Of a stretch of DNA of 61,408 bases, positions 1-61,408 are shown one piece after another. The notes under the pieces are model-generated. The model did no database searches, was not told where the DNA came from, and saw only the letters and a list, made by a program, of their open reading frames with translations. Within the stretch, counting starts at the first letter, position 1; each line of letters opens with the position of its first letter. Source of the DNA: a virus (taxonomy: Duplodnaviria; Caudoviricetes). Made by a program: the position numbers and the translations under genes. The stretch lies in the IMG/VR virus record IMGVR_UViG_3300020392_000014, positions 1-61,408 of that record, one strand, 5' to 3'.

Positions 1-58
1 AAAAAACCGAAGATGGCAATGAAGAAAAAACCGAAGATGGCAATGAAGAAAAAACCGA
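1..58 (+). repeat. 24-bp tandem repeat (aaaaaaccgaagatggcaatgaag x2.4) encoding KKPKMAMK
   Basis: Exact copies at 1-24 and 25-48, partial copy at 49-58; lies at the window edge. Confidence 0.9.
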
Positions 59-258
59 TGCTTTCAAAAAAAAAAAATAAAAAAGTAGAAAAAGCACATA
101 AAAAAATGGATCAAGCCTTGGCTGCTAGATTAGCTGGCAACGTAAAAAAAGGCGTGCGAAAAGGTAAAGCTGCACTTAGAAAAGGAGTAAAAGGAGGGGC
201 TATAAGTGTAGCAGACGCTAAAGTCATGAAGAAAGGTATTAAAAATGTTAAAGCATAA
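13..258 (+). CDS. Small Lys-rich basic protein, possibly 5'-truncated
   Basis: Frame is open back to base 1; TAATG coupling to the next gene. Confidence 0.75.
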   Translation: MAMKKKPKMAMKKKPMLSKKKNKKVEKAHKKMDQALAARLAGNVKKGVRKGKAALRKGVKGGAISVADAKVMKKGIKNVKA

Positions 259-374
259 TGGACGCAAAAAAATTAAGAAAAATCTCAAGCGAACTCAAAA
301 AAGCTTCTGCCCTTCACAAAGGTCAAGCAGCTAAAATAGATAGGATGCTTAAGTCTTTAAAAAAGAAAAAATAA
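258..374 (+). CDS. 38-aa basic peptide MDAKKLRKISSELKKASALHKGQAAKIDRMLKSLKKKK (not in ORF track)
   Basis: Fills the gap exactly; TAATG overlap upstream and stop abutting the ATG at 375. Confidence 0.75.
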   Translation: MDAKKLRKISSELKKASALHKGQAAKIDRMLKSLKKKK

Positions 375-716
375 ATGCCGTTCAAACTTAAAAATAAGTA
401 TGAAATGTTTGGGTATGATAAAAAATATAGCAACGGTGATAGGTTAGTTGTAGAAAAAAAATTACCCAAAGAAGTTTATGGTCAAATAAATCCAAATGGA
501 GTTATTGAAATAAACAAAGATTTATCACCAAAAAATAAAAAACGTGCTGTAGCACATGAGCAAGTACATCTTGATCAGATGAATAAAGGGTTGCTTAAGT
601 ATGATTCACAGAACTATTATTATAGAAAAAATATTTCTTCACCCATACAAGTAATACCAGCAAGTCAAATTAACACCCACGATAGAGACTTGCCGTGGGA
701 AAAACACAGTAAATAA
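375..716 (+). CDS. Small zincin-like metallopeptidase
   Basis: AHEQVH (HExxH) plus downstream LPWE that could supply a third ligand. Confidence 0.6.
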   Translation: MPFKLKNKYEMFGYDKKYSNGDRLVVEKKLPKEVYGQINPNGVIEINKDLSPKNKKRAVAHEQVHLDQMNKGLLKYDSQNYYYRKNISSPIQVIPASQINTHDRDLPWEKHSK

Positions 717-718
717 TT

Positions 719-943
719 ATGAGCGATTCTTGTAAAATGCAGATATTAGGCCCTGACGCTAATAACCCTAAAAGACCAGCTAGGATGCCAAGTGATCCAA
801 AAAAACAAATGGAAATAAAAACTAAGCTAGCAGCTTGTCGTAAACAAAAGAAAGAAGAGTTTAAACAAAAGTTTAAACAAAAGTCAGCAGAGATACTACA
901 AAAAGGTAAAAACGTTGTAGAAAAAAAGATTTTAAAAAAGTAA
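719..943 (+). CDS. Small basic hypothetical protein
   Basis: Tightly packed ORF, Lys-rich, two Cys. Confidence 0.7.
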   Translation: MSDSCKMQILGPDANNPKRPARMPSDPKKQMEIKTKLAACRKQKKEEFKQKFKQKSAEILQKGKNVVEKKILKK

Positions 944-1186
944 ATGGGTGAACTTAAAAAATGGAGAGAACAAAAATGGGTTCGTATCGGCACAGACGGT
1001 AAGATAAAAGGCCCTTGCGGAACATCCAAAGATAAAAAAAACCCCGATAGATGTTTGCCTTTAGCAAAAGCAAGACGACTTAATAAAAGACAATTAGCAA
1101 AAACAGCACGCAAGAAAAAAAGAGAAGGCAGAAGAGGCAAAACAGTAGTAAGTAATACACAAGCAGCAAAAGTTAGAAACACATAA
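944..1186 (+). CDS. Small basic phage protein (KWxEQKW...GPCG...RCLP type)
   Basis: Coupled ORF; motif recalled from small proteins of aquatic phages. Confidence 0.75.
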   Translation: MGELKKWREQKWVRIGTDGKIKGPCGTSKDKKNPDRCLPLAKARRLNKRQLAKTARKKKREGRRGKTVVSNTQAAKVRNT

Positions 1187-1458
1187 TGGCAGTAGCAAGA
1201 ACAATAGGTAAAGGAGGAAACTATAGATCAACCAAATCTGGAGCAGGCATGACAGCAAAAGGTGTTGCGGCGTACAATAGAAAGACGGGCGGTAATTTAA
1301 AAACCGCTGTTACTGAAAAGAAACCTAGTAAGATGAGGGCTAAAAGAAGAAAGTCTTATTGCTCTAGATCCCTCGGACAAATGAAAATGCACAACATTAA
1401 CTGTTCCAAAACTCCAGAAAAAAGAATTTGTGCAGCCAGAAGACGCTGGAGATGTTAA
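1186..1458 (+). CDS. Small basic protein, DUF6321-like
   Basis: GMTAKGVAAY...RRKSYCSRS...RRRWRC pattern; family recalled, not searched. Confidence 0.6.
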   Translation: MAVARTIGKGGNYRSTKSGAGMTAKGVAAYNRKTGGNLKTAVTEKKPSKMRAKRRKSYCSRSLGQMKMHNINCSKTPEKRICAARRRWRC

Positions 1459-1469
1459 AAAATTATTAT

Positions 1470-1477
1470 TATATTTG
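1470..1477 (+). promoter_or_regulatory. Bacteroidota sigma70 -7 element (TATATTTG)
   Basis: TAnnTTTG in the intergenic gap about 20 nt before the ATG at 1497. Confidence 0.65.
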
Positions 1478-1496
1478 TTAGATAAAAATTAAAATT

Positions 1497-1691
1497 ATGG
1501 CACAAGGTTATAATTCTAGGCTTGACGAATCGTTAGGAGCTAGAAACGGCAAAAAAAAACAATCTTTTAAAGATCGTAGAGATGAATCAAAAGCAATGTC
1601 AAAAAAAATGTATGGACACGCTTATGGTGCTGACAAGGGAATGTCATACAGGCATTCATCTTCTTGGAAGACACATGATCATTTAAAATAA
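1497..1691 (+). CDS. Small basic hypothetical protein
   Basis: Own promoter motif and A-rich start context. Confidence 0.75.
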   Translation: MAQGYNSRLDESLGARNGKKKQSFKDRRDESKAMSKKMYGHAYGADKGMSYRHSSSWKTHDHLK

Positions 1692-1712
1692 AAAAATTAT
1701 AAATCTAATTTA

Positions 1713-1835
1713 ATGGCAAAAAAGAAAAAAAGTCCTGTGACAACTAAAGTTGTCGATAAGCCAGATACAGTACAACATGTTAAAGTTGAGAAGAAGGAAA
1801 ATCCTTATGCTCACACAAAAATTAAAAAAGATTAA
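1713..1835 (+). CDS. 40-aa basic peptide MAKKKKSPVTTKVVDKPD... (not in ORF track)
   Basis: ATG after an AT-rich leader; stop 1 nt before the next ATG. Confidence 0.65.
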   Translation: MAKKKKSPVTTKVVDKPDTVQHVKVEKKENPYAHTKIKKD

Positions 1836-1836
1836 C

Positions 1837-1986
1837 ATGAAGTCAAGGGGTTTAGGCGATAGCATAGAAAAGTTTACAAAAGCCACAGGTATAAAACAAG
1901 TTGTAGAAAAGGTCACAAATGGTGATTGCGGCTGCAACAAACGTAGGGATACTCTCAATAGATTGTTTCCTTATGATAGAAATTAA
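1837..1986 (+). CDS. 49-aa protein with GLGD...CGCxxRR motif
   Basis: ATG at 1837 preferred over the track start at 1750; motif recalled from phage small proteins. Confidence 0.7.
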   Translation: MKSRGLGDSIEKFTKATGIKQVVEKVTNGDCGCNKRRDTLNRLFPYDRN

Positions 1987-2015
1987 AGAGATTTTTAACC
2001 TCTAAACTTAAAATA

Positions 2016-2822
2016 ATGGCATACCCCAAAATAACGGTCAATACGACCCAAGTAATACATGTCACCCCTAGTGACTCAATCCCTATTCCAAATCCAAACT
2101 TTTTAGCCTGCGTAGGTGTAGGTAATTCAGTAGACAATGGTGCTAACACTTCTGTAGTAACAAATAAACTTGTTGATTCAGGAGCGACATTTACATCTAC
2201 AACCACTCCTTTCCCAGTGGTGATTGGAGACTTAGTTTTTAATACAACCACACCAGCAAACGCTGCAGTGACAGCTGTAGATTCTGGAACTGAATTATCG
2301 TTTGGAAGTAATATATTCGCAGCTTCACCAGAGAACTATGTAATTGTAAGACAAAACTCATTGGTAGATGATGAAGTAGACTTTGTTGCAAAAGGTGTAA
2401 AAGTAAATGATATTGTAGTCAATACTGACGCTCACACAATAGCTAGAGTAACTGCTGTTGTAAATTCAGATCAACTGACTTTGAGCGCAAACATATTTGG
2501 CTCTAGTACCACATTTAATGATAACTTTCGTGTTTATTCTCAACAAGAAGGAGCCGAATTTTATCCTGCATATAACGGACTAAACGGAGGTTCTTCAACC
2601 ACGTCTAATAATCCAGGTTGTTTAATTTATGTTGGCGATACTTCAACAATAAACACTGGAGCTGACGCAACCTCAAATCAATTTAAAAATGTTACCGTAA
2701 GGGTTGTAAGCGGTGAAATAGTAACTTTTAATAATTTTCCTGTAGGTCAATATTTACCAGTACAAGTGGTGCAGGTTATGGCTTCAGGCACAACTGCAAA
2801 CTCATTACTGGGAATATGGTAG
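2016..2822 (+). CDS. Head spike base / decoration protein (RcGTA Rcc01079-like) with two inserted beta modules
   Basis: N-terminal VTPSD; C-terminal LIYVG...VTFNNFPVGQYLPVQVVQVMASGTTA; internal duplication. Confidence 0.55.
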   Translation: MAYPKITVNTTQVIHVTPSDSIPIPNPNFLACVGVGNSVDNGANTSVVTNKLVDSGATFTSTTTPFPVVIGDLVFNTTTPANAAVTAVDSGTELSFGSNIFAASPENYVIVRQNSLVDDEVDFVAKGVKVNDIVVNTDAHTIARVTAVVNSDQLTLSANIFGSSTTFNDNFRVYSQQEGAEFYPAYNGLNGGSSTTSNNPGCLIYVGDTSTINTGADATSNQFKNVTVRVVSGEIVTFNNFPVGQYLPVQVVQVMASGTTANSLLGIW

Positions 2823-2907
2823 ATAAAAATTATTATACGCAAGATAATTCATACTTGATGGATTTAAATGTCAATTATGAAATTGTAAGTAAAAACAAAA
2901 AAGAGAC

Positions 2908-3066
2908 ATGGATTTTACAGATATGAAAATATATTCTATTAATCTACTAGCCTTAGTGATTACATCAACTGATATTGAAATAGCATTGAAGATTATATTA
3001 CTTGTTTGTACTATCGTTTATACAGTTATAAAAACAAAAAAATTATACGACAATAAAAATGGCTGA
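2908..3066 (+). CDS. 52-aa membrane protein, holin/antiholin-like (not in ORF track)
   Basis: MDFTDMKIYSINLLALVITSTDIEIALKIILLVCTIVYTVIKTKKLYDNKNG; two hydrophobic stretches and a basic tail, upstream of the endolysin. Confidence 0.6.
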   Translation: MDFTDMKIYSINLLALVITSTDIEIALKIILLVCTIVYTVIKTKKLYDNKNG

Positions 3067-3373
3067 AGTATCAGAAAACACGAAGCTCACTCTTGACCTC
3101 AAAACTATCGGAATCATCGTTGCCGGAGCTTTATCTTTAAGCTCAATGTGGTTCACTCTACAAGGTGATATTAATGATTTAAGAAATGAAATAGAAAGTC
3201 TGAGTGGTGATGAGTTTGTAAAAAAAATGGAATATCAATTAAAAGATGAGTTGATTAGAACCACAATATTACAAATCGAAAAAAGTACAGAGGGTTTGAG
3301 TGAAGATATAAAAGAAAATAAAGAAGCTATAAAGCAAAACTCAGAAAAATTATATGAAAATAAAAGAAGATGA
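3059..3373 (+). CDS. Single-TM plus coiled-coil protein in the lysis cassette (i-spanin/holin-like)
   Basis: TM segment IGIIVAGALSLSSMWF followed by a heptad-rich region. Confidence 0.5.
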   Translation: MAEVSENTKLTLDLKTIGIIVAGALSLSSMWFTLQGDINDLRNEIESLSGDEFVKKMEYQLKDELIRTTILQIEKSTEGLSEDIKENKEAIKQNSEKLYENKRR

Positions 3374-3717
3374 AAAATTTAATTATTGCCCTTTTTGCCC
3401 TGTTTGCATTTGCAAGTAGCGCACAGGACTACACTTTGTTGCATATAAATGCAAAGTGGAATCAATCTAATGATTATGATTTAAGAGGCATAAGGCATGC
3501 AAAAGTGCAAATGGCTTTTTTAGAAGATCAAAACGCAGAGCTTAAATCACAAATAAAATCAGTGCCCACTATCATCTTGTTTGACAAAAACGGTAAACCA
3601 CGTGGTCAATGGCAAGCAGACTTATCTTTTAAAATAACTGTGTCAAAACAAGAAATACAAAAAAGAATAAATTATTTAAAATTTGGTGAAGTTACAAGAA
3701 GAAATTCTACCGAATAG
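3370..3717 (+). CDS. Secreted thioredoxin-fold protein lacking CxxC
   Basis: Signal peptide ending ASSA-Q; NAKWNQSN in place of WCxxC; IKSVPTIILFDKNG cis-Pro loop. Confidence 0.55.
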   Translation: MKNLIIALFALFAFASSAQDYTLLHINAKWNQSNDYDLRGIRHAKVQMAFLEDQNAELKSQIKSVPTIILFDKNGKPRGQWQADLSFKITVSKQEIQKRINYLKFGEVTRRNSTE

Positions 3718-3723
3718 TAAATT

Positions 3724-4188
3724 ATGATTAGTAAACACATATCAGAAAAAGAAGCTGTAAAATCAATTACCGCTTTACGTTTAGGCATCGATAATACTCC
3801 AGACGGGGATTCTTTAAACAACATGAAAATAATTGCAGAAAAAGTTTTTGAGCCACTAAGAGAGTGGGTTGGAGGCCCTATAAAAATTAATTCATTTTTC
3901 AGGTCAACTGCATTAAATCAAGCTATCGGTGGCAGCAGTCGCAGCCAACATTGCCAGGGACGTGCACTTGATATAGACGATGTTTATGGTCATAAAACTA
4001 ATAAAGAAATGTTTGAATGGATTAAAGATAATTTAGACTTTGACCAAATGATTTACGAATTTGGATCGGAAGACAACCCCGATTGGGTGCACGTATCTTA
4101 TGTCAGCGAAGATAAAAACAGAAACAGAATATTAAAAGCTGTCAGGGATGATGGTAAAACAAAATATATTGATATAACAAACGCATGA
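3724..4188 (+). CDS. Endolysin, peptidase M15A family
   Basis: INSFFRS...SQHCQGRALD...WVHVSY zinc peptidase motifs. Confidence 0.85.
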   Translation: MISKHISEKEAVKSITALRLGIDNTPDGDSLNNMKIIAEKVFEPLREWVGGPIKINSFFRSTALNQAIGGSSRSQHCQGRALDIDDVYGHKTNKEMFEWIKDNLDFDQMIYEFGSEDNPDWVHVSYVSEDKNRNRILKAVRDDGKTKYIDITNA

Positions 4189-4592
4189 AAAAAATACTTG
4201 GAAAATTATTTGGTGGAGCTGGAGCATCCATCGCAGAAAAAATAGGAGGAGTAGTTGATAAATTTGTAAGAACGAAAGATGAAAAAGCTGAATTTGAAAA
4301 ACAAATGACTGAGATATTTATGTCTCATGAAATAAGTTTAGAGAAAGAAATTACTTCTCGTCACGCAGCTGATATGCAATCAGACTCATGGCTCTCGAAG
4401 AATATACGTCCGCTACTCACAATATTTAGCTTAGTGTTATATACTTTATTTTCTATAACAGATGGCAATATACCAGGTTTTCAAATAGAAAACCAATACG
4501 TTGATTTACTTGGACAAATAGTTATTATGAGTTTAGGATTTTATTTTACTTCACGAGGTATAGAAAAGACTGCCAAGATTTGGAGAAAATAA
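4185..4592 (+). CDS. Holin (3TM, GTA-type)
   Basis: DSWLSKNIRP followed by TM segments and GFYFTSRGIEK. Confidence 0.75.
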   Translation: MKKILGKLFGGAGASIAEKIGGVVDKFVRTKDEKAEFEKQMTEIFMSHEISLEKEITSRHAADMQSDSWLSKNIRPLLTIFSLVLYTLFSITDGNIPGFQIENQYVDLLGQIVIMSLGFYFTSRGIEKTAKIWRK

Positions 4593-4611
4593 AACAAAGA
4601 AAAAGATTTAT

Positions 4612-4619
4612 TACCTTTG
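4612..4619 (+). promoter_or_regulatory. -7 promoter element TACCTTTG
   Basis: TAnnTTTG 15 nt before the ATG at 4635. Confidence 0.6.
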
Positions 4620-4634
4620 TTAAAATAAAAAGAG

Positions 4635-5345
4635 ATGGCAAAAATAAGTACATATCCTTTAGATACTAATCTGGTTGGAACAGATAAATGGATTGGTTCA
4701 GACGCAGACAATAATTTTGCGACTAAAAACTTTACTATAGATTCTGTTTCTGAGTACATGAATAGAGTTGCTACCCAGCAACAAGCTTTAAGATATGTAT
4801 ACAATAACACGCTGCCAAATTTACAAGGCAGTATTATGTTTGACCCTGCGGGTGCAGGATCCGTCCCTTTTAATGGAATTACAACATTTTTACTTAACAA
4901 GTTTGAATTAACAAATCTAGGCACAGATATTTCTGGTTATTACAGTCAACCACTTGGTGGTTCTGATGTTTTGATTACTCAGTGTGACGATGTAGCTCAG
5001 TGGGGTGTTTTTAGATGGAACAGTGCGTCACAAGATTCGACGTTTACTGATTTTTATAATATAAGTGTGACCTATAAAGCTGGCAATGGAGGCTTGATTG
5101 CAGCAAAAGATTATTTCATATCTTTGCTGACATATGCAGGTGGCACAAATGATGCAAACTTTGTATTTACTTTGGATGGAAGCGCAAGTCAATATGTAAT
5201 TACACATAACTTGGCAAAGTTTCCAGCAGTATCAATAGTAGATTCAAACAATATAGAGGTTGTTGCAGCGATTACATATAATAGTATTAATCAATGTACC
5301 CTCACATTTTCAAGCGTGTTTACAGGTAAAGCGTTCTTTAATTAA
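4635..5345 (+). CDS. Virion structural protein (fibre-associated)
   Basis: MAKIS..YP N-terminus shared with 16667; C-terminal THNLxxFPxVxxxD beta domain. Confidence 0.6.
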   Translation: MAKISTYPLDTNLVGTDKWIGSDADNNFATKNFTIDSVSEYMNRVATQQQALRYVYNNTLPNLQGSIMFDPAGAGSVPFNGITTFLLNKFELTNLGTDISGYYSQPLGGSDVLITQCDDVAQWGVFRWNSASQDSTFTDFYNISVTYKAGNGGLIAAKDYFISLLTYAGGTNDANFVFTLDGSASQYVITHNLAKFPAVSIVDSNNIEVVAAITYNSINQCTLTFSSVFTGKAFFN

Positions 5346-5357
5346 AAATTAAAAATT

Positions 5358-6824
5358 ATGGCAATAAATTATTTTTCAGGTATAGCTTTAAACAATAACG
5401 AATTAGAGACGTTTAAAGTAGACAATGTTAGCTCCGACCCAACCGTAACTGGTGTTGGACAAATGATATACAACACAACAACCAATCAATTAAAATATCA
5501 TAGAAACGATGGTTGGCAAGTTATAACTCCAGGAATGACAACGTGGGTATTGAGCGCTGATTCAGGCTCAAACCAAACTATAGTGGACGGAGGACTTGTG
5601 GATATTGCTGGGGGAACAGCACTCACATCAGTTGTATCTGCTACAAATACAGTTACTGTAAATCTTGATGACACTGCAGTAACACCAGGATCATATACTT
5701 ATGCTAGTTTAACTGTTGACCAACAAGGTAGATTAACTGCTGCTTCAAGCGGTATTCAACCAATAACAGGATTCACAATAAGTGATGGTTCAAATACACA
5801 GGCTATTGGAAACGGAGATACGATTACATTTGCACACAACACAGGATTAGAGATAGGAGTTTCCGCGACTGATACTGTAACTATTAATTTGCAATTACCA
5901 GATTTACCAGACATGACTCAATCATGGGACGGATCTTCTGATGAATTTATAGTATTAGACAATAGCGAAACCGGAAACGCAAAACAAAAAAGAAAACAAT
6001 CGGATGAAATATCCTTAAGTTCTTTTGCTGCGCCATCAGCCGATTTATCTATAGGTAGTAACAAATTAACAAATGTTAGTGATCCAACGGCGGCACAAGA
6101 TGCGGCAACAAAAGCATATGTAGACACGACAACTGCCGGTGGAGTTGTATTTCAAGGAGGATATAATGCAGCAACAAATACACCTGACTTAGATAGCAGT
6201 CCAAGTTCCGCTATCAAAAAAGGTTGGATGTATACTGTAACTGTTGCTGGTAATTTCTTCACAGAAGCAGTTGAGGTTGGTGACGTTTTAATATCAAAAG
6301 TAGATTCACCAACAACACTAGCAGACTGGACTACGGTTCAAAATAATATCGATGTTGCAACAGCGACTGTAAAAGGTATAGCTAATTTCCCTACAGCAGG
6401 CGGATTAACAGTTGCAGCGGGAGCGGTTTCTGTGGCTACTCAAAGTGGGTTAACAGCTGGCACATACGGTGACGCTGATACAGTAAGTCAGATAACAGTA
6501 GATGCAAAAGGAATTGTAACTGGAGCTGCAGATGTAGATATATCAATTACAGCAAGTAAAGTAAGTGATTTTTGTACAGCAGTTGAAGCGTGTATTGACA
6601 GCGGATTGACTGCGGTAGCAAACATTGGTAACAATTCAGCTACAAGTTATGTGGTAAACCATGGTTTAGGAACAAGAGATGTAATTGTTCAAATATATGA
6701 CAATACAACTTATGACACAATATATGCTGATACTGTAAGGACTGACGCTAATAATGTAACTATAACAACAACAAGCGTATTAGCTACTAATGCGGCAAGA
6801 GTTCTTATTACTGCCGTTTCTTAA
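5358..6824 (+). CDS. Tail fibre-like structural protein
   Basis: T/A/G/S-rich; DPTAAQDAATKAYVD; two GxY...TVDxxG repeats. Confidence 0.7.
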   Translation: MAINYFSGIALNNNELETFKVDNVSSDPTVTGVGQMIYNTTTNQLKYHRNDGWQVITPGMTTWVLSADSGSNQTIVDGGLVDIAGGTALTSVVSATNTVTVNLDDTAVTPGSYTYASLTVDQQGRLTAASSGIQPITGFTISDGSNTQAIGNGDTITFAHNTGLEIGVSATDTVTINLQLPDLPDMTQSWDGSSDEFIVLDNSETGNAKQKRKQSDEISLSSFAAPSADLSIGSNKLTNVSDPTAAQDAATKAYVDTTTAGGVVFQGGYNAATNTPDLDSSPSSAIKKGWMYTVTVAGNFFTEAVEVGDVLISKVDSPTTLADWTTVQNNIDVATATVKGIANFPTAGGLTVAAGAVSVATQSGLTAGTYGDADTVSQITVDAKGIVTGAADVDISITASKVSDFCTAVEACIDSGLTAVANIGNNSATSYVVNHGLGTRDVIVQIYDNTTYDTIYADTVRTDANNVTITTTSVLATNAARVLITAVS

Positions 6825-6859
6825 TAGTATTGGCTAGATTAATTTATTAATTTAACCAA

Positions 6860-9800
6860 ATGGCTATAAGATTTCTTAGTAACCAAACAATAAACGGCAC
6901 TCTTGATTTAACCAATAGGGTTAAAGTATCTGGCAATAGCACTGATCAGTATTTTTATGAAGGGGAGAGAACAGGAGTAGGTGTTACTTTAAGACTTTAT
7001 GATAATTCCAATACTATTTATTTTGATGGATACACTGGTATTGTATTAAGAGCAAATCAAATTGGGGGTTCAGGGGGTTCAATAGTTTTTACTGGAGGAA
7101 ATGTCGGAGTAGGGACGGTACCCGCAGCAAGTGTAGCTTTTGATGTTAAAGAAGCAGACACTGCAAACGATTTAATAGTTGGATTAACTGCAGGCACGGG
7201 CGCAAGAGCACAGATACGTTCAGTAGTCCAATCTGCAAATACAGAATCAGCTATATCTTTTCACACAACTCTATCTAGTTCAACACAAGAGAAACTAAGA
7301 ATATTAGCAACAGGAGCTTTATCAGTAGGTAATTCAGGAACTAATTATGGCACATCTGGACAAGTATTAACATCTACAGGCAACGCAGTTCCACAATGGA
7401 CTACACCCACAACAGGAACAATTACTGGTAGCGGCACAGCTAATACAGTTACAAAATTTACAGGCGCTTCAGCTGTAGGCGATGGGCCTATTACATTCTC
7501 TTCTAATGATTCGACTTTTTCTGGTTTAATAACAGCTACTAAAACACAAGATGCCCAGTCATTGTTTAGATTTATCAATGCTAGTACTGGAACATCTGCA
7601 ACAAGTAGGGTAGTTGCTGAAGCGGATGCTGGTTCAGTGCAACTTATTGCGGCTGGTTCAAACTTTTCTGGTGTAAGTGGTGCATGGCAAGATGCTGGTG
7701 TTGTTTGCACATCTTCAATGTCAGGTGGTTTAATATTAGCATCAGATAATGGGGTTGCAATTAATGCTAATGGTGGCACAAGAGCTTTGACAATATCTTC
7801 ATCTAACCAAAGTGCAACTTTTACAGGGCAAATTAGTGGTATTGGCGGCAACGCAGCTACACCATCTTATATATTTGAGGGAAATACAGATACTGGGTTT
7901 TTTCATCCCGCAACTGATGCAATAGGTTTTTCAACAGCAGGACAAGAAGTAATGCGTATAGATGCAAATGGAAATGTAGCTATACAACCAGGGGGAGCAA
8001 CTTTAACAAACACTAGGCTAAATGTCGTATCTGCTGATAATTATGATCCTTCATTATTTGATGGAATGGGAGGTATAAGAATAGCTAGTGCTGGTAGTAG
8101 CTCACCAGGAGATGGTAATTACACTGGAGGTATAGGATTTGCTCTTACAAGCGGTACATCAGGAATTGCAGGTGTTCAAAAAGGTTCTGATGCAGATAAA
8201 CAAGGTTTAGCGTTTTTTACACATCCTTCAAATACAGGTGGTGATGCAGCTGAAGAAAAAATGAGACTTGATGCTGATGGAAATTTAGGAATTGGAACAA
8301 TTTCGCCTAATGCTAGGTTAGAATCAAATGCTAATGTTACTTTTAGTACAATTGACACATTTGGCCAAATAGTAGCTAAATCAACATCAGGTGCATTAGG
8401 TATGATGTTAAATATAGGTGTTGATGATGGTGGTGATTTTTGTTTTTTACAATCTGTAAACAGAGGTGTTGGTGCAACGCCATTGGTGTTACAAAGATAT
8501 GCTGCAAACGTAGGAATTGGAACTACATCGCCTGGGGCTAAATTAGAAATTTTTGGTACAGGTAATACATTAAGGTTAGACAGTGCAGCAAACCAATCAA
8601 AAACAATATTACTTAGAAATGTTGGCAGTGGTACTGCTGAAATAAAAACTGACGGTGATTTAAAATTAAATGCTGAAGATTCTGGTAAAACTATACAATT
8701 TTTTACTGAAGACACTGAAAGAATGCGTATAGAGGCAGATGGAGATGTTCTTCTTACTGAGGGTAATTTTACAATGTCTGGAGCAACACCATTTATTGTT
8801 CTTTCAAATACAGCAGAAACGGAATCAGGAATTACATTTGTAGATAGTGCAGATCCGGGTCAATCAGCAAAAATTACTTATGATGCAAGTGGCAATGATT
8901 TCAAATTCTATAACAACTCTACTAATGTAAGAATGGTTATTCAAAATGATGGTAAGGTAGGAATCGGAACAACCGCAGCTACCGCTAACTTAGAAGTTGG
9001 TGGTGCTAATTCAACACTCAGAGTTGGGCCAAGATACCCTAGTGGTGGTGATAGAGATTTTGTTGATTTGATTGCTCATGGAACTGATAGTAAAGTATTA
9101 TCAAACAATGAAAGATTTCATATAGAAAATAATTCTGGAGATATAATTATAAACCCTTTATCTAATGTCGGAATCGGAACAACTTCGCCTTTAGGTAAAT
9201 TAATGGTAAGAAAAGACCAAGCAGGTAGTCCAACAAGAATTATTGTAAGTAATAATGGAACAGTACAATCTGGTACAACAGCAAGATTATCTTTTTACGA
9301 AGGTACATCAGAAAAAAATTATATTGAAAGAAGGCGTGATGGAAGTGGTAAACTTGCGTTTGTGGCTCCTGCAAATGACAACCCTTTTGTATGGGAAAAT
9401 ACAAGTGGTGAGTTTATGAGGTTTGTAAATAGTAGAGTAGGAATCGCAACAACTAATCCTATTTTTGGATTAGATGTTAATAGCACAGGTGCATTTGGTG
9501 GAACTGGTAGTTTTAGAACATTTGTAAGTGGTAGTGCTAGTGGTAGTTTTATTGAGTTTGGAACTAATGCTGATAATGATTCTTTAGGTGCTTTAGGAAC
9601 TTTTGCTAGTGCATTTATTTTTACAACAAATCAAGGATTAGGGTTTAAATGGCAATATGCTGGTAATGATAGAATGCGATTAACAACTGGTGGTACATTA
9701 ACAGTTTCAGGTGATGTAGTTGCTTATGGATCACCGTCAGATGTAAGGTTAAAAGAAAATATAAAAACTATAGAGTCAGCTTTAGATAAAGTAAGTAAAT

Positions 9801-10021
9801 TACAAGGTGTAACATTTGATTGGAAAAAATCAGACAACATATTAGATATAAAAGAAGACATAGGGTTTATAGCACAAGATGTACAAAAGGTAGTACCAGA
9901 ACTTGTAAGAGAAAATGAAGATGGCATGTTGTCAATGAGGCATCAAGGCGTGGTGCCAATATTGCTTGAAGCAATAAAAGAGCTAGAAGCTAGAGTTAAA
10001 GAATTAGAAAAAAAACAATAA
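6860..10021 (+). CDS. Tail fibre 1 with C-terminal intramolecular chaperone (peptidase S74)
   Basis: GNVGIGT repeats; SDVRLKENI...GFIAQDVQ...LLEAIKEL. Confidence 0.85.
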   Translation: MAIRFLSNQTINGTLDLTNRVKVSGNSTDQYFYEGERTGVGVTLRLYDNSNTIYFDGYTGIVLRANQIGGSGGSIVFTGGNVGVGTVPAASVAFDVKEADTANDLIVGLTAGTGARAQIRSVVQSANTESAISFHTTLSSSTQEKLRILATGALSVGNSGTNYGTSGQVLTSTGNAVPQWTTPTTGTITGSGTANTVTKFTGASAVGDGPITFSSNDSTFSGLITATKTQDAQSLFRFINASTGTSATSRVVAEADAGSVQLIAAGSNFSGVSGAWQDAGVVCTSSMSGGLILASDNGVAINANGGTRALTISSSNQSATFTGQISGIGGNAATPSYIFEGNTDTGFFHPATDAIGFSTAGQEVMRIDANGNVAIQPGGATLTNTRLNVVSADNYDPSLFDGMGGIRIASAGSSSPGDGNYTGGIGFALTSGTSGIAGVQKGSDADKQGLAFFTHPSNTGGDAAEEKMRLDADGNLGIGTISPNARLESNANVTFSTIDTFGQIVAKSTSGALGMMLNIGVDDGGDFCFLQSVNRGVGATPLVLQRYAANVGIGTTSPGAKLEIFGTGNTLRLDSAANQSKTILLRNVGSGTAEIKTDGDLKLNAEDSGKTIQFFTEDTERMRIEADGDVLLTEGNFTMSGATPFIVLSNTAETESGITFVDSADPGQSAKITYDASGNDFKFYNNSTNVRMVIQNDGKVGIGTTAATANLEVGGANSTLRVGPRYPSGGDRDFVDLIAHGTDSKVLSNNERFHIENNSGDIIINPLSNVGIGTTSPLGKLMVRKDQAGSPTRIIVSNNGTVQSGTTARLSFYEGTSEKNYIERRRDGSGKLAFVAPANDNPFVWENTSGEFMRFVNSRVGIATTNPIFGLDVNSTGAFGGTGSFRTFVSGSASGSFIEFGTNADNDSLGALGTFASAFIFTTNQGLGFKWQYAGNDRMRLTTGGTLTVSGDVVAYGSPSDVRLKENIKTIESALDKVSKLQGVTFDWKKSDNILDIKEDIGFIAQDVQKVVPELVRENEDGMLSMRHQGVVPILLEAIKELEARVKELEKKQ

Positions 10022-10031
10022 ATTTGTAAAT

Positions 10032-10508
10032 ATGGCATTACCAAGTTCAGGACAAATAAGCGCAAGTCAAATAAACGCAGAGGTTCCAGGAAGGTCTTCT
10101 ACAGCTGAAGCCCCATTGTCAGGAACTAGTTCAACACCTCAAACAGGTTCTTTAGTAAAATTATATGCCACAGCTTCACCACCCGTAAACCAGTCAGCAC
10201 CCCATGCTTATTCGGAGTTTTATGGAAGATCGTTTGTTACTTTAACCGCATTTTTAAGTGGAGCAGGAACAACTGGTGATGCTTGTACCACTTTAGGCTC
10301 ATCATTTACATACTATCATGATGGAAGCGGGACATATCCTGCAGTAGGTGATAAAGTATACACAAACTCAAGTGGAACTACTCCAGCAAGTGGTGGTAGT
10401 GGAACAAATTACGGGGCTTTTTCATCAGGCCCACCAGGCCCACCTGTTCAATCTTATCGTATAACGGGTAGTACAGGAACAGTTCAAGCTGCAAGTGTTT
10501 GTCCTTAA
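10032..10508 (+). CDS. Small fibre-tip/adhesin-like protein
   Basis: MALPSSGQIS start typical of genes following S74 fibres; carries the Cys-closed YYHDG module; TAAATTTG at 10019-10026. Confidence 0.6.
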   Translation: MALPSSGQISASQINAEVPGRSSTAEAPLSGTSSTPQTGSLVKLYATASPPVNQSAPHAYSEFYGRSFVTLTAFLSGAGTTGDACTTLGSSFTYYHDGSGTYPAVGDKVYTNSSGTTPASGGSGTNYGAFSSGPPGPPVQSYRITGSTGTVQAASVCP

Positions 10509-10539
10509 TAGATTTTAATTTTGTCAAAAACAAAATCCT

Positions 10540-10547
10540 TATCTTTG
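10540..10547 (+). promoter_or_regulatory. -7 promoter element TATCTTTG
   Basis: TAnnTTTG 15 nt before the ATG at 10563. Confidence 0.65.
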
Positions 10548-10562
10548 TTTAAATCTTAATTT

Positions 10563-13238
10563 ATGGCTATCAGACTCCTAAGCAATGAAACTATTGATGG
10601 TAACTTAACATTTGGTGCAGTTAATCCATTTTCACAAAGCGCAAATGTTTTAGATGGTACAGGTACAGATGGTGCAAGAATTAGGTCAGCAGTTTCAGCA
10701 GCAGGTACACCGACATTTTCTAATTCTGATGATACTGATACTGGAATGTTTTTTCCAAGTGCAGACTCAGTTGCTTTCAGTACAGGCGGCACCACAGCAT
10801 TAACTATAAACTCATCTCAAAACGCAACTTTTGCAGGTGATATTAATATAGCAGCAGCAAAAAAATTAAAGTTTAATGCTAATTCTTTTATGACACCTGA
10901 AAACAATACAAGTGGTGCAGAAATCAGCACAGCAGGAACTTTTATTGTAAAAACTGGCTCTACTCCAACTTTAGGATTAACATTAGATGCATCACAAAAC
11001 GCAACTTTTGTTGGCACTATAAATACAGGTAAAGATAAATTCCTAAGATTTATTGCTGGTGCATCGGGTTCGGATGCTTCAATATTATTTGGTGACTCAG
11101 CAGGAACAGGTGGTAGTTTAACCTTTCAAAGAAATTCTGATGCAGCTTCTATATTAACTCTTAATGGAAATAAGGATGCAACTTTTGGGGGCAATATTGT
11201 AATGGGTGGTAACCAAATAAAATTTGCTGACAATGGTAAATTAATGATGGGTGATTCAAATGATTTACAAATATACCACAATGGCTCTAATTCTATTATA
11301 GACAATAATACAAATGATTTAATTATTAGATGTGATAGTGATGATATAAAAATACTATCAGAAGATGATATTGTATTAAGAGACAATGATGATAGTACAA
11401 ATTTTATACATTGTATCAATGGCGGTGCTGTAAAATTATACCATAATGGAAGCGAAAAGTTTGACACTACCAGTGGTGGGGCTAGAACAACAGGCACACA
11501 CATCATTTCAGATGCGGGCTCACCCATGCTTGAAATAGATGACACCACAGCTAATAAAGGGGAGTTATTAATATTTAGAGCTGAGGGTACTGCAGCAGAC
11601 ACAACGTTTTATCAATCAAAAGGTATTACCGGCCCTACAGGCAGTGAAACATACGGAGCTCATGTATTTCAAATATCAGATTCTGTTAACCCACTCACAT
11701 CTTTTACTTTAAAAGCAGATAGAAATGCTGCTTTTGAAGGCAACGTAGGTATAGGGCCTCAATCAGGCGGAGCTTTAACACAAAAATTACAAGTATCTTC
11801 TGTAACAAATGCTGATGGAATAATTATAACAGGAGATGGCACTACCATATCTAGCGGTGATTATAGAAGAATAGGTTTTAGATATGACGATACAGATGAA
11901 AGTTTTGAAAGTGAAATAAGATTTGTAGTTACAGATGAAAATGCTCACGGTGGTCAAATGCAGTTTGTTACTGACAACTCATCTGGAACAAAATCAATAG
12001 CAATGACTATTGACAAAAATCAGCGTGTAGGTATAGGAACAACGAACCCATTATCTCCATCTAAACTACAGATTGAAGGTGGTGATTTTTGGTTAAATAG
12101 AAATAATGCACCTACAAATATTTATTTAAGAATAAATAAAAGGGCTGGTCAAGATGGCGGTATTTTATTATATGGAAATAGTGCTTTAGATTGGCAAATA
12201 CTAAACGCTAGCGGTACAAGAGATTTAAATTTCTATTCTTATGGCGTTAGTAGCGTTGTTGCAATGATACAAAACTCTACAGGTAGAGTTGGAATAGGAA
12301 CAACTTCGCCTAGTGCTCAGTTACATCTTTTTAATTCTGCTGCAAGTGGTCAACCAATGCTTCAAGTAATGAGCCATGCAACTGCTGCTGGTAGTTTTAC
12401 TAATAATTACATGGCTGAGTTTTGCCATGCGTTTTCTGGCGTTAATCATGGTATGTTAGTCAAAAACAATGAAACCGATAATGCTAGAAGAACTTTAGAT
12501 ATAGCAGATGGTAATGGAATATTTGCAACTTTTACAAACGGGAAATTAGGAATCGGAACAACAAACCCAACAAAACAATTACATTTACTTCGTACAACAG
12601 GTGATGTGCGAGGTATTATGGTTGAAACAAGTGTTGCCACTAGTTATGCTGAAGTTCAAGTAAAAGCCGCAAGTGAGTTTAGAATAGGTACAGGTGGTAG
12701 TAGTACAACTCCAAATGGTCAGTTTTATGTATATGATGCTACAGCCGGCGCACATAGGTTTGATATTGATGCTAATGGAAACGTAGGTATTGGACAGATT
12801 AACCCTTCGTATAAATTAGAAGTAAACGGAACAGCGAATATTGTATCACACTTAACAGCTCACTGTTTGGGAGTTGGCACATCAGCCCCATTCGCAAATG
12901 GAGTAATAAGAGCAGCTGGAGATATTATCGCATATTATTCTTCTGATAAAAATTTAAAAGATAATATAACTAAAATAGAAAAACCTTTAGAAAAACTAGA
13001 AAAAATTAACGGATATGAGTTTGATTGGAATGATAAACAAGAATTGTATGAGGGTCATGATGTTGGTGTTGTTGCACAAGAAATAGAAGAAGTCTATCCA
13101 CAACTTGTTGAGACTCGTGAAGACGGATATAAAGCTGTCAAGTATGAGAAATTAGTACCTTTACTAATAGAAAGTATTAAGGAGCTAAAAAAAGAAATAG
13201 ATAATATTAAAACTAGATCATGGCAATCAGATTACTAA
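10563..13238 (+). CDS. Tail fibre 2 with C-terminal S74 chaperone
   Basis: MAIRLLS anchor; SSDKNLKDNI...GVVAQEIE...LLIESIKEL. Confidence 0.85.
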   Translation: MAIRLLSNETIDGNLTFGAVNPFSQSANVLDGTGTDGARIRSAVSAAGTPTFSNSDDTDTGMFFPSADSVAFSTGGTTALTINSSQNATFAGDINIAAAKKLKFNANSFMTPENNTSGAEISTAGTFIVKTGSTPTLGLTLDASQNATFVGTINTGKDKFLRFIAGASGSDASILFGDSAGTGGSLTFQRNSDAASILTLNGNKDATFGGNIVMGGNQIKFADNGKLMMGDSNDLQIYHNGSNSIIDNNTNDLIIRCDSDDIKILSEDDIVLRDNDDSTNFIHCINGGAVKLYHNGSEKFDTTSGGARTTGTHIISDAGSPMLEIDDTTANKGELLIFRAEGTAADTTFYQSKGITGPTGSETYGAHVFQISDSVNPLTSFTLKADRNAAFEGNVGIGPQSGGALTQKLQVSSVTNADGIIITGDGTTISSGDYRRIGFRYDDTDESFESEIRFVVTDENAHGGQMQFVTDNSSGTKSIAMTIDKNQRVGIGTTNPLSPSKLQIEGGDFWLNRNNAPTNIYLRINKRAGQDGGILLYGNSALDWQILNASGTRDLNFYSYGVSSVVAMIQNSTGRVGIGTTSPSAQLHLFNSAASGQPMLQVMSHATAAGSFTNNYMAEFCHAFSGVNHGMLVKNNETDNARRTLDIADGNGIFATFTNGKLGIGTTNPTKQLHLLRTTGDVRGIMVETSVATSYAEVQVKAASEFRIGTGGSSTTPNGQFYVYDATAGAHRFDIDANGNVGIGQINPSYKLEVNGTANIVSHLTAHCLGVGTSAPFANGVIRAAGDIIAYYSSDKNLKDNITKIEKPLEKLEKINGYEFDWNDKQELYEGHDVGVVAQEIEEVYPQLVETREDGYKAVKYEKLVPLLIESIKELKKEIDNIKTRSWQSDY

Positions 13239-15985
13239 GCGCTGAAACTATTGATGGAAATGCAACTTTTACAGGTGATGTTGCTTTTCAGGGAACTACA
13301 AATACTTATTCAGGTGTTGTAGGTCAACATCCTAAATTTACACAATACGCTGGATTATGGAACACTAAAGGTCAAGCCAATAACGCTGATCGTTATATGA
13401 TTTTAAATGCTGCCGAAGCTGATGGTTATAAAACATATATAACTGGAGATGAAGTATTAATAAGACCAGGACAAAACAATACAACAGGACAACTAATAAT
13501 TAGAACAACAGGTGCTACATTTGCAGGTATTGTAACAACAGATAAAATACTAGTTACTAAAGGACAAAATGTAAGCCACGGAGCAAGTCAATTAAGAATA
13601 AGTCAAGAAGATACAGCAACTTCAGAACTAAGATTTTATGGTGCAAACACAAGTACAGCAGGTACTTTGCGTTTTTTAGGTTCATCATCTGATGGTTCTG
13701 TTGGTGGTGAAAGAATGCGTATTGATAGTTCAGGCAATTTTAAAATTTTTGCAGGCGATTTAACACTTGAGGGTGGTCGTGTTATAGTAAGAGAAAGTGA
13801 TGATGGAAATGATGCAGCTAAATTAACAAGAGATGCAGATGAGGGTTATTTGCAATTATTTTCATCAGGTACACAAACCATAGAAATTAGAGGTAATGGT
13901 AATAGCTATTTTAATGGTGGAAATGTAGGAATCGGAACCAATTCACCTGTTGTAGAATTAGCAATAAACGACCCAACTGGGAATAGTGCTATTAGATTAG
14001 GCGGTGGTGCAGCAAATAATGAAACATATCAGATACAACAAGGTATAGATGGCGTGTCTAATGGTGGTTTTGCTATTAGAAATATTACAAACGGTTCTAA
14101 TCCATTTGTAATTCAACATAGTACAGAAAATGTAGGAATTGGGACGGATTCTCCCAATCAAAAACTTGAAGTAGCTGGTAGAATTAGAGTTACTACTGAC
14201 CCAACACTTGAGGTATATGAAGCATCTAATAAAAGAGGTGGTTTTCAATGGGATTCTACTAATGATTATGTAAATATATTTTCTACAGGTGGTGATATGA
14301 GATTTGATCTTGGTGGTGAAAGAATGCGTATTACAAGTGCAGGAAACGTAGGAATCGGAACTACTTCGCCTGATGGTAAACTTGAGGTTGCTGGTGGCAC
14401 AACTTTAGGATTAAGAATAAGTAATGCTGGTGATAGTTCCGCTTATGATCAAGTTAGGTTTACATATGGCGGATTTAATTCTGGATCACCTACAGTAACA
14501 TTTATGCCGCTAACAACACCCGGCAGTGGTAATGTAGATACCACTTTCCACTTTTCGAATACCAACGGGATTAATTCTAATAACAATCGAGCAAACGTAA
14601 ATATTGACGGTATACTAAATGTAGGATCCGCACGACAATCTGGTGAAACTACACTCATAATGCGAAATTATGATACATCGTTAGCAAACACTAACCAAAT
14701 ACAAAACTCAATTAGAATGAGTGGTCTATACTGGAGTGGTTCAACAAGTAGTCAATTAGTAGAAACAAGAATAAATTCTGTACATCAAGAAAGCGACGGT
14801 AATGGCGGTTCTGCATTAACATTTATGACTCAAACAGGTGGTTCTGCTGTGGTTGAACAAATGAGAATAGATAAGATTGGTAACGTAGGCATAGGGACTA
14901 ATAATCCTTCCCAAGCATTAGACGTCAATGGATACATTAAAGCTACAAATACTGGGGCTAACTACATGCAGGGGGTTTTTGTTGCGCATAGTAGTACATC
15001 AGATACTCCTTCATACAGAGGACAAGGTTATTTTACATATAATGAAGGCCATGATGTTAGTTGGTTTATGGGAACTCCCTACACTAATGGAGATTTTTTC
15101 TGTATAAATAGACAACATTCAACAACTGCTTTTGACACAGCTGCTGGGTATATAGGCAACACTAATACTGATAACTTTCTATCGATTACTAATGCTGGCA
15201 ATGTAGGAATCGGAACGATTTCGCCTGCATCTAAATTAAGCATAAATGCAGGAGTTGCTGCAATAACAGCTGGACCTACCGTTAGAATAAGTAAAGGTGC
15301 TTCGCCTGTTGGCTCTATTGAGTATGACACATTAGTTATAGAAGCAAATGATGTTCCTACAATAAGGTTTGGGGAAAGTGATGGTACAGTATCTACTATT
15401 ATGTCGGGAGATTCTAATTTAAGAATTAATTCAACAAGTCCTATAAAATTTTATACAGCAGGCACAACTACGGGGCCAGGCCACAGTGGTCAAAGTGGTA
15501 CTTTTGCTATGATTATAAACAATTCTCAAAACGTAGGAATTGCAAATTCAAATCCTACCACTAAATTAACTGTGCAAGGGGTAATAACAGCTGGTGATTC
15601 TAGTACTAATGGTTTTATAAGACGACAACACCAAAGTTTTTCAACAATGAAACCAGGCCCTCCGTCAGGCAGTAGCACAGATATGATTTTTGTAGACCAC
15701 ACACACTCCCTAGATATAACTGTAATGGCTTATATTAACACGTCTACTGTAGCGGTAGCTAGAGGTAATAGTGTTATTGCTTATGGAGCAGGTAGTGCAG
15801 GATTTACACAAACAAGTTTTTCACCAAACGGTACAATAAGTGCTATAAGTTTAACTTATGTAAACAGTGGAGGTTCAGAAGCTTATATTTTAAGAGTAAC
15901 TGTAACATATACTGGTAGTACAGCTCCTGTTATATCAATGACAGCAACAGGTCAATCAACAAGTAAACTAAGAGCTGCAACATAA
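13220..15985 (+). CDS. Tail fibre 3 (no S74 domain)
   Basis: MAIRLLSAETIDGN anchor; seven NVGI(G/A) repeats. Confidence 0.8.
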   Translation: MAIRLLSAETIDGNATFTGDVAFQGTTNTYSGVVGQHPKFTQYAGLWNTKGQANNADRYMILNAAEADGYKTYITGDEVLIRPGQNNTTGQLIIRTTGATFAGIVTTDKILVTKGQNVSHGASQLRISQEDTATSELRFYGANTSTAGTLRFLGSSSDGSVGGERMRIDSSGNFKIFAGDLTLEGGRVIVRESDDGNDAAKLTRDADEGYLQLFSSGTQTIEIRGNGNSYFNGGNVGIGTNSPVVELAINDPTGNSAIRLGGGAANNETYQIQQGIDGVSNGGFAIRNITNGSNPFVIQHSTENVGIGTDSPNQKLEVAGRIRVTTDPTLEVYEASNKRGGFQWDSTNDYVNIFSTGGDMRFDLGGERMRITSAGNVGIGTTSPDGKLEVAGGTTLGLRISNAGDSSAYDQVRFTYGGFNSGSPTVTFMPLTTPGSGNVDTTFHFSNTNGINSNNNRANVNIDGILNVGSARQSGETTLIMRNYDTSLANTNQIQNSIRMSGLYWSGSTSSQLVETRINSVHQESDGNGGSALTFMTQTGGSAVVEQMRIDKIGNVGIGTNNPSQALDVNGYIKATNTGANYMQGVFVAHSSTSDTPSYRGQGYFTYNEGHDVSWFMGTPYTNGDFFCINRQHSTTAFDTAAGYIGNTNTDNFLSITNAGNVGIGTISPASKLSINAGVAAITAGPTVRISKGASPVGSIEYDTLVIEANDVPTIRFGESDGTVSTIMSGDSNLRINSTSPIKFYTAGTTTGPGHSGQSGTFAMIINNSQNVGIANSNPTTKLTVQGVITAGDSSTNGFIRRQHQSFSTMKPGPPSGSSTDMIFVDHTHSLDITVMAYINTSTVAVARGNSVIAYGAGSAGFTQTSFSPNGTISAISLTYVNSGGSEAYILRVTVTYTGSTAPVISMTATGQSTSKLRAAT

Positions 15986-15992
15986 AATTTAT

Positions 15993-16000
15993 TATATTTG
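15993..16000 (+). promoter_or_regulatory. -7 promoter element TATATTTG (another copy at 16384-16391)
   Basis: TAnnTTTG just before the ATGs at 16013 and 16417. Confidence 0.6.
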
Positions 16001-16012
16001 TAAAAAAAAGTT

Positions 16013-16372
16013 ATGGCACTAGCATATAAATGGACAGTAAATCAATTAAACGCAAAAATTCACGCAGAAGGACATGATAATGTTGTGTACAATATACACT
16101 ACAGTTACACTGGTTCTGAAGGAAAATATTCATACACACTGATTGGCACGATGTATTTAGAATACGACCCAAATACTCCTTTCATACCATGGGCAGATGA
16201 TCAGGATTTTGAAAACGTTGTTATTGGTTGGCTAGAAAAAGGCCTTGATGTGGTTGAGATGCAAAAACAAATACAATCACAGGTAGATTTAGAAAAAAAT
16301 CCCGTGGATGAAGATTTATATTTTACATTTAATAATCCACCAGCTCCGCCAGTTGAGGAAAATGAAGAGTAA
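16013..16372 (+). CDS. Fibre-associated small protein (assembly chaperone-like)
   Basis: YKWTV...FIPW...VIGWL pattern recalled from genes downstream of such fibres. Confidence 0.5.
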   Translation: MALAYKWTVNQLNAKIHAEGHDNVVYNIHYSYTGSEGKYSYTLIGTMYLEYDPNTPFIPWADDQDFENVVIGWLEKGLDVVEMQKQIQSQVDLEKNPVDEDLYFTFNNPPAPPVEENEE

Positions 16373-16416
16373 AATATAATTAGTATATTTGAAATTAATA
16401 ATTAAATTAAATTAAA

Positions 16417-16665
16417 ATGAGTAAAAATAAATTAACAGAAGAAGAACTAAAAAGAATACAAGGTTTAAATCAAGATTTTACAAAAACAAAAATTGAAATA
16501 GCAGATAATGTTTTAAGAATCTTATCCCTTGTTGAAAATATATCCGACTTACGTAAAGCTTTTTCATTAGATGAAAAAACATTGGCTCAAAAGTATGGAG
16601 AAAACGCTCAAATAGATATAGCTACAGGTGTGGTAACCCAGCCTGAAGAAGAAGATAAAAAATAA
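16417..16665 (+). CDS. Small coiled-coil protein
   Basis: Heptads followed by KYG...IDIATG. Confidence 0.7.
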   Translation: MSKNKLTEEELKRIQGLNQDFTKTKIEIADNVLRILSLVENISDLRKAFSLDEKTLAQKYGENAQIDIATGVVTQPEEEDKK

Positions 16666-16666
16666 T

Positions 16667-17191
16667 ATGGCTAAAATTAGTAACACTGTTGCATACCCAA
16701 ATGTACAACCTACATTAGATGATTACTTTGTTTTGAGTGACCAAACAGATAGTTTGCTTACTAAAACTTCAAAATTATCAGATGTAAAAAACTTATTTGG
16801 TATACAAACTGTTACAGCTCATGTTACTGTTCAAGATGTAGAGTTAATAAATTTAGGAACTACTGATGTTACTTTAATTGCAGCTCCAGGAAGCAACAAA
16901 GTTTTGGATATTATATCGTTTGATGTATTTATGGATGTAGGTAATACACCATTTAATTTTATTAATGATTCAATAGTAAAACTTGATGGTGTAAACATAA
17001 CAACAATCTCCTCTTCAACAATTAACTCTGTGACAGATAAGGTTGTAAAACAGCCACTAGTTTTAACAAATATTTTGCTCGGCGTAAACAAGCCACTATT
17101 GTTAACTAACGTAGGTAATGCCACACAGGGCAATGGAGTTTTACGAATAAATATTTTATACAGAGAGCTTACTACTAATAATACATTTTAA
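16667..17191 (+). CDS. Virion structural protein
   Basis: N-terminus paralogous to 4635; LIAAPG beta domain. Confidence 0.6.
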   Translation: MAKISNTVAYPNVQPTLDDYFVLSDQTDSLLTKTSKLSDVKNLFGIQTVTAHVTVQDVELINLGTTDVTLIAAPGSNKVLDIISFDVFMDVGNTPFNFINDSIVKLDGVNITTISSSTINSVTDKVVKQPLVLTNILLGVNKPLLLTNVGNATQGNGVLRINILYRELTTNNTF

Positions 17192-17194
17192 ATA

Positions 17195-17419
17195 ATGGAT
17201 ATTAGGAAAATTTCTATAGGAGCAGACTATAAATCTGGTGCTATGCACTACATAGTAGGTCAAGAAGTTTTAGGAGGCACATATGTTATACACCTTATAC
17301 AGCAAGACGAAGATCAGCAATCTTACAAAATTTGGATAGAAAAAAGCAAAGAGCTTTTACTGTGGAAAGAGTTTAAAATGACCTTACCCATATCACTTGA
17401 ATATAATATCAATTTTTAA
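17195..17419 (+). CDS. Hypothetical protein (IRKISIG.DYK..AMHY type)
   Basis: Coupled ORF; motif recalled from Bacteroidota phages. Confidence 0.7.
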   Translation: MDIRKISIGADYKSGAMHYIVGQEVLGGTYVIHLIQQDEDQQSYKIWIEKSKELLLWKEFKMTLPISLEYNINF

Positions 17420-17988
17420 TGCGTTCACCCTTTTGTTTTATTGTACGTCCTGTTTCTGGTAGGAGATACAGTAATATAAAAAAAATTTCAGGTTTAGATT
17501 TTATAACAAGCGTTTCATTAGAAGACCATAAATCATCTAATAGATTTGCGGAAGTAATTTCCACACCGATAGATTATACAGGTGAAATAAAACCTAAAGA
17601 TATTTTATTGGTTCATCACAACGTTTTTAAGTTTTATTACGACATGAAAGGTGTAGAAAAAAGCGGAAGAAGTTTTTTTCGTGATGACTTATTTTTCATA
17701 GACTTTGATCAATTCTTCCTATATCACAACCATAAAGAGTGGAGATGTCACTCCAAATATTGTTTCGTGAAGCCTGTACAGGCAAAAAAATCTTATCTTA
17801 GTAAAACAGGAAAGGAAGAACCATTGATTGGCACTATTAAATATATTAATAAAGAACTTGAAGATATGGGTGTCAAGGTTGGGGATGAAATATCTTTTAC
17901 ACCTGAAAGTGAATATGAATTTTATGTAGAAGGTGAAAAGTTATATAGGATGTTTACAAATAATATAACAATGGTTTTAAATGACTAG
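17419..17988 (+). CDS. Tandem GroES-like co-chaperonin
   Basis: Two units: FIVRP...EIKPKDILLV and CFVKP...GVKVGDEISF...EFYVEGEKLYRM. Confidence 0.55.
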   Translation: MRSPFCFIVRPVSGRRYSNIKKISGLDFITSVSLEDHKSSNRFAEVISTPIDYTGEIKPKDILLVHHNVFKFYYDMKGVEKSGRSFFRDDLFFIDFDQFFLYHNHKEWRCHSKYCFVKPVQAKKSYLSKTGKEEPLIGTIKYINKELEDMGVKVGDEISFTPESEYEFYVEGEKLYRMFTNNITMVLND

Positions 17989-18256
17989 CAAAGAAATAAA
18001 AGAAAAAATTATAAAGGCTGGGGAGCAAGCTGTAATACAGCTTATAAAGGTTGCAAAAGAAGATATTATAAAGTATGATAAAGATGATGAGTTAGCAGCA
18101 GACAGATTAAAAAATGCAGCTGCAACAAAAAAACTTGCAATATTTGATGCTTTTGAAATATTGAAAAGAATAGAAGATGAAAAGGATTTGTTAGAAGGGA
18201 ACGAATTAAAAACAAAAAATATACCAAAAGGGTTTGCAGAATCAAGATCAAAATAA
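17981..18256 (+). CDS. Putative terminase small subunit
   Basis: Helical protein overlapping the TerL start; positional inference. Confidence 0.45.
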   Translation: MTSKEIKEKIIKAGEQAVIQLIKVAKEDIIKYDKDDELAADRLKNAAATKKLAIFDAFEILKRIEDEKDLLEGNELKTKNIPKGFAESRSK

Positions 18257-20483
18257 ACTATTTACTACACTTCATGACGTGGTGCCTAAAAATGTTTTGT
18301 CAAGTAAAAACAAAGCAAAAACATGGCAATATGGATATAATGAAAAATATGATATTGTTGTTATTACAAAGTCAGGACAAATAAACGACATTATAAATAT
18401 AAATGGATTGAGAATTGCTTTACCTAAACAACCTAAAGATGTGTACAAAAGGTGTGACAAATCTGTAAATCAGTATTGGGAACCAAAAGTTTTACCGAAA
18501 GAATTAAAACGTATACAATCTATATTTCAATGGCATGAAACACCAGCAGCTTTTAAAAACAAATGGGTGGATTACATAGAGCAAGAGTTTGATAGAAGAG
18601 AAGATGGTTTTTGGTTTATGAATAATGGATTGCCTACTTACATTACAGGAACTCATTATATGTATTTACAGTGGACAAAAATAGATGTAGGACATCCTGA
18701 TTTTAGAGAAGCAAACAGAATATTTTATATTTACTGGGAAGCATGCAAAGCAGACAAAAGGTCTTTTGGTATGTGTTACTTAAAAATAAGACGTTCAGGC
18801 TTTTCTTTTATGAGTTCTTGCGAAGGAGTTAATACTGCAACCATAACAAAAGATGCAAGGGTTGGCATACTTTCAAAAACAGGTGCTGATGCAAAAAAAA
18901 TGTTTACTGATAAAATAGTACCTATAAGCAATAACTATCCATTCTTTTTTAAACCAATACAAGATGGTATGGATAAGCCAAAAACAGAATTAGCATATAG
19001 AGTTCCAGCATCAAAGATTACAAAAAAAAATATGTATGTGGTGGCAGAGAGTGAGCTTGAAGGCTTGGACACAACTATAGACTGGAAGAACACATCTGAC
19101 AATAGTTATGATGGTGAAAAACTACAGCTACTTATACATGATGAGAGTGGAAAATGGGAGCGACCAGAAAATATTTTAAACAACTGGCGTGTTACAAAAA
19201 CCTGTTTACGTTTGGGTAGTAAAGTTATAGGTAAATGTTTGATGGGTTCCACCTCTAACGCATTAGATAAAGGTGGTAAAAACTTTAAAGATTTATATGA
19301 ATCATCTTGGTGTATAAATAGAAATTCAAATGGACAAACTAAAAGTGGTTTGTATAATTTATTTATACCTATGGAATGGAACATGGAAGGATTTATAGAT
19401 AAGTATGGTATGCCAGTGTTCAAAACCCCTAGTAAATCTGTAGAAGGTATTGATGGAGAAGATATTTATCAAGGAGCTATTGATTATTGGGAAAACGAAG
19501 TAGAGTCACTAGCATCTGATCCTGATGCTTTAAACGAATTTTATAGACAGTTTCCAAGAAGTGAGTCACACGCATTTAGAGATGAAAGTAAACAATCTAT
19601 ATTTAATTTGACAAAAATATATCAACAAATAGATTACAATGATTCAATAAATATTGCACACCATGTAACCCAAGGAGGCTTTCATTGGAAAGATGGTATA
19701 AAAGATTCTAAGGTTATATGGAGCCCAAATAAAAGAGGAAGATTTTTTGTATCTTACATTCCTAAACCGACTCTACAAAATAATGTAATTTTGAAGAACG
19801 GTAAAAAATATCCAGGTAACGAGCATATAGGTTCATTTGGTTGTGACTCTTATGACATATCTGGGGTTGTAGTAGGTAGAGGATCAAATGGTGCGCTTCA
19901 TGGATTAACTAAGTTTAATATGGATGAAGCACCTAGTAATGAATTTTTTTTAGAATACATTGCTAGACCTCAAACTGCAGAAATATTTTTTGAAGAAGTG
20001 TTGATGGCTTGTGTGTTTTACGGCATGCCAATTTTGTGCGAGAACAACAAACCAAGATTGTTGTACCATTTTAAAAACAGAGGGTACAGAGGTTTTTGTT
20101 TGAATAGGCCAGATAAGACATATAACAAACTATCAAAAACAGAAAAGGAGTTGGGTGGTATACCTAACACCTCAGAAGATGTAAAACAATCTCACGCTTC
20201 GGCGATTGAGTCTTATATAGAAAAGCACGTAGGCTTTGACTTTGAGGGCACACACCGAAGTAAAGATGAAATAGGTAGAATGTATTTTCAGAAAACACTT
20301 GAAGATTGGGCAAAGTTTGATATATCCAACCGAACTAAGTTTGACGCTTCAATAAGCTCTGGATTAGCAATTATGGCAAATCAAAAACACTTGTATACTC
20401 CAATTCAAAAACAATCAAAAATAAGCATTAACTTTGCAAGATATAACAATACTAGCTCAGTGAGTCAATTAGTTAATAGATGA
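18234..20483 (+). CDS. terL: Terminase large subunit
   Basis: Walker A variant LKIRRSGFS, Walker B LLIHDESGK, MGST coupling motif, nuclease FGCDSYD. Confidence 0.9.
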   Translation: MQNQDQNKLFTTLHDVVPKNVLSSKNKAKTWQYGYNEKYDIVVITKSGQINDIININGLRIALPKQPKDVYKRCDKSVNQYWEPKVLPKELKRIQSIFQWHETPAAFKNKWVDYIEQEFDRREDGFWFMNNGLPTYITGTHYMYLQWTKIDVGHPDFREANRIFYIYWEACKADKRSFGMCYLKIRRSGFSFMSSCEGVNTATITKDARVGILSKTGADAKKMFTDKIVPISNNYPFFFKPIQDGMDKPKTELAYRVPASKITKKNMYVVAESELEGLDTTIDWKNTSDNSYDGEKLQLLIHDESGKWERPENILNNWRVTKTCLRLGSKVIGKCLMGSTSNALDKGGKNFKDLYESSWCINRNSNGQTKSGLYNLFIPMEWNMEGFIDKYGMPVFKTPSKSVEGIDGEDIYQGAIDYWENEVESLASDPDALNEFYRQFPRSESHAFRDESKQSIFNLTKIYQQIDYNDSINIAHHVTQGGFHWKDGIKDSKVIWSPNKRGRFFVSYIPKPTLQNNVILKNGKKYPGNEHIGSFGCDSYDISGVVVGRGSNGALHGLTKFNMDEAPSNEFFLEYIARPQTAEIFFEEVLMACVFYGMPILCENNKPRLLYHFKNRGYRGFCLNRPDKTYNKLSKTEKELGGIPNTSEDVKQSHASAIESYIEKHVGFDFEGTHRSKDEIGRMYFQKTLEDWAKFDISNRTKFDASISSGLAIMANQKHLYTPIQKQSKISINFARYNNTSSVSQLVNR

Positions 20484-22915
20484 AAGAAGTAGAAATAAAC
20501 ATTCAAGCTGCTGCCTTCCCTGATCAGTTTGCTTCCGACGCTGTAAAAGATACTGTAGAATATGGATTACAAATAGGGCAAGCTATACAATATGAATGGT
20601 TCAGAAGAGATAATGGCTCTTGTAGATTCTACAATCAATCAGCTGAGTTCATGCGCCTACGTCTGTACGCACGTGGGGAACAATCCATAGCAAAATATAA
20701 AAATGAATTAGCCATCGATGGAGATTTATCTTATTTAAATTTAGATTGGAACCCAGTGCCTATTATACCTAAGTTTGTTGACATAGTAGTTAACGGCATG
20801 TCTGACAGGTTATTTAAAGTAAATGCCTACGCTCAAGACGCTATGTCAGCAGAAAAAAGAAGTGAATTTCAAAAAGCTGTAGAGGGTGATATGATAGCAA
20901 AACCTTTATTCAATCAAATTGAATCTGATTTTGGTTTAAATGTTTTTACTACGCCTGAAGAGGATTTACCAGAAACAGATGAAGAAATGGAATTGTATAT
21001 GCAAATGAAATACAAACCAGCTATAGAAATTGCGGAAGAAGAAGCTATAAATACTTTGTTTGATGAAAATCACTATAACGACATCAGAAGTAGAGTGGAT
21101 TATGATATAACCACATTAGGTATCGGAATAACAAAACATCAGTTTTTGGCTGGACAAGGGGTAGTGATAGATTATGTAGACCCTGCGAATGTAGTGTACA
21201 GTTACACAGAAGACCCGTATTTCAAAGATTGTTTTTATTGGGGTGAAATTAAAACAGTCCCTATGACTGAGCTCATTAAAATTGACCCCACACTTACAAA
21301 TGAAGATTTAGACCAAATATCCAAATACAGTCAATCATGGTATAATTATTACAACAATCAGCAGTTTTTTGAGAACAGTATGTTTTATAGAGACACAGCT
21401 ACAATATTATATTTTAATTATAAAACCACACATTCTTTTGTTTATAAAAGAAAAAAATTAGCTGATGGTTCATACAAGACAGTAGAAAAAGACGATCAAT
21501 TTAATCCACCTGCCGAAATGATGGAAGAAGGAAACTTTGAAAGGGTTGAGAAAAAAATTGATGTATGGTATGATGGTATTATGGTTATGGGAACAAATAT
21601 AATGTTGAAGTGGGAACTTTCAGAAAATATGGTTAGACCAAAGTCGGCAAATCAGTTTGCTATGCCTAACTACATAGCATGTGCACCCAGAATGTATAAA
21701 GGTGTTTTTGAAAGTTTAGTAAAAAGAATGATTCCTTTTGCGGACTTAATACAAATGACACATTTAAAAATTCAACAAGTTGTAGCACGAGTTGTACCAG
21801 ATGGTGTATTTATAGATGCTGATGGATTGAACGAGGTAGATTTAGGTACTGGTAATGCTTACAATCCTGAAGACGCACTAAGATTATATTTTCAAACAGG
21901 TAGTGTTGTAGGAAGAAGCTATACACAAGATGGCGAGTTTAATAATGCAAGAGTGCCTATTCAACAGCTTACGGCTAATAGTGGAGCAGGAAAAATGCAA
22001 ATGTTGATTCAAAACTATAATCATTATTTAGATATGATAAGAGCAGTTACAGGATTAAATGAAGCTCGTGATGGTTCTACACCAGATCCAAACTCTTTAG
22101 TTGGTGTACAAAAGTTAGCAGCACTAAATAGTAACACAGCCACTAGACATATATTAGAAGGCAGCTTGTACATTACTCGTACATTAGCAGAATGCCTATC
22201 AATTAGAACTGCTGATATATTAGAGTTTGCAGATTTTAAAGATGAATTTGCTATGCAGATAGGTAAATATAATTTAAAAATATTAGAAGATATAAAAGAA
22301 TTGTATATATACGATTTCGGAATATTTATTGAGCTTTCACCGGATGAAGAAGAAAAAGCTTTACTAGAACAAAATATACAAATGGCTTTATCTAAACAAG
22401 ATATAAGTTTAGAGGATGCAATAGATATAAGAGAAATGCACAATTTGAAAATGGCTAATCAGTTGTTAAAACTTAAACGTAAACAAAAACAGGAAAGAGA
22501 GCAGCAAGCCAAAATGCAAGAACAACAAATGGCTGCTCAAATGCAAATGCAAGCAGAACAAGCAAAAGCACAGGGAGAAGCTCAAAAAATACAAATGGAG
22601 TCTCAAGCCAAGATACAATATAGACAGGCAGATGTAGCTTTTGAAATAGAAAAGCTGAAAGCAGAAGCTGAATTAAAAAGAAATTTAATGGCAACTGAAT
22701 TTCAGTTTCAAATGCAAATTAAAGGTGTAGAGCAAGCTGGGATAAGTCAAAGAGATAAAAATAAAGAAAAAGCAAAAGACGATAGAATAAGTCAACAATC
22801 TACACAACAATCAAAATTGATAGAACAAAGAAAGAATAATCTACCATCGATAAACTTTGAATCGAATGAAGACAGTTTGGATGGTTTTGATTTGGCTGAA
22901 TTTGAACCTAGGTAA
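20480..22915 (+). CDS. Portal protein
   Basis: 811 aa directly after TerL; PIIPKFVDIVV; Q-rich C-terminal coiled coil as in P22-type portals. Confidence 0.85.
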   Translation: MKEVEINIQAAAFPDQFASDAVKDTVEYGLQIGQAIQYEWFRRDNGSCRFYNQSAEFMRLRLYARGEQSIAKYKNELAIDGDLSYLNLDWNPVPIIPKFVDIVVNGMSDRLFKVNAYAQDAMSAEKRSEFQKAVEGDMIAKPLFNQIESDFGLNVFTTPEEDLPETDEEMELYMQMKYKPAIEIAEEEAINTLFDENHYNDIRSRVDYDITTLGIGITKHQFLAGQGVVIDYVDPANVVYSYTEDPYFKDCFYWGEIKTVPMTELIKIDPTLTNEDLDQISKYSQSWYNYYNNQQFFENSMFYRDTATILYFNYKTTHSFVYKRKKLADGSYKTVEKDDQFNPPAEMMEEGNFERVEKKIDVWYDGIMVMGTNIMLKWELSENMVRPKSANQFAMPNYIACAPRMYKGVFESLVKRMIPFADLIQMTHLKIQQVVARVVPDGVFIDADGLNEVDLGTGNAYNPEDALRLYFQTGSVVGRSYTQDGEFNNARVPIQQLTANSGAGKMQMLIQNYNHYLDMIRAVTGLNEARDGSTPDPNSLVGVQKLAALNSNTATRHILEGSLYITRTLAECLSIRTADILEFADFKDEFAMQIGKYNLKILEDIKELYIYDFGIFIELSPDEEEKALLEQNIQMALSKQDISLEDAIDIREMHNLKMANQLLKLKRKQKQEREQQAKMQEQQMAAQMQMQAEQAKAQGEAQKIQMESQAKIQYRQADVAFEIEKLKAEAELKRNLMATEFQFQMQIKGVEQAGISQRDKNKEKAKDDRISQQSTQQSKLIEQRKNNLPSINFESNEDSLDGFDLAEFEPR

Positions 22916-23451
22916 TGTTTGATAATTTCAACTGGCATAAATACAAAACTGTAAAATACCCACCTGATAATTCTTTAAAGACACTTGGAGAAATAAAATC
23001 TCTTTTGTCAAAACCTATGGACAAAAGTTTTGCTAACAAGTTTGATGATATATTTAAAGTTTTTAAAAACTTATTTTCAAATAGAACAAGAAAGTTTCCT
23101 GATAAATTAGTGCAAGAAATAATTGTGGAAAGTAGAAAGCCGATTATGAAAATAAAAAATTATCACAATAGAAAAAGACCAAATGTGGTTGCAAAACAAT
23201 TTTCTATTAATTTACCATTTGTAAAAATGGCATCAGCACAAACTCCTGCTTTTCCTTCAGGACATTCAGCACAAGCTTTTTTATTAAAAGAAGTCTTAAG
23301 TGATATGTTTCCAGAAATGACACCGGAGTTTGAAAAGGCAGCTAAAAATATATCTAAAAGCAGAATAATGGCAAATGTTCATTACGAATCAGATAAAAGC
23401 ACTGGTGAAAAGCTGGGGATGGATTTGTATAACCACTACAAAACCATCTAA
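22915..23451 (+). CDS. PAP2 / vanadium haloperoxidase superfamily phosphatase
   Basis: All three motifs present: KNYHNRKRP, FPSGHS, SRIMANVHYESD. Confidence 0.85.
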   Translation: MFDNFNWHKYKTVKYPPDNSLKTLGEIKSLLSKPMDKSFANKFDDIFKVFKNLFSNRTRKFPDKLVQEIIVESRKPIMKIKNYHNRKRPNVVAKQFSINLPFVKMASAQTPAFPSGHSAQAFLLKEVLSDMFPEMTPEFEKAAKNISKSRIMANVHYESDKSTGEKLGMDLYNHYKTI

Positions 23452-23471
23452 AATAAATATAAATAATTGTA

Positions 23472-23479
23472 TAACTTTG
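23472..23479 (+). promoter_or_regulatory. -7 promoter element TAACTTTG (scaffold-capsid operon)
   Basis: TAnnTTTG 16 nt before the ATG at 23496. Confidence 0.65.
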
Positions 23480-23495
23480 TAAAAAATTAAATCTA

Positions 23496-24632
23496 ATGGA
23501 AATAAAAGTAAAAGACATAGGCTTGTCTGAAGAAAAGTCTAAAGCAGAAATTGAACAAGAACTTCTTGAAAAGCATGAAGAGAAGTTTGAAGACTCTCAA
23601 GCAGAACCTGAAAAGGTTGAGGCAACAGAAGTGAAAGAAGAAAAGAAAGAGGAACCTGTAGCCGAAGAAGTGAATGAAGAAAAAGCTCCCTCGTCAGAGT
23701 TAAGTGACGAAGACGTTCTTACATATATTAAAAATAGGTATGACAAGGAGATAACTTCAGTAGATGATTTGTTAGCTGAAAAAGAATCAGCTCCCGAATT
23801 ACCTGAAGACGTTTCAATGTATTTGAAATACAAACAAGAAACGGGCCGTGGTATTGAAGATTTCTATAAAACACAAAGAGATTTTGACACCATGGATGAT
23901 GATTCTTTGATAGCTGAATATATAGCATATAACGAAGAAGGGTTAGATGCAATAGATATTCAAGATATTATGGACGATAAATTTGGTTTTGATGAAGAAC
24001 TAGATGAGCCCAAAGATATTAAAAGAAAAAAACTATCAAAGAAACGTGAGCTTGCAAAAGCAAGAAAATTTTTGAACGAACAAAAGGATAAGTATAAAGT
24101 TCCGCTTGAGTCAAGTGGGGATGGATTATCTGCAGATCAACAAGAAAATTTAGATGCTTACAAGAAATATATCGACGAATCTAATACTATTAAGGAAGCA
24201 GCAGAAAAGCGCTATGATTATTTTCTAACGAAAACTAAAGAAGTTTTTAATAGTGATTTCAAAGGTTTTGATTTTACTTTAGGAGAAAATAAATATACCT
24301 ATAAGCCTGGCACTTTTGAAGAGCTATCTAATACTCAGTCCGACATAAATAATTTTGTCAAAAAATACACTGATGAAAATGGCTTAATGAAAGATGCAGC
24401 TGGTTATCATAAAGCTTTATCTGTAGCGATGAACCCTGAAAAGTTTGCGCAATACTTTTTTGACCAAGGTGTTTCCTCAGCCGTAGATAATGTTACAAAA
24501 AAATCAAAAAACATTAATATGGAAATGAGACAATCACCGCAAGTTACAATAAAAGATGGGCGTAAAATCAGAAGCATTGGCAACCAAAGTAGCGGAAGAG
24601 GACTCAAAATTAGAAGTATTAAAAAAAGTTAA
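23496..24632 (+). CDS. Capsid scaffolding protein
   Basis: Very acidic and helical with a basic C-terminal tail; immediately upstream of the capsid gene. Confidence 0.7.
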   Translation: MEIKVKDIGLSEEKSKAEIEQELLEKHEEKFEDSQAEPEKVEATEVKEEKKEEPVAEEVNEEKAPSSELSDEDVLTYIKNRYDKEITSVDDLLAEKESAPELPEDVSMYLKYKQETGRGIEDFYKTQRDFDTMDDDSLIAEYIAYNEEGLDAIDIQDIMDDKFGFDEELDEPKDIKRKKLSKKRELAKARKFLNEQKDKYKVPLESSGDGLSADQQENLDAYKKYIDESNTIKEAAEKRYDYFLTKTKEVFNSDFKGFDFTLGENKYTYKPGTFEELSNTQSDINNFVKKYTDENGLMKDAAGYHKALSVAMNPEKFAQYFFDQGVSSAVDNVTKKSKNINMEMRQSPQVTIKDGRKIRSIGNQSSGRGLKIRSIKKS

Positions 24633-24653
24633 ACATTTAAAATAATTAAAATT

Positions 24654-26114
24654 ATGGCAGTAAATGCAGTCCCAGGATTTGACTTACAACCATCTGCACA
24701 GCAGGTGCCACTAAGTACAAATTATATTACCAATTTTGATTTCTTGAATCAGTATCTACCAGATACATATGAAAAAGAATTTGAAAGATATGGTAACAGA
24801 ACAGTAGCATCATTCTTAAGAATGGTAGGCGCTGAAATGCCTTCAAACTCTGACCTTATCAAATGGGCAGAGCAAGGTAGATTACACGTAAAATACCAAG
24901 ATTGTACATCAGGTTCAGCAGCAGGTGCTGGTACAAGAAGTGCACAATGGACTATTCCAAACAATACATCAAACTTTAACCCAGCTCTAGCAGGTGGTGC
25001 AAAAGCAGTATTAAGAGTAGGACAAACAGTAATGATTTCTGATAAAACAGCAGGATCGAACCTACACAACAAAGGTATTGTTACAGTAGCTCCAACAGCG
25101 GGTAACCCTAATGTGGTAACTATTGCTTATTATGAAGCAACAGGACAAGCTATGGGTGCAGGTGTAGCGTGTGATATTTGGATTTATGGTTCTGAGTTCA
25201 ATAAAGGAACAAACGGAATGATAGGTTCAAACGAATCAGATGATTTAATTTTCGATAACAAACCAATTATTATCAAAGATAAGTACCAAGTATCAGGTTC
25301 TGATATGGCACAGATTGGTTGGATTGAAATTTCAGGCGAAGACGGAGTAAATGGATACTTATGGTATCTTAAGTCTGAGCACGACACAAGATTAAGATTT
25401 GAAGATTACTTAGAAACAGCTATGCTCGAAGCAGTACCAGCAGGTGCAGGTTCAGGTGCAGGTGACTTCTTACAAGGAACAGGAGCTGGTTTATCAGCAG
25501 CAAACCTTAATGGTTCTGACGGTGTATTCTTTGTTGTTGAAGACAGAGGTAATGTATTTGGAGGTGGAAACCCACAAAACTTAGCTCAATTCGACAGCAT
25601 TATCCAAAGACTAGATAAGCAAGGTTCTATTGAAGAAAATGTAATTTTCGTAGACAGACAGTTTTCATTTGACATTGACGATATGTTAGCAACTCAAAAC
25701 TCTTACGGAGCTGGCGGTTCTTCATACGGTTTATTCGACAATGATAAAGACATGGCTTTAAATCTTGGCTTTACAGGATTTAGAAGAGGTTATGATTTTT
25801 ACAAGTCTGACTGGAAATATCTAAACGATCCTACAATGAGAGGTGACTTAGGTGGTGGAGTTATCAATGGGTTATTAGTACCTGCTGGTTCTACTACAGT
25901 TTATGACCAAATTCTTGGTAAAAACGCTAAGAGACCATTCTTACACGTGAGATATAGAGCTTCAGAAACTGAGGACAGAAGATACAAAACTTGGATTACT
26001 GGTTCAGCTGGCGGTGCAAGAACTTCTGACCTTGATGCAATGGAGGTCAATTTCTTATCTGAAAGAGCTGTTTGTACTTTAGGTGCTAACAACTTCTTCT
26101 TATTTAAGGATTAA
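24654..26114 (+). CDS. Major capsid protein
   Basis: 486 aa after the scaffold; high-expression codon use (TTC, AAC); followed by a strong terminator. Confidence 0.85.
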   Translation: MAVNAVPGFDLQPSAQQVPLSTNYITNFDFLNQYLPDTYEKEFERYGNRTVASFLRMVGAEMPSNSDLIKWAEQGRLHVKYQDCTSGSAAGAGTRSAQWTIPNNTSNFNPALAGGAKAVLRVGQTVMISDKTAGSNLHNKGIVTVAPTAGNPNVVTIAYYEATGQAMGAGVACDIWIYGSEFNKGTNGMIGSNESDDLIFDNKPIIIKDKYQVSGSDMAQIGWIEISGEDGVNGYLWYLKSEHDTRLRFEDYLETAMLEAVPAGAGSGAGDFLQGTGAGLSAANLNGSDGVFFVVEDRGNVFGGGNPQNLAQFDSIIQRLDKQGSIEENVIFVDRQFSFDIDDMLATQNSYGAGGSSYGLFDNDKDMALNLGFTGFRRGYDFYKSDWKYLNDPTMRGDLGGGVINGLLVPAGSTTVYDQILGKNAKRPFLHVRYRASETEDRRYKTWITGSAGGARTSDLDAMEVNFLSERAVCTLGANNFFLFKD

Positions 26115-26129
26115 TATTTACATAAGTTT

Positions 26130-26163
26130 TACCCCTACTTCGGTAGGGGTAGAATTTATTTTT
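26130..26163 (+). terminator. Intrinsic terminator with cUUCGg tetraloop
   Basis: tacccctac-ttcg-gtaggggta followed by a T-rich tract. Confidence 0.85.
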
Positions 26164-26185
26164 AACGCAAATTAAATTTAATAAA

Positions 26186-26941
26186 ATGAAAAAAAACAAA
26201 GTACACAAAGCCAAAGCCTATAGATTAAAAGGCGGTAAATCCCCACTAGCATACATGTTGAGTTCACGTCATTCTTCACGTTCTCCATTATTATATTTTG
26301 ATGAAGAACAAGGAATTAATAGACCACTTAGATATGCAAGAAACCAAAAAAGCCCATTTGAAGATGAGCAAGATGGTAATGCTATTTTAGAACCTGTAGT
26401 TTTTGAAGACGGTATGTTATTCGTACCTAGAGAAAATCAAGTATTACAGCAGTTTTTACATTATCATCCATCGAATGGTATGGTATTCGAAGAAATAGAT
26501 GAAAGCAAAGATGCACAAGAAGAACTAGAAATGGTAGAGCTTGAGGTCGATGCTTTAGTTATAGCAAAGTCCATGGAGGTAGATCAACTGGTATCGGTTT
26601 GCAGAGTCTTAATGGGTGCACAGGTGGAAAAATTAACAATACCTCAACTTAGAAGAGATATATTAATTTATGCTAAACAAAACCCTATTGATTTTATTGA
26701 CACAATAAATGACCCTATGTTACAATTACAGGATGAAGTCAAACAATTTTTTATGAATGGGTATTTAGTATACAAAAACAACAATAAAGATGTATACTTT
26801 AACTTACCTAACAATAAAAAGAAGTTATTGACTGTTCCTTTTGGAGACGAAGGAGACTATGCGGTTGCAAGCTATATGCAAAGTGACGCAGGTTTGGAGA
26901 TATATAAACACTTGCAGAAACGTCTAAAAAAAGATAAATAG
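26186..26941 (+). CDS. Hypothetical protein following the capsid gene
   Basis: 251-aa ORF with typical start context. Confidence 0.75.
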   Translation: MKKNKVHKAKAYRLKGGKSPLAYMLSSRHSSRSPLLYFDEEQGINRPLRYARNQKSPFEDEQDGNAILEPVVFEDGMLFVPRENQVLQQFLHYHPSNGMVFEEIDESKDAQEELEMVELEVDALVIAKSMEVDQLVSVCRVLMGAQVEKLTIPQLRRDILIYAKQNPIDFIDTINDPMLQLQDEVKQFFMNGYLVYKNNNKDVYFNLPNNKKKLLTVPFGDEGDYAVASYMQSDAGLEIYKHLQKRLKKDK

Positions 26942-26947
26942 AAAGCG

Positions 26948-26955
26948 TATCTTTG
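26948..26955 (+). promoter_or_regulatory. -7 promoter element TATCTTTG
   Basis: TAnnTTTG followed by C, upstream of the ATG at 26988. Confidence 0.6.
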
Positions 26956-26987
26956 CTGTATTGTTTAACCCATTAAATTTTTTAACT

Positions 26988-27314
26988 ATGGTAAAATATC
27001 TAAAAATCAGTTTAAGTGATGCTCATTATTTAATTCCTATTCACAATATTGTAACTGTTGAGGTTGGCGCTAATACACAAGTTGATATTCTTTTCAACTT
27101 GGTAGGCCATACAGCATCAGGTGCAGCAGAGGCGTTAGGTGTTAGATTAACAGCTTCTACAGCTTCTGACGCAGCAAAAACTAAAGAGCAAGTTAATAGT
27201 ATCGTAGATGCTATTGAAGAAGCTTTAGGAACAAGCTGGACGAAGCCTTTCTATGTGCTTGAGCCTAAATACCCTATAACGGCTATCGCTCAATTACAAG
27301 AAGCTTGGGCATAA
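26988..27314 (+). CDS. Small structural protein (possible capsid decoration)
   Basis: ATG at 26988 preferred; has its own promoter motif and terminator. Confidence 0.6.
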   Translation: MVKYLKISLSDAHYLIPIHNIVTVEVGANTQVDILFNLVGHTASGAAEALGVRLTASTASDAAKTKEQVNSIVDAIEEALGTSWTKPFYVLEPKYPITAIAQLQEAWA

Positions 27315-27333
27315 TTACACTTAACAGAGAGTT

Positions 27334-27368
27334 AGAAGGGGCTTAAACAATTAGGCTCCTTTTTTTTT
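27334..27368 (+). terminator. Intrinsic terminator
   Basis: aaggggcttaa-acaa-ttaggctcctt followed by poly-T. Confidence 0.8.
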
Positions 27369-27371
27369 ACT

Positions 27372-27379
27372 TATATTTG
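27372..27379 (+). promoter_or_regulatory. -7 promoter element TATATTTG
   Basis: Directly after the terminator, before the ATG at 27398. Confidence 0.6.
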
Positions 27380-27397
27380 TATAAACAAATTTTAGTT

Positions 27398-28408
27398 ATG
27401 GGTGTAATGATAAACAGTGTCCGAAACACAGTATTAGCAATAGCTAATAAAAACAATTACGGATATGTTTCTCCACAAGATTTTAACTTGTATGCACAGC
27501 AAGCCCAAATGGACTTGTTTGAAAATTATTTTTATCAATACAATAATTGGATTACAAAAGAAAATCAACGTGTTTCAGGAACAGGATATGCAGATATAGT
27601 TAAAAGTTTAGTTGAGGTTATTGATAGTTTTTCAGTAACCAAATCTTTAAAACAACAAGCAAGTAACTTTTATAATCTACCTGATGATTATTACTTTATA
27701 AATAAAGTAAATTATTATCCTAACTATATTTCTGGTGCAGTCACAACTGGATCAGCAACAAATAAACTTATAGACGCAAACGCAACTTTTGTAACAACTG
27801 GCACTGTGAAAGCAGGTCAATATGTAGTAAATACTTCTACAGGTAGTTATGGAGGTACAAGCGCATACGTTGTTAGTGTAGATAGTAATACCCAGTTAAC
27901 TTTATCAGCTAATCCATTTGGTGCAGCAGCAACAGTAGGAAATTCTTATGCAATATTCACAACAGCTGGTATAGTTGAGGTAGAAAGAGTTAATCAAAAT
28001 AAAATATTTTATTTGAATAATTCTCCACTTACTGCACCTTCATTAGGGTATCCAGCTTACGTATTAGGTGGAGCTACGACAAAAATTACAGGAGATGGCG
28101 ATACAGGACAGCTAGGTAATACGATTACTGTTTATCCTGAAACAATTACACAAAACGGTTCAGTTAGTGCGGAGTACATACGATATCCATCACCGCCTAA
28201 ATGGACATATTTAAATGTTGGAGGAACCACAGGTAGTCCAGAGTTTGATAGCAGTCAATCCGATTATCAAGACTTTGAATTACCTTTGTCGGACGAACCA
28301 AATATAGTCGCTAAAATATGTCAATACATAGGTATTGAGATTAGAGAAGCAGATGTTTATCAGTTTGGTAAACAAGAAGAAATGTTAGATAATCAAACAC
28401 AAGGATAA
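27398..28408 (+). CDS. Head-tail adaptor / ring protein with inserted beta module
   Basis: NKNNYGYVSPQDFNLYAQQAQ, YNLPDDYY, YIRYP; position after the head genes. Confidence 0.6.
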   Translation: MGVMINSVRNTVLAIANKNNYGYVSPQDFNLYAQQAQMDLFENYFYQYNNWITKENQRVSGTGYADIVKSLVEVIDSFSVTKSLKQQASNFYNLPDDYYFINKVNYYPNYISGAVTTGSATNKLIDANATFVTTGTVKAGQYVVNTSTGSYGGTSAYVVSVDSNTQLTLSANPFGAAATVGNSYAIFTTAGIVEVERVNQNKIFYLNNSPLTAPSLGYPAYVLGGATTKITGDGDTGQLGNTITVYPETITQNGSVSAEYIRYPSPPKWTYLNVGGTTGSPEFDSSQSDYQDFELPLSDEPNIVAKICQYIGIEIREADVYQFGKQEEMLDNQTQG

Positions 28409-28411
28409 TAT

Positions 28412-29332
28412 ATGGCATACATAAATGATTTTGCATATTATAATAATTCAGGAGGAACACCTGTAGACAAAAACTGGGGTACGTACCAGTTTGTATCATT
28501 AGATGAAATTGTAAATAATTTTATGTTAATGTATCAGGGCAACAATTCTCTTGTAAATAACATAGAAAGATACCAAATACTTTTTCACGCAAAACGTGGT
28601 ATACAGGAGTTGAATTATGATGCTATGAAAGAAATAAAAGTTTTGCAACTTGACTTAAATGAAGAATTAAGATTTATTCTTCCGCATGATTATGTAAATT
28701 GGGTTAGAATATCTTATTACAAGGATGGCCTACTATTACCATTAACAGAAAATATACAAACTGGTTGGGCTACTGCCTATTTACAGGATAATGATTCAAA
28801 AATACTTTTTGATCAAGATGGTAATGTACTTAAACCGCAGGATTCTGAACTAGACATATCTTTTCATAGCGGAGCAAAATCTATTTATTTAAATCAAAAT
28901 AGCCCTTTTCATGGATGCGAGGGTGTTTGTATAGATGGTTGTTGGTATTTTGATAGAGCAGTTGGGTCTAGGTTTGGACTAAACACAGAAACAGCTAATA
29001 TGAATCCAACGTTTTCTATTGACAAACAAAGCGGTGTAATTAATTTTAGTTCCATAGCTAATAACGCATCTATAGTTTTGGAATATGTTTCAGATGGAAT
29101 GGAGAATGGAACAGACTCGAACATCAGTATAAACAAACTTTTTGAAGAATACATTTATGCGTATATTAAATATGCTATTTTGAATGGTAGATTAGGAGTA
29201 CAAGAATATATAGTCAATAGAGCAAGAAAAGATAAATCATCTTTGCTTCGTAATGCAAAAATTAGATTAAGTAATATACACCCTGGTCGACTCTTAATGA
29301 ATTTAAGAGGCCAGGCTAAATGGATAAAGTAG
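28412..29332 (+). CDS. Tail adaptor / ring protein 2
   Basis: FILPHDYVNWVRI motif resembles the preceding gene; position. Confidence 0.6.
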   Translation: MAYINDFAYYNNSGGTPVDKNWGTYQFVSLDEIVNNFMLMYQGNNSLVNNIERYQILFHAKRGIQELNYDAMKEIKVLQLDLNEELRFILPHDYVNWVRISYYKDGLLLPLTENIQTGWATAYLQDNDSKILFDQDGNVLKPQDSELDISFHSGAKSIYLNQNSPFHGCEGVCIDGCWYFDRAVGSRFGLNTETANMNPTFSIDKQSGVINFSSIANNASIVLEYVSDGMENGTDSNISINKLFEEYIYAYIKYAILNGRLGVQEYIVNRARKDKSSLLRNAKIRLSNIHPGRLLMNLRGQAKWIK

Positions 29333-29333
29333 T

Positions 29334-32300
29334 ATGCCTATAAGAACAACAAACTTTGTAGCGGGTAGAATGAATAAAAGCGTGGATGAAAGGATTCTTC
29401 CACCGGGAGAATACGTCGATGCTATAAATGTTAGACTTGGTTCTACAGAGACAACAGAAATAGGTGCAGTAGAAAACTCAAAAGGCAACACACAACTAAC
29501 AACATTAAAGCACAATAACACACCTTTAACAGACGGTGTTTGTATAGGGGCGTTTCAAGACGGAGAAAAAGAAACTATTTATTGGTTTATAGCTTCTCCT
29601 ACTGCTGATATGATTGTTTCTTTTAATACAAATTCTGAGCTACTAAGATACCATGTAGTTTCGTCTAGTGTTTTAAATTTTAATGCACAATATCTAATTA
29701 CAGGTATAAATAAAATTGGTGATTTATTATTTTTCACTGACGACTTAAATCCGCCAAGAAAAATAAACGTAACCAAAGATTACACTAATGTTACAGCTGA
29801 AGAATTAAAAGTTATAGTAAAGCCCCCTGCAGAGGCTCCTGGCATAACTATGTTAAGTCAAGCGACAGAGGCAAACTTTTTAGAATCAAGGATGGTAACA
29901 TTTGCGTATAGATATAAATACGAAGATGACGAATATAGCGCTTTATCACAATTTACAGATATTGCATTTGTACCTGGCGTATTTTCTTTGGATGCTTCTA
30001 CTAATTTAAATGCAGGTATGAAAAACATATTTAATGCAGTAGAGGTTAGTTTCAACACAGGCTCTAGTTTAGTAAAAGGCATAGACTTATGTTTTAAGTT
30101 TGCTGACTCAAATCTAATCAACGTGATAGAAAAGTTTGACAAGGATGATTTTGGTTGGCCTGATAATTCTATACAGACACAAACATTCACGAACAGCAAA
30201 GTATATACTACATTACCTGATTCAGAGCTATTGAGATTATATGATAATGTACCATTAGTTGCTAAAGGGCAAACTATAATGGGTAACAGATTGATATATG
30301 GAAATTATGAAGACGGTAATGATTTGATAGATTCAAATGGTTCAACTTGTCAAATAAATTTTGAAAGTGAATTAACCACACAAAACATAGATTTAACTGA
30401 AATATCTACAAGTTTTGCAAATGGTGTAAACTATACTATTGACACAACTGAAACCATAGCTCAATCAGCAATAGTTATGGATTTATCGACTGTAAAAACA
30501 AAATTAAAAGCTGGTGCTTTTCTATCATTAGATTTACAATTCAGTCATAATAAATACACTGGAAACAATGGGACTGTGACAGGTCAGCAAGGTTCTACAG
30601 AAATAACAAATGTATTCACACTGCCTCAAGACTTCAATACTGTTTTTGAAATGGCATCAAGCGATGCTTTTCAAGCAGCAATAGGAACGCAAATACAGCA
30701 TTTTCAAACTGTAGCAAACTGTGCAAGTGGAACATCTTATACAGATACATTTAATTGTAGTATAACAAATCCTGCTGACTCTGATAATAATGTCACATGG
30801 CAAAAAAACGCAAGCGGTATTACAGGATTAGATCAAGGGTTTTTAATAACCACTAGTCCAGGTAGTGATAATATTACTATACAAATACCTGCAATGAAAT
30901 TTGTAGACATAGAAGCTGGTGGAGGCACAGCTGCAGCGTTATTCGAGTATTTTAATTTTACAAGAGCAGACGTACAATTTTTAAGAAATAACAGTATAAA
31001 AAGCTTGCATAGTAATAGAAATTACGAAGTAGGTATAGTCTATATGGACGAATACGCCAGAAGCACTACAGCTTTGGTGTCTCCAGATAATACCGTGTTT
31101 GTTCCAGCTAGTAATTCTATAATACAAAATAAAATAAAAGTTACTATACCTACAACACAAAAACCCCCAAGCTGGGCTACTAAATACAAGTTCGTAGTCA
31201 AACGTGCAGAGGGGCCGTATGACACAATATATAGTAATTTTTATTATTCAAACACTACAGATAACTCTGTTTTTTTTAAGTTAGAGGGTCAAAATCAAAC
31301 AAAGGTAAAAGTTGGAGACATACTCAGGGTAAAAGCAGATAGCCAAGGCGCAAGATCGGTATTAGCTGAATGTGAAGTTTTAGAAGTAGAAGCAAAGCCA
31401 CAAAACTTTTTAACACCTTCTGCAAGTATAGAGACCGGAGGACAACCTCCATTTATATCAGAGCTAGCTGGTTTATATATGCAGATAAAACCTACAAGTT
31501 TTACTGTTGATACTTCTGATAGTAGTTCTTTTTTTGACTCACAAACAGAAATAGCTAGAACAGTAAAAAGAAACAATCAACCAGCTATACTTATACCATG
31601 TTTCGAAACCTCACCAACCGGTGTAAAAACAAATTTAGAAATACCTGCTTCTAGTTTGGTAACATTTGATTTAAGATTTACTAGAGTGGGCACAGGTTCA
31701 GGTGGATGTGGTTCTAAAATATATGATTACAATAGAACATTTCAAGCAAGTACAGATTATAGTAACTTGTTTGATTTTGTTAATGGAGAAAATATAGATT
31801 TTAAAGGTGGTGTAGATACTAGTCAGGACGATTCAGGAGCAAATACAAATGTTTATATAAATACATTGAACCCGTCAAATAGCGCTGTACCGACAAAAGT
31901 CATTAACGAAAATAGATATCAATTTACCACAAGTGACTCCGCAGCGCCATCCAATAGTAATCAATTATTTCTTGGCATAAGCTCAGGTACACCGGGTTGT
32001 GGTAGTCTAAGGGGAAAATATTCTGTTGTAGAAGGAAGAATTATTGTACAAATAGCTGATTCTTTGATGGTATTTGAAACCACACCTATTGATGTCGATA
32101 ATGATATATACTATGAGGATGATACAAATTATAATATTACAAATAATTTTCACATGTCCGGAACAGAAACAGGAGACCAAAACCAAACTGCTTCAGTACC
32201 AGCTTTAGTTAACTTAGGGTTTTTTGATTGTTTCGCTTTTGGAAATGGGGTAGAAAGTTTTAAAGTAGAAGATTCATTAGTAGGCCAATCATTCAATTTA

Positions 32301-34157
32301 GGTCAGCGTGTAACCTCAGTATCACAGCAAGATTATAAAAAAGCAGACAGGTTTGCTAGTTTAACATATAGCGGTATATATGTAGAAGAAACAAACATAA
32401 ATAGATTAAATGAATTTAATTTAGGCTTAGCAAACTTTAAAGACTTAGAGGTTTCGTATGGGCCGATACAGATACTGCATCCTAGACAAACAGATATACT
32501 TGTTTTACAAGAAGATAAAATTAGTTATGTATTAGCTAATAAAGATTTACTAACAACTACTAGTGGAGACAGTGCAGTTACAGCAAGTAATTTAGTTTTA
32601 GGAAATCAAGTGGCTAGAGTAGAAGAGTACGGTATTAGTTCCAACGCAGAAAGCTTCACGGCTTATGGAGCGTATAAATTTTTTACAGATGCAAAAAGGT
32701 CAGCTGTAATTATGCTAAATGGAGCATCTCAACAAGAACAATTAAACGTTATATCTGATATTGGTATGAGGTCGTTTTTTAGAGATATGTTCATTAATAA
32801 TTTTAATAAATTTAAATTAGGTGGATATGATCCATATATGGATGAGTATGTGTTAGCATCTAGTGATTCGAGCATGCCTGTTGTTATACCTAACACTAAT
32901 TGTGGTGTTAATATAGCTAAACAAAATATTACTACTGTCACTACTGTTACAGTAGACTTTACTTCGGCTCAAGGAGTTGTAACATTTAATTACAATGTTA
33001 GCACAGGCACAGTAAATTTAACTGTAAACTGGAATGGTTCAAATGTAATTAGCCAATCTATCACTGGTAATGGTACATTAAATTTTGATAAAAATTTAGC
33101 TAATCCTAATACAGCCACAGTTACTATAACTCCATCAGGTACAGCATCATTTGATATAACACCATCTTGCCCTGCAACAAACTTAATTACTGTAGTACAG
33201 ATGGCTCTCACTAGCCCAGCCGATAATGGTAAATTTGTACACAATCAGTATTTGTGGGAAAAAAATTCTTTAAATAGCCCTACTGCTAGCGAGCTTATAA
33301 CGTTTAACAGTTCGGGCACTTCACCAGTTAGTAGTTTTATATCTACTGATGGCCAGTCTTCTATAGGTTTATTTCCTGTTAGTGGTTCTACTTTGACAGA
33401 ACAATCAAATAAAAAAGACTTTGATGATTTTGTTTTTGATATTGGAGTGAATAAATTTAAATATTTAGTTTCAAACACAGAATACAACGCAACACAATGG
33501 GCTACTATAGACGCTGCAGCAGCAGTTGCAACACCTATATCAAACCCTTCAAGTGGTTTATTTCAAGCATCATTCACTTATAGTAACCCTTCGAATCATA
33601 GGTATTTATATTTAATATGGGATTACAGAGAACCTACAACAGCTAGTTTAAGATTTGGAGCGACTGCTAGTATCGCATGTTGTTCAGGTAGTGTTTCTAC
33701 TTTTCATTTAGACACAGCTAGTTTCGCAACAGCTCATGCTGTTTACACAGATTCAACTTTACAAGTAAAAGCTGCAGATCAGTTTTATCAAACAGGAAAT
33801 TTCGTTAGACAGCAATCAGGAGGTATTTTACTTCCAGGACAAACTTGTGCTGCTTGCGGGAATGCTGTTGGTTTATGTTATAGCACAACAAGCGCTGATG
33901 ATGTTTGTTGCACAGGATGTACGTACACTAGCTATAGTTCATCACTTGTTAGCACTACTAGAGCTGGAGCTTGTGGTCTTTCACAAACAGCTACCTATTT
34001 CCATAATGGTACAGGAGCAACACCTGTTGTAAATAACTTTGTATATGCAAACAGTGACGCTACTACAAAACTTGGAGCAGGATATTACTCATTAAGCGCA
34101 ACATCAGTTATATTTGTTAATTCAAATGGTATGGTAGAAAATTTATTAACTTGTTAA
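29334..34157 (+). CDS. Tail stabilisation / nozzle protein, N-terminal part, with Cys-rich appended modules
   Basis: NFVAGRMNKSVDER...EYVDAINVR start; propeller-like blades up to GGYDPYMDEYVL. Confidence 0.7.
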   Translation: MPIRTTNFVAGRMNKSVDERILPPGEYVDAINVRLGSTETTEIGAVENSKGNTQLTTLKHNNTPLTDGVCIGAFQDGEKETIYWFIASPTADMIVSFNTNSELLRYHVVSSSVLNFNAQYLITGINKIGDLLFFTDDLNPPRKINVTKDYTNVTAEELKVIVKPPAEAPGITMLSQATEANFLESRMVTFAYRYKYEDDEYSALSQFTDIAFVPGVFSLDASTNLNAGMKNIFNAVEVSFNTGSSLVKGIDLCFKFADSNLINVIEKFDKDDFGWPDNSIQTQTFTNSKVYTTLPDSELLRLYDNVPLVAKGQTIMGNRLIYGNYEDGNDLIDSNGSTCQINFESELTTQNIDLTEISTSFANGVNYTIDTTETIAQSAIVMDLSTVKTKLKAGAFLSLDLQFSHNKYTGNNGTVTGQQGSTEITNVFTLPQDFNTVFEMASSDAFQAAIGTQIQHFQTVANCASGTSYTDTFNCSITNPADSDNNVTWQKNASGITGLDQGFLITTSPGSDNITIQIPAMKFVDIEAGGGTAAALFEYFNFTRADVQFLRNNSIKSLHSNRNYEVGIVYMDEYARSTTALVSPDNTVFVPASNSIIQNKIKVTIPTTQKPPSWATKYKFVVKRAEGPYDTIYSNFYYSNTTDNSVFFKLEGQNQTKVKVGDILRVKADSQGARSVLAECEVLEVEAKPQNFLTPSASIETGGQPPFISELAGLYMQIKPTSFTVDTSDSSSFFDSQTEIARTVKRNNQPAILIPCFETSPTGVKTNLEIPASSLVTFDLRFTRVGTGSGGCGSKIYDYNRTFQASTDYSNLFDFVNGENIDFKGGVDTSQDDSGANTNVYINTLNPSNSAVPTKVINENRYQFTTSDSAAPSNSNQLFLGISSGTPGCGSLRGKYSVVEGRIIVQIADSLMVFETTPIDVDNDIYYEDDTNYNITNNFHMSGTETGDQNQTASVPALVNLGFFDCFAFGNGVESFKVEDSLVGQSFNLGQRVTSVSQQDYKKADRFASLTYSGIYVEETNINRLNEFNLGLANFKDLEVSYGPIQILHPRQTDILVLQEDKISYVLANKDLLTTTSGDSAVTASNLVLGNQVARVEEYGISSNAESFTAYGAYKFFTDAKRSAVIMLNGASQQEQLNVISDIGMRSFFRDMFINNFNKFKLGGYDPYMDEYVLASSDSSMPVVIPNTNCGVNIAKQNITTVTTVTVDFTSAQGVVTFNYNVSTGTVNLTVNWNGSNVISQSITGNGTLNFDKNLANPNTATVTITPSGTASFDITPSCPATNLITVVQMALTSPADNGKFVHNQYLWEKNSLNSPTASELITFNSSGTSPVSSFISTDGQSSIGLFPVSGSTLTEQSNKKDFDDFVFDIGVNKFKYLVSNTEYNATQWATIDAAAAVATPISNPSSGLFQASFTYSNPSNHRYLYLIWDYREPTTASLRFGATASIACCSGSVSTFHLDTASFATAHAVYTDSTLQVKAADQFYQTGNFVRQQSGGILLPGQTCAACGNAVGLCYSTTSADDVCCTGCTYTSYSSSLVSTTRAGACGLSQTATYFHNGTGATPVVNNFVYANSDATTKLGAGYYSLSATSVIFVNSNGMVENLLTC

Positions 34158-34161
34158 GATT

Positions 34162-35394
34162 ATGCCACAGGATAGTACATATTATATAGACACCAATTTA
34201 TTTTCAACAGCTACTGCTGTTTGGATAGATTCATCACTTACGAATAAAGCTCCAGACGGATGGTATCAAGACCCTAGCGAAACAACTTCAACATATAGAC
34301 AACAAACAGGTGGCACTTTAGGCGCTGCCGCTAATTGTCAATGCTCAGTACCTTGTGGAAGCGATGTATCAGCTAGTGGAAATGTAGGTGAGTATACAAT
34401 CGATATTGACACAGGAACAGATGTAGGAGCTATAGTTGTATATTTTCAACCATTCAATATACCAGATGGTATTATAGCAACGTATGATTCAGCTACATTT
34501 AACACACTTACAACAAATGCTCATGGAGTTGAAACTGCAACTGCTGGAAAATTAAATTTTGTTGGAAAAACAGGTGAAACGAATTGTGAAGCAACTGATT
34601 TAGAGGGTAGTTCAACTATTGTTTCACAGTTTGTGTATAGTGGTAGTGCGTTTGTAGATACAGGTTCTGATACTCATATAGTTATTCCGTCATCAGGTAC
34701 AGTTAATTTAAATTCTACAGGGGATATATATTATACTCTTGTTGTTCCCAAACCTAATGCTTCACCTGCTAATGTGCAGTTGAAAATAGCAGGCGTATGT
34801 ACAGGAACCGCATTTAGATTTAAAGCTTTTTGCCCAACAGCGTTATCATCATTTTCGAGTAGCACTGTGGAATCTACATCAGGAGCTGCTTGTAGCGCAA
34901 CACAAAATCAAACCTTTTTCTTTGCTAAAAACTCATCTACTACAGGTAATGTCGCACCAGTAGTTGACACTAACACTATACCTCAAGTAGGTAATTTTGT
35001 TTTTTCGAACAATACAGGGGCAACACCTTTATCAGATGGTTTTGTAAAGATTACAGCTGGGTCTGTGGCTCAAATAGCAACAGGAGTTGTCACAGCTATA
35101 ACTAGTTGTGGAGCTTCATTGACATCTTATTCGTCATCATCAGCTGGAGTATTTAATAATGTTTGTGCTGTAGATGGTAGTGTATTCCCAATAAATCAAA
35201 CCTTCCATCATGATGGGTCAGGAAGTAATCCAGCGGCAGGTGATCATTGTTACTCAGATGCAGGAGGAACTTCACCTTTACCAGCAGGTTATTATCAATT
35301 ACAACCATCTAGTACAGGTGCAGGCAACAGAACTTATTTACAAATAACCGGGTTATTAGGTCAGGTAGCTGCCTCGTTCCCACAAACTTGTTAA
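34162..35394 (+). CDS. Cys-rich modular virion protein
   Basis: Modules homologous to the C-terminus of 29334 and to 10032. Confidence 0.65.
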   Translation: MPQDSTYYIDTNLFSTATAVWIDSSLTNKAPDGWYQDPSETTSTYRQQTGGTLGAAANCQCSVPCGSDVSASGNVGEYTIDIDTGTDVGAIVVYFQPFNIPDGIIATYDSATFNTLTTNAHGVETATAGKLNFVGKTGETNCEATDLEGSSTIVSQFVYSGSAFVDTGSDTHIVIPSSGTVNLNSTGDIYYTLVVPKPNASPANVQLKIAGVCTGTAFRFKAFCPTALSSFSSSTVESTSGAACSATQNQTFFFAKNSSTTGNVAPVVDTNTIPQVGNFVFSNNTGATPLSDGFVKITAGSVAQIATGVVTAITSCGASLTSYSSSSAGVFNNVCAVDGSVFPINQTFHHDGSGSNPAAGDHCYSDAGGTSPLPAGYYQLQPSSTGAGNRTYLQITGLLGQVAASFPQTC

Positions 35395-35396
35395 TT

Positions 35397-36167
35397 ATGG
35401 CTATAACAGTTTCATTTAATCCAGAAGGAAAAACACCAGGGTGGCCGTCTTTCTATACCTTTTTTCCAGAAAAGATGATAGGTATGAATGGGTATTTTTA
35501 TTCTTTTAAAAACGGTAATCTATATAGGCATAACACCAATTCGTTGCGTAACAACTATTATGGTGTTCAAGGCATATCCAGTATAACTAGCGTGTTTAAT
35601 CCTTTACCTACAAAAGATATAAAGCTTTTTAAAACCATGTCGTTTGAGAGTAATGCTAGTTGGGCTGTAACAAATCTTGAAACAGATTTAAACAGTGGCT
35701 CCATGTTAGAGACTTATTTTGAACAAAAAGAAGGCGAGTGGTTTTCATATATTAGAAACAATGCTGGTGCAGTAGATTGGAAATTACGTTCAGCTAGTGG
35801 ATTAGGTATAGCTGCTACAGCTACAGGGCCTGCTAACGCAACAGTTGTTACATTTAGTGAGCCTATAGGTAATGTAATAAGTATAAACGATATAATATAC
35901 ATAGCCACTGTTACAGGAATCAATACAGATACACCTGTATTATCAGGGCCAGTTACAGCCATTACAAGTAATTCTATTACTGTTGATGCCTCGGGGGCTG
36001 GAGCAACAGCGCCAACAGCAGGTAAAATGATTTTATATTATAAAAACAGTGTTGCTGAATCAAGTGGAGCTAGAGGATACTACATGGAATTTACTATGAC
36101 TAATGATGATACAACGCCAGTAGAGCTGTTTTCCGTAGGAAGCAGCATTATGAAAAGTTATCCTTAG
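35397..36167 (+). CDS. Tail stabilisation protein, C-terminal part
   Basis: TVSF...GWPSFYTFFPE...FKNGNLYRHN...KEGEWFSYI...RGYY; ATG at 35397. Confidence 0.6.
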   Translation: MAITVSFNPEGKTPGWPSFYTFFPEKMIGMNGYFYSFKNGNLYRHNTNSLRNNYYGVQGISSITSVFNPLPTKDIKLFKTMSFESNASWAVTNLETDLNSGSMLETYFEQKEGEWFSYIRNNAGAVDWKLRSASGLGIAATATGPANATVVTFSEPIGNVISINDIIYIATVTGINTDTPVLSGPVTAITSNSITVDASGAGATAPTAGKMILYYKNSVAESSGARGYYMEFTMTNDDTTPVELFSVGSSIMKSYP

Positions 36168-36174
36168 AATTTAC

Positions 36175-36182
36175 TATCTTTG
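36175..36182 (+). promoter_or_regulatory. -7 promoter element TATCTTTG (internal virion protein operon)
   Basis: TAnnTTTG followed by C, before the ATG at 36206. Confidence 0.6.
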
Positions 36183-36205
36183 CTAAATAGCAAAAATATA
36201 TAATT

Positions 36206-37111
36206 ATGGCATTATCAGCAATTTTAGGAGCAGCAGCAGCTGCAACAAGTTTGACAGGCTCTGGCTTGTCTTTCTCTCAAGCTGCAAAACAAAAAAAAGC
36301 ACAAGAAAAAGCAGAAAGGGAATCACAAGCGTTAATGCAGCAAGCACGAGACAGAATGCAAACAAGATTTTTTGAACAGTTGAGGCTTCCTACAGAAGCA
36401 TACGATAGACAGTTTAGAGAAAACACAGCGCAGCAAAAACAAGCTTTACAAGCTTTAAGTGAATCAGACCCAAGAAGTTTAGCAGCAGGCGTGGGTAAAG
36501 TAGCGGCAGCTGGCGTAGCCGGGAATCAAGCATTACAAGAGCAAATGAGTAAAGAATTATTTGAACTGCAAAAACTAAAAGCAGCGGAACAACAAGCTAT
36601 AAATCAAGAACTTGTCGGTATGGATGTTGGCGAGGCTGCTAGTCAAAACTTAATGGCTAGAGACGCATCTTATGGGGTTACTCAAGGAATACAAGGTGGA
36701 ATAGCCGGTATAGGTGGAGCTGTTCAAGCCGCAGATAGTTTAGTGCCTTTATTTAGCATGAGCGGTGATGACAGAAGGGCTACAAGAATATTTAATAATT
36801 TAACAGATGCACAAAAAAATAACTTCCAACTTGCTGATGGTACGAGAATGAGTGATACTAGAATCATAGAAGAATTAAAAAGGCTAACGCCAGATCAACA
36901 AAAAGCTTTAAGAAAGAATCCAGGTAGCTTTGACTTTAATGTATTCAAGGTGACTGGAGACGGAACATTAGGTAATGCGGCATCGAAAATATTTCAAACA
37001 GCTAACACTTTAGATTTAGCTGAAGGTATTGGTAAAACCATTCCTATAGATCCACAGTTTTTAAGTTTGTCACCTAATGTTCAGCCTAGTTTTAATTTTC
37101 AATTTAAATAA
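36206..37111 (+). CDS. Internal virion / ejection protein 1
   Basis: Ala/Gly-rich hydrophobic N-terminus, Q/A-rich helices. Confidence 0.65.
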   Translation: MALSAILGAAAAATSLTGSGLSFSQAAKQKKAQEKAERESQALMQQARDRMQTRFFEQLRLPTEAYDRQFRENTAQQKQALQALSESDPRSLAAGVGKVAAAGVAGNQALQEQMSKELFELQKLKAAEQQAINQELVGMDVGEAASQNLMARDASYGVTQGIQGGIAGIGGAVQAADSLVPLFSMSGDDRRATRIFNNLTDAQKNNFQLADGTRMSDTRIIEELKRLTPDQQKALRKNPGSFDFNVFKVTGDGTLGNAASKIFQTANTLDLAEGIGKTIPIDPQFLSLSPNVQPSFNFQFK

Positions 37112-37114
37112 TAT

Positions 37115-38968
37115 ATGGCAGTTGATCCAAGTAAATATCAAATATATGCCGAGAAAGATTTAAACAGAGCTCAAATAGATTGGGGCACAGTAGGTAAAAC
37201 GTTATCTGATGGTTTAATAAGTATAGCAAAAGACAGAGAGGCAAGAAAACAACAGATTGCGGATGACACTGTTGATGCTATGAATAAATTAAGTGAAGTT
37301 CCTGATGTTAATAATCAGACTTTATCTAAAATGATTATTGATGGTAGCGACCAATCTAAACAAGAGCTTCAAGCAAGAATGGATTTAGTTAGGCGTGGTA
37401 TTATAAAGCCAAAAGATTACAAGCTTTTTATGAACGCTCAACAAAATGGATACAAAAGCCTTAGCACTGTAGTTCAAAATTACGATAAGTATTACACTGC
37501 AAAAATGGAGGCTATTGAAGCAGATACACAATCTAAACTAGATGCAGCCGTAGCAAAAAGTGTTGAACAGTTTGGTAATATAAATAACAAAGTATTATGG
37601 ACAAATCCTGTAAATGGTCAATTACAACTTGTCACAATGGAACAAGACGAAGATGGTAATTACACCAAAATGCCAGATCCAAACAAGAATCCCGAAAAGT
37701 TTCAAAATCCAAACACCATAAACACAATAATGCGTTTCAATGAAAAAAAGAAAGTATTACAGGATGAAGCAAAAAAGGTAACAGATACTATTGCATCATA
37801 TATAAGATCATCTGTTAATAACGGTGTTGTGAAAAAGACAAAAGATTTTAGGGATCAATTAATTGGAGGTAAGACGTATGATGAATGGATGAAAAGCCAA
37901 ATAGGTTTTTTGACCGCAACAGATAATGATGTAGCTCAGATATTGTCTAATTCAGGCGAGTATACATTTACATTTTCTAAAGAAGAGGCAGATAAAGACC
38001 CTAGTAAAATATTTGTTGACAATTCTTCTGGTAAACCTGTTTTAAGTATTTCTGACAAAGCAAAAGAAAGAGCTGAACAGTTAGCTAGAGAAGCTATTGA
38101 CTCTCAAATAGACAGCGAGATAACTAAAACTCCTGGATTTGACCCGCAAAGAAGTTCAGCCGCAGATGATAGGGATAAGAAAGATAGAGGAAAAAGAATC
38201 ATGGCCACCCTTAATAATTTAAGAGGTGCACAAACACCTGAACAAATGAGGCTTGCTGTTCAAGAGCTACAAGGTATTACAGGTTTAAGATTTAAAGATA
38301 TAGAAGAGATAAGAGAAGAGGTAACAATAAATGGTCAAAACAAAACAATAACTACTGGTGTAAACTTAAATCTTGACGGAACAGTTATACCTATGAGGTT
38401 TGGAGAAATTGATCCAGACACAGGAGAGTTTAAACCGACCACCGGAGCGGAATTTGCACAAGCTAATTATGAATATTTAGCTGACGATAAAGCTAGCACA
38501 GCTGATATTGCTTTAAAAGAATTTGGTGGCTCAGATAAATTCTTTAAAGATGTATCATTCGATCTTGAAAAAGGAACTAGAAATTTGAGTTATGGAACTA
38601 AAGGTAGTGTAGAATTTAATAAACCCTATAACTCAGGAGGTAAATCAACTAGTTTAAAAGATCAAATAATTAAAGCTTATACGGATGCAGACGATGCTTC
38701 TTTTGATATCAACCCTCTTGCGCCAGGAGTTGACATGACTGTATTAAAAAATAGTACCGAATCGGCGATTAGATCGGCATTTGAAGGACAAGGATTTAGT
38801 GTACCTAAAGGCTTTAAAGTTACTGATGATGGTAGAGATTTAGTAATTGAGGGTGTAGATAAATTAGGTGTTCCAGTAAAAATAAAAGCAAAAGATATAG
38901 GAAGCGTATCTACCGGCGTATCAGCACTAGAAGCTGCTGTTCAACAATTTATATCTAAATTTAATTAA
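37115..38968 (+). CDS. Internal virion / ejection protein 2
   Basis: 617-aa helical protein in the podovirus ejectosome position. Confidence 0.6.
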   Translation: MAVDPSKYQIYAEKDLNRAQIDWGTVGKTLSDGLISIAKDREARKQQIADDTVDAMNKLSEVPDVNNQTLSKMIIDGSDQSKQELQARMDLVRRGIIKPKDYKLFMNAQQNGYKSLSTVVQNYDKYYTAKMEAIEADTQSKLDAAVAKSVEQFGNINNKVLWTNPVNGQLQLVTMEQDEDGNYTKMPDPNKNPEKFQNPNTINTIMRFNEKKKVLQDEAKKVTDTIASYIRSSVNNGVVKKTKDFRDQLIGGKTYDEWMKSQIGFLTATDNDVAQILSNSGEYTFTFSKEEADKDPSKIFVDNSSGKPVLSISDKAKERAEQLAREAIDSQIDSEITKTPGFDPQRSSAADDRDKKDRGKRIMATLNNLRGAQTPEQMRLAVQELQGITGLRFKDIEEIREEVTINGQNKTITTGVNLNLDGTVIPMRFGEIDPDTGEFKPTTGAEFAQANYEYLADDKASTADIALKEFGGSDKFFKDVSFDLEKGTRNLSYGTKGSVEFNKPYNSGGKSTSLKDQIIKAYTDADDASFDINPLAPGVDMTVLKNSTESAIRSAFEGQGFSVPKGFKVTDDGRDLVIEGVDKLGVPVKIKAKDIGSVSTGVSALEAAVQQFISKFN

Positions 38969-41900
38969 TGAATAAATATAAAACACCATCAGGAGATGTT
39001 CTTACAGAAGAAGAATTAAGGTCAAGATACGGCGACCAATTTGATTCTTTGGTCGCAGACGGTGTATTGACTTTGGTAGAAGGAGAAGAGGCTGAAAAAA
39101 AAAATCCAGTCGTTACCTCAGGTTCAGATTCGGAGCAGGAAAATACGGTTTCCACTACAAATCTAAACAATACTCCTGGGTTTTCGGATTCTTCCGATCC
39201 CATAGAAATAAATGAAGATGTAAACTTTGATATAAGTCTTCCAAAAAATCAACAAACTCTAGTTGAAAATAAAAGTAATTTAGATATATTAAACTCCATT
39301 GGATTTTTTGACGATAACAAACCTGAGATGGTTGTTTTGGATGAAAAAAATCAAACCAAAGAAAAATCATATCAAATTAAAGACCCAATTACAGGAGAAT
39401 TTAATTTAAAAAAAGAGTCGGAAATACCTGAGCCTGTATTGAAAGCTATAAAACTGCATGAAAAAGCTAATCCAAAAGTTGTAGATACTGAAGAGGTTAT
39501 AATTACCGAAGAAGATTACACTAATCCTGATAAAGTTGACTCAAAAATTTTATCTCAAAATAATATAGATGAAGAAGATTATTTAAAGTGGGAGAAAAAA
39601 AATATTAGACCTGAAGGTTCTGTTTATAAATTTTTAAAAACTCTTTTACCTAGTGATGAAGGTAATCAATATGAAATGGAAAAAAGGCAGTATGAAAAAT
39701 TACAGTCTTATAATGCTTCAAAACTAAATAATATTACTAGTGCACTTTCCGCAAATGAAGCAGCACAAAAATTAACAACTAATCCAAATGATATTAGAAG
39801 ATTAAGATTAGAGGCGGTAAATTTAAAAAAAGAATTTATGGAAACTTACTCCACAATGGAGTCAGCGATAAATTTATTTCCGGTTTATAAAGAAGAAGAA
39901 ATAGATTCTGATTTGAGAAAAAGAAAAGAACTTTATCAAGCAGTTAAATCAGGAGGATTAAGGGAGTTTACGGGGGGAGGTTTAGAATTATTGAAAACAG
40001 GAGCTACAGCTTTGACTTCTTTTGCTGGTAATTTTATAGGCGGGATACCTGGAGCTGTCGATCAAAGACTAACAAAATTTGGATACAATAAAAAAGGTCT
40101 ACTTGCCGGTTTAAGTGATATGTTTGTAGACTCTAGTGAAGCTATTGAAACAGAAATAGGTGAAACACAAAGACCAGCTTTTTTAGAAGGCAAACCTGTA
40201 ACTTATAATTCACAAGAATTTATAGTTGATGCAAACGGGACAGTGTACGATGCAAAATCCAATATTCGAATGGATGGAATATTACCTGACAGTGAGATAA
40301 AAACAATAATAAACAGATCAAAAGATGTCCCCAATAGCACTATTAATTGGACAGGAGGTTCAGTATTGACAGGCGGTGTAAATACTTTGATGAATTTATT
40401 TGCTCTTATACGAACTGGAGGTAAGGTTAATAAATCAACTGGCCTTGAAAAGATTTTTAAACCTGGTACTGCAGGAAAAGTTGGAATGGGAGTAGCATCT
40501 TTTACAAGCGGGGTAGTGAGTAATGTTGAAGACATACGAAGTCAGTTGGTAGCAACTGGTATGGGTGAGAATGAAGCAATGGAAATAGCTGTTGATGCTG
40601 GCCAAGCTATAGCAACTTTAGATGGTATATTTTCTGGTATAGCTGGTAGTAACGAACAGTTATTAATTGGTTTCCAAGGTATTAAAGATCAAGTAAAAAA
40701 TTTAGCAATTAAAGAAGGAAAAAAGTTTACAAAAAAACAACTAGTGGACAAAGGAATTGCTTTAGGTAAAGAAAACTTTAAAGAATTATTTGTTGAAGAA
40801 TTGCCTGTTTATTTTACAGAAAAAGCAATTAATAATTTAGTTAATCAAAAGGTTGGGAATACAGTATTAGACCAGAAAATTACAGCAGCTGGTGTTTTAG
40901 AAACTGCAGTAATGACTATAGGGGCTACATCTACACTAGGTTCTAAAAATTTATTAACAGGTAACAAAAGAAAAGACTTAGTAAGAACACTAGCTTCTGA
41001 TGTTCAAGATTTGCAAAAAACATTAAATGTTTTAGTAACAGAAGGTTCTTTAAACAAAGAACAAGCTGCGAATGCTTATACAGAGATTTATAACATGAAA
41101 GCAGCTGAACTAAAAACTAAAGGGACTGTTAAAATGTCTAAAAATGTTGAAGAAGCCTCGGACTTGTTAACGCAAAGGCAAAATCTTATAGAACAAAGAG
41201 AAGGTTTAGAAGGGCCATTAAAAGAAGAGTTAGATAAAAGAATTGAGGATGTAGATGCTCAAATAAAAAAATTACAACAAAGAGATATTACAGAAGCACA
41301 GTCTATTATAGATAAACAAAAAGATAGTAAAGATAAAGTCGAAGTTACAAGAGAGGAAGCTGTTCAGGCTTTCAAGGCTGAAAATGAATTTAGGGTAAAA
41401 GCTGGATTACCTGTTCTTATAGAATCAGAACAAAATATTACAAAAAAACAAAATGAATTAATTAAAGATAAACAAGATGCCATTCAAAAGTCAAGCACAG
41501 AGAAAGTGGATGTACAAGAACAATCCACAGATGGCCAAACGGTGGGAGAAAGAGACACCGAAGGGGCCGTTACCCAACAGGGTAAAAAAGAAACCGAAGA
41601 TGTCCTTGTTGAAAGCAAGGAGGCGGAAGTAACACCAGTTAGGGAAAAAATTGATCAACCTTTTCAGGTACCCAATTCAAGAATTGATGTAACATTAAAT
41701 CAAGATGGTACGGCAAAAGTGTACAAAAGGGGTACAAATCAAACTGTTAAATATGTTCCACAAAAAGCTAGTAAATATATTTTAACAGATGTAATTGATG
41801 TAAACGAAGGTAATCTAGCTACTATACCTGAAGGCACACCGGAAGGAGATGTTTTTATAGAAATTGCTGACACATCAAATAATGTTTATGAAGTTGTGCA

Positions 41901-44900
41901 AGCTATAAAACAAGTAGAGGATAGTATGGTAGATGCGGAAATGGAAACTGCTGAAGGGGGTATATTTAATATATTACAATTAAAGTTCACTCCTGAAAGC
42001 TGGAAGCGTATAACTGGTGTATCGCCAAAAGAATCTGGCGTTTCTAATTTTTGGATAAGTAAAAAGGATGGAGTAAGTATAGAGGACGGATGGGTTGATG
42101 TGGCTCCTGAATTAAGTATAGATATGGTTATTGATTTTATCGAATCTAATCCTACTTTAGCGGATGTAAAAAATTTACAAAAAGGAGGCCTTAGTCAAGA
42201 TTTAGTGGCTTTAAAACAAAGATTTAAGGAGTTAACAGGTTTAAGTGCAACAAAGTTTAATCTAAATACAGTTTTATCTATCGACCCAAATAGAGAGCCG
42301 TTGAGAGTAACAGAAACAAGAAATGTAGAGCAATTAACTAGAGAGTCTCTTGACCCTAATGTAGATGACTTTGGGAAAAAGAAAGGGCCATCAGCAGAAA
42401 AAATTACAGGTAAAAAAATAAAGAAAGTCAAAGTAGATGAACAGTCTGCATTGAAAGACCAGATAAGATTAGAAGCTAAAGCAGCAAGAGATGCAAAAAA
42501 AGATCAAACCAAAAGACGAAGAGGTTTAGTAAAATCTATAAAAGGTTTGTTGAAAGAAGGTAATATTACAAACAAAAAAGCTTTATCATTGATAAAAAAA
42601 GTTTCTAATGTAAACTTAAATAACGCAAAAAAAGTGCAAGACGTTATTGATTTTATAGAGAAATCTTTAAACGATTCTTCTTATTCTGCAAAACTTTCAA
42701 AAGCTAATGCTTTGATTAAGTCTATCAAAAAAAATTTAAAAGGTAAAGAAGCTGCAATGTCTGATTCAGCAAAACAGTTTGTGTTAATAGACCCTAATAC
42801 AGTAGAGAATATAGACACATATCTAAATTTTGCAGAAAACATTAAAAATGGTTTAATGAAAACCAAAAGGACAGGTAAGGGGGTAAAAATATCAAAACCT
42901 TTTGATGTCAAAAAAGTTGACGCATATAGTAAAAAACAAATTGACTTACAAAACAAAAGAAATTATGAGTTGGCTAAAGAATCGTTTGAGTTACTTACGG
43001 GATTAGAAGCTGGAGAGTTAACGTTAGACGAAATGAAAGAAGCTTTGTATGATATAGAAGGTGAAGCTAATGATCCTGGCAAAAAATCAGAGCTGTTAGC
43101 AAAAAACAAAGAAGCGGTTATAGATAAGGCTATTAAAAATGCATTTCAAAATACTAAAATAAATATTAAGGGTAGTATAGAAGCTGGAGATGTAGAGTTA
43201 AATAAAGAAAAAAAAGAATTAATTCGTGATTTTTTAAACATGGACTTAAAATTACTCAGCACGGCTCAAAAGATGGCTGCCTTAGACTCCATAATTAATT
43301 TTGAAATAAATGAATCGACAGGCGGCATGGAGTCTATACTTAGGCAATATGTTGGGAATAAAAACATGATTAAGATGAATAATGAAAACATCAAATCATC
43401 TTTAAAAAGCACATGGCTAGGAAGGATGTGGAATAAACATTTATCGACATTGCCAAATGTTTTTGAATTAATGTTTGCTTCACAGGAAAAAGCAAGAAAG
43501 ATAACTAAAGCACTTGGTCTTGATGGGGTAATAGATGGTTATGCTAAAGCAGAGAAAGAAGCAAATGATGTAGAGCAAGATTATGCTAATGTTTTTGCAA
43601 AAAAGAAAATGAAAAACGGTATTTACTTCGATGAGATGAATGACCTAGAAAGAGGGGTGTTGGCAGAGGTTAGAAGATTTACACCAGGTACGGAAGTAGA
43701 ACAGCAAAACGAGTTTGATGTAAGTAAAAAATTAATAGATCAAACAATAAAAAGACTAGAAGCTTCTAAAGATTCTAACGATAAAGCAAAAGCTGAAAAG
43801 CTAAGGGCAGTATATGATAATATATTAAAAGATTCAAACAATATAAGTGAAGTAGAATCTAAAGTTGACCCTGTAAATTTAGAAGGAGTAGAATATGTTA
43901 CTCAAATTTGGGCAAACAAATATCAAGATTTAGCTGACACTTCTTTAAATGTCTATAATAGAAATTTAGGAAAAGACATTAACTATACTCCTAGAAGCGT
44001 ACAAACATTAACTCAAGAGGACAAAACACCTGACATCACTGAACCTGTATTTAATCCAGAAAATCTTTCTAAAAGCCCTTATGATAAGGAGACTGGAGTT
44101 TTGAAGGTAGCCACAAAGCCACCTACTTTACCAGAGGGCAAAGTTTTAAATTTAGGCTTTGATAGACAAAATTTAAGCAATTATAAAGCAGCTTTAACAG
44201 ATATATATACCGCTCCTTCTATACAGCAAATTAAAGGTGCGCAACAATCAGAATATTTTAAAGAAGTATTTCCTAATGAAAACGCAAGAGATATAGTAAA
44301 TCTGAGAATAAAAAATTATGTAGACTCAAAAAGGGGAAAAAGGTTTTTTAACGCAAAAGATAAAATAGCTCTTGACGCTATGAACAAATTAGCCACTATG
44401 GGTGTAGTAAAAGCTTTAGGTGGTGTAACTCAACCGTTTAAACAAATTGTACCTATATTCAACACTAGTATTAACGCTGGCCCCATCAATACAATTAAAG
44501 GTGTGGAACTATATCTTTTTAATCCTGATGCTAGAAAAGCAATAGATAATTCTGGGTTAGCCATAGCTAATAGAGGTATAAAAGCTCAATCTGATTTGGA
44601 GTCTGTTGATAGCAGAATAGATAATACTACTCGAACTAAAGGTGGTAAATTATTAAAAGCGTATGATAACTTAAATAAAACAATTTTGCAAAAAACTTTA
44701 GTTGATCCTGATGTAGGCACTGCTAAAGCATCATTTTTAGCATACTATATTCAAGCGATGGACAAAAAGGGTGTGAGTTTAAATGAAATAGACTGGACGC
44801 AACCCTTAGAGAAAGACGAATCTCGTTTTGCTCAACAACAGGTTGATAGACAACAGAACACTTCTGACCAAGATTTGCAAGGAGATTTGTTTACCAGTCA

Positions 44901-45756
44901 GGCATTAACAAAACAAACTATAAGAAAAGTATTATTTCCTTTTGCAAATTTTTTATTGAATCAAAAAACTAGAATGTATTCTGATATTAACACATTGTTT
45001 AGAAACCCCACTGCTTTACCTGGGGACAAGACCGCCGCACTTAAATCTTTAGCTGGTTTAGGTGTAGAAAATGCTACATTCAATGCTATAGGTTTAGGTA
45101 TATCTGCCATGCTAGCTAACACAGTATCATCTTTGATTGGTATGGATGAAGAGGAAGAGGGAACCTTTTCTGAAAAAATAGAAAAAATAAGAGAAGCAGA
45201 AAGGAAAAGACTACAAAATCAAATAATTGGTAGAGGCGGCAATCTTATAGCTGATATAGTTTCACCGCTTCCTTTTTTAAACGATGAGGTTTTATCAGTA
45301 ACAAATTCCTTAGTCGGTTTATTTCAAGATGGAGGTAAAGATGATTTTAAGTTTTTTGTAAATACCAACAGAGGGTTGAGTGAACAGTTAGGGGTATTAG
45401 GAATAGGTGGAGAAAAATTACAAAGACTAACAGAGATGATTAGAATAGCTCAGACGGGTGAGGTAACAACTGAGTATGGCGGTAAAAAAAGTACCAAAAA
45501 ACTGACAAAAGATGCTCAAAATAAAATTCAAAATGTAGCAGTGGTTTATGCTTTATTTATAGCAGGTGGAATACCATTCTCTGAAGTGGGGTATATGTCT
45601 GAAAAAGCACTTAGAGACTTGAAAAAAAGAAAACAACCAGGGCCTAAAAAATTTAAAGAGGAGAAAAAAACTTCATTGTCTTTAAAAGGAAAAGGAAAAT
45701 TAGAAAGCGGTGCTTTAAATAAAAAAAATAATAAATTACAAAAAGGTAGATTGTGA
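38968..45756 (+). CDS. Large internal virion protein (2262 aa)
   Basis: Last large late gene; helical with Gly/Ala-rich hydrophobic segments; no recognisable RNAP motif. Confidence 0.7.
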   Translation: MNKYKTPSGDVLTEEELRSRYGDQFDSLVADGVLTLVEGEEAEKKNPVVTSGSDSEQENTVSTTNLNNTPGFSDSSDPIEINEDVNFDISLPKNQQTLVENKSNLDILNSIGFFDDNKPEMVVLDEKNQTKEKSYQIKDPITGEFNLKKESEIPEPVLKAIKLHEKANPKVVDTEEVIITEEDYTNPDKVDSKILSQNNIDEEDYLKWEKKNIRPEGSVYKFLKTLLPSDEGNQYEMEKRQYEKLQSYNASKLNNITSALSANEAAQKLTTNPNDIRRLRLEAVNLKKEFMETYSTMESAINLFPVYKEEEIDSDLRKRKELYQAVKSGGLREFTGGGLELLKTGATALTSFAGNFIGGIPGAVDQRLTKFGYNKKGLLAGLSDMFVDSSEAIETEIGETQRPAFLEGKPVTYNSQEFIVDANGTVYDAKSNIRMDGILPDSEIKTIINRSKDVPNSTINWTGGSVLTGGVNTLMNLFALIRTGGKVNKSTGLEKIFKPGTAGKVGMGVASFTSGVVSNVEDIRSQLVATGMGENEAMEIAVDAGQAIATLDGIFSGIAGSNEQLLIGFQGIKDQVKNLAIKEGKKFTKKQLVDKGIALGKENFKELFVEELPVYFTEKAINNLVNQKVGNTVLDQKITAAGVLETAVMTIGATSTLGSKNLLTGNKRKDLVRTLASDVQDLQKTLNVLVTEGSLNKEQAANAYTEIYNMKAAELKTKGTVKMSKNVEEASDLLTQRQNLIEQREGLEGPLKEELDKRIEDVDAQIKKLQQRDITEAQSIIDKQKDSKDKVEVTREEAVQAFKAENEFRVKAGLPVLIESEQNITKKQNELIKDKQDAIQKSSTEKVDVQEQSTDGQTVGERDTEGAVTQQGKKETEDVLVESKEAEVTPVREKIDQPFQVPNSRIDVTLNQDGTAKVYKRGTNQTVKYVPQKASKYILTDVIDVNEGNLATIPEGTPEGDVFIEIADTSNNVYEVVQAIKQVEDSMVDAEMETAEGGIFNILQLKFTPESWKRITGVSPKESGVSNFWISKKDGVSIEDGWVDVAPELSIDMVIDFIESNPTLADVKNLQKGGLSQDLVALKQRFKELTGLSATKFNLNTVLSIDPNREPLRVTETRNVEQLTRESLDPNVDDFGKKKGPSAEKITGKKIKKVKVDEQSALKDQIRLEAKAARDAKKDQTKRRRGLVKSIKGLLKEGNITNKKALSLIKKVSNVNLNNAKKVQDVIDFIEKSLNDSSYSAKLSKANALIKSIKKNLKGKEAAMSDSAKQFVLIDPNTVENIDTYLNFAENIKNGLMKTKRTGKGVKISKPFDVKKVDAYSKKQIDLQNKRNYELAKESFELLTGLEAGELTLDEMKEALYDIEGEANDPGKKSELLAKNKEAVIDKAIKNAFQNTKINIKGSIEAGDVELNKEKKELIRDFLNMDLKLLSTAQKMAALDSIINFEINESTGGMESILRQYVGNKNMIKMNNENIKSSLKSTWLGRMWNKHLSTLPNVFELMFASQEKARKITKALGLDGVIDGYAKAEKEANDVEQDYANVFAKKKMKNGIYFDEMNDLERGVLAEVRRFTPGTEVEQQNEFDVSKKLIDQTIKRLEASKDSNDKAKAEKLRAVYDNILKDSNNISEVESKVDPVNLEGVEYVTQIWANKYQDLADTSLNVYNRNLGKDINYTPRSVQTLTQEDKTPDITEPVFNPENLSKSPYDKETGVLKVATKPPTLPEGKVLNLGFDRQNLSNYKAALTDIYTAPSIQQIKGAQQSEYFKEVFPNENARDIVNLRIKNYVDSKRGKRFFNAKDKIALDAMNKLATMGVVKALGGVTQPFKQIVPIFNTSINAGPINTIKGVELYLFNPDARKAIDNSGLAIANRGIKAQSDLESVDSRIDNTTRTKGGKLLKAYDNLNKTILQKTLVDPDVGTAKASFLAYYIQAMDKKGVSLNEIDWTQPLEKDESRFAQQQVDRQQNTSDQDLQGDLFTSQALTKQTIRKVLFPFANFLLNQKTRMYSDINTLFRNPTALPGDKTAALKSLAGLGVENATFNAIGLGISAMLANTVSSLIGMDEEEEGTFSEKIEKIREAERKRLQNQIIGRGGNLIADIVSPLPFLNDEVLSVTNSLVGLFQDGGKDDFKFFVNTNRGLSEQLGVLGIGGEKLQRLTEMIRIAQTGEVTTEYGGKKSTKKLTKDAQNKIQNVAVVYALFIAGGIPFSEVGYMSEKALRDLKKRKQPGPKKFKEEKKTSLSLKGKGKLESGALNKKNNKLQKGRL
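39095..39215 (+). other. Candidate programmed -1 frameshift / slippage site (A10) and trans-frame extension
   Basis: A10 at 39095-39104; the -1 frame reads KSSRYLRFRFGAGKYGFHYKSKQYSWVFGFFRSHRNK-stop. Confidence 0.5.
41477..41632 (+). CDS. Nested +1-frame 51-aa basic protein MPFKSQAQRKWMYKNNPQMAKRWEKETPKGPLPNRVKKKPKMSLLKARRRK
   Basis: ATG to TAA inside the 2262-aa gene; A/T-rich leader with A at -3; local GC rise; resembles free-standing small phage proteins as recalled. Confidence 0.7.
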   Translation: MPFKSQAQRKWMYKNNPQMAKRWEKETPKGPLPNRVKKKPKMSLLKARRRK

Positions 45757-46016
45757 TGAAGTTTTTTGATGAACATACCTGTATGCTCCATAGTTACTAT
45801 GTTTTAACCAACAAAGTTCCTTACGAAACATTACTAGAAAAAGGTAGTAGTGTGGCTTTGATATTTAATCCTACTAAACCTGTAATAGCTATGGATGATG
45901 ATGTTTATGATGTGCTGATTGAATATTTTGAACAAGAAGAAGATTATGAAAAATGTCAAGAGCTACTTGATTGCAAAAAAATTAACATGCACTTTAAAAA
46001 AAGTGAGTTAGTCTAG
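45753..46016 (+). CDS. Small protein with UVR-like C-terminal motif
   Basis: EYFEQEEDYEKCQEL; overlaps the 3' end of the convergent gene. Confidence 0.55.
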   Translation: MMKFFDEHTCMLHSYYVLTNKVPYETLLEKGSSVALIFNPTKPVIAMDDDVYDVLIEYFEQEEDYEKCQELLDCKKINMHFKKSELV

Positions 46017-47100
46017 CTACCTGTCCTAATTCTTTATGATGTATAAAACCTTCACAAGCTCTTGGAGCTCCAGTATAACCTTTTCTCGCATGCCAACTAT
46101 CGGATGATGATGGCGATCTCATGTATTCAACTGTAACCCCTATATAATCTTTAGCATCTCTCCATTTGTATTTTATTTTATGGTGCAGATGATGTAAATA
46201 CCAGTACCTGGTCTTTGTAGATGCCCACAGTTCAGGTCTTTCTTGAGCCATAAGTAGGGGTAGATTATCAAGCCTAGCACCATCACCATGTTCCAACCCT
46301 ATTAAAGACGTGCCGTATTTATAATACTTTCTGTGAGCAACCGATATATCGAATGAAACATCATGAGCATTTCTAAACCATGATTGAAGGGTGTGCGCCA
46401 AATGAAAACCTGATTGATAGTCATGATTACTCATGCTATGCACTACGTCGACTTTAGCAACTTTTCTTAATATTTCAACACATTTTACATAAAGCTGTAA
46501 AGCCTTTTCATAATGTTCCCACCATTTTCCGTCAGTATCTTGACGTGTGCCCTTTGTGGTTGTGTTATAAACATTGTCTACATGTAGTACATCATTACCA
46601 ATGCAAAATAGTATTTGTTCTATTTTAAAGCCTTTAGCTTTATGTATTAATCCATTTACACCTTCCAAGACCCTATCTATAGCAATTTTTGTATTGTACT
46701 TATCTCCAGCTTCTTTTTCATTTGCATACTTTCCAATATGTATATCAGCTGGATTTATAACCAATAAATGGGGGTCTTTGTTATTGTCATTGCGTTTTAC
46801 GGGTTTGTATTCTGGGGCATGATGTGCTAAAAATTTAGAAACTTTATTGAATATTTCTTTTTCTTTTATACCTAAATTTTCTCTTGTTACAACAGAAAAC
46901 CTATACTCGCCACTGGCACTTTGCCAGTGCTTAACACTGACTACATCTTCAGGGTCAATGCCCCGCTCTTTTAAATGTGTTGTGAGCGCTGTATTATCAT
47001 TTACATTTTCAACGTGGGTGGCACGGTGTTGATATATTAATTCTTCTTCTGCTTTGGATAAACGTAAACGTTTTCCATAGCTTTTGCGTTTAGATTTCAT
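45994..47100 (-). CDS. Calcineurin-like metallophosphoesterase
   Basis: ADIHIG, GND, SNHD, HGD and HHLHH motifs; ATG at 47100 preferred. Confidence 0.8.
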   Translation of the reverse strand: MKSKRKSYGKRLRLSKAEEELIYQHRATHVENVNDNTALTTHLKERGIDPEDVVSVKHWQSASGEYRFSVVTRENLGIKEKEIFNKVSKFLAHHAPEYKPVKRNDNNKDPHLLVINPADIHIGKYANEKEAGDKYNTKIAIDRVLEGVNGLIHKAKGFKIEQILFCIGNDVLHVDNVYNTTTKGTRQDTDGKWWEHYEKALQLYVKCVEILRKVAKVDVVHSMSNHDYQSGFHLAHTLQSWFRNAHDVSFDISVAHRKYYKYGTSLIGLEHGDGARLDNLPLLMAQERPELWASTKTRYWYLHHLHHKIKYKWRDAKDYIGVTVEYMRSPSSSDSWHARKGYTGAPRACEGFIHHKELGQVARLTHFF

Positions 47101-47281
47101 CGGATAAAGATTGAACGAGTTCACTCATCAGCTTCGCTATATTCTGAGCTTTTAATTTTGCTTGATGGTGGTCTCGCTCCATGAGGTCTTCATATAAATC
47201 ATCAACGAGGTCGTGTGATGTATGCGTCACATAATTAATGTGAGATATTGCATTAACGTCGTCTAATGATATTTTACTCAT
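47090..47281 (-). CDS. Hypothetical protein
   Basis: Overlaps the next start; TATCTTTA promoter-like variant at 47354-47361 on the minus strand. Confidence 0.6.
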   Translation of the reverse strand: MSKISLDDVNAISHINYVTHTSHDLVDDLYEDLMERDHHQAKLKAQNIAKLMSELVQSLSDEI

Positions 47282-47327
47282 TTTTATTCCATGGAGTGTA
47301 ATAAGTGGTTTTAGATTTAGTTATAAT

Positions 47328-47513
47328 TTAATTTTGTCTATACACCATTCGTATAAAGATAGTAAAATTTTTAAAAAGTTTTAATTTTAGTTTTTGCCAA
47401 GGGGTTTTTCGTAGAATTGTTTTATCTATTTCTACTTTGTCTAACTTACTTTTAACCTGGGTAAATCCTTTTTCTTTAAAATAGTTTTGGTTTAAATACT
47501 CTAGATAGTTCAT
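47328..47513 (-). CDS. Hypothetical small protein
   Basis: Packed ORF only. Confidence 0.4.
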   Translation of the reverse strand: MNYLEYLNQNYFKEKGFTQVKSKLDKVEIDKTILRKTPWQKLKLKLFKNFTIFIRMVYRQN

Positions 47514-47850
47514 CTTTGTAATTAGTAATTTGATTTGATTTTATGTAACAGTTGATAAGCATTAAATCTAAATATTCATCCATGGAAATTAAAGTAATGT
47601 CAGTGAAAGTTAAATGCCTATGTTTTACTTTTAAAATTTCAACCGCAAATGTTACGACCTCATCTTTAACATTAACTAAACCTCCGTATACATAAGTTGT
47701 TAACTCGTTTGGATTCAAGTCTCTTACATTATCTTCAAGAAATAAAGCAATGGCCAAAGCCGTATCATGGTCAAAAGATTTGAGCTCATCCATAAACTCA
47801 TCTTCAACATCATAACCTTTATCCCTTATATATCTCTGTTTTAAACCCAT
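47476..47850 (-). CDS. Hypothetical acidic protein
   Basis: Packed ORF; start uncertain. Confidence 0.6.
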   Translation of the reverse strand: MGLKQRYIRDKGYDVEDEFMDELKSFDHDTALAIALFLEDNVRDLNPNELTTYVYGGLVNVKDEVVTFAVEILKVKHRHLTFTDITLISMDEYLDLMLINCYIKSNQITNYKDELSRVFKPKLF

Positions 47851-48058
47851 AATTTTTCAACTCCTCCAATCTAAATTCTTGCAGAGGAGTGAGCTTTCCA
47901 TTTGTTTTTTTTATTTCTGAAAACAGTACATCTGCATTTTTTGGGATTGCTATTAAGTCAGGTATGCCATTCTTATTTGTTTTTATAAGCTTCAAAACAT
48001 AATATCCTTCATTCTCTAACTGATCTATTCTTTTTTTCTGTATCTGTTGCTCAGTCAT
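47819..48058 (-). CDS. VRR-NUC domain nuclease
   Basis: TExQIQ...GIPDLI...FSEIK...GKLTPLQ. Confidence 0.85.
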   Translation of the reverse strand: MTEQQIQKKRIDQLENEGYYVLKLIKTNKNGIPDLIAIPKNADVLFSEIKKTNGKLTPLQEFRLEELKNYGFKTEIYKG

Positions 48059-48059
48059 A

Positions 48060-49289
48060 TTACAAACTTAATAAATCCTTTTTGAAATGATTTAGAGTAT
48101 AATCTTTCTTTTTAATAACAGTCTTATATATGTCATGCTCAATTCCTTTTTCCGAAAATATCCAATATAGTTTATTATATTTTCTATCTTTAGTAGTCAT
48201 CCTATCTCTTGATTGCCAATAGCTTGTAGCACTAAAATCTATATTGTAATAAACAAGTGCAGAAGCTAGTTTTAAACTTATACCCTCTCTTCCAGAAACT
48301 ATTTGTAAAGCAATAGATTTAGTAGTTGTGTTAAATTCTTGTATTTCTGTACATATTTCATCCTTATAAATACTTTTTATAGCATTTAATTCCTCTTTAA
48401 ATTTATAAAAAATAGCTATTTTTTTATTTCGAAAAGTAAAATAAATAAACTCAGCCTTTTTATAATCTAATACCATAGAACCCCCCTCCTCAAATTTTAC
48501 AGTACCAGAATAAAGTTGATGAAGTTTTGACATAAGTTTGACAGATGTATCAGCTAGTATAGTATTGTCGTTGCCTTGAACAACTAAATTCTTTTTTAAT
48601 TTTTCTATTATCATATATGTTATCTTATTCATCTTAACAGTTAAAACTTCCTCGTCGGTTGTAACTTTAAATCCCGCTTCTTTTTGTGTCCATGAAATAG
48701 TATATGGCTTCATCAAGTCTAGTATGGATTGTAGACCATGGCTGTAATCTTTTATCGGCATAGAACTAATGTATTTTAATTTTATGTTTGCGTGTACTTT
48801 AGCAAACGCATAAAAATTTCTAAACGAATGAAATGGATTATTGGGTATACCATAAACTTGGTGATACATTTGCACATAAGACTCTGGTGTAGGAGTACCA
48901 GATAAAAGTATCACAAAAGGATTGTTAAGCTTGATTAATTCTTTAACCTGTTTAGCTCTGCGACTAGGTTTAGGGTATGCACCCATACTATGAGCCTCAT
49001 CACAAATAATCATATCATAATTGTTTTTCTCGATCTTGTGTAAAGACTCGTAATTAATAATAGTGATGGAAAAAGAGGGGTTTAATTTATTATAATCGTC
49101 TTGTATACTATATATAGCCTTTTTTTTTGTAATGAACAAGAGGTTTTGAACAGGCAGAAGGCCACTCATACTCAAACTCGTTAACGTCTTGCCTGTCCTA
49201 ACCTCCATGGCAAGATACAAAAACTTGTATTTTTTAAGTATAGGTATGGCTGTGTTAACTATCTCCTGCTGATAATCTCTTAAGTTCAT
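48060..49289 (-). CDS. SF2 (SNF2-like) helicase
   Basis: LRDYQ, MEVRTGKT, DEAH, LSGTP, QSRDR. Confidence 0.85.
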   Translation of the reverse strand: MNLRDYQQEIVNTAIPILKKYKFLYLAMEVRTGKTLTSLSMSGLLPVQNLLFITKKKAIYSIQDDYNKLNPSFSITIINYESLHKIEKNNYDMIICDEAHSMGAYPKPSRRAKQVKELIKLNNPFVILLSGTPTPESYVQMYHQVYGIPNNPFHSFRNFYAFAKVHANIKLKYISSMPIKDYSHGLQSILDLMKPYTISWTQKEAGFKVTTDEEVLTVKMNKITYMIIEKLKKNLVVQGNDNTILADTSVKLMSKLHQLYSGTVKFEEGGSMVLDYKKAEFIYFTFRNKKIAIFYKFKEELNAIKSIYKDEICTEIQEFNTTTKSIALQIVSGREGISLKLASALVYYNIDFSATSYWQSRDRMTTKDRKYNKLYWIFSEKGIEHDIYKTVIKKKDYTLNHFKKDLLSL

Positions 49290-51694
49290 TAAAAATCTAT
49301 TTCTTGTATTTTTTCGTAGTGATGTTTATTTCTAAATATAATCCATCTAGCAGTATCTCTACCCTCCTCTGGCTCGCAGTCATGTTTATATAAATTATAA
49401 GCATGTAGCCATTTGTAAAATCTAATTCTTGATACAGTCATTTTTGCTTTAGGTGCAAAGTCTGGGTTATCATCAATAAAATCCATATACAAATCATGCT
49501 TGTATATTTTTTTATTTACTTTAAGTTTTTCGTTTTCATTTAAACCATCTACAAGACCGCACCACTCAATAAATTCATGGCATGTTTCTGCCGCTAGTTG
49601 TCTAATCTTAAGGTTTACAAATTCACTTTTTATTAAACCTTTATCAAGATAAAGCTGTAAACACTCTATCATAAAGTTGTCAAATTGACACCATTCCTCA
49701 TCATTCCATTCCCCGAACATAAGTTTACCAAACTCTCTTAGTGGTGTTCTGTCTCTCGTATAATATCTTGATAATTCTAATTCCCATTTTCGCCTTTCAA
49801 AAGATGATCCTTTGCCTTTGATAGCATAGTTAGTGGTAATACTAACCTTTGGGGATTTACTAAATGGTATTTTAATTGCATCTTTATTTTTTTTCTCAAG
49901 TGTCAAACCCTCTGTTACAACAGAAAACAACCTTTCAAAATCGAAATACTTTTTTACATCATCAAAGCAAAGTATCTGTGTATCAGCAGATACAAGTTGA
50001 TATGCAAATGATTTTTCAAAATTAAAACTTTTACCATCTATTACGACAAGTTTTTTCATTTGAGCCATTCCATTCATAAATAACCCTTTACCTGTACCTC
50101 CCTCTGGGTTATCAGAAATTACTTCATCATTTAAAATTACTGCGGGCGAATAAGATAAATTTTTCCAACCATGCAAAAGATATCCAATAGTTGATTGCAT
50201 AGATAATATTCTGCTTTCATTTTTACCGCAAATATTTTCTATAAACTTTCTAAAATCACACTGTGTGTTTTCACATTTTATAAAAGCTCTATCAATTACA
50301 TGGTCGCTCCAGACATATCCGCCTAAATCGAGATAATCTATTGAAACAAGTTCATCTTTAGTCACTTTAACTGCACAATTTTTGTAGTATAAGTATGCTG
50401 TATTTTTGTTGTCCTCAATAAAGTAAACATCTATTGATGAAAGAAGTGTTAAAAATTCCTCTCTAAAGTATCTAGTATTTTCTGCAAAGTAATTGTATAC
50501 ACTTACATCATTAATGTCTAACAGATAGTTAAGTATAAAATCTTTAATTTCTTTTTCACTCGTATGGTCAATTAGGTTGTTTGTAACACGAACGAAGACA
50601 TAGTTCTTGCTACCCTGCGGGTTAAATTTATAAAAGCCGTGTTCCTCTAAAAAACTTTTAAAAAAAAAATGTACGATTTTGACTACACCCTTATCGCTTT
50701 TTGTCCAGAACTTGTGATGCGATTGCTCCTCCTCAATTCTGTTTATAACATTATCAATAATAACAGGGTCAACATCATCCTCTAACTCCTCTTTGACTTG
50801 TTTTTTTGTGCCCCCTTGCTTCAACCTAAATCTAATTTGGTTTACTTTATCCTCATCCTCATAATACTTGGTACCAAAGTTTTGTTTTTGTGCATAAGCT
50901 GATTGAATTGTTCGCTTGATTTCTAATTGTTTAAAATCTTTTGTAGCATAATTATTCAATACAAATTCCGCTAAAGTTTGATTAATACCAAAGTCATTAA
51001 AGGCTGAAGCTAGGATAAACACATTTTGATTTCTCTGTCCCTCTATCATAGGGTACTTTTTTTTCCACCATTTAGTTAAAATATCTACAATCTTATTCTC
51101 ATCAGTAATAGGTATTGTAGGTAAATCAACATTTTTATTTATTTCATTAAATTCCTCCTCCTCTATACGATCCCACACACTTGAAGTTTTGTTTATGTAT
51201 ATGAGAGGGTCATACGACTCATAACATACCCGACTTAAGTTCTTAGATGTCTTGTCGAAGTAATCTGAATTAAAAAATGATTGCAAACTTAAAAAGTATG
51301 ACTTGTGGTTTTCTGGTTCCGATGGTATTTTTACCAGAGCTTTCAAACCTTTACCACTTGGAGATATAAAGACAGAGAAAATGTATTTATTTTTTGATAA
51401 TCTTTCTTTTTCTTGAAGCAAATCTCTGTTACTCTTGTAGCCGTCAAAGTCTAAACATATTAGTCCAGAGTGTTCCTCAAGAGAATTGTCGCTTCTTTTT
51501 GTAAACTTACCGCTAAAACACACCGCAGGTAAACCTTGTTTGTAGGTGTTTCGCTGAGTTTTATCTTTTTCTGCTCTTATTTTTTTTACTAAATCTTTAC
51601 TAGATCCTTCTCTGATTCTGTTCAATATAACATGAACATCCCTATAAAAAGGCTGACTTGTAGTCTTAATATCTTTGAATATAGTAATTATCAC
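49289..51694 (-). CDS. Primase-helicase (BT4734/VirE-N primase, PriCT, P-loop helicase)
   Basis: HSGLICLDFD, FISPSGKGLK, EGQRN, GGTGKGL, LCFDD. Confidence 0.85.
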   Translation of the reverse strand: MIITIFKDIKTTSQPFYRDVHVILNRIREGSSKDLVKKIRAEKDKTQRNTYKQGLPAVCFSGKFTKRSDNSLEEHSGLICLDFDGYKSNRDLLQEKERLSKNKYIFSVFISPSGKGLKALVKIPSEPENHKSYFLSLQSFFNSDYFDKTSKNLSRVCYESYDPLIYINKTSSVWDRIEEEEFNEINKNVDLPTIPITDENKIVDILTKWWKKKYPMIEGQRNQNVFILASAFNDFGINQTLAEFVLNNYATKDFKQLEIKRTIQSAYAQKQNFGTKYYEDEDKVNQIRFRLKQGGTKKQVKEELEDDVDPVIIDNVINRIEEEQSHHKFWTKSDKGVVKIVHFFFKSFLEEHGFYKFNPQGSKNYVFVRVTNNLIDHTSEKEIKDFILNYLLDINDVSVYNYFAENTRYFREEFLTLLSSIDVYFIEDNKNTAYLYYKNCAVKVTKDELVSIDYLDLGGYVWSDHVIDRAFIKCENTQCDFRKFIENICGKNESRILSMQSTIGYLLHGWKNLSYSPAVILNDEVISDNPEGGTGKGLFMNGMAQMKKLVVIDGKSFNFEKSFAYQLVSADTQILCFDDVKKYFDFERLFSVVTEGLTLEKKNKDAIKIPFSKSPKVSITTNYAIKGKGSSFERRKWELELSRYYTRDRTPLREFGKLMFGEWNDEEWCQFDNFMIECLQLYLDKGLIKSEFVNLKIRQLAAETCHEFIEWCGLVDGLNENEKLKVNKKIYKHDLYMDFIDDNPDFAPKAKMTVSRIRFYKWLHAYNLYKHDCEPEEGRDTARWIIFRNKHHYEKIQEIDF

Positions 51695-51707
51695 TTAGTT
51701 AAATGCT

Positions 51708-51794
51708 TGGCACCTACAAAAGAATCGAACTTTTGTTACTCGTCAGTAAATCTCGCCTCCGTACTTAAACGTGTGGCTTTACCAAATTAGGTGC
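51708..51794 (-). ncRNA. tRNA-like element without a canonical anticodon arm
   Basis: Acceptor stem GCACCTA/TAGGTGC, T-arm CAAAAG-TTCGATT-CTTTTG, D-loop-like TGGTAAAGC. Confidence 0.55.
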
Positions 51795-51800
51795 TTGTAA

Positions 51801-52055
51801 TTAAAACGGGTCTATTTCTGTTTCTGTTTCAACAGGTTTTGTTTCAACTTTTTCTGGAGCGACATAAGGTATTTTGACATCTCCTGATTTATAATTATTA
51901 CCCGCTTGGGATACATTATTCCATATGCTCACTTCAAATTCCTCGCCTTTGAACATACCCCAACCTGTAAAATCAGGTTGTTTACCTTCTTTGTCTGTGT
52001 TTGGAAATAATATTATTTTACCTTCTTTATATTCCCTCGGTTTTTTTTCTGCCAT
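51801..52055 (-). CDS. SSB-like OB-fold protein (DUF736-like)
   Basis: KQPDFTG...VSIW; acidic C-terminus ending DPF. Confidence 0.65.
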   Translation of the reverse strand: MAEKKPREYKEGKIILFPNTDKEGKQPDFTGWGMFKGEEFEVSIWNNVSQAGNNYKSGDVKIPYVAPEKVETKPVETETEIDPF

Positions 52056-52227
52056 TTTTTTTAACTTTTATATTTTGTTCCAAAACTTCTATTGTTTGAT
52101 AAATTATTAATTCTTTATCCTCTCGTGTTTCACAAATATTTGGAACTTCTATCTGTAAAACATTTTCTTTTGTATCAATACCTAATGTTTTATAAAACCA
52201 TTTCTGTAACATGCTGAGATATGTCAT
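52027..52227 (-). CDS. Hypothetical protein
   Basis: Bridges the nuclease and SSB genes; start uncertain. Confidence 0.5.
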   Translation of the reverse strand: MTYLSMLQKWFYKTLGIDTKENVLQIEVPNICETREDKELIIYQTIEVLEQNIKVKKNGRKKTEGI

Positions 52228-52927
52228 GTGTTTTGTTTTTGCTGAAATATTTATTATAAACTTGTGTTGCATTAAAAACATTTTGTTTACCATATGCAAG
52301 AAACTCATCAGAGCATGGAGCTTTTAAAACTTGTAAAGTATTTTTATCTATCACTACAAACAACATGGGTTTTTTGAATTGCAATTCATATACATATGCT
52401 TGTGAATTATAACAAAATGCTCTTGCACTTGATCTAAAATTTTTTGAATTACCTGTGGTTTTTAAATCAACGACAAAATCCTCGTGCAAAATATCACATT
52501 TGGATTTCCACATATTACCCTCTATTTCCATGATAGCGGGTACTTCGTATTTGTTATTAGTATCTTGTATAATTTCTGAAATTTCCAACACACTTAATAA
52601 TTTATCTTTACACCTCAGCATAGTATCTCTTTCATGTAGTAACATAACATCATCTTTGTCTAAATTATTTTCTATCAAATAATCCTTAAATTTCTTTGTG
52701 CTTCTTGTCGAGCTGTCAAAGATAGGTATTTTAATAGGTTTGTCTGGCTCTAAAATAATTTGATGAAAATATCTACCCATTAATATTTCTGGACTTTTCT
52801 TTTCTTGTTTAAATTTTTCAGGTTGATAAAGAAGTGTCGAAACATCTGATGCTGATAAATATTCTTTACCAAAATCACCATAATACTTAGTATCATCTTT
52901 TAATTTTTCTAATAAATCAACTTGCAT
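52190..52927 (-). CDS. PD-(D/E)XK exonuclease, RecE/DUF3799-like
   Basis: LSAS, GRYFH, E...KSKCD...VDLKTT, YNSQAY. Confidence 0.8.
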   Translation of the reverse strand: MQVDLLEKLKDDTKYYGDFGKEYLSASDVSTLLYQPEKFKQEKKSPEILMGRYFHQIILEPDKPIKIPIFDSSTRSTKKFKDYLIENNLDKDDVMLLHERDTMLRCKDKLLSVLEISEIIQDTNNKYEVPAIMEIEGNMWKSKCDILHEDFVVDLKTTGNSKNFRSSARAFCYNSQAYVYELQFKKPMLFVVIDKNTLQVLKAPCSDEFLAYGKQNVFNATQVYNKYFSKNKTHDISQHVTEMVL

Positions 52928-53441
52928 GTGTTTTTAATTGAGATTCAACTTCTTTTGTTATGGTATATTTAGTTTCTAATTGTTGAATTATCCATGACAT
53001 ACCTTTTTGCTTATTGTTTACTACAAAATTTAAAACTTTGTCCCAATTATCATCTCCAATTTTTAAAGTGTATGCACCTTTTGGTTTACTATTTTGATTA
53101 GCAATGGCATTTTGTACTTCCTCTGCAGAAGCTACTGAAGTGTCAAGACCTATGCCCATATTTGCAAGAGCTCTCCCCCATGCAGAAGTTTCGCAGTTCT
53201 CTACATAACTTGTTTTATTAATAAAAGTTGATCCTTTCACTTCCTCTGCTATACCTGTGGCAATTTCTCTATCTTGCTCATCTCGTATCGTAGCTTTAAT
53301 TAGAATTGTATCAGGGGTTTTGTCTACAACCTCTGTGGTCAATGAATATTTTGGGTAATTGCTTCGAAAGTATTTTAATCTTTCGTTTACTTCAACATAA
53401 TCTTTACCCTTTATGTTGATAGTTTTTAACTTTTTGTTCAT
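52917..53441 (-). CDS. Single-strand annealing protein (Rad52/Sak-like)
   Basis: KGKDYVEVNERL...ENCETSAWGRALA; adjacent to the exonuclease and SSB genes. Confidence 0.65.
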   Translation of the reverse strand: MNKKLKTINIKGKDYVEVNERLKYFRSNYPKYSLTTEVVDKTPDTILIKATIRDEQDREIATGIAEEVKGSTFINKTSYVENCETSAWGRALANMGIGLDTSVASAEEVQNAIANQNSKPKGAYTLKIGDDNWDKVLNFVVNNKQKGMSWIIQQLETKYTITKEVESQLKTHAS

Positions 53442-53847
53442 ACTCGTTTAGATTTAATTTAATATTTAATTTATTTTTTCTTGCTGTATATTTTTGTAAA
53501 ATTCTTTCTCTCCTATTTTTTAAATTTTGGATATGCTTATCGTTTTTTCTGGTGTTGATTTCTGTTTTTATTCTGTTTTTAATTAAGTTTAATTTAAACT
53601 CATAATTATTTAGCAGAACAAATTCAGTACCCGCACTCCAGCCATACTTGTAAAAATAATCATACTCTTCCTTTGTGCATTCCATAAAATAATCTCCACC
53701 TTTTCCCATATTAAGTATTTCAATTTTTTCTGGAAACTTCAAAATCTTTGCCCCATTGTGCATAACTGATTCCATTTTTTGTGTCTGTGTGTAAATAGAA
53801 TTTGGCACTCTTTTAGCTTGGTCAAAAAGATGAAAAAGATTATACAT
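53404..53847 (-). CDS. Hypothetical protein
   Basis: Packed ORF. Confidence 0.65.
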   Translation of the reverse strand: MYNLFHLFDQAKRVPNSIYTQTQKMESVMHNGAKILKFPEKIEILNMGKGGDYFMECTKEEYDYFYKYGWSAGTEFVLLNNYEFKLNLIKNRIKTEINTRKNDKHIQNLKNRRERILQKYTARKNKLNIKLNLNEYEQKVKNYQHKG

Positions 53848-54133
53848 TTTGAACTTCCTCTATCATTTTTTTATAGTCAGGATCTGTATCTATTAGATTT
53901 TTGGCTTGTTTGTAACCATGAATAATGGTTGAATGTTGAACATCATAGCCATATTCCTTTAAAAATTTTCTTATATACGAAAGCCGAATAGGTCTTTCCA
54001 TACAAGCATAGTAAAGCATTTGTCTTGCATCTACTACATCTCGTTTCTTTGAGTTTTCAAACATCTCGTTCAAACTAAGATGAAATTGTTTTGCGATTGC
54101 ATTTGTGTATTTGTCGAATATTTCTTTTTTCAT
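53840..54133 (-). CDS. Stand-alone DnaA C-terminal (domain IV)-like HTH protein
   Basis: KKRDVVDARQMLYY...LSYI...QHSTIIHG resembles the DnaA pattern RQ..MYL...DHTTV.HA. Confidence 0.75.
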   Translation of the reverse strand: MKKEIFDKYTNAIAKQFHLSLNEMFENSKKRDVVDARQMLYYACMERPIRLSYIRKFLKEYGYDVQHSTIIHGYKQAKNLIDTDPDYKKMIEEVQNV

Positions 54134-54270
54134 TGGATTAAAGTATAAATGTAATAAGCTAATATAATAATTGTAGCAAGAAAACCCACCAATCTAAGCA
54201 GTTTAAATGTTTCATGCTCACTTTCAGGTGTTCTGCCCTGTCTACTTCTATATTGTCTATATCTTTTCAT
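54130..54270 (-). CDS. 46-aa membrane peptide MKRYRQYRSRQGR...TM (not in ORF track)
   Basis: ATGA overlap with the next gene; C-terminal TM. Confidence 0.65.
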   Translation of the reverse strand: MKRYRQYRSRQGRTPESEHETFKLLRLVGFLATIIILAYYIYTLIQ

Positions 54271-54280
54271 AATATTTTAA

Positions 54281-54398
54281 AAGTGAGGTGGACAGGACTG
54301 GAATGTTAGAGATGCACATTGGACTTACACTCTTTTATCTGTTTATCCTGTCTTTCTGGTCTTACCAATTTAGTGCCTTCCAAACTTAGACCTCACTT
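54281..54398 (-). ncRNA. Putative structured ncRNA
   Basis: 9-bp closing stem, nested 7-bp stem and internal hairpins in an intergenic gap; strand inferred from neighbours. Confidence 0.45.
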
Positions 54399-54647
54399 AT
54401 TTTAAAAGGTGGCTGATTATCCTTGCGAATCTCACTTATAGTGTGTTTCTTTTATTATCATTTAGGGCATGTTTATAGGACTAACCCCACCACCTGTTTG
54501 CCAAACCCCCCAGACCAAAAACAAAATGAAGAGAGGGGGGGTGTGGACTTGAAAACAACTAACTAAATAAACATGTGGACATTATCCTCATAGTAAAAAT
54601 CCTCATGTTCGGGATCTGAATAACATATAATCACTTTATTCATATTG

Positions 54648-54655
54648 CAAATTTA
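54648..54655 (-). promoter_or_regulatory. -7 promoter element TAAATTTG (minus strand)
   Basis: Upstream of the structured region and the replication/recombination operon. Confidence 0.5.
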
Positions 54656-54678
54656 GTATAAAAAACCGAAAAAAAAAA

Positions 54679-54834
54679 TTATTTCTTTTTCTTTTTTCTT
54701 TCAATACTATTTTTTAATATTTTTTTATTGTTATCCATAATAAAATCAAAATGCTTATCGCATTCCTCTTCTCCATACAGAAGAATGTCGCCTAACATTG
54801 CTTTCATTAGTTTTTTAAATTCTTGTTCTTTCAT
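54679..54834 (-). CDS. 51-aa early protein (not in ORF track)
   Basis: MKEQEFKKLMKAMLGD...; part of a coupled chain. Confidence 0.6.
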   Translation of the reverse strand: MKEQEFKKLMKAMLGDILLYGEEECDKHFDFIMDNNKKILKNSIERKKKKK

Positions 54835-54835
54835 A

Positions 54836-55006
54836 TTAATTTAAATTAATTTCTTTAATTATTCTATGAGGCTCACCCTCATTAAATTCTTTTAACGATT
54901 TATAATTAGTTTCTAAACATTCATTATGGTCTTGTAAAAACTCATAAATATCAGTGAAGAAATACATAATATCATCATCAGTTTCTTCATAAATAAAATA
55001 TTTCAT
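54836..55006 (-). CDS. 56-aa acidic early protein (not in ORF track)
   Basis: MKYFIYEETDDDIMYFF...; ATGA overlap. Confidence 0.6.
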   Translation of the reverse strand: MKYFIYEETDDDIMYFFTDIYEFLQDHNECLETNYKSLKEFNEGEPHRIIKEINLN

Positions 55007-55137
55007 ATTTTAAATTGATTATTATCGGCATATTCACATGCCTCGTTATACTTATTACTATCTACCTCATAGATGTAGTCTACGAATAAATTGTACCACT
55101 CCACTTTTGCATGAAGTTCTGCTTCTTGTTCAGTCAT
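55003..55137 (-). CDS. 44-aa acidic early protein (not in ORF track)
   Basis: MTEQEAELHAKVEWYNLF...; ATGA overlaps on both sides. Confidence 0.6.
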   Translation of the reverse strand: MTEQEAELHAKVEWYNLFVDYIYEVDSNKYNEACEYADNNQFKI

Positions 55138-55268
55138 AGGTTTTCTTGTATTAAATCTATTATCTCATCAAACTTTTCGCACCCACAGGTAGTTTGTGAA
55201 TCCTCTATACAGGGTGTATCATCTCTCAAATCTTTGAGTTTACCAATTATATAATCTTTATTTTTCAT
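55134..55268 (-). CDS. 44-aa early protein with C-x7-CGC (not in ORF track)
   Basis: MKNKDYIIGKLKDLRDDTPCIEDSQTTCGCEKF...; coupled. Confidence 0.55.
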   Translation of the reverse strand: MKNKDYIIGKLKDLRDDTPCIEDSQTTCGCEKFDEIIDLIQENL

Positions 55269-55506
55269 AATTATTTTTTTTGTTATACTCTGCTTTTAAT
55301 TTATTAAGATGATTAAATGCCTGTCCACATATATACTCGCAGATATCTTGCTTTATGTTCAACTCATAAATTCTCTTTGTGTCTTTTAATATCTGCTCAT
55401 GATCTGACTGACCTAAATATTTCATGCCCTCTCTATCGCATACATTCTTGACATCATCTGTTGTAATTGTAAAATTTACTTTCATTATATTAATTTGATT
55501 TTTCAT
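55258..55506 (-). CDS. Early hypothetical protein
   Basis: ATG at 55506 preferred over the track start. Confidence 0.6.
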   Translation of the reverse strand: MKNQINIMKVNFTITTDDVKNVCDREGMKYLGQSDHEQILKDTKRIYELNIKQDICEYICGQAFNHLNKLKAEYNKKNNYEK

Positions 55507-55726
55507 ATTTATTTTCTTTTGCATATACAAACACATCATTGTACAAATCATCTGTAACATACTCCCAGAAAAAATCTGTTATATCGTTATTATTAATAAT
55601 AACTTTCAATATAGTTAAGTCCTCCTCTGGTGGTTGTTCGTGTGTTCCATTGTCCCAATAATACTCGTACTCTACAAGCACATAATAAGTGTCGTAATTT
55701 ATACTATAAGTTCCTCTTGTTTTCAT
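55490..55726 (-). CDS. Acidic early protein
   Basis: Packed ORF, D/E/Y-rich. Confidence 0.65.
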   Translation of the reverse strand: MKTRGTYSINYDTYYVLVEYEYYWDNGTHEQPPEEDLTILKVIINNNDITDFFWEYVTDDLYNDVFVYAKENKYEKSN

Positions 55727-55727
55727 A

Positions 55728-56060
55728 TTATTCGTGTATTACTATGTCTGTATATATATTACAATAGTTGTAATATTCCCCTATTACTGAGTGAATATGA
55801 CCGTCCTCGCCTACACCTATCAAAAATGTTTTGTCTGGATAATCTTTCAATGTCTCGTTAAGAAAATTTTCTATCACTTGAACATCTTTATATTCATCAT
55901 ACCACTTTAAATATTCGCCCCTGAAAACTACTACATCATCAGCTTCGCAGTTAGCAATTTCAAACAAATCCTCAATCGTGTCGCCTCCTAAATCAAGATC
56001 CTTTAATTGTTTTTCTTTTTCTTTTGGTACTCCTAGTACCATTGTGCTTCTATATCCCAT
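55728..56060 (-). CDS. Early protein (MGYRS...KWY...GE type)
   Basis: Motif recalled from phage early regions. Confidence 0.7.
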   Translation of the reverse strand: MGYRSTMVLGVPKEKEKQLKDLDLGGDTIEDLFEIANCEADDVVVFRGEYLKWYDEYKDVQVIENFLNETLKDYPDKTFLIGVGEDGHIHSVIGEYYNYCNIYTDIVIHE

Positions 56061-56072
56061 AATATTTAATGT

Positions 56073-56363
56073 TTAAAGTACAGGTGCACATGGGTACTCC
56101 TTAATTGTAGTGAATAAAGCCCCACCATCATTGCCCTCATCATCAGCACTTGGATATACCCAGAACATAGTCCCATCTTTTCTTTTTAATAGCATACAAA
56201 GTGGAGACCTGTGCCACATCATATCATCTATCTCCTCTTGTGGCATGTACTCAACCTTTACTATGGTTGCACCTACTAAATTTAATCTCGCTTGGTCAGT
56301 CCAATAATTTTTGTATGACCCCGCTTTTTTTACTTTTTGTTCAAATGTTTCTTTTTGTTTCAT
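56073..56363 (-). CDS. Early protein (PSxDDEGNDGGAL type)
   Basis: Motif recalled from phage early regions. Confidence 0.7.
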   Translation of the reverse strand: MKQKETFEQKVKKAGSYKNYWTDQARLNLVGATIVKVEYMPQEEIDDMMWHRSPLCMLLKRKDGTMFWVYPSADDEGNDGGALFTTIKEYPCAPVL

Positions 56364-56365
56364 AA

Positions 56366-56536
56366 TTAATAATTGTTGTTAATAAAGTTAGTTACTTCGC
56401 TTGGGGTTAGATTTTCATAACCCTGTTTTCTCATGTCCTCTCTCACTTGTCGTGGGCTGACACAATTTGACTGACAGATAAAGTTAAAAACTAATCTGTT
56501 CTGTTTTTTTTGATTTACTCCATGATATATATTCAT
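56366..56536 (-). CDS. 56-aa early protein (not in ORF track)
   Basis: MNIYHGVNQKKQ...; AT-rich leader; TAAATTTG on the minus strand at 56595-56602. Confidence 0.55.
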   Translation of the reverse strand: MNIYHGVNQKKQNRLVFNFICQSNCVSPRQVREDMRKQGYENLTPSEVTNFINNNY

Positions 56537-56611
56537 AATTTAATTTAATTTAAGTTATTATAATTTTAAATGTACTAAAGTTAAACAAGAATTGCAAATT
56601 TATTTAACAAT

Positions 56612-56836
56612 TTAATATAGTCTTATCCTTTCACAAAGAAGCCATAAGTCCCTTTCTTGTTCAGTTTCAAACCATTCTACATTGACAATTTCATTGTTAT
56701 AGACATTATCAGTCCCTAAATCTTTTACAGGAACATCATAATAGTATATCCCATACAACAAGCCATTATTATTATCATCTTTAGATATTCTTTCTTGCTC
56801 GTAGTGAACAGGCAGTAATACAATCATATTGCTCAT
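56612..56836 (-). CDS. Early hypothetical protein
   Basis: Coupled ORF. Confidence 0.6.
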   Translation of the reverse strand: MSNMIVLLPVHYEQERISKDDNNNGLLYGIYYYDVPVKDLGTDNVYNNEIVNVEWFETEQERDLWLLCERIRLY

Positions 56837-57075
56837 TGTTTTCTTTCTTTAATTTGTTTCTTTATTTGTTCTGTTATTATGTCCAACATCTGACCATCTG
56901 TCAAATATTCTGGTGCTGAATCATCTGCTGAATGCACAGGATTTTCAACAAAATCAACCATTCGTTGAAGTATGTGAAGCAAATCTCCCATGTCTTTTTT
57001 TAATGAATGGATCTGATTTACTTTTTCTTGCATAAGTTGTCGTGCAGTTTCTCTGCTAAAATTTGTATTTACCAT
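56833..57075 (-). CDS. Early hypothetical protein
   Basis: Coupled ORF. Confidence 0.6.
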   Translation of the reverse strand: MVNTNFSRETARQLMQEKVNQIHSLKKDMGDLLHILQRMVDFVENPVHSADDSAPEYLTDGQMLDIITEQIKKQIKERKQ

Positions 57076-57530
57076 AATTTTAATTGTATTGGATTATTAT
57101 TTTTAATTGTTTCTTGTAAATTGTGAGTCAAGGGTATAAGCATACAATCTGACATATAAGTACCACCGCCCATGTTGTACATTTCTGTTTTTGTTGGTCT
57201 GGTCGTTCCATGTGTATCTAAAAATAATTTTTCGTTGATTGGTATATAAAACGAAACATCTTTTTTTGGTGCGGGAAAGCATTTATAATATTGCCTATTT
57301 TTAATTGGCTGTCCCCTTTTTTTGCCATCTGTATACACTTCGTTATATATTTGTGCACCTGTCAAATCTATTTCAAGATTTTCCATTGTTTCATGACTAA
57401 ATTTTGTCCCCGCACAGGCAGTAAATGTATTGCCAGAGAATCCTAATTTTTTATATTCATCATCTGTTTTTGCAAATTGCACAGCCCTTTGAAGTGTCCT
57501 AAATTCTTGTGATGAGTTTACTCTTACCAT
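57069..57530 (-). CDS. Early hypothetical protein
   Basis: 153-aa ORF with good start context. Confidence 0.7.
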   Translation of the reverse strand: MVRVNSSQEFRTLQRAVQFAKTDDEYKKLGFSGNTFTACAGTKFSHETMENLEIDLTGAQIYNEVYTDGKKRGQPIKNRQYYKCFPAPKKDVSFYIPINEKLFLDTHGTTRPTKTEMYNMGGGTYMSDCMLIPLTHNLQETIKNNNPIQLKLW

Positions 57531-57550
57531 AGTTTATTTAATTTAATTAG

Positions 57551-57597
57551 TTAGAGAGCGAGGGGGGAATCGAGCCCCCCTTCAACCATTTCGCCCT
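57551..57597 (-). ncRNA. tRNA minihelix-like element (acceptor plus T-arm only)
   Basis: AGGGCGA-aatggttgaa-GGGGGG-CTCGATT-CCCCCC-TCGCTCT. Confidence 0.55.
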
Positions 57598-57600
57598 TAG

Positions 57601-57732
57601 TTACACACCAATAAATACAAGTATGTAAAGCATGTACATAATGCCTGTTAATGACATTGTAGTGAGCCCAGAAATTATACTTGCTAAAATTGGGTGTTCT
57701 GTTGTCCAAAGTAATTTAAAAAAGTATTTCAT
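57601..57732 (-). CDS. 43-aa hydrophobic membrane peptide (not in ORF track)
   Basis: MKYFFKLLWTTEHPILASIISGLTTMSLTGIMYMLYILVFIGV; starts 3 nt after the MTase stop. Confidence 0.6.
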   Translation of the reverse strand: MKYFFKLLWTTEHPILASIISGLTTMSLTGIMYMLYILVFIGV

Positions 57733-57735
57733 ATT

Positions 57736-58668
57736 TTAAAATGTTAATGTTAATTGAATTGATTTATTTATTTTATTTATCATTTGTTTTATGCCTCGTA
57801 TCATTTTAGAGTGAATAGCACAAACCTCCCTCTTAATAATCTCAGTTTGTTGCTCATCTATTTCATATGTTAGCACACTTCTCTGTGTGGTCGCACATGC
57901 TTTGGCAGTCGAGCCAGACCCTGCGAACATATCCAAAACGATTTCAAAGGGCTTAGTTGATGCTTTCACAAGCTCAATGAGTAGCTCGGTCGGTTTGGCT
58001 GTTTGGTACTTAGAATCGGCTTTAAATTGGTACAGGGGCTGAAGTTCAAAATCTAAATCAGCCCTTTTGTTACCACTTTTAGAAAATGCAAAGATATGCT
58101 CTTGTAATTGATGACCACAAAAAGCATAAGGTTTGCCATTTTTGTAAAGTTTTTGAAATTTAATCGACTGATGACATTCTTTTAACCCAGACAAAGTGAA
58201 TGCCTTTTTATATTCTGCAAGTGCTTTAATATTTGTTTTACTTGCTGAAAACATAAAGAAAATAGGGGTGTCATTTGTCTTTGTTAATTTAACAACATCT
58301 CGCATAAAAATTGTAAATTCTTGACTGCTCATTAATTGATATTTTGTAAGGTTTCTATTACCCCCCTTTGCCCCTGGGATTATGTAAGGGGGGTCAAGAA
58401 AAATCATATCAAATTTTGCTTGTTCTTGCACAAGTTTTTTAATCTCGTGCTTTGCATTACCTGACTGAATTATTGAGGCAGTCTCGCCCTGTTTAGTTTT
58501 AAGAGTGTAAACCCCTTTGGCTATTCTTTCGAGTTCTCCAGACTTAGCACCCTGTCCCAATATTCGCCGAATAGTGGGATTGGGTAGCTTAGTAATGGCT
58601 TCAATTTCGCTAATACTCGCCTGAATACGACCCTTTAAAACTTCGTTTACTATGTCCTTTTGTTTCAT
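57736..58668 (-). CDS. DNA adenine-N6/cytosine-N4 methyltransferase (beta class) with N-terminal winged HTH
   Basis: FLDPPY precedes TAKP and LDMFAGSGST; N-terminal SISEI...PTIRRIL...ERIAKGVY. Confidence 0.85.
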   Translation of the reverse strand: MKQKDIVNEVLKGRIQASISEIEAITKLPNPTIRRILGQGAKSGELERIAKGVYTLKTKQGETASIIQSGNAKHEIKKLVQEQAKFDMIFLDPPYIIPGAKGGNRNLTKYQLMSSQEFTIFMRDVVKLTKTNDTPIFFMFSASKTNIKALAEYKKAFTLSGLKECHQSIKFQKLYKNGKPYAFCGHQLQEHIFAFSKSGNKRADLDFELQPLYQFKADSKYQTAKPTELLIELVKASTKPFEIVLDMFAGSGSTAKACATTQRSVLTYEIDEQQTEIIKREVCAIHSKMIRGIKQMINKINKSIQLTLTF

Positions 58669-58672
58669 AGTT

Positions 58673-58987
58673 TTATTTTTTATAGTTATAGTTATCAATG
58701 TCCCAGACCTTGCCAGAATTTACAAGCTCATCATAGATGCCCATGTAACAAACTTGAGCGAGGTTTTGGGGGTTGTCTAAGTGTGAAAAATCGTACAAAT
58801 GCAAATCCTTAATGACCTTTATTTGGTCGCTGTAATACATTAAAGCATGGTCAATTTCTTGGTTTAGATAATCGTTAATACAATCATCAAACACCAATTC
58901 AAAATGCTCTCTGTCTAGCGATTCAGTTTCTAATTGGTCATTAATCATATCAATAAAATCTGTTTCAAAGTCGTTAATATATCCCAT
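58673..58987 (-). CDS. Ocr-like acidic DNA-mimic anti-restriction protein
   Basis: About 23 D/E versus 6 K/R; IDHALMYYSD...IYDEL resembles T7 Ocr ADNAVPHYYAD...IYEQL; second early gene. Confidence 0.55.
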   Translation of the reverse strand: MGYINDFETDFIDMINDQLETESLDREHFELVFDDCINDYLNQEIDHALMYYSDQIKVIKDLHLYDFSHLDNPQNLAQVCYMGIYDELVNSGKVWDIDNYNYKK

Positions 58988-59190
58988 TATTGTACAATTT
59001 TTAAGTTCAACTCTCTTGCAACATAATTAATATGCTTTGATGTCGTAGGGCTTGAAGTTCTGCCCCCTACATTCCAAGCAACTTTTTTCAATGTGTCGCC
59101 TTTTATTTCTGCCACTAATGTGTTGTAAGAAAAAACTTTATCGCCTATAACATTTAGATTTTGTTTGTATCGTTTTAATTGTGTAATCAT
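58987..59190 (-). CDS. First early protein (SYxTxVA...SxTTSKHIN type)
   Basis: Motif recalled from phage early proteins; first gene after the early promoter. Confidence 0.7.
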   Translation of the reverse strand: MITQLKRYKQNLNVIGDKVFSYNTLVAEIKGDTLKKVAWNVGGRTSSPTTSKHINYVARELNLKIVQ

Positions 59191-59218
59191 GTTTATTAAA
59201 TTTTAATTGTTTATGAAA

Positions 59219-59226
59219 CAAACATA
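59219..59226 (-). promoter_or_regulatory. Early promoter -7 element TATGTTTG
   Basis: TAnnTTTG on the minus strand, upstream of the ATG at 59190. Confidence 0.55.
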
Positions 59227-59229
59227 AAT

Positions 59230-59660
59230 AATATTTAATTATAAAACAAATTTGTATTAAAAAAACTTTAATTAACAGGAAGAAAAAAAATTATTTTGGT
59301 GGGTGTACTTGTTGCAATTATTCTCTTTTGTTTTCGGTCTGGTTGTCAGTTGTTTAAGTTTTCTTTTGTCAATGTGTTTTGTTTGTGTTTTTGTTTTATC
59401 GTGGGTTGATAAAGGGGAAGGTCTCAAAGCGTGAGACATTTGGAACGCTAAACGAGAAACGAGAGAAGGGAAGGCACCCCCAGAGGGGCGACAGGGGGCG
59501 AGGCAGTCCAGACCCACAGCAAAAAGCCAAAAAATCTAAAAAAAACGACAGGATTTAGGATTTTGTGCAAAAAAAAAATCAGTTTCTGTGCAGGGGTGTG
59601 CTTGCGTAAAACATAGTATTACCCTAAACTTCTATATATCTGAATCTCAAAAAAATTTTT
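59230..59660. other. Non-coding divergent region, probable physical genome end / packaging region
   Basis: Strand switch point with no credible ORF; GC-rich purine-skewed block followed by A-tracts. Confidence 0.45.
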
Positions 59661-59687
59661 CACTATCTTTACTAAAATTTAAAAGTC

Positions 59688-59888
59688 ATGATGAATACAA
59701 ACGATTACGTAAACGGACTATTGATCAAAAATGGTAGATTAATAAACGACAGGCCTAATGGTATTACAGGTATACAACAAATTGCTAACATGAAGCGTGC
59801 AGTTGACAACGATAGAAAGATAAATACAATATCTGAAGCAATAGGTGTAGCTGAAAATAAAAAGAATTTAAGACAACTAGAGTTTTAA
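59688..59888 (+). CDS. Small hypothetical protein, monocistronic
   Basis: TATCTTTA at 59664-59671 upstream, terminator downstream. Confidence 0.65.
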   Translation: MMNTNDYVNGLLIKNGRLINDRPNGITGIQQIANMKRAVDNDRKINTISEAIGVAENKKNLRQLEF

Positions 59889-59918
59889 AAATATTTTGTT
59901 CTGTTTTTGATTAATTGT

Positions 59919-59950
59919 AAGGAGGGTTCTTAGTTGAATCCTCTTTTTTT
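59919..59950 (+). terminator. Intrinsic terminator
   Basis: gagggttc-ttagtt-gaatcctc followed by T7. Confidence 0.75.
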
Positions 59951-59957
59951 ATACAAA

Positions 59958-60148
59958 TACGTCAATAGTCGTCGTAAGTTTGTCAACTAAAAACTAAACT
60001 CGTCGTATCATAACTAACTGATTATCAATATTATATATAATTTACGTCGATTTCGTCGACTTTTCTCGTGTATATAGAGGAGAAAGTAAAATATACATAT
60101 AAATATATTTGCAAGTATACAAGCCTTAAACTCGACGAGTCGTCGTAT
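59958..60148. repeat. CGTCG/CGACG iteron-like cluster with AT-rich spacers (putative origin)
   Basis: Copies at 59970, 60001, 60045, 60054, 60133 (inverted) and 60141. Confidence 0.55.
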
Positions 60149-60201
60149 AGCTTATTGTTCAAAAAATTGTATATTTACTCAAATTAAATTTAATTAATTA
60201 C

Positions 60202-61408
60202 ATGAACAACAAAGGTTATATACCCAAAGACCTCACATTTGACCAGGAGGGTCGAGATAAACTTATATCCGGCATATCGTCCATATCCAAAGCTGTGAAG
60301 AGCACACTTGGCCCGAGAGGTCGCACTGTATTAATAGAATCATCAGACCATCTTCAGGGAATTACTGTAACAAAAGACGGAGTAACCGTAGCAAACTCTA
60401 TATATCTTGACGATCCAATAGAAAACCTAGCAATACAAATGATGAAGGATGCAGCTTCACGGACTGCAGCTTCGGCTGGTGATGGCACGACTACTGCAAT
60501 AGTATTAACTGAAGCGATTGTCAAATGCGGTCTCAAAGAATTAGAGTTTGAAGATGATTGTAACATAACAGAAATAATAAAACACATAAATAAAGAAATA
60601 CAAGTTATATTAGAAGTGTTGCATAAAAAATCAAAACCAGTAAATGATAACACATTGAACCATGTAGCTACGATATCAGCAAACAATGACAAAGAGATTG
60701 GTGATATAATTACAGAAGCCTACAATAAGGTTGGTAAAGATGGTGTGGTTACGGTTGAGAAAAGTATGAATCATGAAACGTATGCAGAAGTGACTAACGG
60801 TATTAAAATAGATAGAGGCTATACGTCTAATTTATTTTTAAACAACCAACGTAAGGATGAGTGCGTGCTTGAAGATGTTTCTGTTCTAGTTTGTGATCAG
60901 GAGATAAATAATATTTTGCAAATAGAAAATGTTCTCAAACCAATCATTCAACAAAACAAAAAACTTTTACTTATAGCTCCGTGTTCGCAAAACGTTATAA
61001 ACACACTAGCAGCAAATGTTGTGAGAAATGGTTTGAAGCTTTGCAATATAGTACCGCCATCGTTTGGTTACAAGACACACGAGCTTATGTCAGACATAGC
61101 GGTTGCTATAGGTGCAAAATTTTATTCAGAAAAAACTGGAGACGATTTAAGTCTGCTAAACATTACAGACCTTGGACATGTGGATAAAATAATTGTTGGA
61201 AAAGAAAGTTCAGTGCTAATTAAAAACGACCAGGTGAATGAAGATGTAACAAAAAGAATCGAAGAGCTGAAAGAACAAGCTGAAAACACAGTAAAAAAAC
61301 CAGACAAGGATTTTATAAACGAAAGGATAGCTAGCCTAGCCGGAGCTATTGGGTGTATATATGTAGGTGGTAATAGTGATGTTGAGCAAAAAGAAAAATA
61401 CGATAGAG
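60202..61408 (+). CDS. groEL: Chaperonin GroEL (3'-truncated by the window; not in ORF track)
   Basis: AVKSTLGPRGRTV, ITVTKDGVTVA, AGDGTTTA, VATISANND, DRGY; frame open to the window end. Confidence 0.95.
   Translation, partial: MNNKGYIPKDLTFDQEGRDKLISGISSISKAVKSTLGPRGRTVLIESSDHLQGITVTKDGVTVANSIYLDDPIENLAIQMMKDAASRTAASAGDGTTTAIVLTEAIVKCGLKELEFEDDCNITEIIKHINKEIQVILEVLHKKSKPVNDNTLNHVATISANNDKEIGDIITEAYNKVGKDGVVTVEKSMNHETYAEVTNGIKIDRGYTSNLFLNNQRKDECVLEDVSVLVCDQEINNILQIENVLKPIIQQNKKLLLIAPCSQNVINTLAANVVRNGLKLCNIVPPSFGYKTHELMSDIAVAIGAKFYSEKTGDDLSLLNITDLGHVDKIIVGKESSVLIKNDQVNEDVTKRIEELKEQAENTVKKPDKDFINERIASLAGAIGCIYVGGNSDVEQKEKYDR

What the first reader, a model, noticed from the sequence alone, without database searches (positions are those of the whole stretch)
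39095..39215. Hidden -1 frame product behind an A10 slippery run near the start of the giant virion gene
Seen: around codons 43-46 of the 2262-aa gene lies GAAAAAAAAAAT. The -1 frame has a TGA at 39093-39095, no ATG, and then reads KSSRYLRFRFGAGKYGFHYKSKQYSWVFGFFRSHRNK-stop. The 36 residues after the run include 11 aromatics and 9 K/R with no acidic residue, in an alternating beta-strand-like pattern. All 6 Phe are TTC and all 4 Tyr are TAC. Hand-counted GC is about 41%, against about 22% at 39241-39300. The zero frame here is an S/T/D/N-rich linker. Established: A_AAA_AAA-type heptamers promote -1 ribosomal frameshifting, and runs of 9 or more A promote RNAP slippage. Inference: the gene makes a second protein of about 82 aa, an acidic N-terminal domain plus a cationic-aromatic tail that may bind membrane or nucleic acid. 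This could be an undescribed recoding switch in the ejection module.
Basis: partly seen in the sequence, partly recalled or inferred. Interest (0 to 1): 0.85.

Follow-up and report, generated by a model that had tools for sequence, protein, structure and literature searches.

The report
Conserved slippery A10 hides second protein
A run of ten adenines near the start of a giant phage virion gene is kept letter for letter across a large family of marine phages and opens onto a conserved hidden reading frame, so the gene very probably makes a second, short protein by programmed slippage.

Summary
The 2262-aa gene (38968-45756) carries A10 at 39095-39104. The -1 frame behind it is open for 36 codons and has no start codon.

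Of 66 homologous genes with an intact 5' end, 62 have an A9-A11 run at the same place: 56 A10, 5 A9 and 1 A11. No AAG codon occurs there. The same genes avoid such runs elsewhere: 0 of 159 other KKK tripeptides are A9. A conserved KKK motif in the neighbouring helicase is written mostly with AAG.

The -1 frame is better conserved than the zero frame (BLOSUM62 1.66 against 0.80 per column). It stays open longer than synonymous resampling predicts in 37 of 52 sites. Variation sits at its own third codon positions.

The predicted trans-frame product is an acidic N-terminal module, KKK, and a cationic aromatic tail of about 34 aa. It turns up as 22 small called ORFs in public assemblies.

Best reading: programmed -1 recoding, most likely RNA-polymerase slippage, though ribosomal frameshifting is not excluded. 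No RNA or protein evidence could be obtained, and the tail's function is unknown.

The parts
38968..45756 (+). Giant virion-block gene (2262 aa), the zero-frame product. Its ATG overlaps the stop of the preceding gene (TAATG).
   Evidence: 241 homologues at E<=0.001. No Pfam or PHROG family. It is the last + strand gene after terminase, portal and virion structural proteins.
38968..39093 (+). N-terminal module (codons 1-42), acidic, shared by both predicted products.
   Evidence: In 13 relatives with this module type, the zero-frame codon-position entropies are 0.61/0.62/1.16, which is ordinary purifying selection. Across the family the modules are 35-115 aa, with net charge -2 to -20.
39095..39104 (+). 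A10 slippery run (GAA AAA AAA AAT, E43-N46).
   Evidence: 62 of 66 homologues with a 5' end have A9-A11 here: 56 A10, 5 A9 and 1 A11. 0 of 159 other KKK tripeptides in the 52 genes are A9. Given the same residues and each gene's own codon usage, 15.4 of 52 sites would have a run of 10 or more; 48 do.
39096..39215 (+). Hidden -1 frame ORF: KKK plus a 36-aa cationic aromatic tail plus TGA (39213-39215). It overlaps the S/T/D/E-rich 'linker' of the zero frame.
   Evidence: Open 37 codons against 9.8 expected. It scores 45.4 bits against the family tail profile, but it is a training member of that profile. AlphaFold2 predicts three beta-strands, at residues 7-13, 16-22 and 27-33, with mean pLDDT 68.
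39093..39095 (+). TGA in the -1 frame immediately 5' of the run. The hidden ORF therefore cannot be entered from upstream in its own frame.
   Evidence: In 0 of 52 sites does the -1 ORF contain an ATG upstream of the tail. It opens 2-7 codons before the tail in 42 of 52 sites.

Best explanation
The A10 run is a programmed recoding site. Most transcripts and ribosomes read through it and make the 2262-aa virion protein. A fraction end up one base back, in the -1 frame.

That fraction makes an 82-aa protein. It consists of the acidic N-terminal module (residues 1-45), a third Lys, and a 36-residue tail rich in Arg/Lys, Phe/Tyr/Trp and Gly. The tail is predicted to form a three-stranded beta-meander.

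The most likely mechanism is slippage of the host RNA polymerase on the ten A:T pairs, which fill its 9-10 bp RNA:DNA hybrid. This gives A11 mRNA that is then translated normally. I put about 0.55 of the total on this route and about 0.3 on -1 ribosomal slippage at A_AAA_AAA; both may contribute.

Shown: nucleotide-level selection for the run, and purifying selection on the -1 frame.

Inferred: that the shifted product is made, and by which machine.

Speculative: that the short protein acts as an adaptor or chaperone for the giant protein. It would pair with it through the shared N-module and bind DNA, membrane or the capsid interior through its cationic tail.
For: 1. Run conservation.
- Of 77 loci found through the conserved C-terminal half of the protein, 66 hold the 5' end.
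- 62 of those 66 have an A9-A11 run within the first 600 nt: 56 A10, 5 A9 and 1 A11.
- Protein identity to the window goes down to about 31-35%.
- The flanking residues differ (EKKN, L/V/I-KKK-D/E, GKKKS and others). The neighbouring codons are nevertheless chosen so that the run stays at 10, for example TTA/GTA/ATA before it or AGC after it.
- Given the residues and each gene's own codon usage, 15.4 of 52 sites would have a run of 10 or more. Observed: 48.

2. Controls in the same genomes.
- Lys is 75% AAA elsewhere in these genes, yet 0 of 159 other KKK tripeptides are A9.
- Only 2 other A>=9 runs occur in 350 kb of these genes.
- The helicase motif TKKKA is conserved as protein in 39 of 42 unique contexts. 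It is written with 75 AAG against 48 AAA codons, and only 1 context reaches A9.

3. The hidden frame.
- It is open longer than synonymous resampling predicts in 37 of 52 sites (median p 0.011). The +1 frame does so in 16 of 52.
- For 46 unique tails, mean pairwise identity in the -1/0/+1 frames is 0.358/0.288/0.251. BLOSUM62 per column is 1.66/0.80/0.62.
- For the 631 pairs whose zero-frame identity is below 0.30, BLOSUM62 per column is 1.18/0.21/0.22.
- At the conserved Gly and Tyr columns, variation sits at the third position of the -1 codon, which is the second position of the zero frame. Entropies are 0.50/0.50/1.61 and 0.15/0.15/0.93.
- Zero-frame third-position entropy falls from 1.16 in the N-module to 0.75 in the overlap.

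4. The hidden frame has no start of its own: 0 of 52 have an ATG.

5. Independent retrieval through the tail.
- A profile of 37 tails searched against 1.84 billion proteins gave 23 hits. 22 of them are 76-127-aa proteins with a varied N-module, then KKK (one member, P0141, lacks it), then the tail at the C-terminus.
- DNA scans with those proteins found 37 further non-redundant viral loci. All 37 have the giant ORF in frame with the N-module and the tail in -1. 36 are A10 and 1 is A11.

6. For polymerase rather than ribosome.
- Length is conserved beyond a heptamer, and A_AAA_AAG never occurs.
- No significant RNA structure lies downstream (z -0.89) or upstream (z +0.76).
- The consensus fold of 14 diverse sites has 0 predicted pairs.
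- Efficient slippage of bacterial RNA polymerase at runs of 9 A or T, and its use in Thermus dnaX, is described in PMC5009743, section 43 (read).
Against: - There is no direct evidence of shifted RNA or protein. Only assembled contigs of public runs could be laid. One RNA-library contig bridges the run with A10 (X20, 38927-39135) and so does one DNA contig (X5), and contigs drop minor variants.
- Two lineages keep A10 but have no useful -1 frame: L041/L072 with 0 codons and L042/L043 with 7. L045 (A11) has a tail that barely fits the profile, at 15 bits. The run can therefore persist without the tail.
- 4 of 66 homologues have no run at all: L053 and L076-L078.
- In metagenome contigs, 5 of 41 non-redundant sites carry A11 or A12 with the tail in frame or the giant ORF out of frame. 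Variation or error at the DNA or assembly level therefore exists. That search was biased towards such contigs, and four of the five are at most about 3 kb long.
- The sequences are related, so the p-values and counts are not independent events.
- The comparison uses an alignment built on the -1 peptides.
- The +1 frame is also somewhat more open than expected.
- The structure models are of moderate confidence only (pLDDT 76 and 68) and match nothing known.
Confidence: 0.8

Rival explanations
1. The product is the same, but the ribosome slips rather than the polymerase. This would be -1 programmed frameshifting, or sliding, on A_AAA_AAA in an unaltered A10 mRNA.
For: The heptamer A_AAA_AAA is in the right phase in every codon context seen. 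Ribosomes slide on lysine-encoding A stretches in E. coli (PMC4363877; I saw only the search listing and abstract). The window has AGGAG at 39081-39085, 9 nt 5' of the run. By recall, that resembles the upstream stimulator of E. coli dnaX. Its conservation was not tested.
Against: A heptamer would not require 10 As, yet the bases outside any heptamer are conserved and A_AAA_AAG never occurs. No downstream structure is found: z -0.89, and 0 consensus pairs in 14 sequences. The likely hosts are Bacteroidota. By recall, these make little use of Shine-Dalgarno pairing.
Confidence: 0.3
2. The run is a hypermutable DNA tract, a contingency locus. Replication slippage would switch genomes between making the giant protein (A10) and making the short protein (A11).
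For: 5 of 41 non-redundant metagenome sites are A11 or A12 and out of frame. 22 small in-frame ORFs exist in public protein sets. By recall, poly-G tracts are used this way in Campylobacter phages.
Against: All 62 run-bearing loci have the run inside the giant gene's open reading frame, as do 37 of 37 non-redundant loci from the viral and genome-contig scans. The ten out-of-frame forms looked up (P0122-P0131) are singleton clusters but for one six-member cluster, each on one contig of 582-9069 bp, so homopolymer assembly errors are equally likely. A genome locked in A11 would lack a 2200-aa conserved virion protein.
Confidence: 0.05
3. There is no second protein. The run would be kept as a translation attenuator for a low-copy giant protein, or as a protein-level poly-Lys motif. 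The -1 frame conservation would then be a by-product.
For: A10 persists in two lineages without an open -1 frame. K44 is an invariant column of the protein alignment. Iterated AAA codons lower protein output (PMC4363877, abstract only).
Against: A protein-level KKK motif in the same phages, the helicase TKKKA, is written mostly with AAG. A by-product cannot explain three things: conservative substitutions and third-position variation in the -1 frame, avoidance of -1 stops, or the conserved position of the -1 stop about 30-36 codons on.
Confidence: 0.05

Closest known systems
Thermus thermophilus dnaX (tau/gamma) by transcriptional slippage at a run of 9 (PMC5009743, section 43, read)
   Same: A homopolymer the length of the RNA:DNA hybrid lies inside a long ORF. 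Slipped mRNAs give a shorter product that shares the N-terminus. The run is conserved.
   Different: Here the site lies 43-120 codons from the start of a gene of about 2000-3400 codons. The shifted frame encodes a conserved domain of about 34 aa, not a few residues. The gene belongs to a phage virion block. Slippage is not shown experimentally.
Potyvirus P3N-PIPO (GA6 polymerase slippage into an embedded ORF; PMC5009743 section 43; PMC4552492 seen as listing and abstract only)
   Same: A short conserved ORF is embedded in another frame of a very long ORF and has no start codon of its own. It is reached by adding one A at an A-run. It was found by comparative genomics.
   Different: That case is an RNA virus with a viral RdRp, a run of 6 As and about 2% slippage. 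Here the virus is a dsDNA phage, transcription is presumably by the host RNA polymerase, and the run is 10 As.
Phage lambda G/GT tail assembly chaperones (-1 ribosomal frameshift; PMC5009743, passages seen)
   Same: Two phage morphogenesis proteins share an N-terminus and are made in a set ratio by recoding. One end binds a very long virion protein. This is the model for my speculative adaptor role.
   Different: In lambda the shifted product is the longer one, the site is G_GGA_AAG near the 3' end, and the shift is ribosomal. There is no sequence relation to this case.
Shigella type III secretion genes (spa13 and others), transcriptional slippage (PMC5009743, section 23 passage)
   Same: The cellular RNA polymerase slips after about 58 codons and gives two products from one gene.
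   Different: There the slipped product is the extended, functional one. The genes are chromosomal or plasmid-borne, not phage genes.
Polyvalent proteins of phages (PMC5512222; abstract and passages)
   Same: A giant protein is encoded among virion genes. Homologues carry ART-PolyVal (P0077, 36.9 bits) or ParB_N (P0028, 27.9 bits) in the variable middle.
   Different: The window's own protein has no Pfam domain. The paper contains no occurrence of 'frameshift' or 'slippage'.

Membership tests
Programmed transcriptional slippage site | Homopolymer of about 9 or more A/T, the length of the RNA:DNA hybrid | tested here: met
   A10 at 39095-39104. In the family, 62 of 66 homologues with a 5' end have A9-A11.
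Programmed transcriptional slippage site | The run is kept by selection at the nucleotide level, not by the protein or by composition | tested here: met
   0 of 159 other KKK tripeptides are A9. The helicase TKKKA motif uses 75 AAG against 48 AAA codons, and 1 of 42 contexts reaches A9. A run of 10 or more is expected at 15.4 of 52 sites and observed at 48.
Programmed transcriptional slippage site | The alternative frame behind the run encodes a product under purifying selection | tested here: met
   The tail profile retrieves 22 small ORFs from 1.84 billion proteins.
Programmed transcriptional slippage site | mRNA population heterogeneous in run length, beyond what the DNA shows | not testable with these tools
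   Only Logan contigs were available. They show A10 in one RNA-library contig and one DNA contig and cannot show minor variants.
Programmed transcriptional slippage site | The trans-frame protein is detected | not testable with these tools
   No proteomics tool is on hand.
-1 programmed ribosomal frameshift (X_XXY_YYZ plus stimulator) | Slippery heptamer in the correct phase | tested here: met
   A_AAA_AAA is in phase in all 18 codon contexts listed.
-1 programmed ribosomal frameshift (X_XXY_YYZ plus stimulator) | Conserved downstream hairpin or pseudoknot | tested here: not met
   z -0.89 for 39105-39225. RNAalifold on 14 diverse sites gives 0 pairs.
-1 programmed ribosomal frameshift (X_XXY_YYZ plus stimulator) | Upstream Shine-Dalgarno-like stimulator | not tested
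   AGGAG at 39081-39085 in the window. Its conservation in relatives was not examined.
Phase-variable (hypermutable) homopolymer tract | Run length differs among genomes, switching the ORF on and off | tested here: not met
   The run lies in frame in all 62 run-bearing loci and in 37 of 37 non-redundant loci from the viral and genome-contig scans. 5 of 41 metagenome sites are out of frame, in a search biased towards them; four of the five contigs are at most about 3 kb.
Polyvalent protein (Iyer et al. 2017) | Several unrelated effector domains in one virion-associated polypeptide | tested here: inconclusive
   The window's protein has 0 Pfam families. Of 4 homologues scanned, 2 have one domain each, ParB_N and ART-PolyVal.
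WW domain (a likeness I recalled for the three-stranded tail) | Sequence or fold match to WW domains | tested here: not met
   The Pfam scan of 35 tails at E<=10 gives no WW hit. The PDB profile search gives one chance hit at E 1.9. Foldseek against the PDB gives nothing at E<=0.001.

The most novel reading that the evidence does not exclude
A whole family of marine Bacteroidota phages uses host RNA-polymerase slippage at an invariant A10 to make a previously unseen small protein from the 5' end of its giant injected or virion protein. That protein is an interchangeable acidic N-module fused to a conserved cationic aromatic beta-meander with no known relatives. It acts as the adaptor that loads or releases the giant protein. 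This would be the dsDNA-phage counterpart of potyviral PIPO and, as far as my searches show, the first conserved programmed transcriptional slippage in a phage structural gene.
Probability: 0.4. Interest if true: 0.85.

Novelty: new member of a known kind. Interest (0 to 1): 0.74.

Why it matters
Recoding sites are rare, and most known phage cases are ribosomal frameshifts in tail chaperone or capsid genes. This one has several notable properties.
- It is invariant in length across about 125 non-redundant sites from oceans worldwide.
- It sits in front of an unannotated, conserved overlapping ORF that gene callers cannot see.
- It travels as a cassette of run plus tail behind at least eight unrelated N-terminal module types.

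It offers a clean natural system for asking how run length sets slippage rates in Bacteroidota. It also adds a new small protein domain to phage biology. It gives a handle on how giant, possibly injected, 'polyvalent-like' proteins are handled during assembly. Finally, it warns annotators that the S/T/D/E-rich 'linker' of these proteins is the shadow of another frame.

Tried and rejected
RNA evidence. The look-up of sequencing runs listed only runs kept as Logan contigs. Read laying on 38500-58400 with three RNA libraries and one DNA run gave the following.
- X20 contig 38927-39135 and X5 contig 38701-40005 cross the run without an indel.
- X13 has contigs that end at 38893 and begin at 39109.
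Contigs cannot show minor variants, starts or levels, so this neither supports nor refutes slippage.

Cultured relatives. No match in the phage collection by megablast, by tblastn with the giant protein, or by tblastn with a small ORF at E<=1.

Family names. The giant protein has no PHROG or Pfam family. The profile of 26 giant proteins has no PDB relative. The 22 small ORFs have no consistent Pfam family, only single scattered hits. The tails hit nothing.

Fold. Foldseek of the P0125 model against the PDB gave nothing better than E 1.4. The WW-domain likeness was my recollection and is not supported.

RNA structure. None was found.

Chance or composition as an explanation. Rejected.

Independent initiation of the -1 ORF. 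Rejected.

Other homopolymer runs in the window as further recoding sites.
- The primase T10 is not conserved in 35 homologue contexts.
- The helicase A9 is not conserved: 1 of 42 contexts.

Literature. Seven full-text searches and passages of PMC5009743 and PMC5512222 turned up no description of this site. The library holds open-access papers and bioRxiv only, and supplements were not seen.

- The search of earlier findings.
- The look-up of encoding contigs.
- Complex prediction.
- The protein-atlas search could not read the sequence.
Full report
WHAT IS THERE. The window is a whole virus record of 61.4 kb with 34% G+C. The gene 38968-45756 (+) encodes 2262 aa and is the last gene of a + strand block. 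That block holds the large terminase, the portal and several 'virion structural protein' PHROGs. Its codons 43-46 are GAA AAA AAA AAT, which gives A10 at 39095-39104. The -1 frame has TGA at 39093-39095. It then reads KKK plus 36 residues and stops at 39213-39215.
- the residue counts and the TTC/TAC codons (counted on the output);
- G+C of 41.7% at 39105-39212 against 21.7% at 39241-39300.

RELATIVES. The protein has 241 relatives at E<=0.001 in the large protein collection, many of them from ocean surveys. A protein alignment of 26 of them (A1) has only three invariant columns in the first 200 residues, and one of them is K44 inside the run. A scan of viral contigs with patterns from the conserved C-terminal half gave 77 loci.
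- 66 of the 77 include the 5' end of the gene.
- 62 of those 66 have an A-run of 9-11 within the first 600 nt: 56 A10, 5 A9 and 1 A11.
- The four without a run are L053 and the most distant L076-L078.
- After removing duplicates there are 52 sites: 47 A10, 4 A9 and 1 A11.

THE RUN IS SELECTED AS DNA OR RNA, NOT AS PROTEIN. The residues around it vary (EKKN, LKKKD, VKKKD, IKKKD, FKKKS, GKKKS and others). The neighbouring codons are chosen so that the run reaches ten: TTA/GTA/ATA before it, or AGC rather than TCN after it.
- With the same residues and each gene's own codon usage, a run of 10 or more is expected at 15.4 of 52 sites. It is observed at 48.
- Elsewhere in the same 52 genes Lys is 75% AAA. 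Yet none of 159 other KKK tripeptides is written A9, and only two other A>=9 runs occur in 350 kb.
- The neighbouring SNF2-type helicase of these phages has a conserved protein motif, TKKKA. In 42 unique contexts it uses 75 AAG against 48 AAA codons, and only one context reaches A9.
Long A-runs are therefore avoided in these genomes except at this one place.

THE -1 FRAME IS A CODING FRAME. Behind the run the -1 frame is open for about 30-36 codons in most sites.
- Resampling synonymous codons of the zero-frame protein shows this is longer than expected in 37 of 52 sites. In the window it is 37 codons against 9.8 (p=0.0005). The +1 frame passes the same test in 16 of 52.
- 50 of the 52 -1 peptides are at least 15 aa long, and 46 are unique. 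L041 and L042 were dropped as too short. The 46 align well and share a motif of the form R-x-Y-G-[IFVW]-...-[WYF]-[FLV]-[FI]-G-[FLIA]. There is a long class and a short class.
- Aligned frame by frame, mean pairwise identity in the -1/0/+1 frames is 0.358/0.288/0.251. BLOSUM62 per column is 1.66/0.80/0.62.
- For the 631 pairs whose zero-frame identity is below 0.30, the BLOSUM62 values are 1.18/0.21/0.22.
- At the conserved Gly and Tyr columns the variable base is the third of the -1 codon, which is the second of the zero-frame codon. No zero-frame constraint would give this. That alignment was built on the -1 peptides, so it leans that way.
- In 13 relatives that share the window's N-module type, zero-frame codon-position entropies are 0.61/0.62/1.16 in the module and 0.69/0.79/0.75 in the overlap.
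- The hidden ORF has no ATG in any of 52 sites, and in 42 of 52 it opens only 2-7 codons before the tail. It can therefore be entered only from the zero frame through the run.
- The S/T/D/E-rich 'linker' of the giant protein is largely the shadow of this frame.

THE PRODUCT. Across 46 unique sites:
- the N-module is 35-115 aa, with net charge -2 to -20;
- the tail is a median of 34 aa, with 24% F/W/Y, 23% K/R, 13% Gly and 1.3% D/E;
- the tail's net charge, counting KKK, is a median of +10.5;
- the whole short protein would be 56-152 aa, and 82 aa in the window.

A profile of 37 tails (A2) was searched against 1.84 billion representative proteins and gave 23 hits at E<=0.001. One is a 386-aa repeat protein that I take as spurious. 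The other 22 are proteins of 76-127 aa, each made of an N-module, KKK (one member, P0141, lacks it) and the tail at the very C-terminus. The ten I looked up are singletons, apart from one six-member cluster. Each representative lies on a single contig of 582-9069 bp.

Those small proteins were used to scan DNA.
- Viral contigs, together with the six genome-contig loci, gave 37 further non-redundant sites. 36 are A10 and 1 is A11. All have the giant ORF in frame with the N-module and the tail in -1.
- Metagenome contigs gave 41 further non-redundant sites: 35 A10, 5 A11 and 1 A12. Five of them (L130, L131, L132, L135, L167) are out-of-frame versions of the kind that give the called small ORFs.
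- That last search ranks in-frame matches first, so 5 of 41 overstates their frequency. Four of the five lie on contigs of at most about 3 kb, and sequencing or assembly error at a homopolymer is as likely as a real allele.

AlphaFold2 gives the tail three beta-strands in both models.
- P0125 with A3: pLDDT 76, strands at 51-56, 59-66 and 71-79.
- The window's own tail with A2: pLDDT 68, strands at 7-13, 16-22 and 27-33.
Nothing in Pfam, the PDB sequences or the PDB folds resembles it.

MECHANISM. What is shown is selection for the run and for the -1 frame. How the frame is reached is inferred. I favour RNA-polymerase slippage for three reasons.
- The conserved quantity is the length of 10, including bases outside any ribosomal heptamer, and A_AAA_AAG is never used.
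- Ten A:T pairs match the 9-10 bp hybrid. Bacterial RNA polymerase slips efficiently at runs of 9, and Thermus dnaX uses this (PMC5009743, section 43).
- There is no local RNA structure in the window and no consensus structure in 14 diverse sites.
Adding one A gives the -1 frame, which is the conserved one. Ribosomal -1 slippage or sliding on A_AAA_AAA remains possible, and the two may add up. A hypermutable DNA tract is unlikely, because the in-frame length dominates so strongly.

WHAT SPEAKS AGAINST.
- No shifted RNA or protein was seen. Only assembled contigs could be laid.
- Two lineages keep A10 with a closed -1 frame (L041/L072, L042/L043), and one A11 site has a tail that barely fits the profile (L045). 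The run may therefore have a role even without the tail, such as releasing the bare N-module or throttling the giant protein.
- Four homologues have lost the run.
- The sequences are related, so the counts are not independent.

CONTEXT AND HOST. The giant protein has no family name. Two of four homologues scanned carry ART-PolyVal or ParB_N in the variable middle. This recalls the virion-packaged, injected 'polyvalent proteins' (PMC5512222), and that paper does not mention frameshifting. Homologues lie on contigs of about 60 kb binned with Flavobacteriaceae and Flavobacteriales MAGs, on a 3-Mb contig of a Saprospiraceae MAG, and on one contig of a Gammaproteobacteria MAG. The window's primase has a BT4734-like N-domain. 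A Bacteroidota host is the likely inference.

COMPARISON AND NOVELTY. In kind, this is programmed recoding at a homopolymer that gives two proteins with a common N-terminus. The closest cases are Thermus dnaX, Shigella spa13 and especially potyviral P3N-PIPO, which is an embedded, start-less, conserved ORF reached by adding one A. Functionally the lambda G/GT pair is the nearest phage analogy, but only by speculation. New here are the gene family, the hidden domain, the site's position at the 5' end of a giant virion gene, and the breadth and exactness of its conservation. Seven literature searches found no description of it. The library is open-access only, and supplements were closed.

VERDICT. 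Mechanism and function remain to be shown at the bench.

Noticed in passing
window 50660-50669 (- strand gene 49289-51694): A T10 run on the coding strand (HFFFK) lies between the PriCT_1 and DUF5906 domains of the primase-helicase. It is not conserved: 35 homologue contexts have other residues and no run.
   Followed up: yes
window 49120-49128 (- strand gene 48060-49289): An A9 run on the coding strand lies at the conserved helicase motif TKKKA. Relatives write the motif mostly with AAG, and only 1 of 42 contexts reaches A9. I used it as a control.
   Followed up: yes
window 19022-19030: An A9 run (ACA AAA AAA AAT, TKKN) lies inside the large terminase gene. Its conservation was not examined.
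   Followed up: no
window 66-77, 54669-54678, 59569-59578: Runs of A12, A10 and A10 lie outside ORFs of 150 aa or more. They may belong to promoter or terminator regions. A DNA contig of run X5 ends at 54669 with a loose run of 13 As.
   Followed up: no
L002-L209, 5' ends of the giant genes: The run-plus-tail cassette sits behind at least eight unrelated N-terminal module types. Most of them are two copies of a motif of about 25-30 aa. The body behind the cassette is also mosaic. The gene family therefore looks modular at both ends of the cassette.
   Followed up: partly
L041/L072 and L042/L043: Two lineages keep A10 although the -1 frame closes after 0 or 7 codons. A shift there would release the bare N-module plus KKK.
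   Followed up: partly
L082 (Saprospiraceae MAG, 3.0-Mb contig): A homologue of the giant gene, with A10 and a weak tail (18.9 bits), lies inside a 3-Mb bacterial contig. It may be an integrated relative.
   Followed up: no
window 56428-57091: Summed contig depth is far above the rest of the stretch in one RNA library (3888) and in the DNA run (617). This probably comes from other organisms' look-alike or low-complexity sequence.
   Followed up: no

What the first reader, a model, noticed from the sequence alone, without database searches (positions are those of the whole stretch)
41477..41632. Complete small basic gene nested in the +1 frame of the 2262-aa virion protein
Seen: ATG 41477 to TAA 41632 encodes MPFKSQAQRKWMYKNNPQMAKRWEKETPKGPLPNRVKKKPKMSLLKARRRK. 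It follows the leader gaattaattaaagataaacaag, which has A at -3 like the other starts in this genome. Hand-counted GC is about 47%, against 25% at 41401-41460. The host frame is a Q/E/T/S linker (DAIQKSSTEKVDVQEQ...). The peptide begins MPFK like ORF 375 and contains KKKPKM like the repeat in ORF 13. Recalled but not searched: MPFKSxAQRxWM...MAKRW...TP peptides occur as free-standing genes in aquatic phages. Inference: a captured gene overprinted by the ejection protein, giving this gene three coding layers together with the A10 site.
Basis: partly seen in the sequence, partly recalled or inferred. Interest (0 to 1): 0.85.

Follow-up and report, generated by a model that had tools for sequence, protein, structure and literature searches.

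The report
Conserved small gene nested in giant phage gene
A complete 51-codon gene for a small basic phage protein sits out of frame inside the gene for a 2262-residue virion protein, and comparison with dozens of related phages shows that both reading frames are kept by selection, a rare and so far undescribed case of a gene within a gene in a tailed phage.

Summary
ORF 41477-41632 (+) is a complete 51-codon gene. It lies one base out of frame inside the 2262-codon last gene of the structural module of a 61-kb phage genome.

- **Family:** its product belongs to a large family of small basic phage proteins, phrog_1375 (function unknown). A profile search found 3,971 representative clusters. 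Members stand alone or form the extreme N-terminus of longer proteins.
- **Recurrence:** the 80 viral contigs kept were those most like the window's peptide. In 35 of them the gene is nested in a >1000-codon ORF, in 14 in a ~390-codon gene between portal and capsid genes, always in the same relative frame. It is free-standing in 25 and fused in frame in 6. Flavobacterium elemo phages also carry it nested.
- **Selection:** in six sets of related giant genes, diversity at the host frame's third codon positions falls from 0.30-0.58 in the flanks to 0.07-0.17 within the overlap. Variation there follows the nested frame's codon positions.
- **Start signal:** the ATG is kept in all 37 nested cases and is preceded by an A-rich, Shine-Dalgarno-free leader typical of this genome.

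A conserved -1 frameshift was tested and rejected. The peptide's function is unknown; my guess is a role in the virion or in delivery. No expression data were examined.

The parts
41477..41632 (+). Nested small gene: 51 codons plus TAA. Predicted product has two short helices (residues 6-15 and 17-26) followed by a Lys/Arg-rich tail.
   Evidence: ORF and translation. Homologues at E down to 4e-13. Family alignment with invariant M1 P2 F3 K4 S5 Q8 P17 A20 W23 K25 E26 T27 P28 among 24 sequences. AF2 model with pLDDT 78. Codon-position pattern and synonymous-site suppression in relatives.
41452..41476 (+). A-rich leader of the nested gene with no Shine-Dalgarno motif, written in Lys/Gln/Asn/Glu/Asp codons of the host frame.
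   Evidence: A = 0.60 and GC = 0.16 here. The 28 ATG-start genes of the window average A 0.47 and GC 0.19, and only 3 of 28 have an SD-like motif. Only 8 of 130 ATG triplets in the host gene have A >= 0.60 upstream. In 34 distinct nested relatives the same 25 nt average A 0.57, against 0.37 for the host ORF.
38968..45756 (+). Host gene: 2262-codon ORF, the last + strand gene of the structural module. Presumed internal/ejected virion protein.
   Evidence: Upstream lie the portal (phrog_6547) and virion structural protein PHROGs. The host protein itself has no Pfam or PHROG match. A 1608-aa orthologue without a nested gene was found in L087.
41476..41634 (+). Host-frame codons 837-889 that overlap the nested gene: an acidic linker rich in Q/E/S/T/D/G.
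   Evidence: The host-frame alignment of relatives shows a conserved block that begins exactly at the D/N-A codons holding the ATG, with flanks that cannot be aligned. By tblastn this block is the only part of the giant that matches in 19 of the 26 loci with any hit, and it is hit in 21 of the 26.

Best explanation
ORF 41477-41632 is a real, separately translated gene embedded in the +1 frame of the giant virion-protein gene.

Shown:
- It is a full-length member of an old, very widespread family of small basic phage proteins (phrog_1375).
- In this phage lineage the same DNA also encodes a linker of the giant protein.
- Purifying selection acts on the peptide frame inside the host gene, and the host frame is kept open over it.

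Inferred:
- Ribosomes start at the conserved internal ATG on the late structural mRNA, using an A-rich, SD-free leader of the kind this (probably Bacteroidota-infecting) phage uses for its other genes. They then make the 51-residue protein alongside the giant protein.
- The peptide frame is the older one. The giant protein's reading across it is the younger, tolerant linker.

More speculative (about 0.3):
- The protein is a virion- or delivery-associated module, a two-helix head with a basic tail, that works with packaged or ejected proteins or with the DNA.
- Grounds: the gene always lies in head/neck/internal-protein modules. It often follows a giant gene directly, and its homologues form the N-terminus of proteins carrying polyvalent-protein domains.
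For: (1) Homology. phmmer found 147 small proteins, the best at E = 4e-13. A profile of 121 of them found 3,971 representative clusters at E<=1e-3 and 834 at <=1e-10. 16 of 24 family members match phrog_1375, best E 3.7e-7.

(2) Recurrence. The 80 viral loci kept were the best 80 of 457 confirmed, ranked by likeness to the window's peptide, so they are enriched for its kind.
- 35 are nested in >1000-codon ORFs.
- 14 are nested in ~390-codon ORFs.
- All 49 use the same relative frame.
- 25 are not nested and 6 are fused in frame at an N-terminus.
- The elemo phages are also nested.
- 4 of 74 loci from MAG contigs are nested.

(3) Selection on the peptide frame.
- Over 28 core codons of 35 distinct nested copies, diversity at peptide codon positions 1/2/3 is 0.207/0.143/0.341.
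- Host-frame third-position diversity, upstream flank/overlap/downstream flank, in six sets of related giants: 0.302/0.069/0.375; 0.451/0.123/0.413; 0.562/0.109/0.555; 0.522/0.153/0.525; 0.411/0.166/0.583; 0.510/0.113/0.436. Set B shares 4 loci with set A.

(4) Extra constraint from the host frame.
- Peptide third positions vary less in nested copies than in free ones (0.341 vs 0.537) at equal protein identity (0.743 vs 0.737).
- The host frame is open across the whole ORF in 36 of 36 distinct nested copies, against 1 of 24 free ones. This count is partly circular, because the classes were defined by that openness.

(5) Own start.
- The ATG is present in all 37 nested cases.
- The peptide frame is closed 0-32 codons upstream, and in L012 and L019 a TAA lies immediately before the ATG.
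- The leader is A-rich.

(6) Link to virion proteins.
- L087 has an orthologue of the giant (35% identity over 1068 columns, plus the N-terminus) with no nested gene. There the small gene follows directly, stop and start sharing one base.
- L052, L056 and L059 likewise follow ORFs of 1233 to 1998 or more codons.
- Homologues form residues 1-45/50 of proteins with InPase (E 3.7e-45) and SAM-lyase/DUF3293 domains. In the passages I read, Iyer et al. 2017 (PMC5512222) assign InPase to virion-packaged polyvalent proteins.
Against: - I examined no transcript, ribosome or protein data, so translation of the nested ORF is inferred from evolution alone.
- The window's own peptide matches phrog_1375 only at E = 0.19 and matches no Pfam family.
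- The peptide tree (41 columns) is unresolved. The number of independent nesting events is unknown, and many nested loci may descend from one ancestor.
- Counts of nested against free copies come from the 80 loci most similar to the window's peptide, so they do not give the frequency in the whole family.
- The giant gene has no recognised domain, so 'ejection protein' is an inference.
- No function can be read from the fold. There is no PDB match, and the only BFVD matches are uncharacterised homologues.
Confidence: 0.8

Rival explanations
1. The nested ORF is an untranslated relic. A small gene was swallowed by the giant ORF, and its sequence persists only because the host-frame linker or the nucleotide sequence is conserved.
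For: No expression data were examined. The host-frame block (DAIQ-E/K-SS ... VDVQE ... VGEGD) looks conserved across relatives. Many nested loci may share one ancestor.
Against: - Variation follows the peptide frame, not the host frame. Host third positions are about the least variable (0.07-0.17) and host first positions the most variable in the overlap.
- ATG and ORF integrity are kept in 37 of 37 nested cases, although ORF length varies from 42 to 67 codons.
- Protein identity among nested copies equals that among free-standing copies.
- The conserved host-frame block starts exactly at the ATG.
Confidence: 0.08
2. The ORF is the start of a second, long product. Ribosomes begin at the internal ATG and shift -1 at the A_AAA_AAG heptamer (41584-41590, codons 36-38 of the peptide frame) into the host frame. 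This would give the C-terminal 1370 residues of the giant protein an N-terminal module like that of the in-frame fused homologues.
For: The heptamer is present in the window in the right phase, and a -1 shift leads into the host frame. In-frame fusions of the module to long proteins exist: L010 has 1495 aa, and 31 of the 150 best representatives exceed 200 aa.
Against: A slippery heptamer in the peptide frame is present in only 3 of 37 nested loci, against 6 of 25 free-standing ones. Nested ORFs end in their own conserved Arg/Lys-rich tail and stop codon. The C-terminal part of L010 has no likeness to any giant.
Confidence: 0.04
3. Chance ORF or a nucleotide-level signal. A purine-rich stretch with raised GC lacks stop codons in several frames, or it is conserved as an RNA or DNA element.
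For: Two minus-strand frames are also open over the stretch in the window. GC is locally raised.
Against: Homology to free-standing proteins at E = 4e-13. The minus frames are open in only 0 to 7 of 36 relatives, and the other + frame in 2 of 36. Codon periodicity follows the peptide frame.
Confidence: 0.02

Closest known systems
Embedded spanin genes Rz1 within Rz of phage lambda and relatives (recalled knowledge, not searched here)
   Same: A complete small gene with its own start lies in the +1 frame inside a larger same-strand gene of a tailed dsDNA phage. Related phages carry the two genes embedded, overlapped or separate.
   Different: Rz1 is a lipoprotein of the lysis cassette, and its partner is the very protein whose gene holds it. 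Here the host is a giant virion-protein gene (or a scaffold-position gene), and the nested product is a basic two-helix protein of unknown role. No partnership with the host protein is shown.
phrog_1375, a family of small phage proteins of unknown function
   Same: 16 of 24 family members match it, best E 3.7e-7. They share the N-terminal MPFKS motif, a WEKETP-like motif and a basic tail.
   Different: The window's own peptide reaches only E = 0.19. The PHROG carries no note of nested copies. Annotated members such as Streptomyces phage FlowerPower gp48 are free-standing.
Polyvalent, virion-packaged effector proteins of phages (Iyer et al. 2017, PMC5512222; passages read)
   Same: The host gene is a giant protein at the end of the structural module. 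The elemo counterpart carries DUF3293. Homologues of the small protein form the N-terminus of proteins with InPase and SAM-lyase/DUF3293 domains.
   Different: The window's giant has no recognised domain. A term search of the main text found no occurrence of 'overlapping', but I did not read the whole paper or its supplements.
Overprinted genes of small viruses such as phiX174 B in A and E in D (recalled; reviews listed, of which I saw only titles and abstract starts)
   Same: Two proteins are read from one stretch of DNA. One frame is old and constrained. The other is younger and likely disordered.
   Different: Here the short nested frame is the old one and the long host frame is the newcomer across it. 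The genome is a 61-kb tailed phage, where size pressure is weaker.
Pfam DUF3008 (PF11450)
   Same: A small phage or bacterial protein that, as I recall, has a similar N-terminal motif. It appears as a weak lead in the ESM Atlas search: score 0.86, carried by 15% of one cluster.
   Different: No Pfam match for the window's peptide or for 24 family members at E<=1.

Membership tests
MPFKS small basic phage protein family (phrog_1375) | Significant sequence match to family members over the conserved ~40-residue core | tested here: met
   phmmer E = 4e-13 to the best of 147 hits. Identity to 23 members is 49-74%.
MPFKS small basic phage protein family (phrog_1375) | Match to the PHROG profile itself | tested here: inconclusive
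   The window's peptide reaches E = 0.19, while 16 of 24 relatives match at up to 3.7e-7.
MPFKS small basic phage protein family (phrog_1375) | Module begins at residue 1 with the MPFKS motif and is followed by a basic tail | tested here: met
   The motif is at residue 1 in 111 of the 150 best representatives.
Same-strand embedded (out-of-frame) overlapping gene | Complete ORF with start and stop inside a longer ORF in another frame | tested here: met
Same-strand embedded (out-of-frame) overlapping gene | Purifying selection on the nested frame, seen as suppressed synonymous variation of the host frame | tested here: met
   Six sets of relatives show host third-position diversity of 0.07-0.17 in the overlap against 0.30-0.58 in the flanks. 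Codon periodicity follows the nested frame.
Same-strand embedded (out-of-frame) overlapping gene | Host frame also functional across the overlap | tested here: met
   Open in 36 of 36 distinct nested copies despite length changes. Upstream and downstream parts are in one frame in all of them. Peptide third positions are less variable than in free copies.
Same-strand embedded (out-of-frame) overlapping gene | Independent translation and a detectable product | not testable with these tools
   Only indirect evidence: a conserved ATG, an upstream stop in the nested frame, and an A-rich leader.
Programmed -1 ribosomal frameshift site | Slippery heptamer conserved in phase among relatives | tested here: not met
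   Present in 3 of 37 nested loci.
Polyvalent / ejected virion protein (host gene) | Several effector or processing domains in one polypeptide | tested here: not met
   The 2262-aa protein has no Pfam or PHROG match. Only the elemo counterpart is annotated with DUF3293.
Polyvalent / ejected virion protein (host gene) | Encoded in the late structural module and packaged in the virion | tested here: inconclusive
   Gene position fits. Packaging cannot be tested here.
Pfam DUF3008 | Match to the Pfam profile | tested here: not met

The most novel reading that the evidence does not exclude
The small gene may behave as a portable cassette that can live inside other genes. Its alternative frame can be made stop-free and then reads as a harmless acidic linker. 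So it has repeatedly come to lie, always in the same phase, in disordered stretches of unrelated virion genes. These are the giant ejected protein in the window's lineage and the scaffold-position gene in a sister lineage with the same portal and capsid families. In other relatives it sits free just after the giant gene or is fused in frame to delivered effector proteins. On this reading the product is a general virion-incorporation or DNA-escort module, and nesting ties its synthesis to that of the packaged protein.
Probability: 0.3. Interest if true: 0.85.

Novelty: new variant of a known kind. Interest (0 to 1): 0.7.

Why it matters
Out-of-frame genes fully inside other genes are accepted in small viruses. 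In tailed phages few are known beyond the spanins, and gene callers discard them by rule. The GenBank records of 68 elemo phages annotate only the giant 'structural protein' over this ORF.

This case rests on comparative evidence from many genomes. The nested frame is the old one and the giant protein is the newcomer across it. Two different host genes carry the same guest in the same phase.

The case offers:
- a family that is missed wherever it is nested;
- a natural system, with a cultured phage-host pair, for studying internal initiation in bacteria that do not use Shine-Dalgarno sequences;
- a view of how overlaps arise;
- a lead on a very common but uncharacterised N-terminal module that is linked to virion-delivered proteins.

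Tried and rejected
- **Pfam and PHROGs on the peptide and the giant.** Nothing useful beyond phrog_1375.
- **Nucleotide search.** A search with 2.2 kb around the site against cultured phages found no match.
- **tblastn with a free-standing member.** Against cultured phages it matched only seven Streptomyces phages, so the family is mainly known from uncultured contigs.
- **Solved structures and fold searches.** No informative match.
- **ESM Atlas.** Only unnamed clusters, plus a weak DUF3008 lead.
- **Conserved -1 frameshift.** Rejected: the heptamer is present in 3 of 37 nested loci.
- **Giant as a fusion of two genes around the small gene.** Not supported for the window. The L087 orthologue has both the N-terminus and the C-terminal 1050 residues in one ORF without a nested gene, and its upstream 498-aa neighbour does not match the window's N-terminal half.
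- **Homology of the 1495-aa fused protein of L010 to giants.** None beyond the module.
- **C-terminal parts of seven shorter fused forms.** No Pfam match above the curated cut-offs, and no PHROG other than phrog_1375.
- **Peptide tree to count nesting events.** Too few columns, so it is unresolved. One origin of the giant-nested class is not excluded. At least two changes are forced for the ~390-codon class.
- **A decayed nested copy in the window's own scaffold-position gene (23496-24632).** The +1 frame there is full of stops and the likeness is low-complexity, so I make no claim.
- **Literature.** A full-text search for 'MPFKS' found nothing relevant. Searches on elemovirus/elemo, on overlapping genes in phages and on small phage genes listed no paper on this gene. 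For these I saw listings and abstract starts only. Supplements were closed and not consulted.
- **Not used.** I ran no complex prediction and no read-mapping, because neither could decide whether the ORF is translated.
Full report
**What is there**

The window is a whole virus record of 61,408 bases, estimated 97% complete.

- The + strand carries a structural module. It holds the portal at 20480-22915 (phrog_6547, E 3e-147) and several 'virion structural protein' PHROGs up to 37111.
- The module ends with a 2262-codon ORF, 38968-45756. That ORF has no Pfam or PHROG match.
The host codon begins one base before the ATG.
- GC is 0.468 in the ORF and 0.250 at 41401-41460, against 0.327 for the host gene.
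- It is the longest alternative-frame ORF in the host gene, 56 codons stop to stop against 39 for the next. That alone would not make it a gene.

**It is a member of a large protein family**

- A phmmer-type search found 147 proteins of 39-74 residues, the best at E = 4e-13 in 5.8 billion sequences.
- Among 24 aligned members the invariant residues are M1 P2 F3 K4 S5 Q8 P17 A20 W23 K25 E26 T27 P28 L32, followed by a Lys-rich tail.
- A profile of 121 members, run against 1.84 billion cluster representatives, found 3,971 at E<=1e-3 and 834 at E<=1e-10.
- Of the 150 best representatives, 66 have at most 90 residues, 53 have 91-200 and 31 have more than 200. The motif is at residue 1 in 111 of them. 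The unit is therefore an N-terminal module that also exists alone.
- 16 of 24 members match phrog_1375 (function unknown, best E 3.7e-7). The window's own peptide reaches only E = 0.19. There is no Pfam family.
- AlphaFold2 with the alignment predicts helices at 6-15 and 17-26 and then an extended basic tail, with mean pLDDT 78.
- PDB sequence and fold searches gave nothing. BFVD returned only uncharacterised homologues.

**The nesting recurs**

tblastn against cultured phages hit 68 Flavobacterium elemo phages under a giant 'structural protein' annotated with DUF3293. There a complete 42-codon ORF lies in the same +1 phase of the giant CDS.

A scan of IMG/VR confirmed 457 relatives and kept the 80 most similar to the window's peptide. 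I located each copy and measured the open frames that span it:

| Class | Loci of 80 |
|---|---|
| Nested in an ORF of more than 1000 codons | 35 |
| Nested in an ORF of ~385-400 codons | 14 |
| Not nested | 25 |
| In-frame N-terminus of a longer ORF (93 to 1495 codons; one cut by the contig end at 159) | 6 |

- In all 49 nested cases the host codon starts one base before the ATG.
- Because the 80 were chosen by similarity to the window's peptide, these shares do not describe the whole family.
- Among 74 loci from genome and MAG contigs, 4 are nested in large ORFs (L088 2231 codons, L093 1759, L160 404, L110 339 or more). The rest are free or fused.
- MAG labels span many phyla. They may reflect mis-binned phage contigs, so I use them only to say that the family is widespread.

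**Selection acts on the nested frame inside the host gene**

Over the 28 ungapped core codons of 35 distinct giant-nested copies:
- Mean pairwise diversity at peptide codon positions 1/2/3 is 0.207/0.143/0.341.
- Identity is 0.743 in the peptide frame and 0.570 in the host frame.

I then made codon alignments of related giant genes in six sets (set B shares four loci with set A) and measured diversity by host codon position. Host third-position diversity was:

| Set | Upstream flank | Overlap | Downstream flank |
|---|---|---|---|
| A | 0.302 | 0.069 | 0.375 |
| B | 0.451 | 0.123 | 0.413 |
| C | 0.562 | 0.109 | 0.555 |
| D | 0.522 | 0.153 | 0.525 |
| E | 0.411 | 0.166 | 0.583 |
| F | 0.510 | 0.113 | 0.436 |

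- Within the overlap the most variable host position is the first, which is the third position of the nested frame.
- Among 50-codon windows with at least 25 ungapped codons, the lowest values in every set are those that cover the nested ORF.
- This is the expected signature of a functional overlapping gene. It rules out conservation driven by the host frame alone.

**The host frame is kept as well**

- It is open across the whole nested ORF in 36 of 36 distinct giant-nested copies and 11 of 11 distinct copies of the ~390-codon class. It is open in 1 of 24 free copies. This count is partly circular, since openness defined the classes.
- The ORFs upstream and downstream are in phase in every case, even though the nested ORF varies from 42 to 67 codons.
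- At equal protein identity (0.743 nested, 0.737 free), peptide third positions vary less in nested copies than in free ones (0.341 vs 0.537). That fits a second constraint.
- The host-frame alignment shows a conserved block that starts exactly at the D/N-A codons holding the ATG. Its flanks cannot be aligned and are of low complexity.
- With tblastn, this block is the only part of the window's giant that matches in 19 of the 26 loci with any hit, and it is hit in 21 of the 26.

**A separate start**

- All 37 nested cases have the ATG.
- The nested frame is closed 0-32 codons upstream. In L012 and L019 a TAA immediately precedes the ATG. Entry by frameshifting from the host frame is therefore not possible there.
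- The 25 nt before the ATG average A = 0.57 in 34 distinct giant-nested copies, against 0.37 for their host ORFs. Only L030 has an SD-like motif within 20 nt.
- In the window the values are A = 0.60 and GC = 0.16. That resembles the leaders of its 28 ATG-start genes (A 0.47, GC 0.19, SD-like motif in 3 of 28). Only 8 of 130 ATG triplets in the giant gene have such an A-rich leader.
- That this phage infects Bacteroidota is an inference from these leaders, the low GC and the elemo relatives.

**Raised GC**

Giant-nested copies average GC 0.52 over their first 120 nt. Free-standing copies in AT-rich contigs mostly have 0.35-0.42, with values up to 0.50. The rise therefore looks like a cost of coding in two frames, for example Phe3 must be TTC because TTT would create TAA in the host frame. 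It does not look like a mark of foreign DNA.

**Where the gene sits in relatives**

- L087 holds the only clear orthologue of the window's giant: 35% identity over 1068 columns (q1171-2222), plus the N-terminus (q4-34). It has 1608 codons and no nested gene. The small gene follows it directly, with stop and start sharing one base.
- L052, L056 and L059 show the same order after ORFs of 1233 to 1998 or more codons.
- The ~390-codon hosts lie between a portal (phrog_6547) and a phrog_13704 protein, the same families as in the window. One of them is 36% identical (E 1e-59) to the window's own ORF 23496-24632.
- So within one phage group the guest is found in two unrelated host genes, or free.
- In Streptomyces phage FlowerPower the homologue (gp48) stands free between a 'peptidase' and the holin.
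- The peptide tree is too short to count events.

**Function**

Nothing was measured. The clues are:
- constant residence in head, neck or internal-protein modules;
- tight coupling to giant genes;
- in-frame fusion of the module to proteins with an InPase domain (E 3.7e-45) and a SAM-lyase/DUF3293 domain. In the passages I read, Iyer et al. [quoted passage not shown]

I therefore favour, at about 0.3, a virion-incorporation or DNA-associated role for the two-helix, basic-tailed protein.

**Rivals**

- A conserved -1 frameshift from the nested frame into the host frame is rejected. The window's A_AAA_AAG heptamer has counterparts in only 3 of 37 nested loci.
- An untranslated relic is contradicted by the codon-position pattern and by ORF integrity.
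- Chance or a nucleotide signal is contradicted by the homology and the periodicity. The window's two minus-strand ORFs are not conserved.

**Novelty**

Embedded out-of-frame genes are known in tailed phages: Rz1 in Rz, which I recall and did not search here. My searches found no description of this gene or of its nesting:
- 'MPFKS';
- elemovirus/elemo;
- overlapping genes in phages;
- small phage genes;
- a term search of the polyvalent-protein paper, which found 'overlapping' nowhere in the main text.

Except for the passages, I saw listings and abstract starts only. Supplements were closed. I rate it a new variant of a known kind.

**Limits**

- No expression evidence was examined.
- The sample of loci is biased toward the window's type.
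- The sets are small (3-7 loci), and two of them overlap.
- The diversity measures are simple pairwise differences without a tree.

Noticed in passing
Runs of nine or more A are not over-represented in the window: 16 matches found against 14.5 expected. I saw no link to the nested gene.
   Followed up: no
window 1-255 (+): An ORF at the very start of the window has tandem KKPKMAM-like repeats in an 85-codon open frame. The record may be circularly permuted, since ORF 60202-61407 runs off the other end.
   Followed up: no
L001 5605-5637 (elemo phage, NC_055853): A second, truncated copy of the nested gene's 5' end (10 codons starting with MPFKS, then a stop) lies 396 nt upstream of the full copy, in the same phase and with the same host-frame motif. 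It may be a duplication or recombination footprint.
   Followed up: partly
window 23496-23760: The N-terminal acidic stretch of the window's scaffold-position protein aligns with the stretch that overlaps the nested gene in its L073 homologue. The +1 frame in the window is full of stops there. Whether it is a decayed former overlap cannot be decided.
   Followed up: partly
L116-L158 and others (MAG contigs, up to 1.09 Mb): A sister subfamily shares the same first ten residues but has a different middle (…KFAELLV…EEWNRETG…). It is common in contigs labelled Acidobacteriota, Gemmatimonadota and Vicinamibacterales, some of them very long, so probably prophages or cellular genes.
   Followed up: no
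window 41484-41618 (-) and 41491-41658 (-): Two minus-strand ORFs of 44 and 55 codons overlap the nested gene. The corresponding frames are open in only 0 to 7 of 36 relatives, so they are by-products of composition.
   Followed up: yes
window 45753-46016 (+): An 87-codon GTG ORF overlaps the stop of the giant gene. This is the place where relatives such as L087 carry the free-standing small gene. It is not a homologue of the small gene, since the only match in the record is at 41477.
   Followed up: partly
window 38977-39069 and L087: Only the first ~35 residues and the last ~1050 residues of the giant protein are conserved between the window and its closest relative. The 1100-residue middle, which holds the nested gene, has been replaced or is very variable.
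   Followed up: partly
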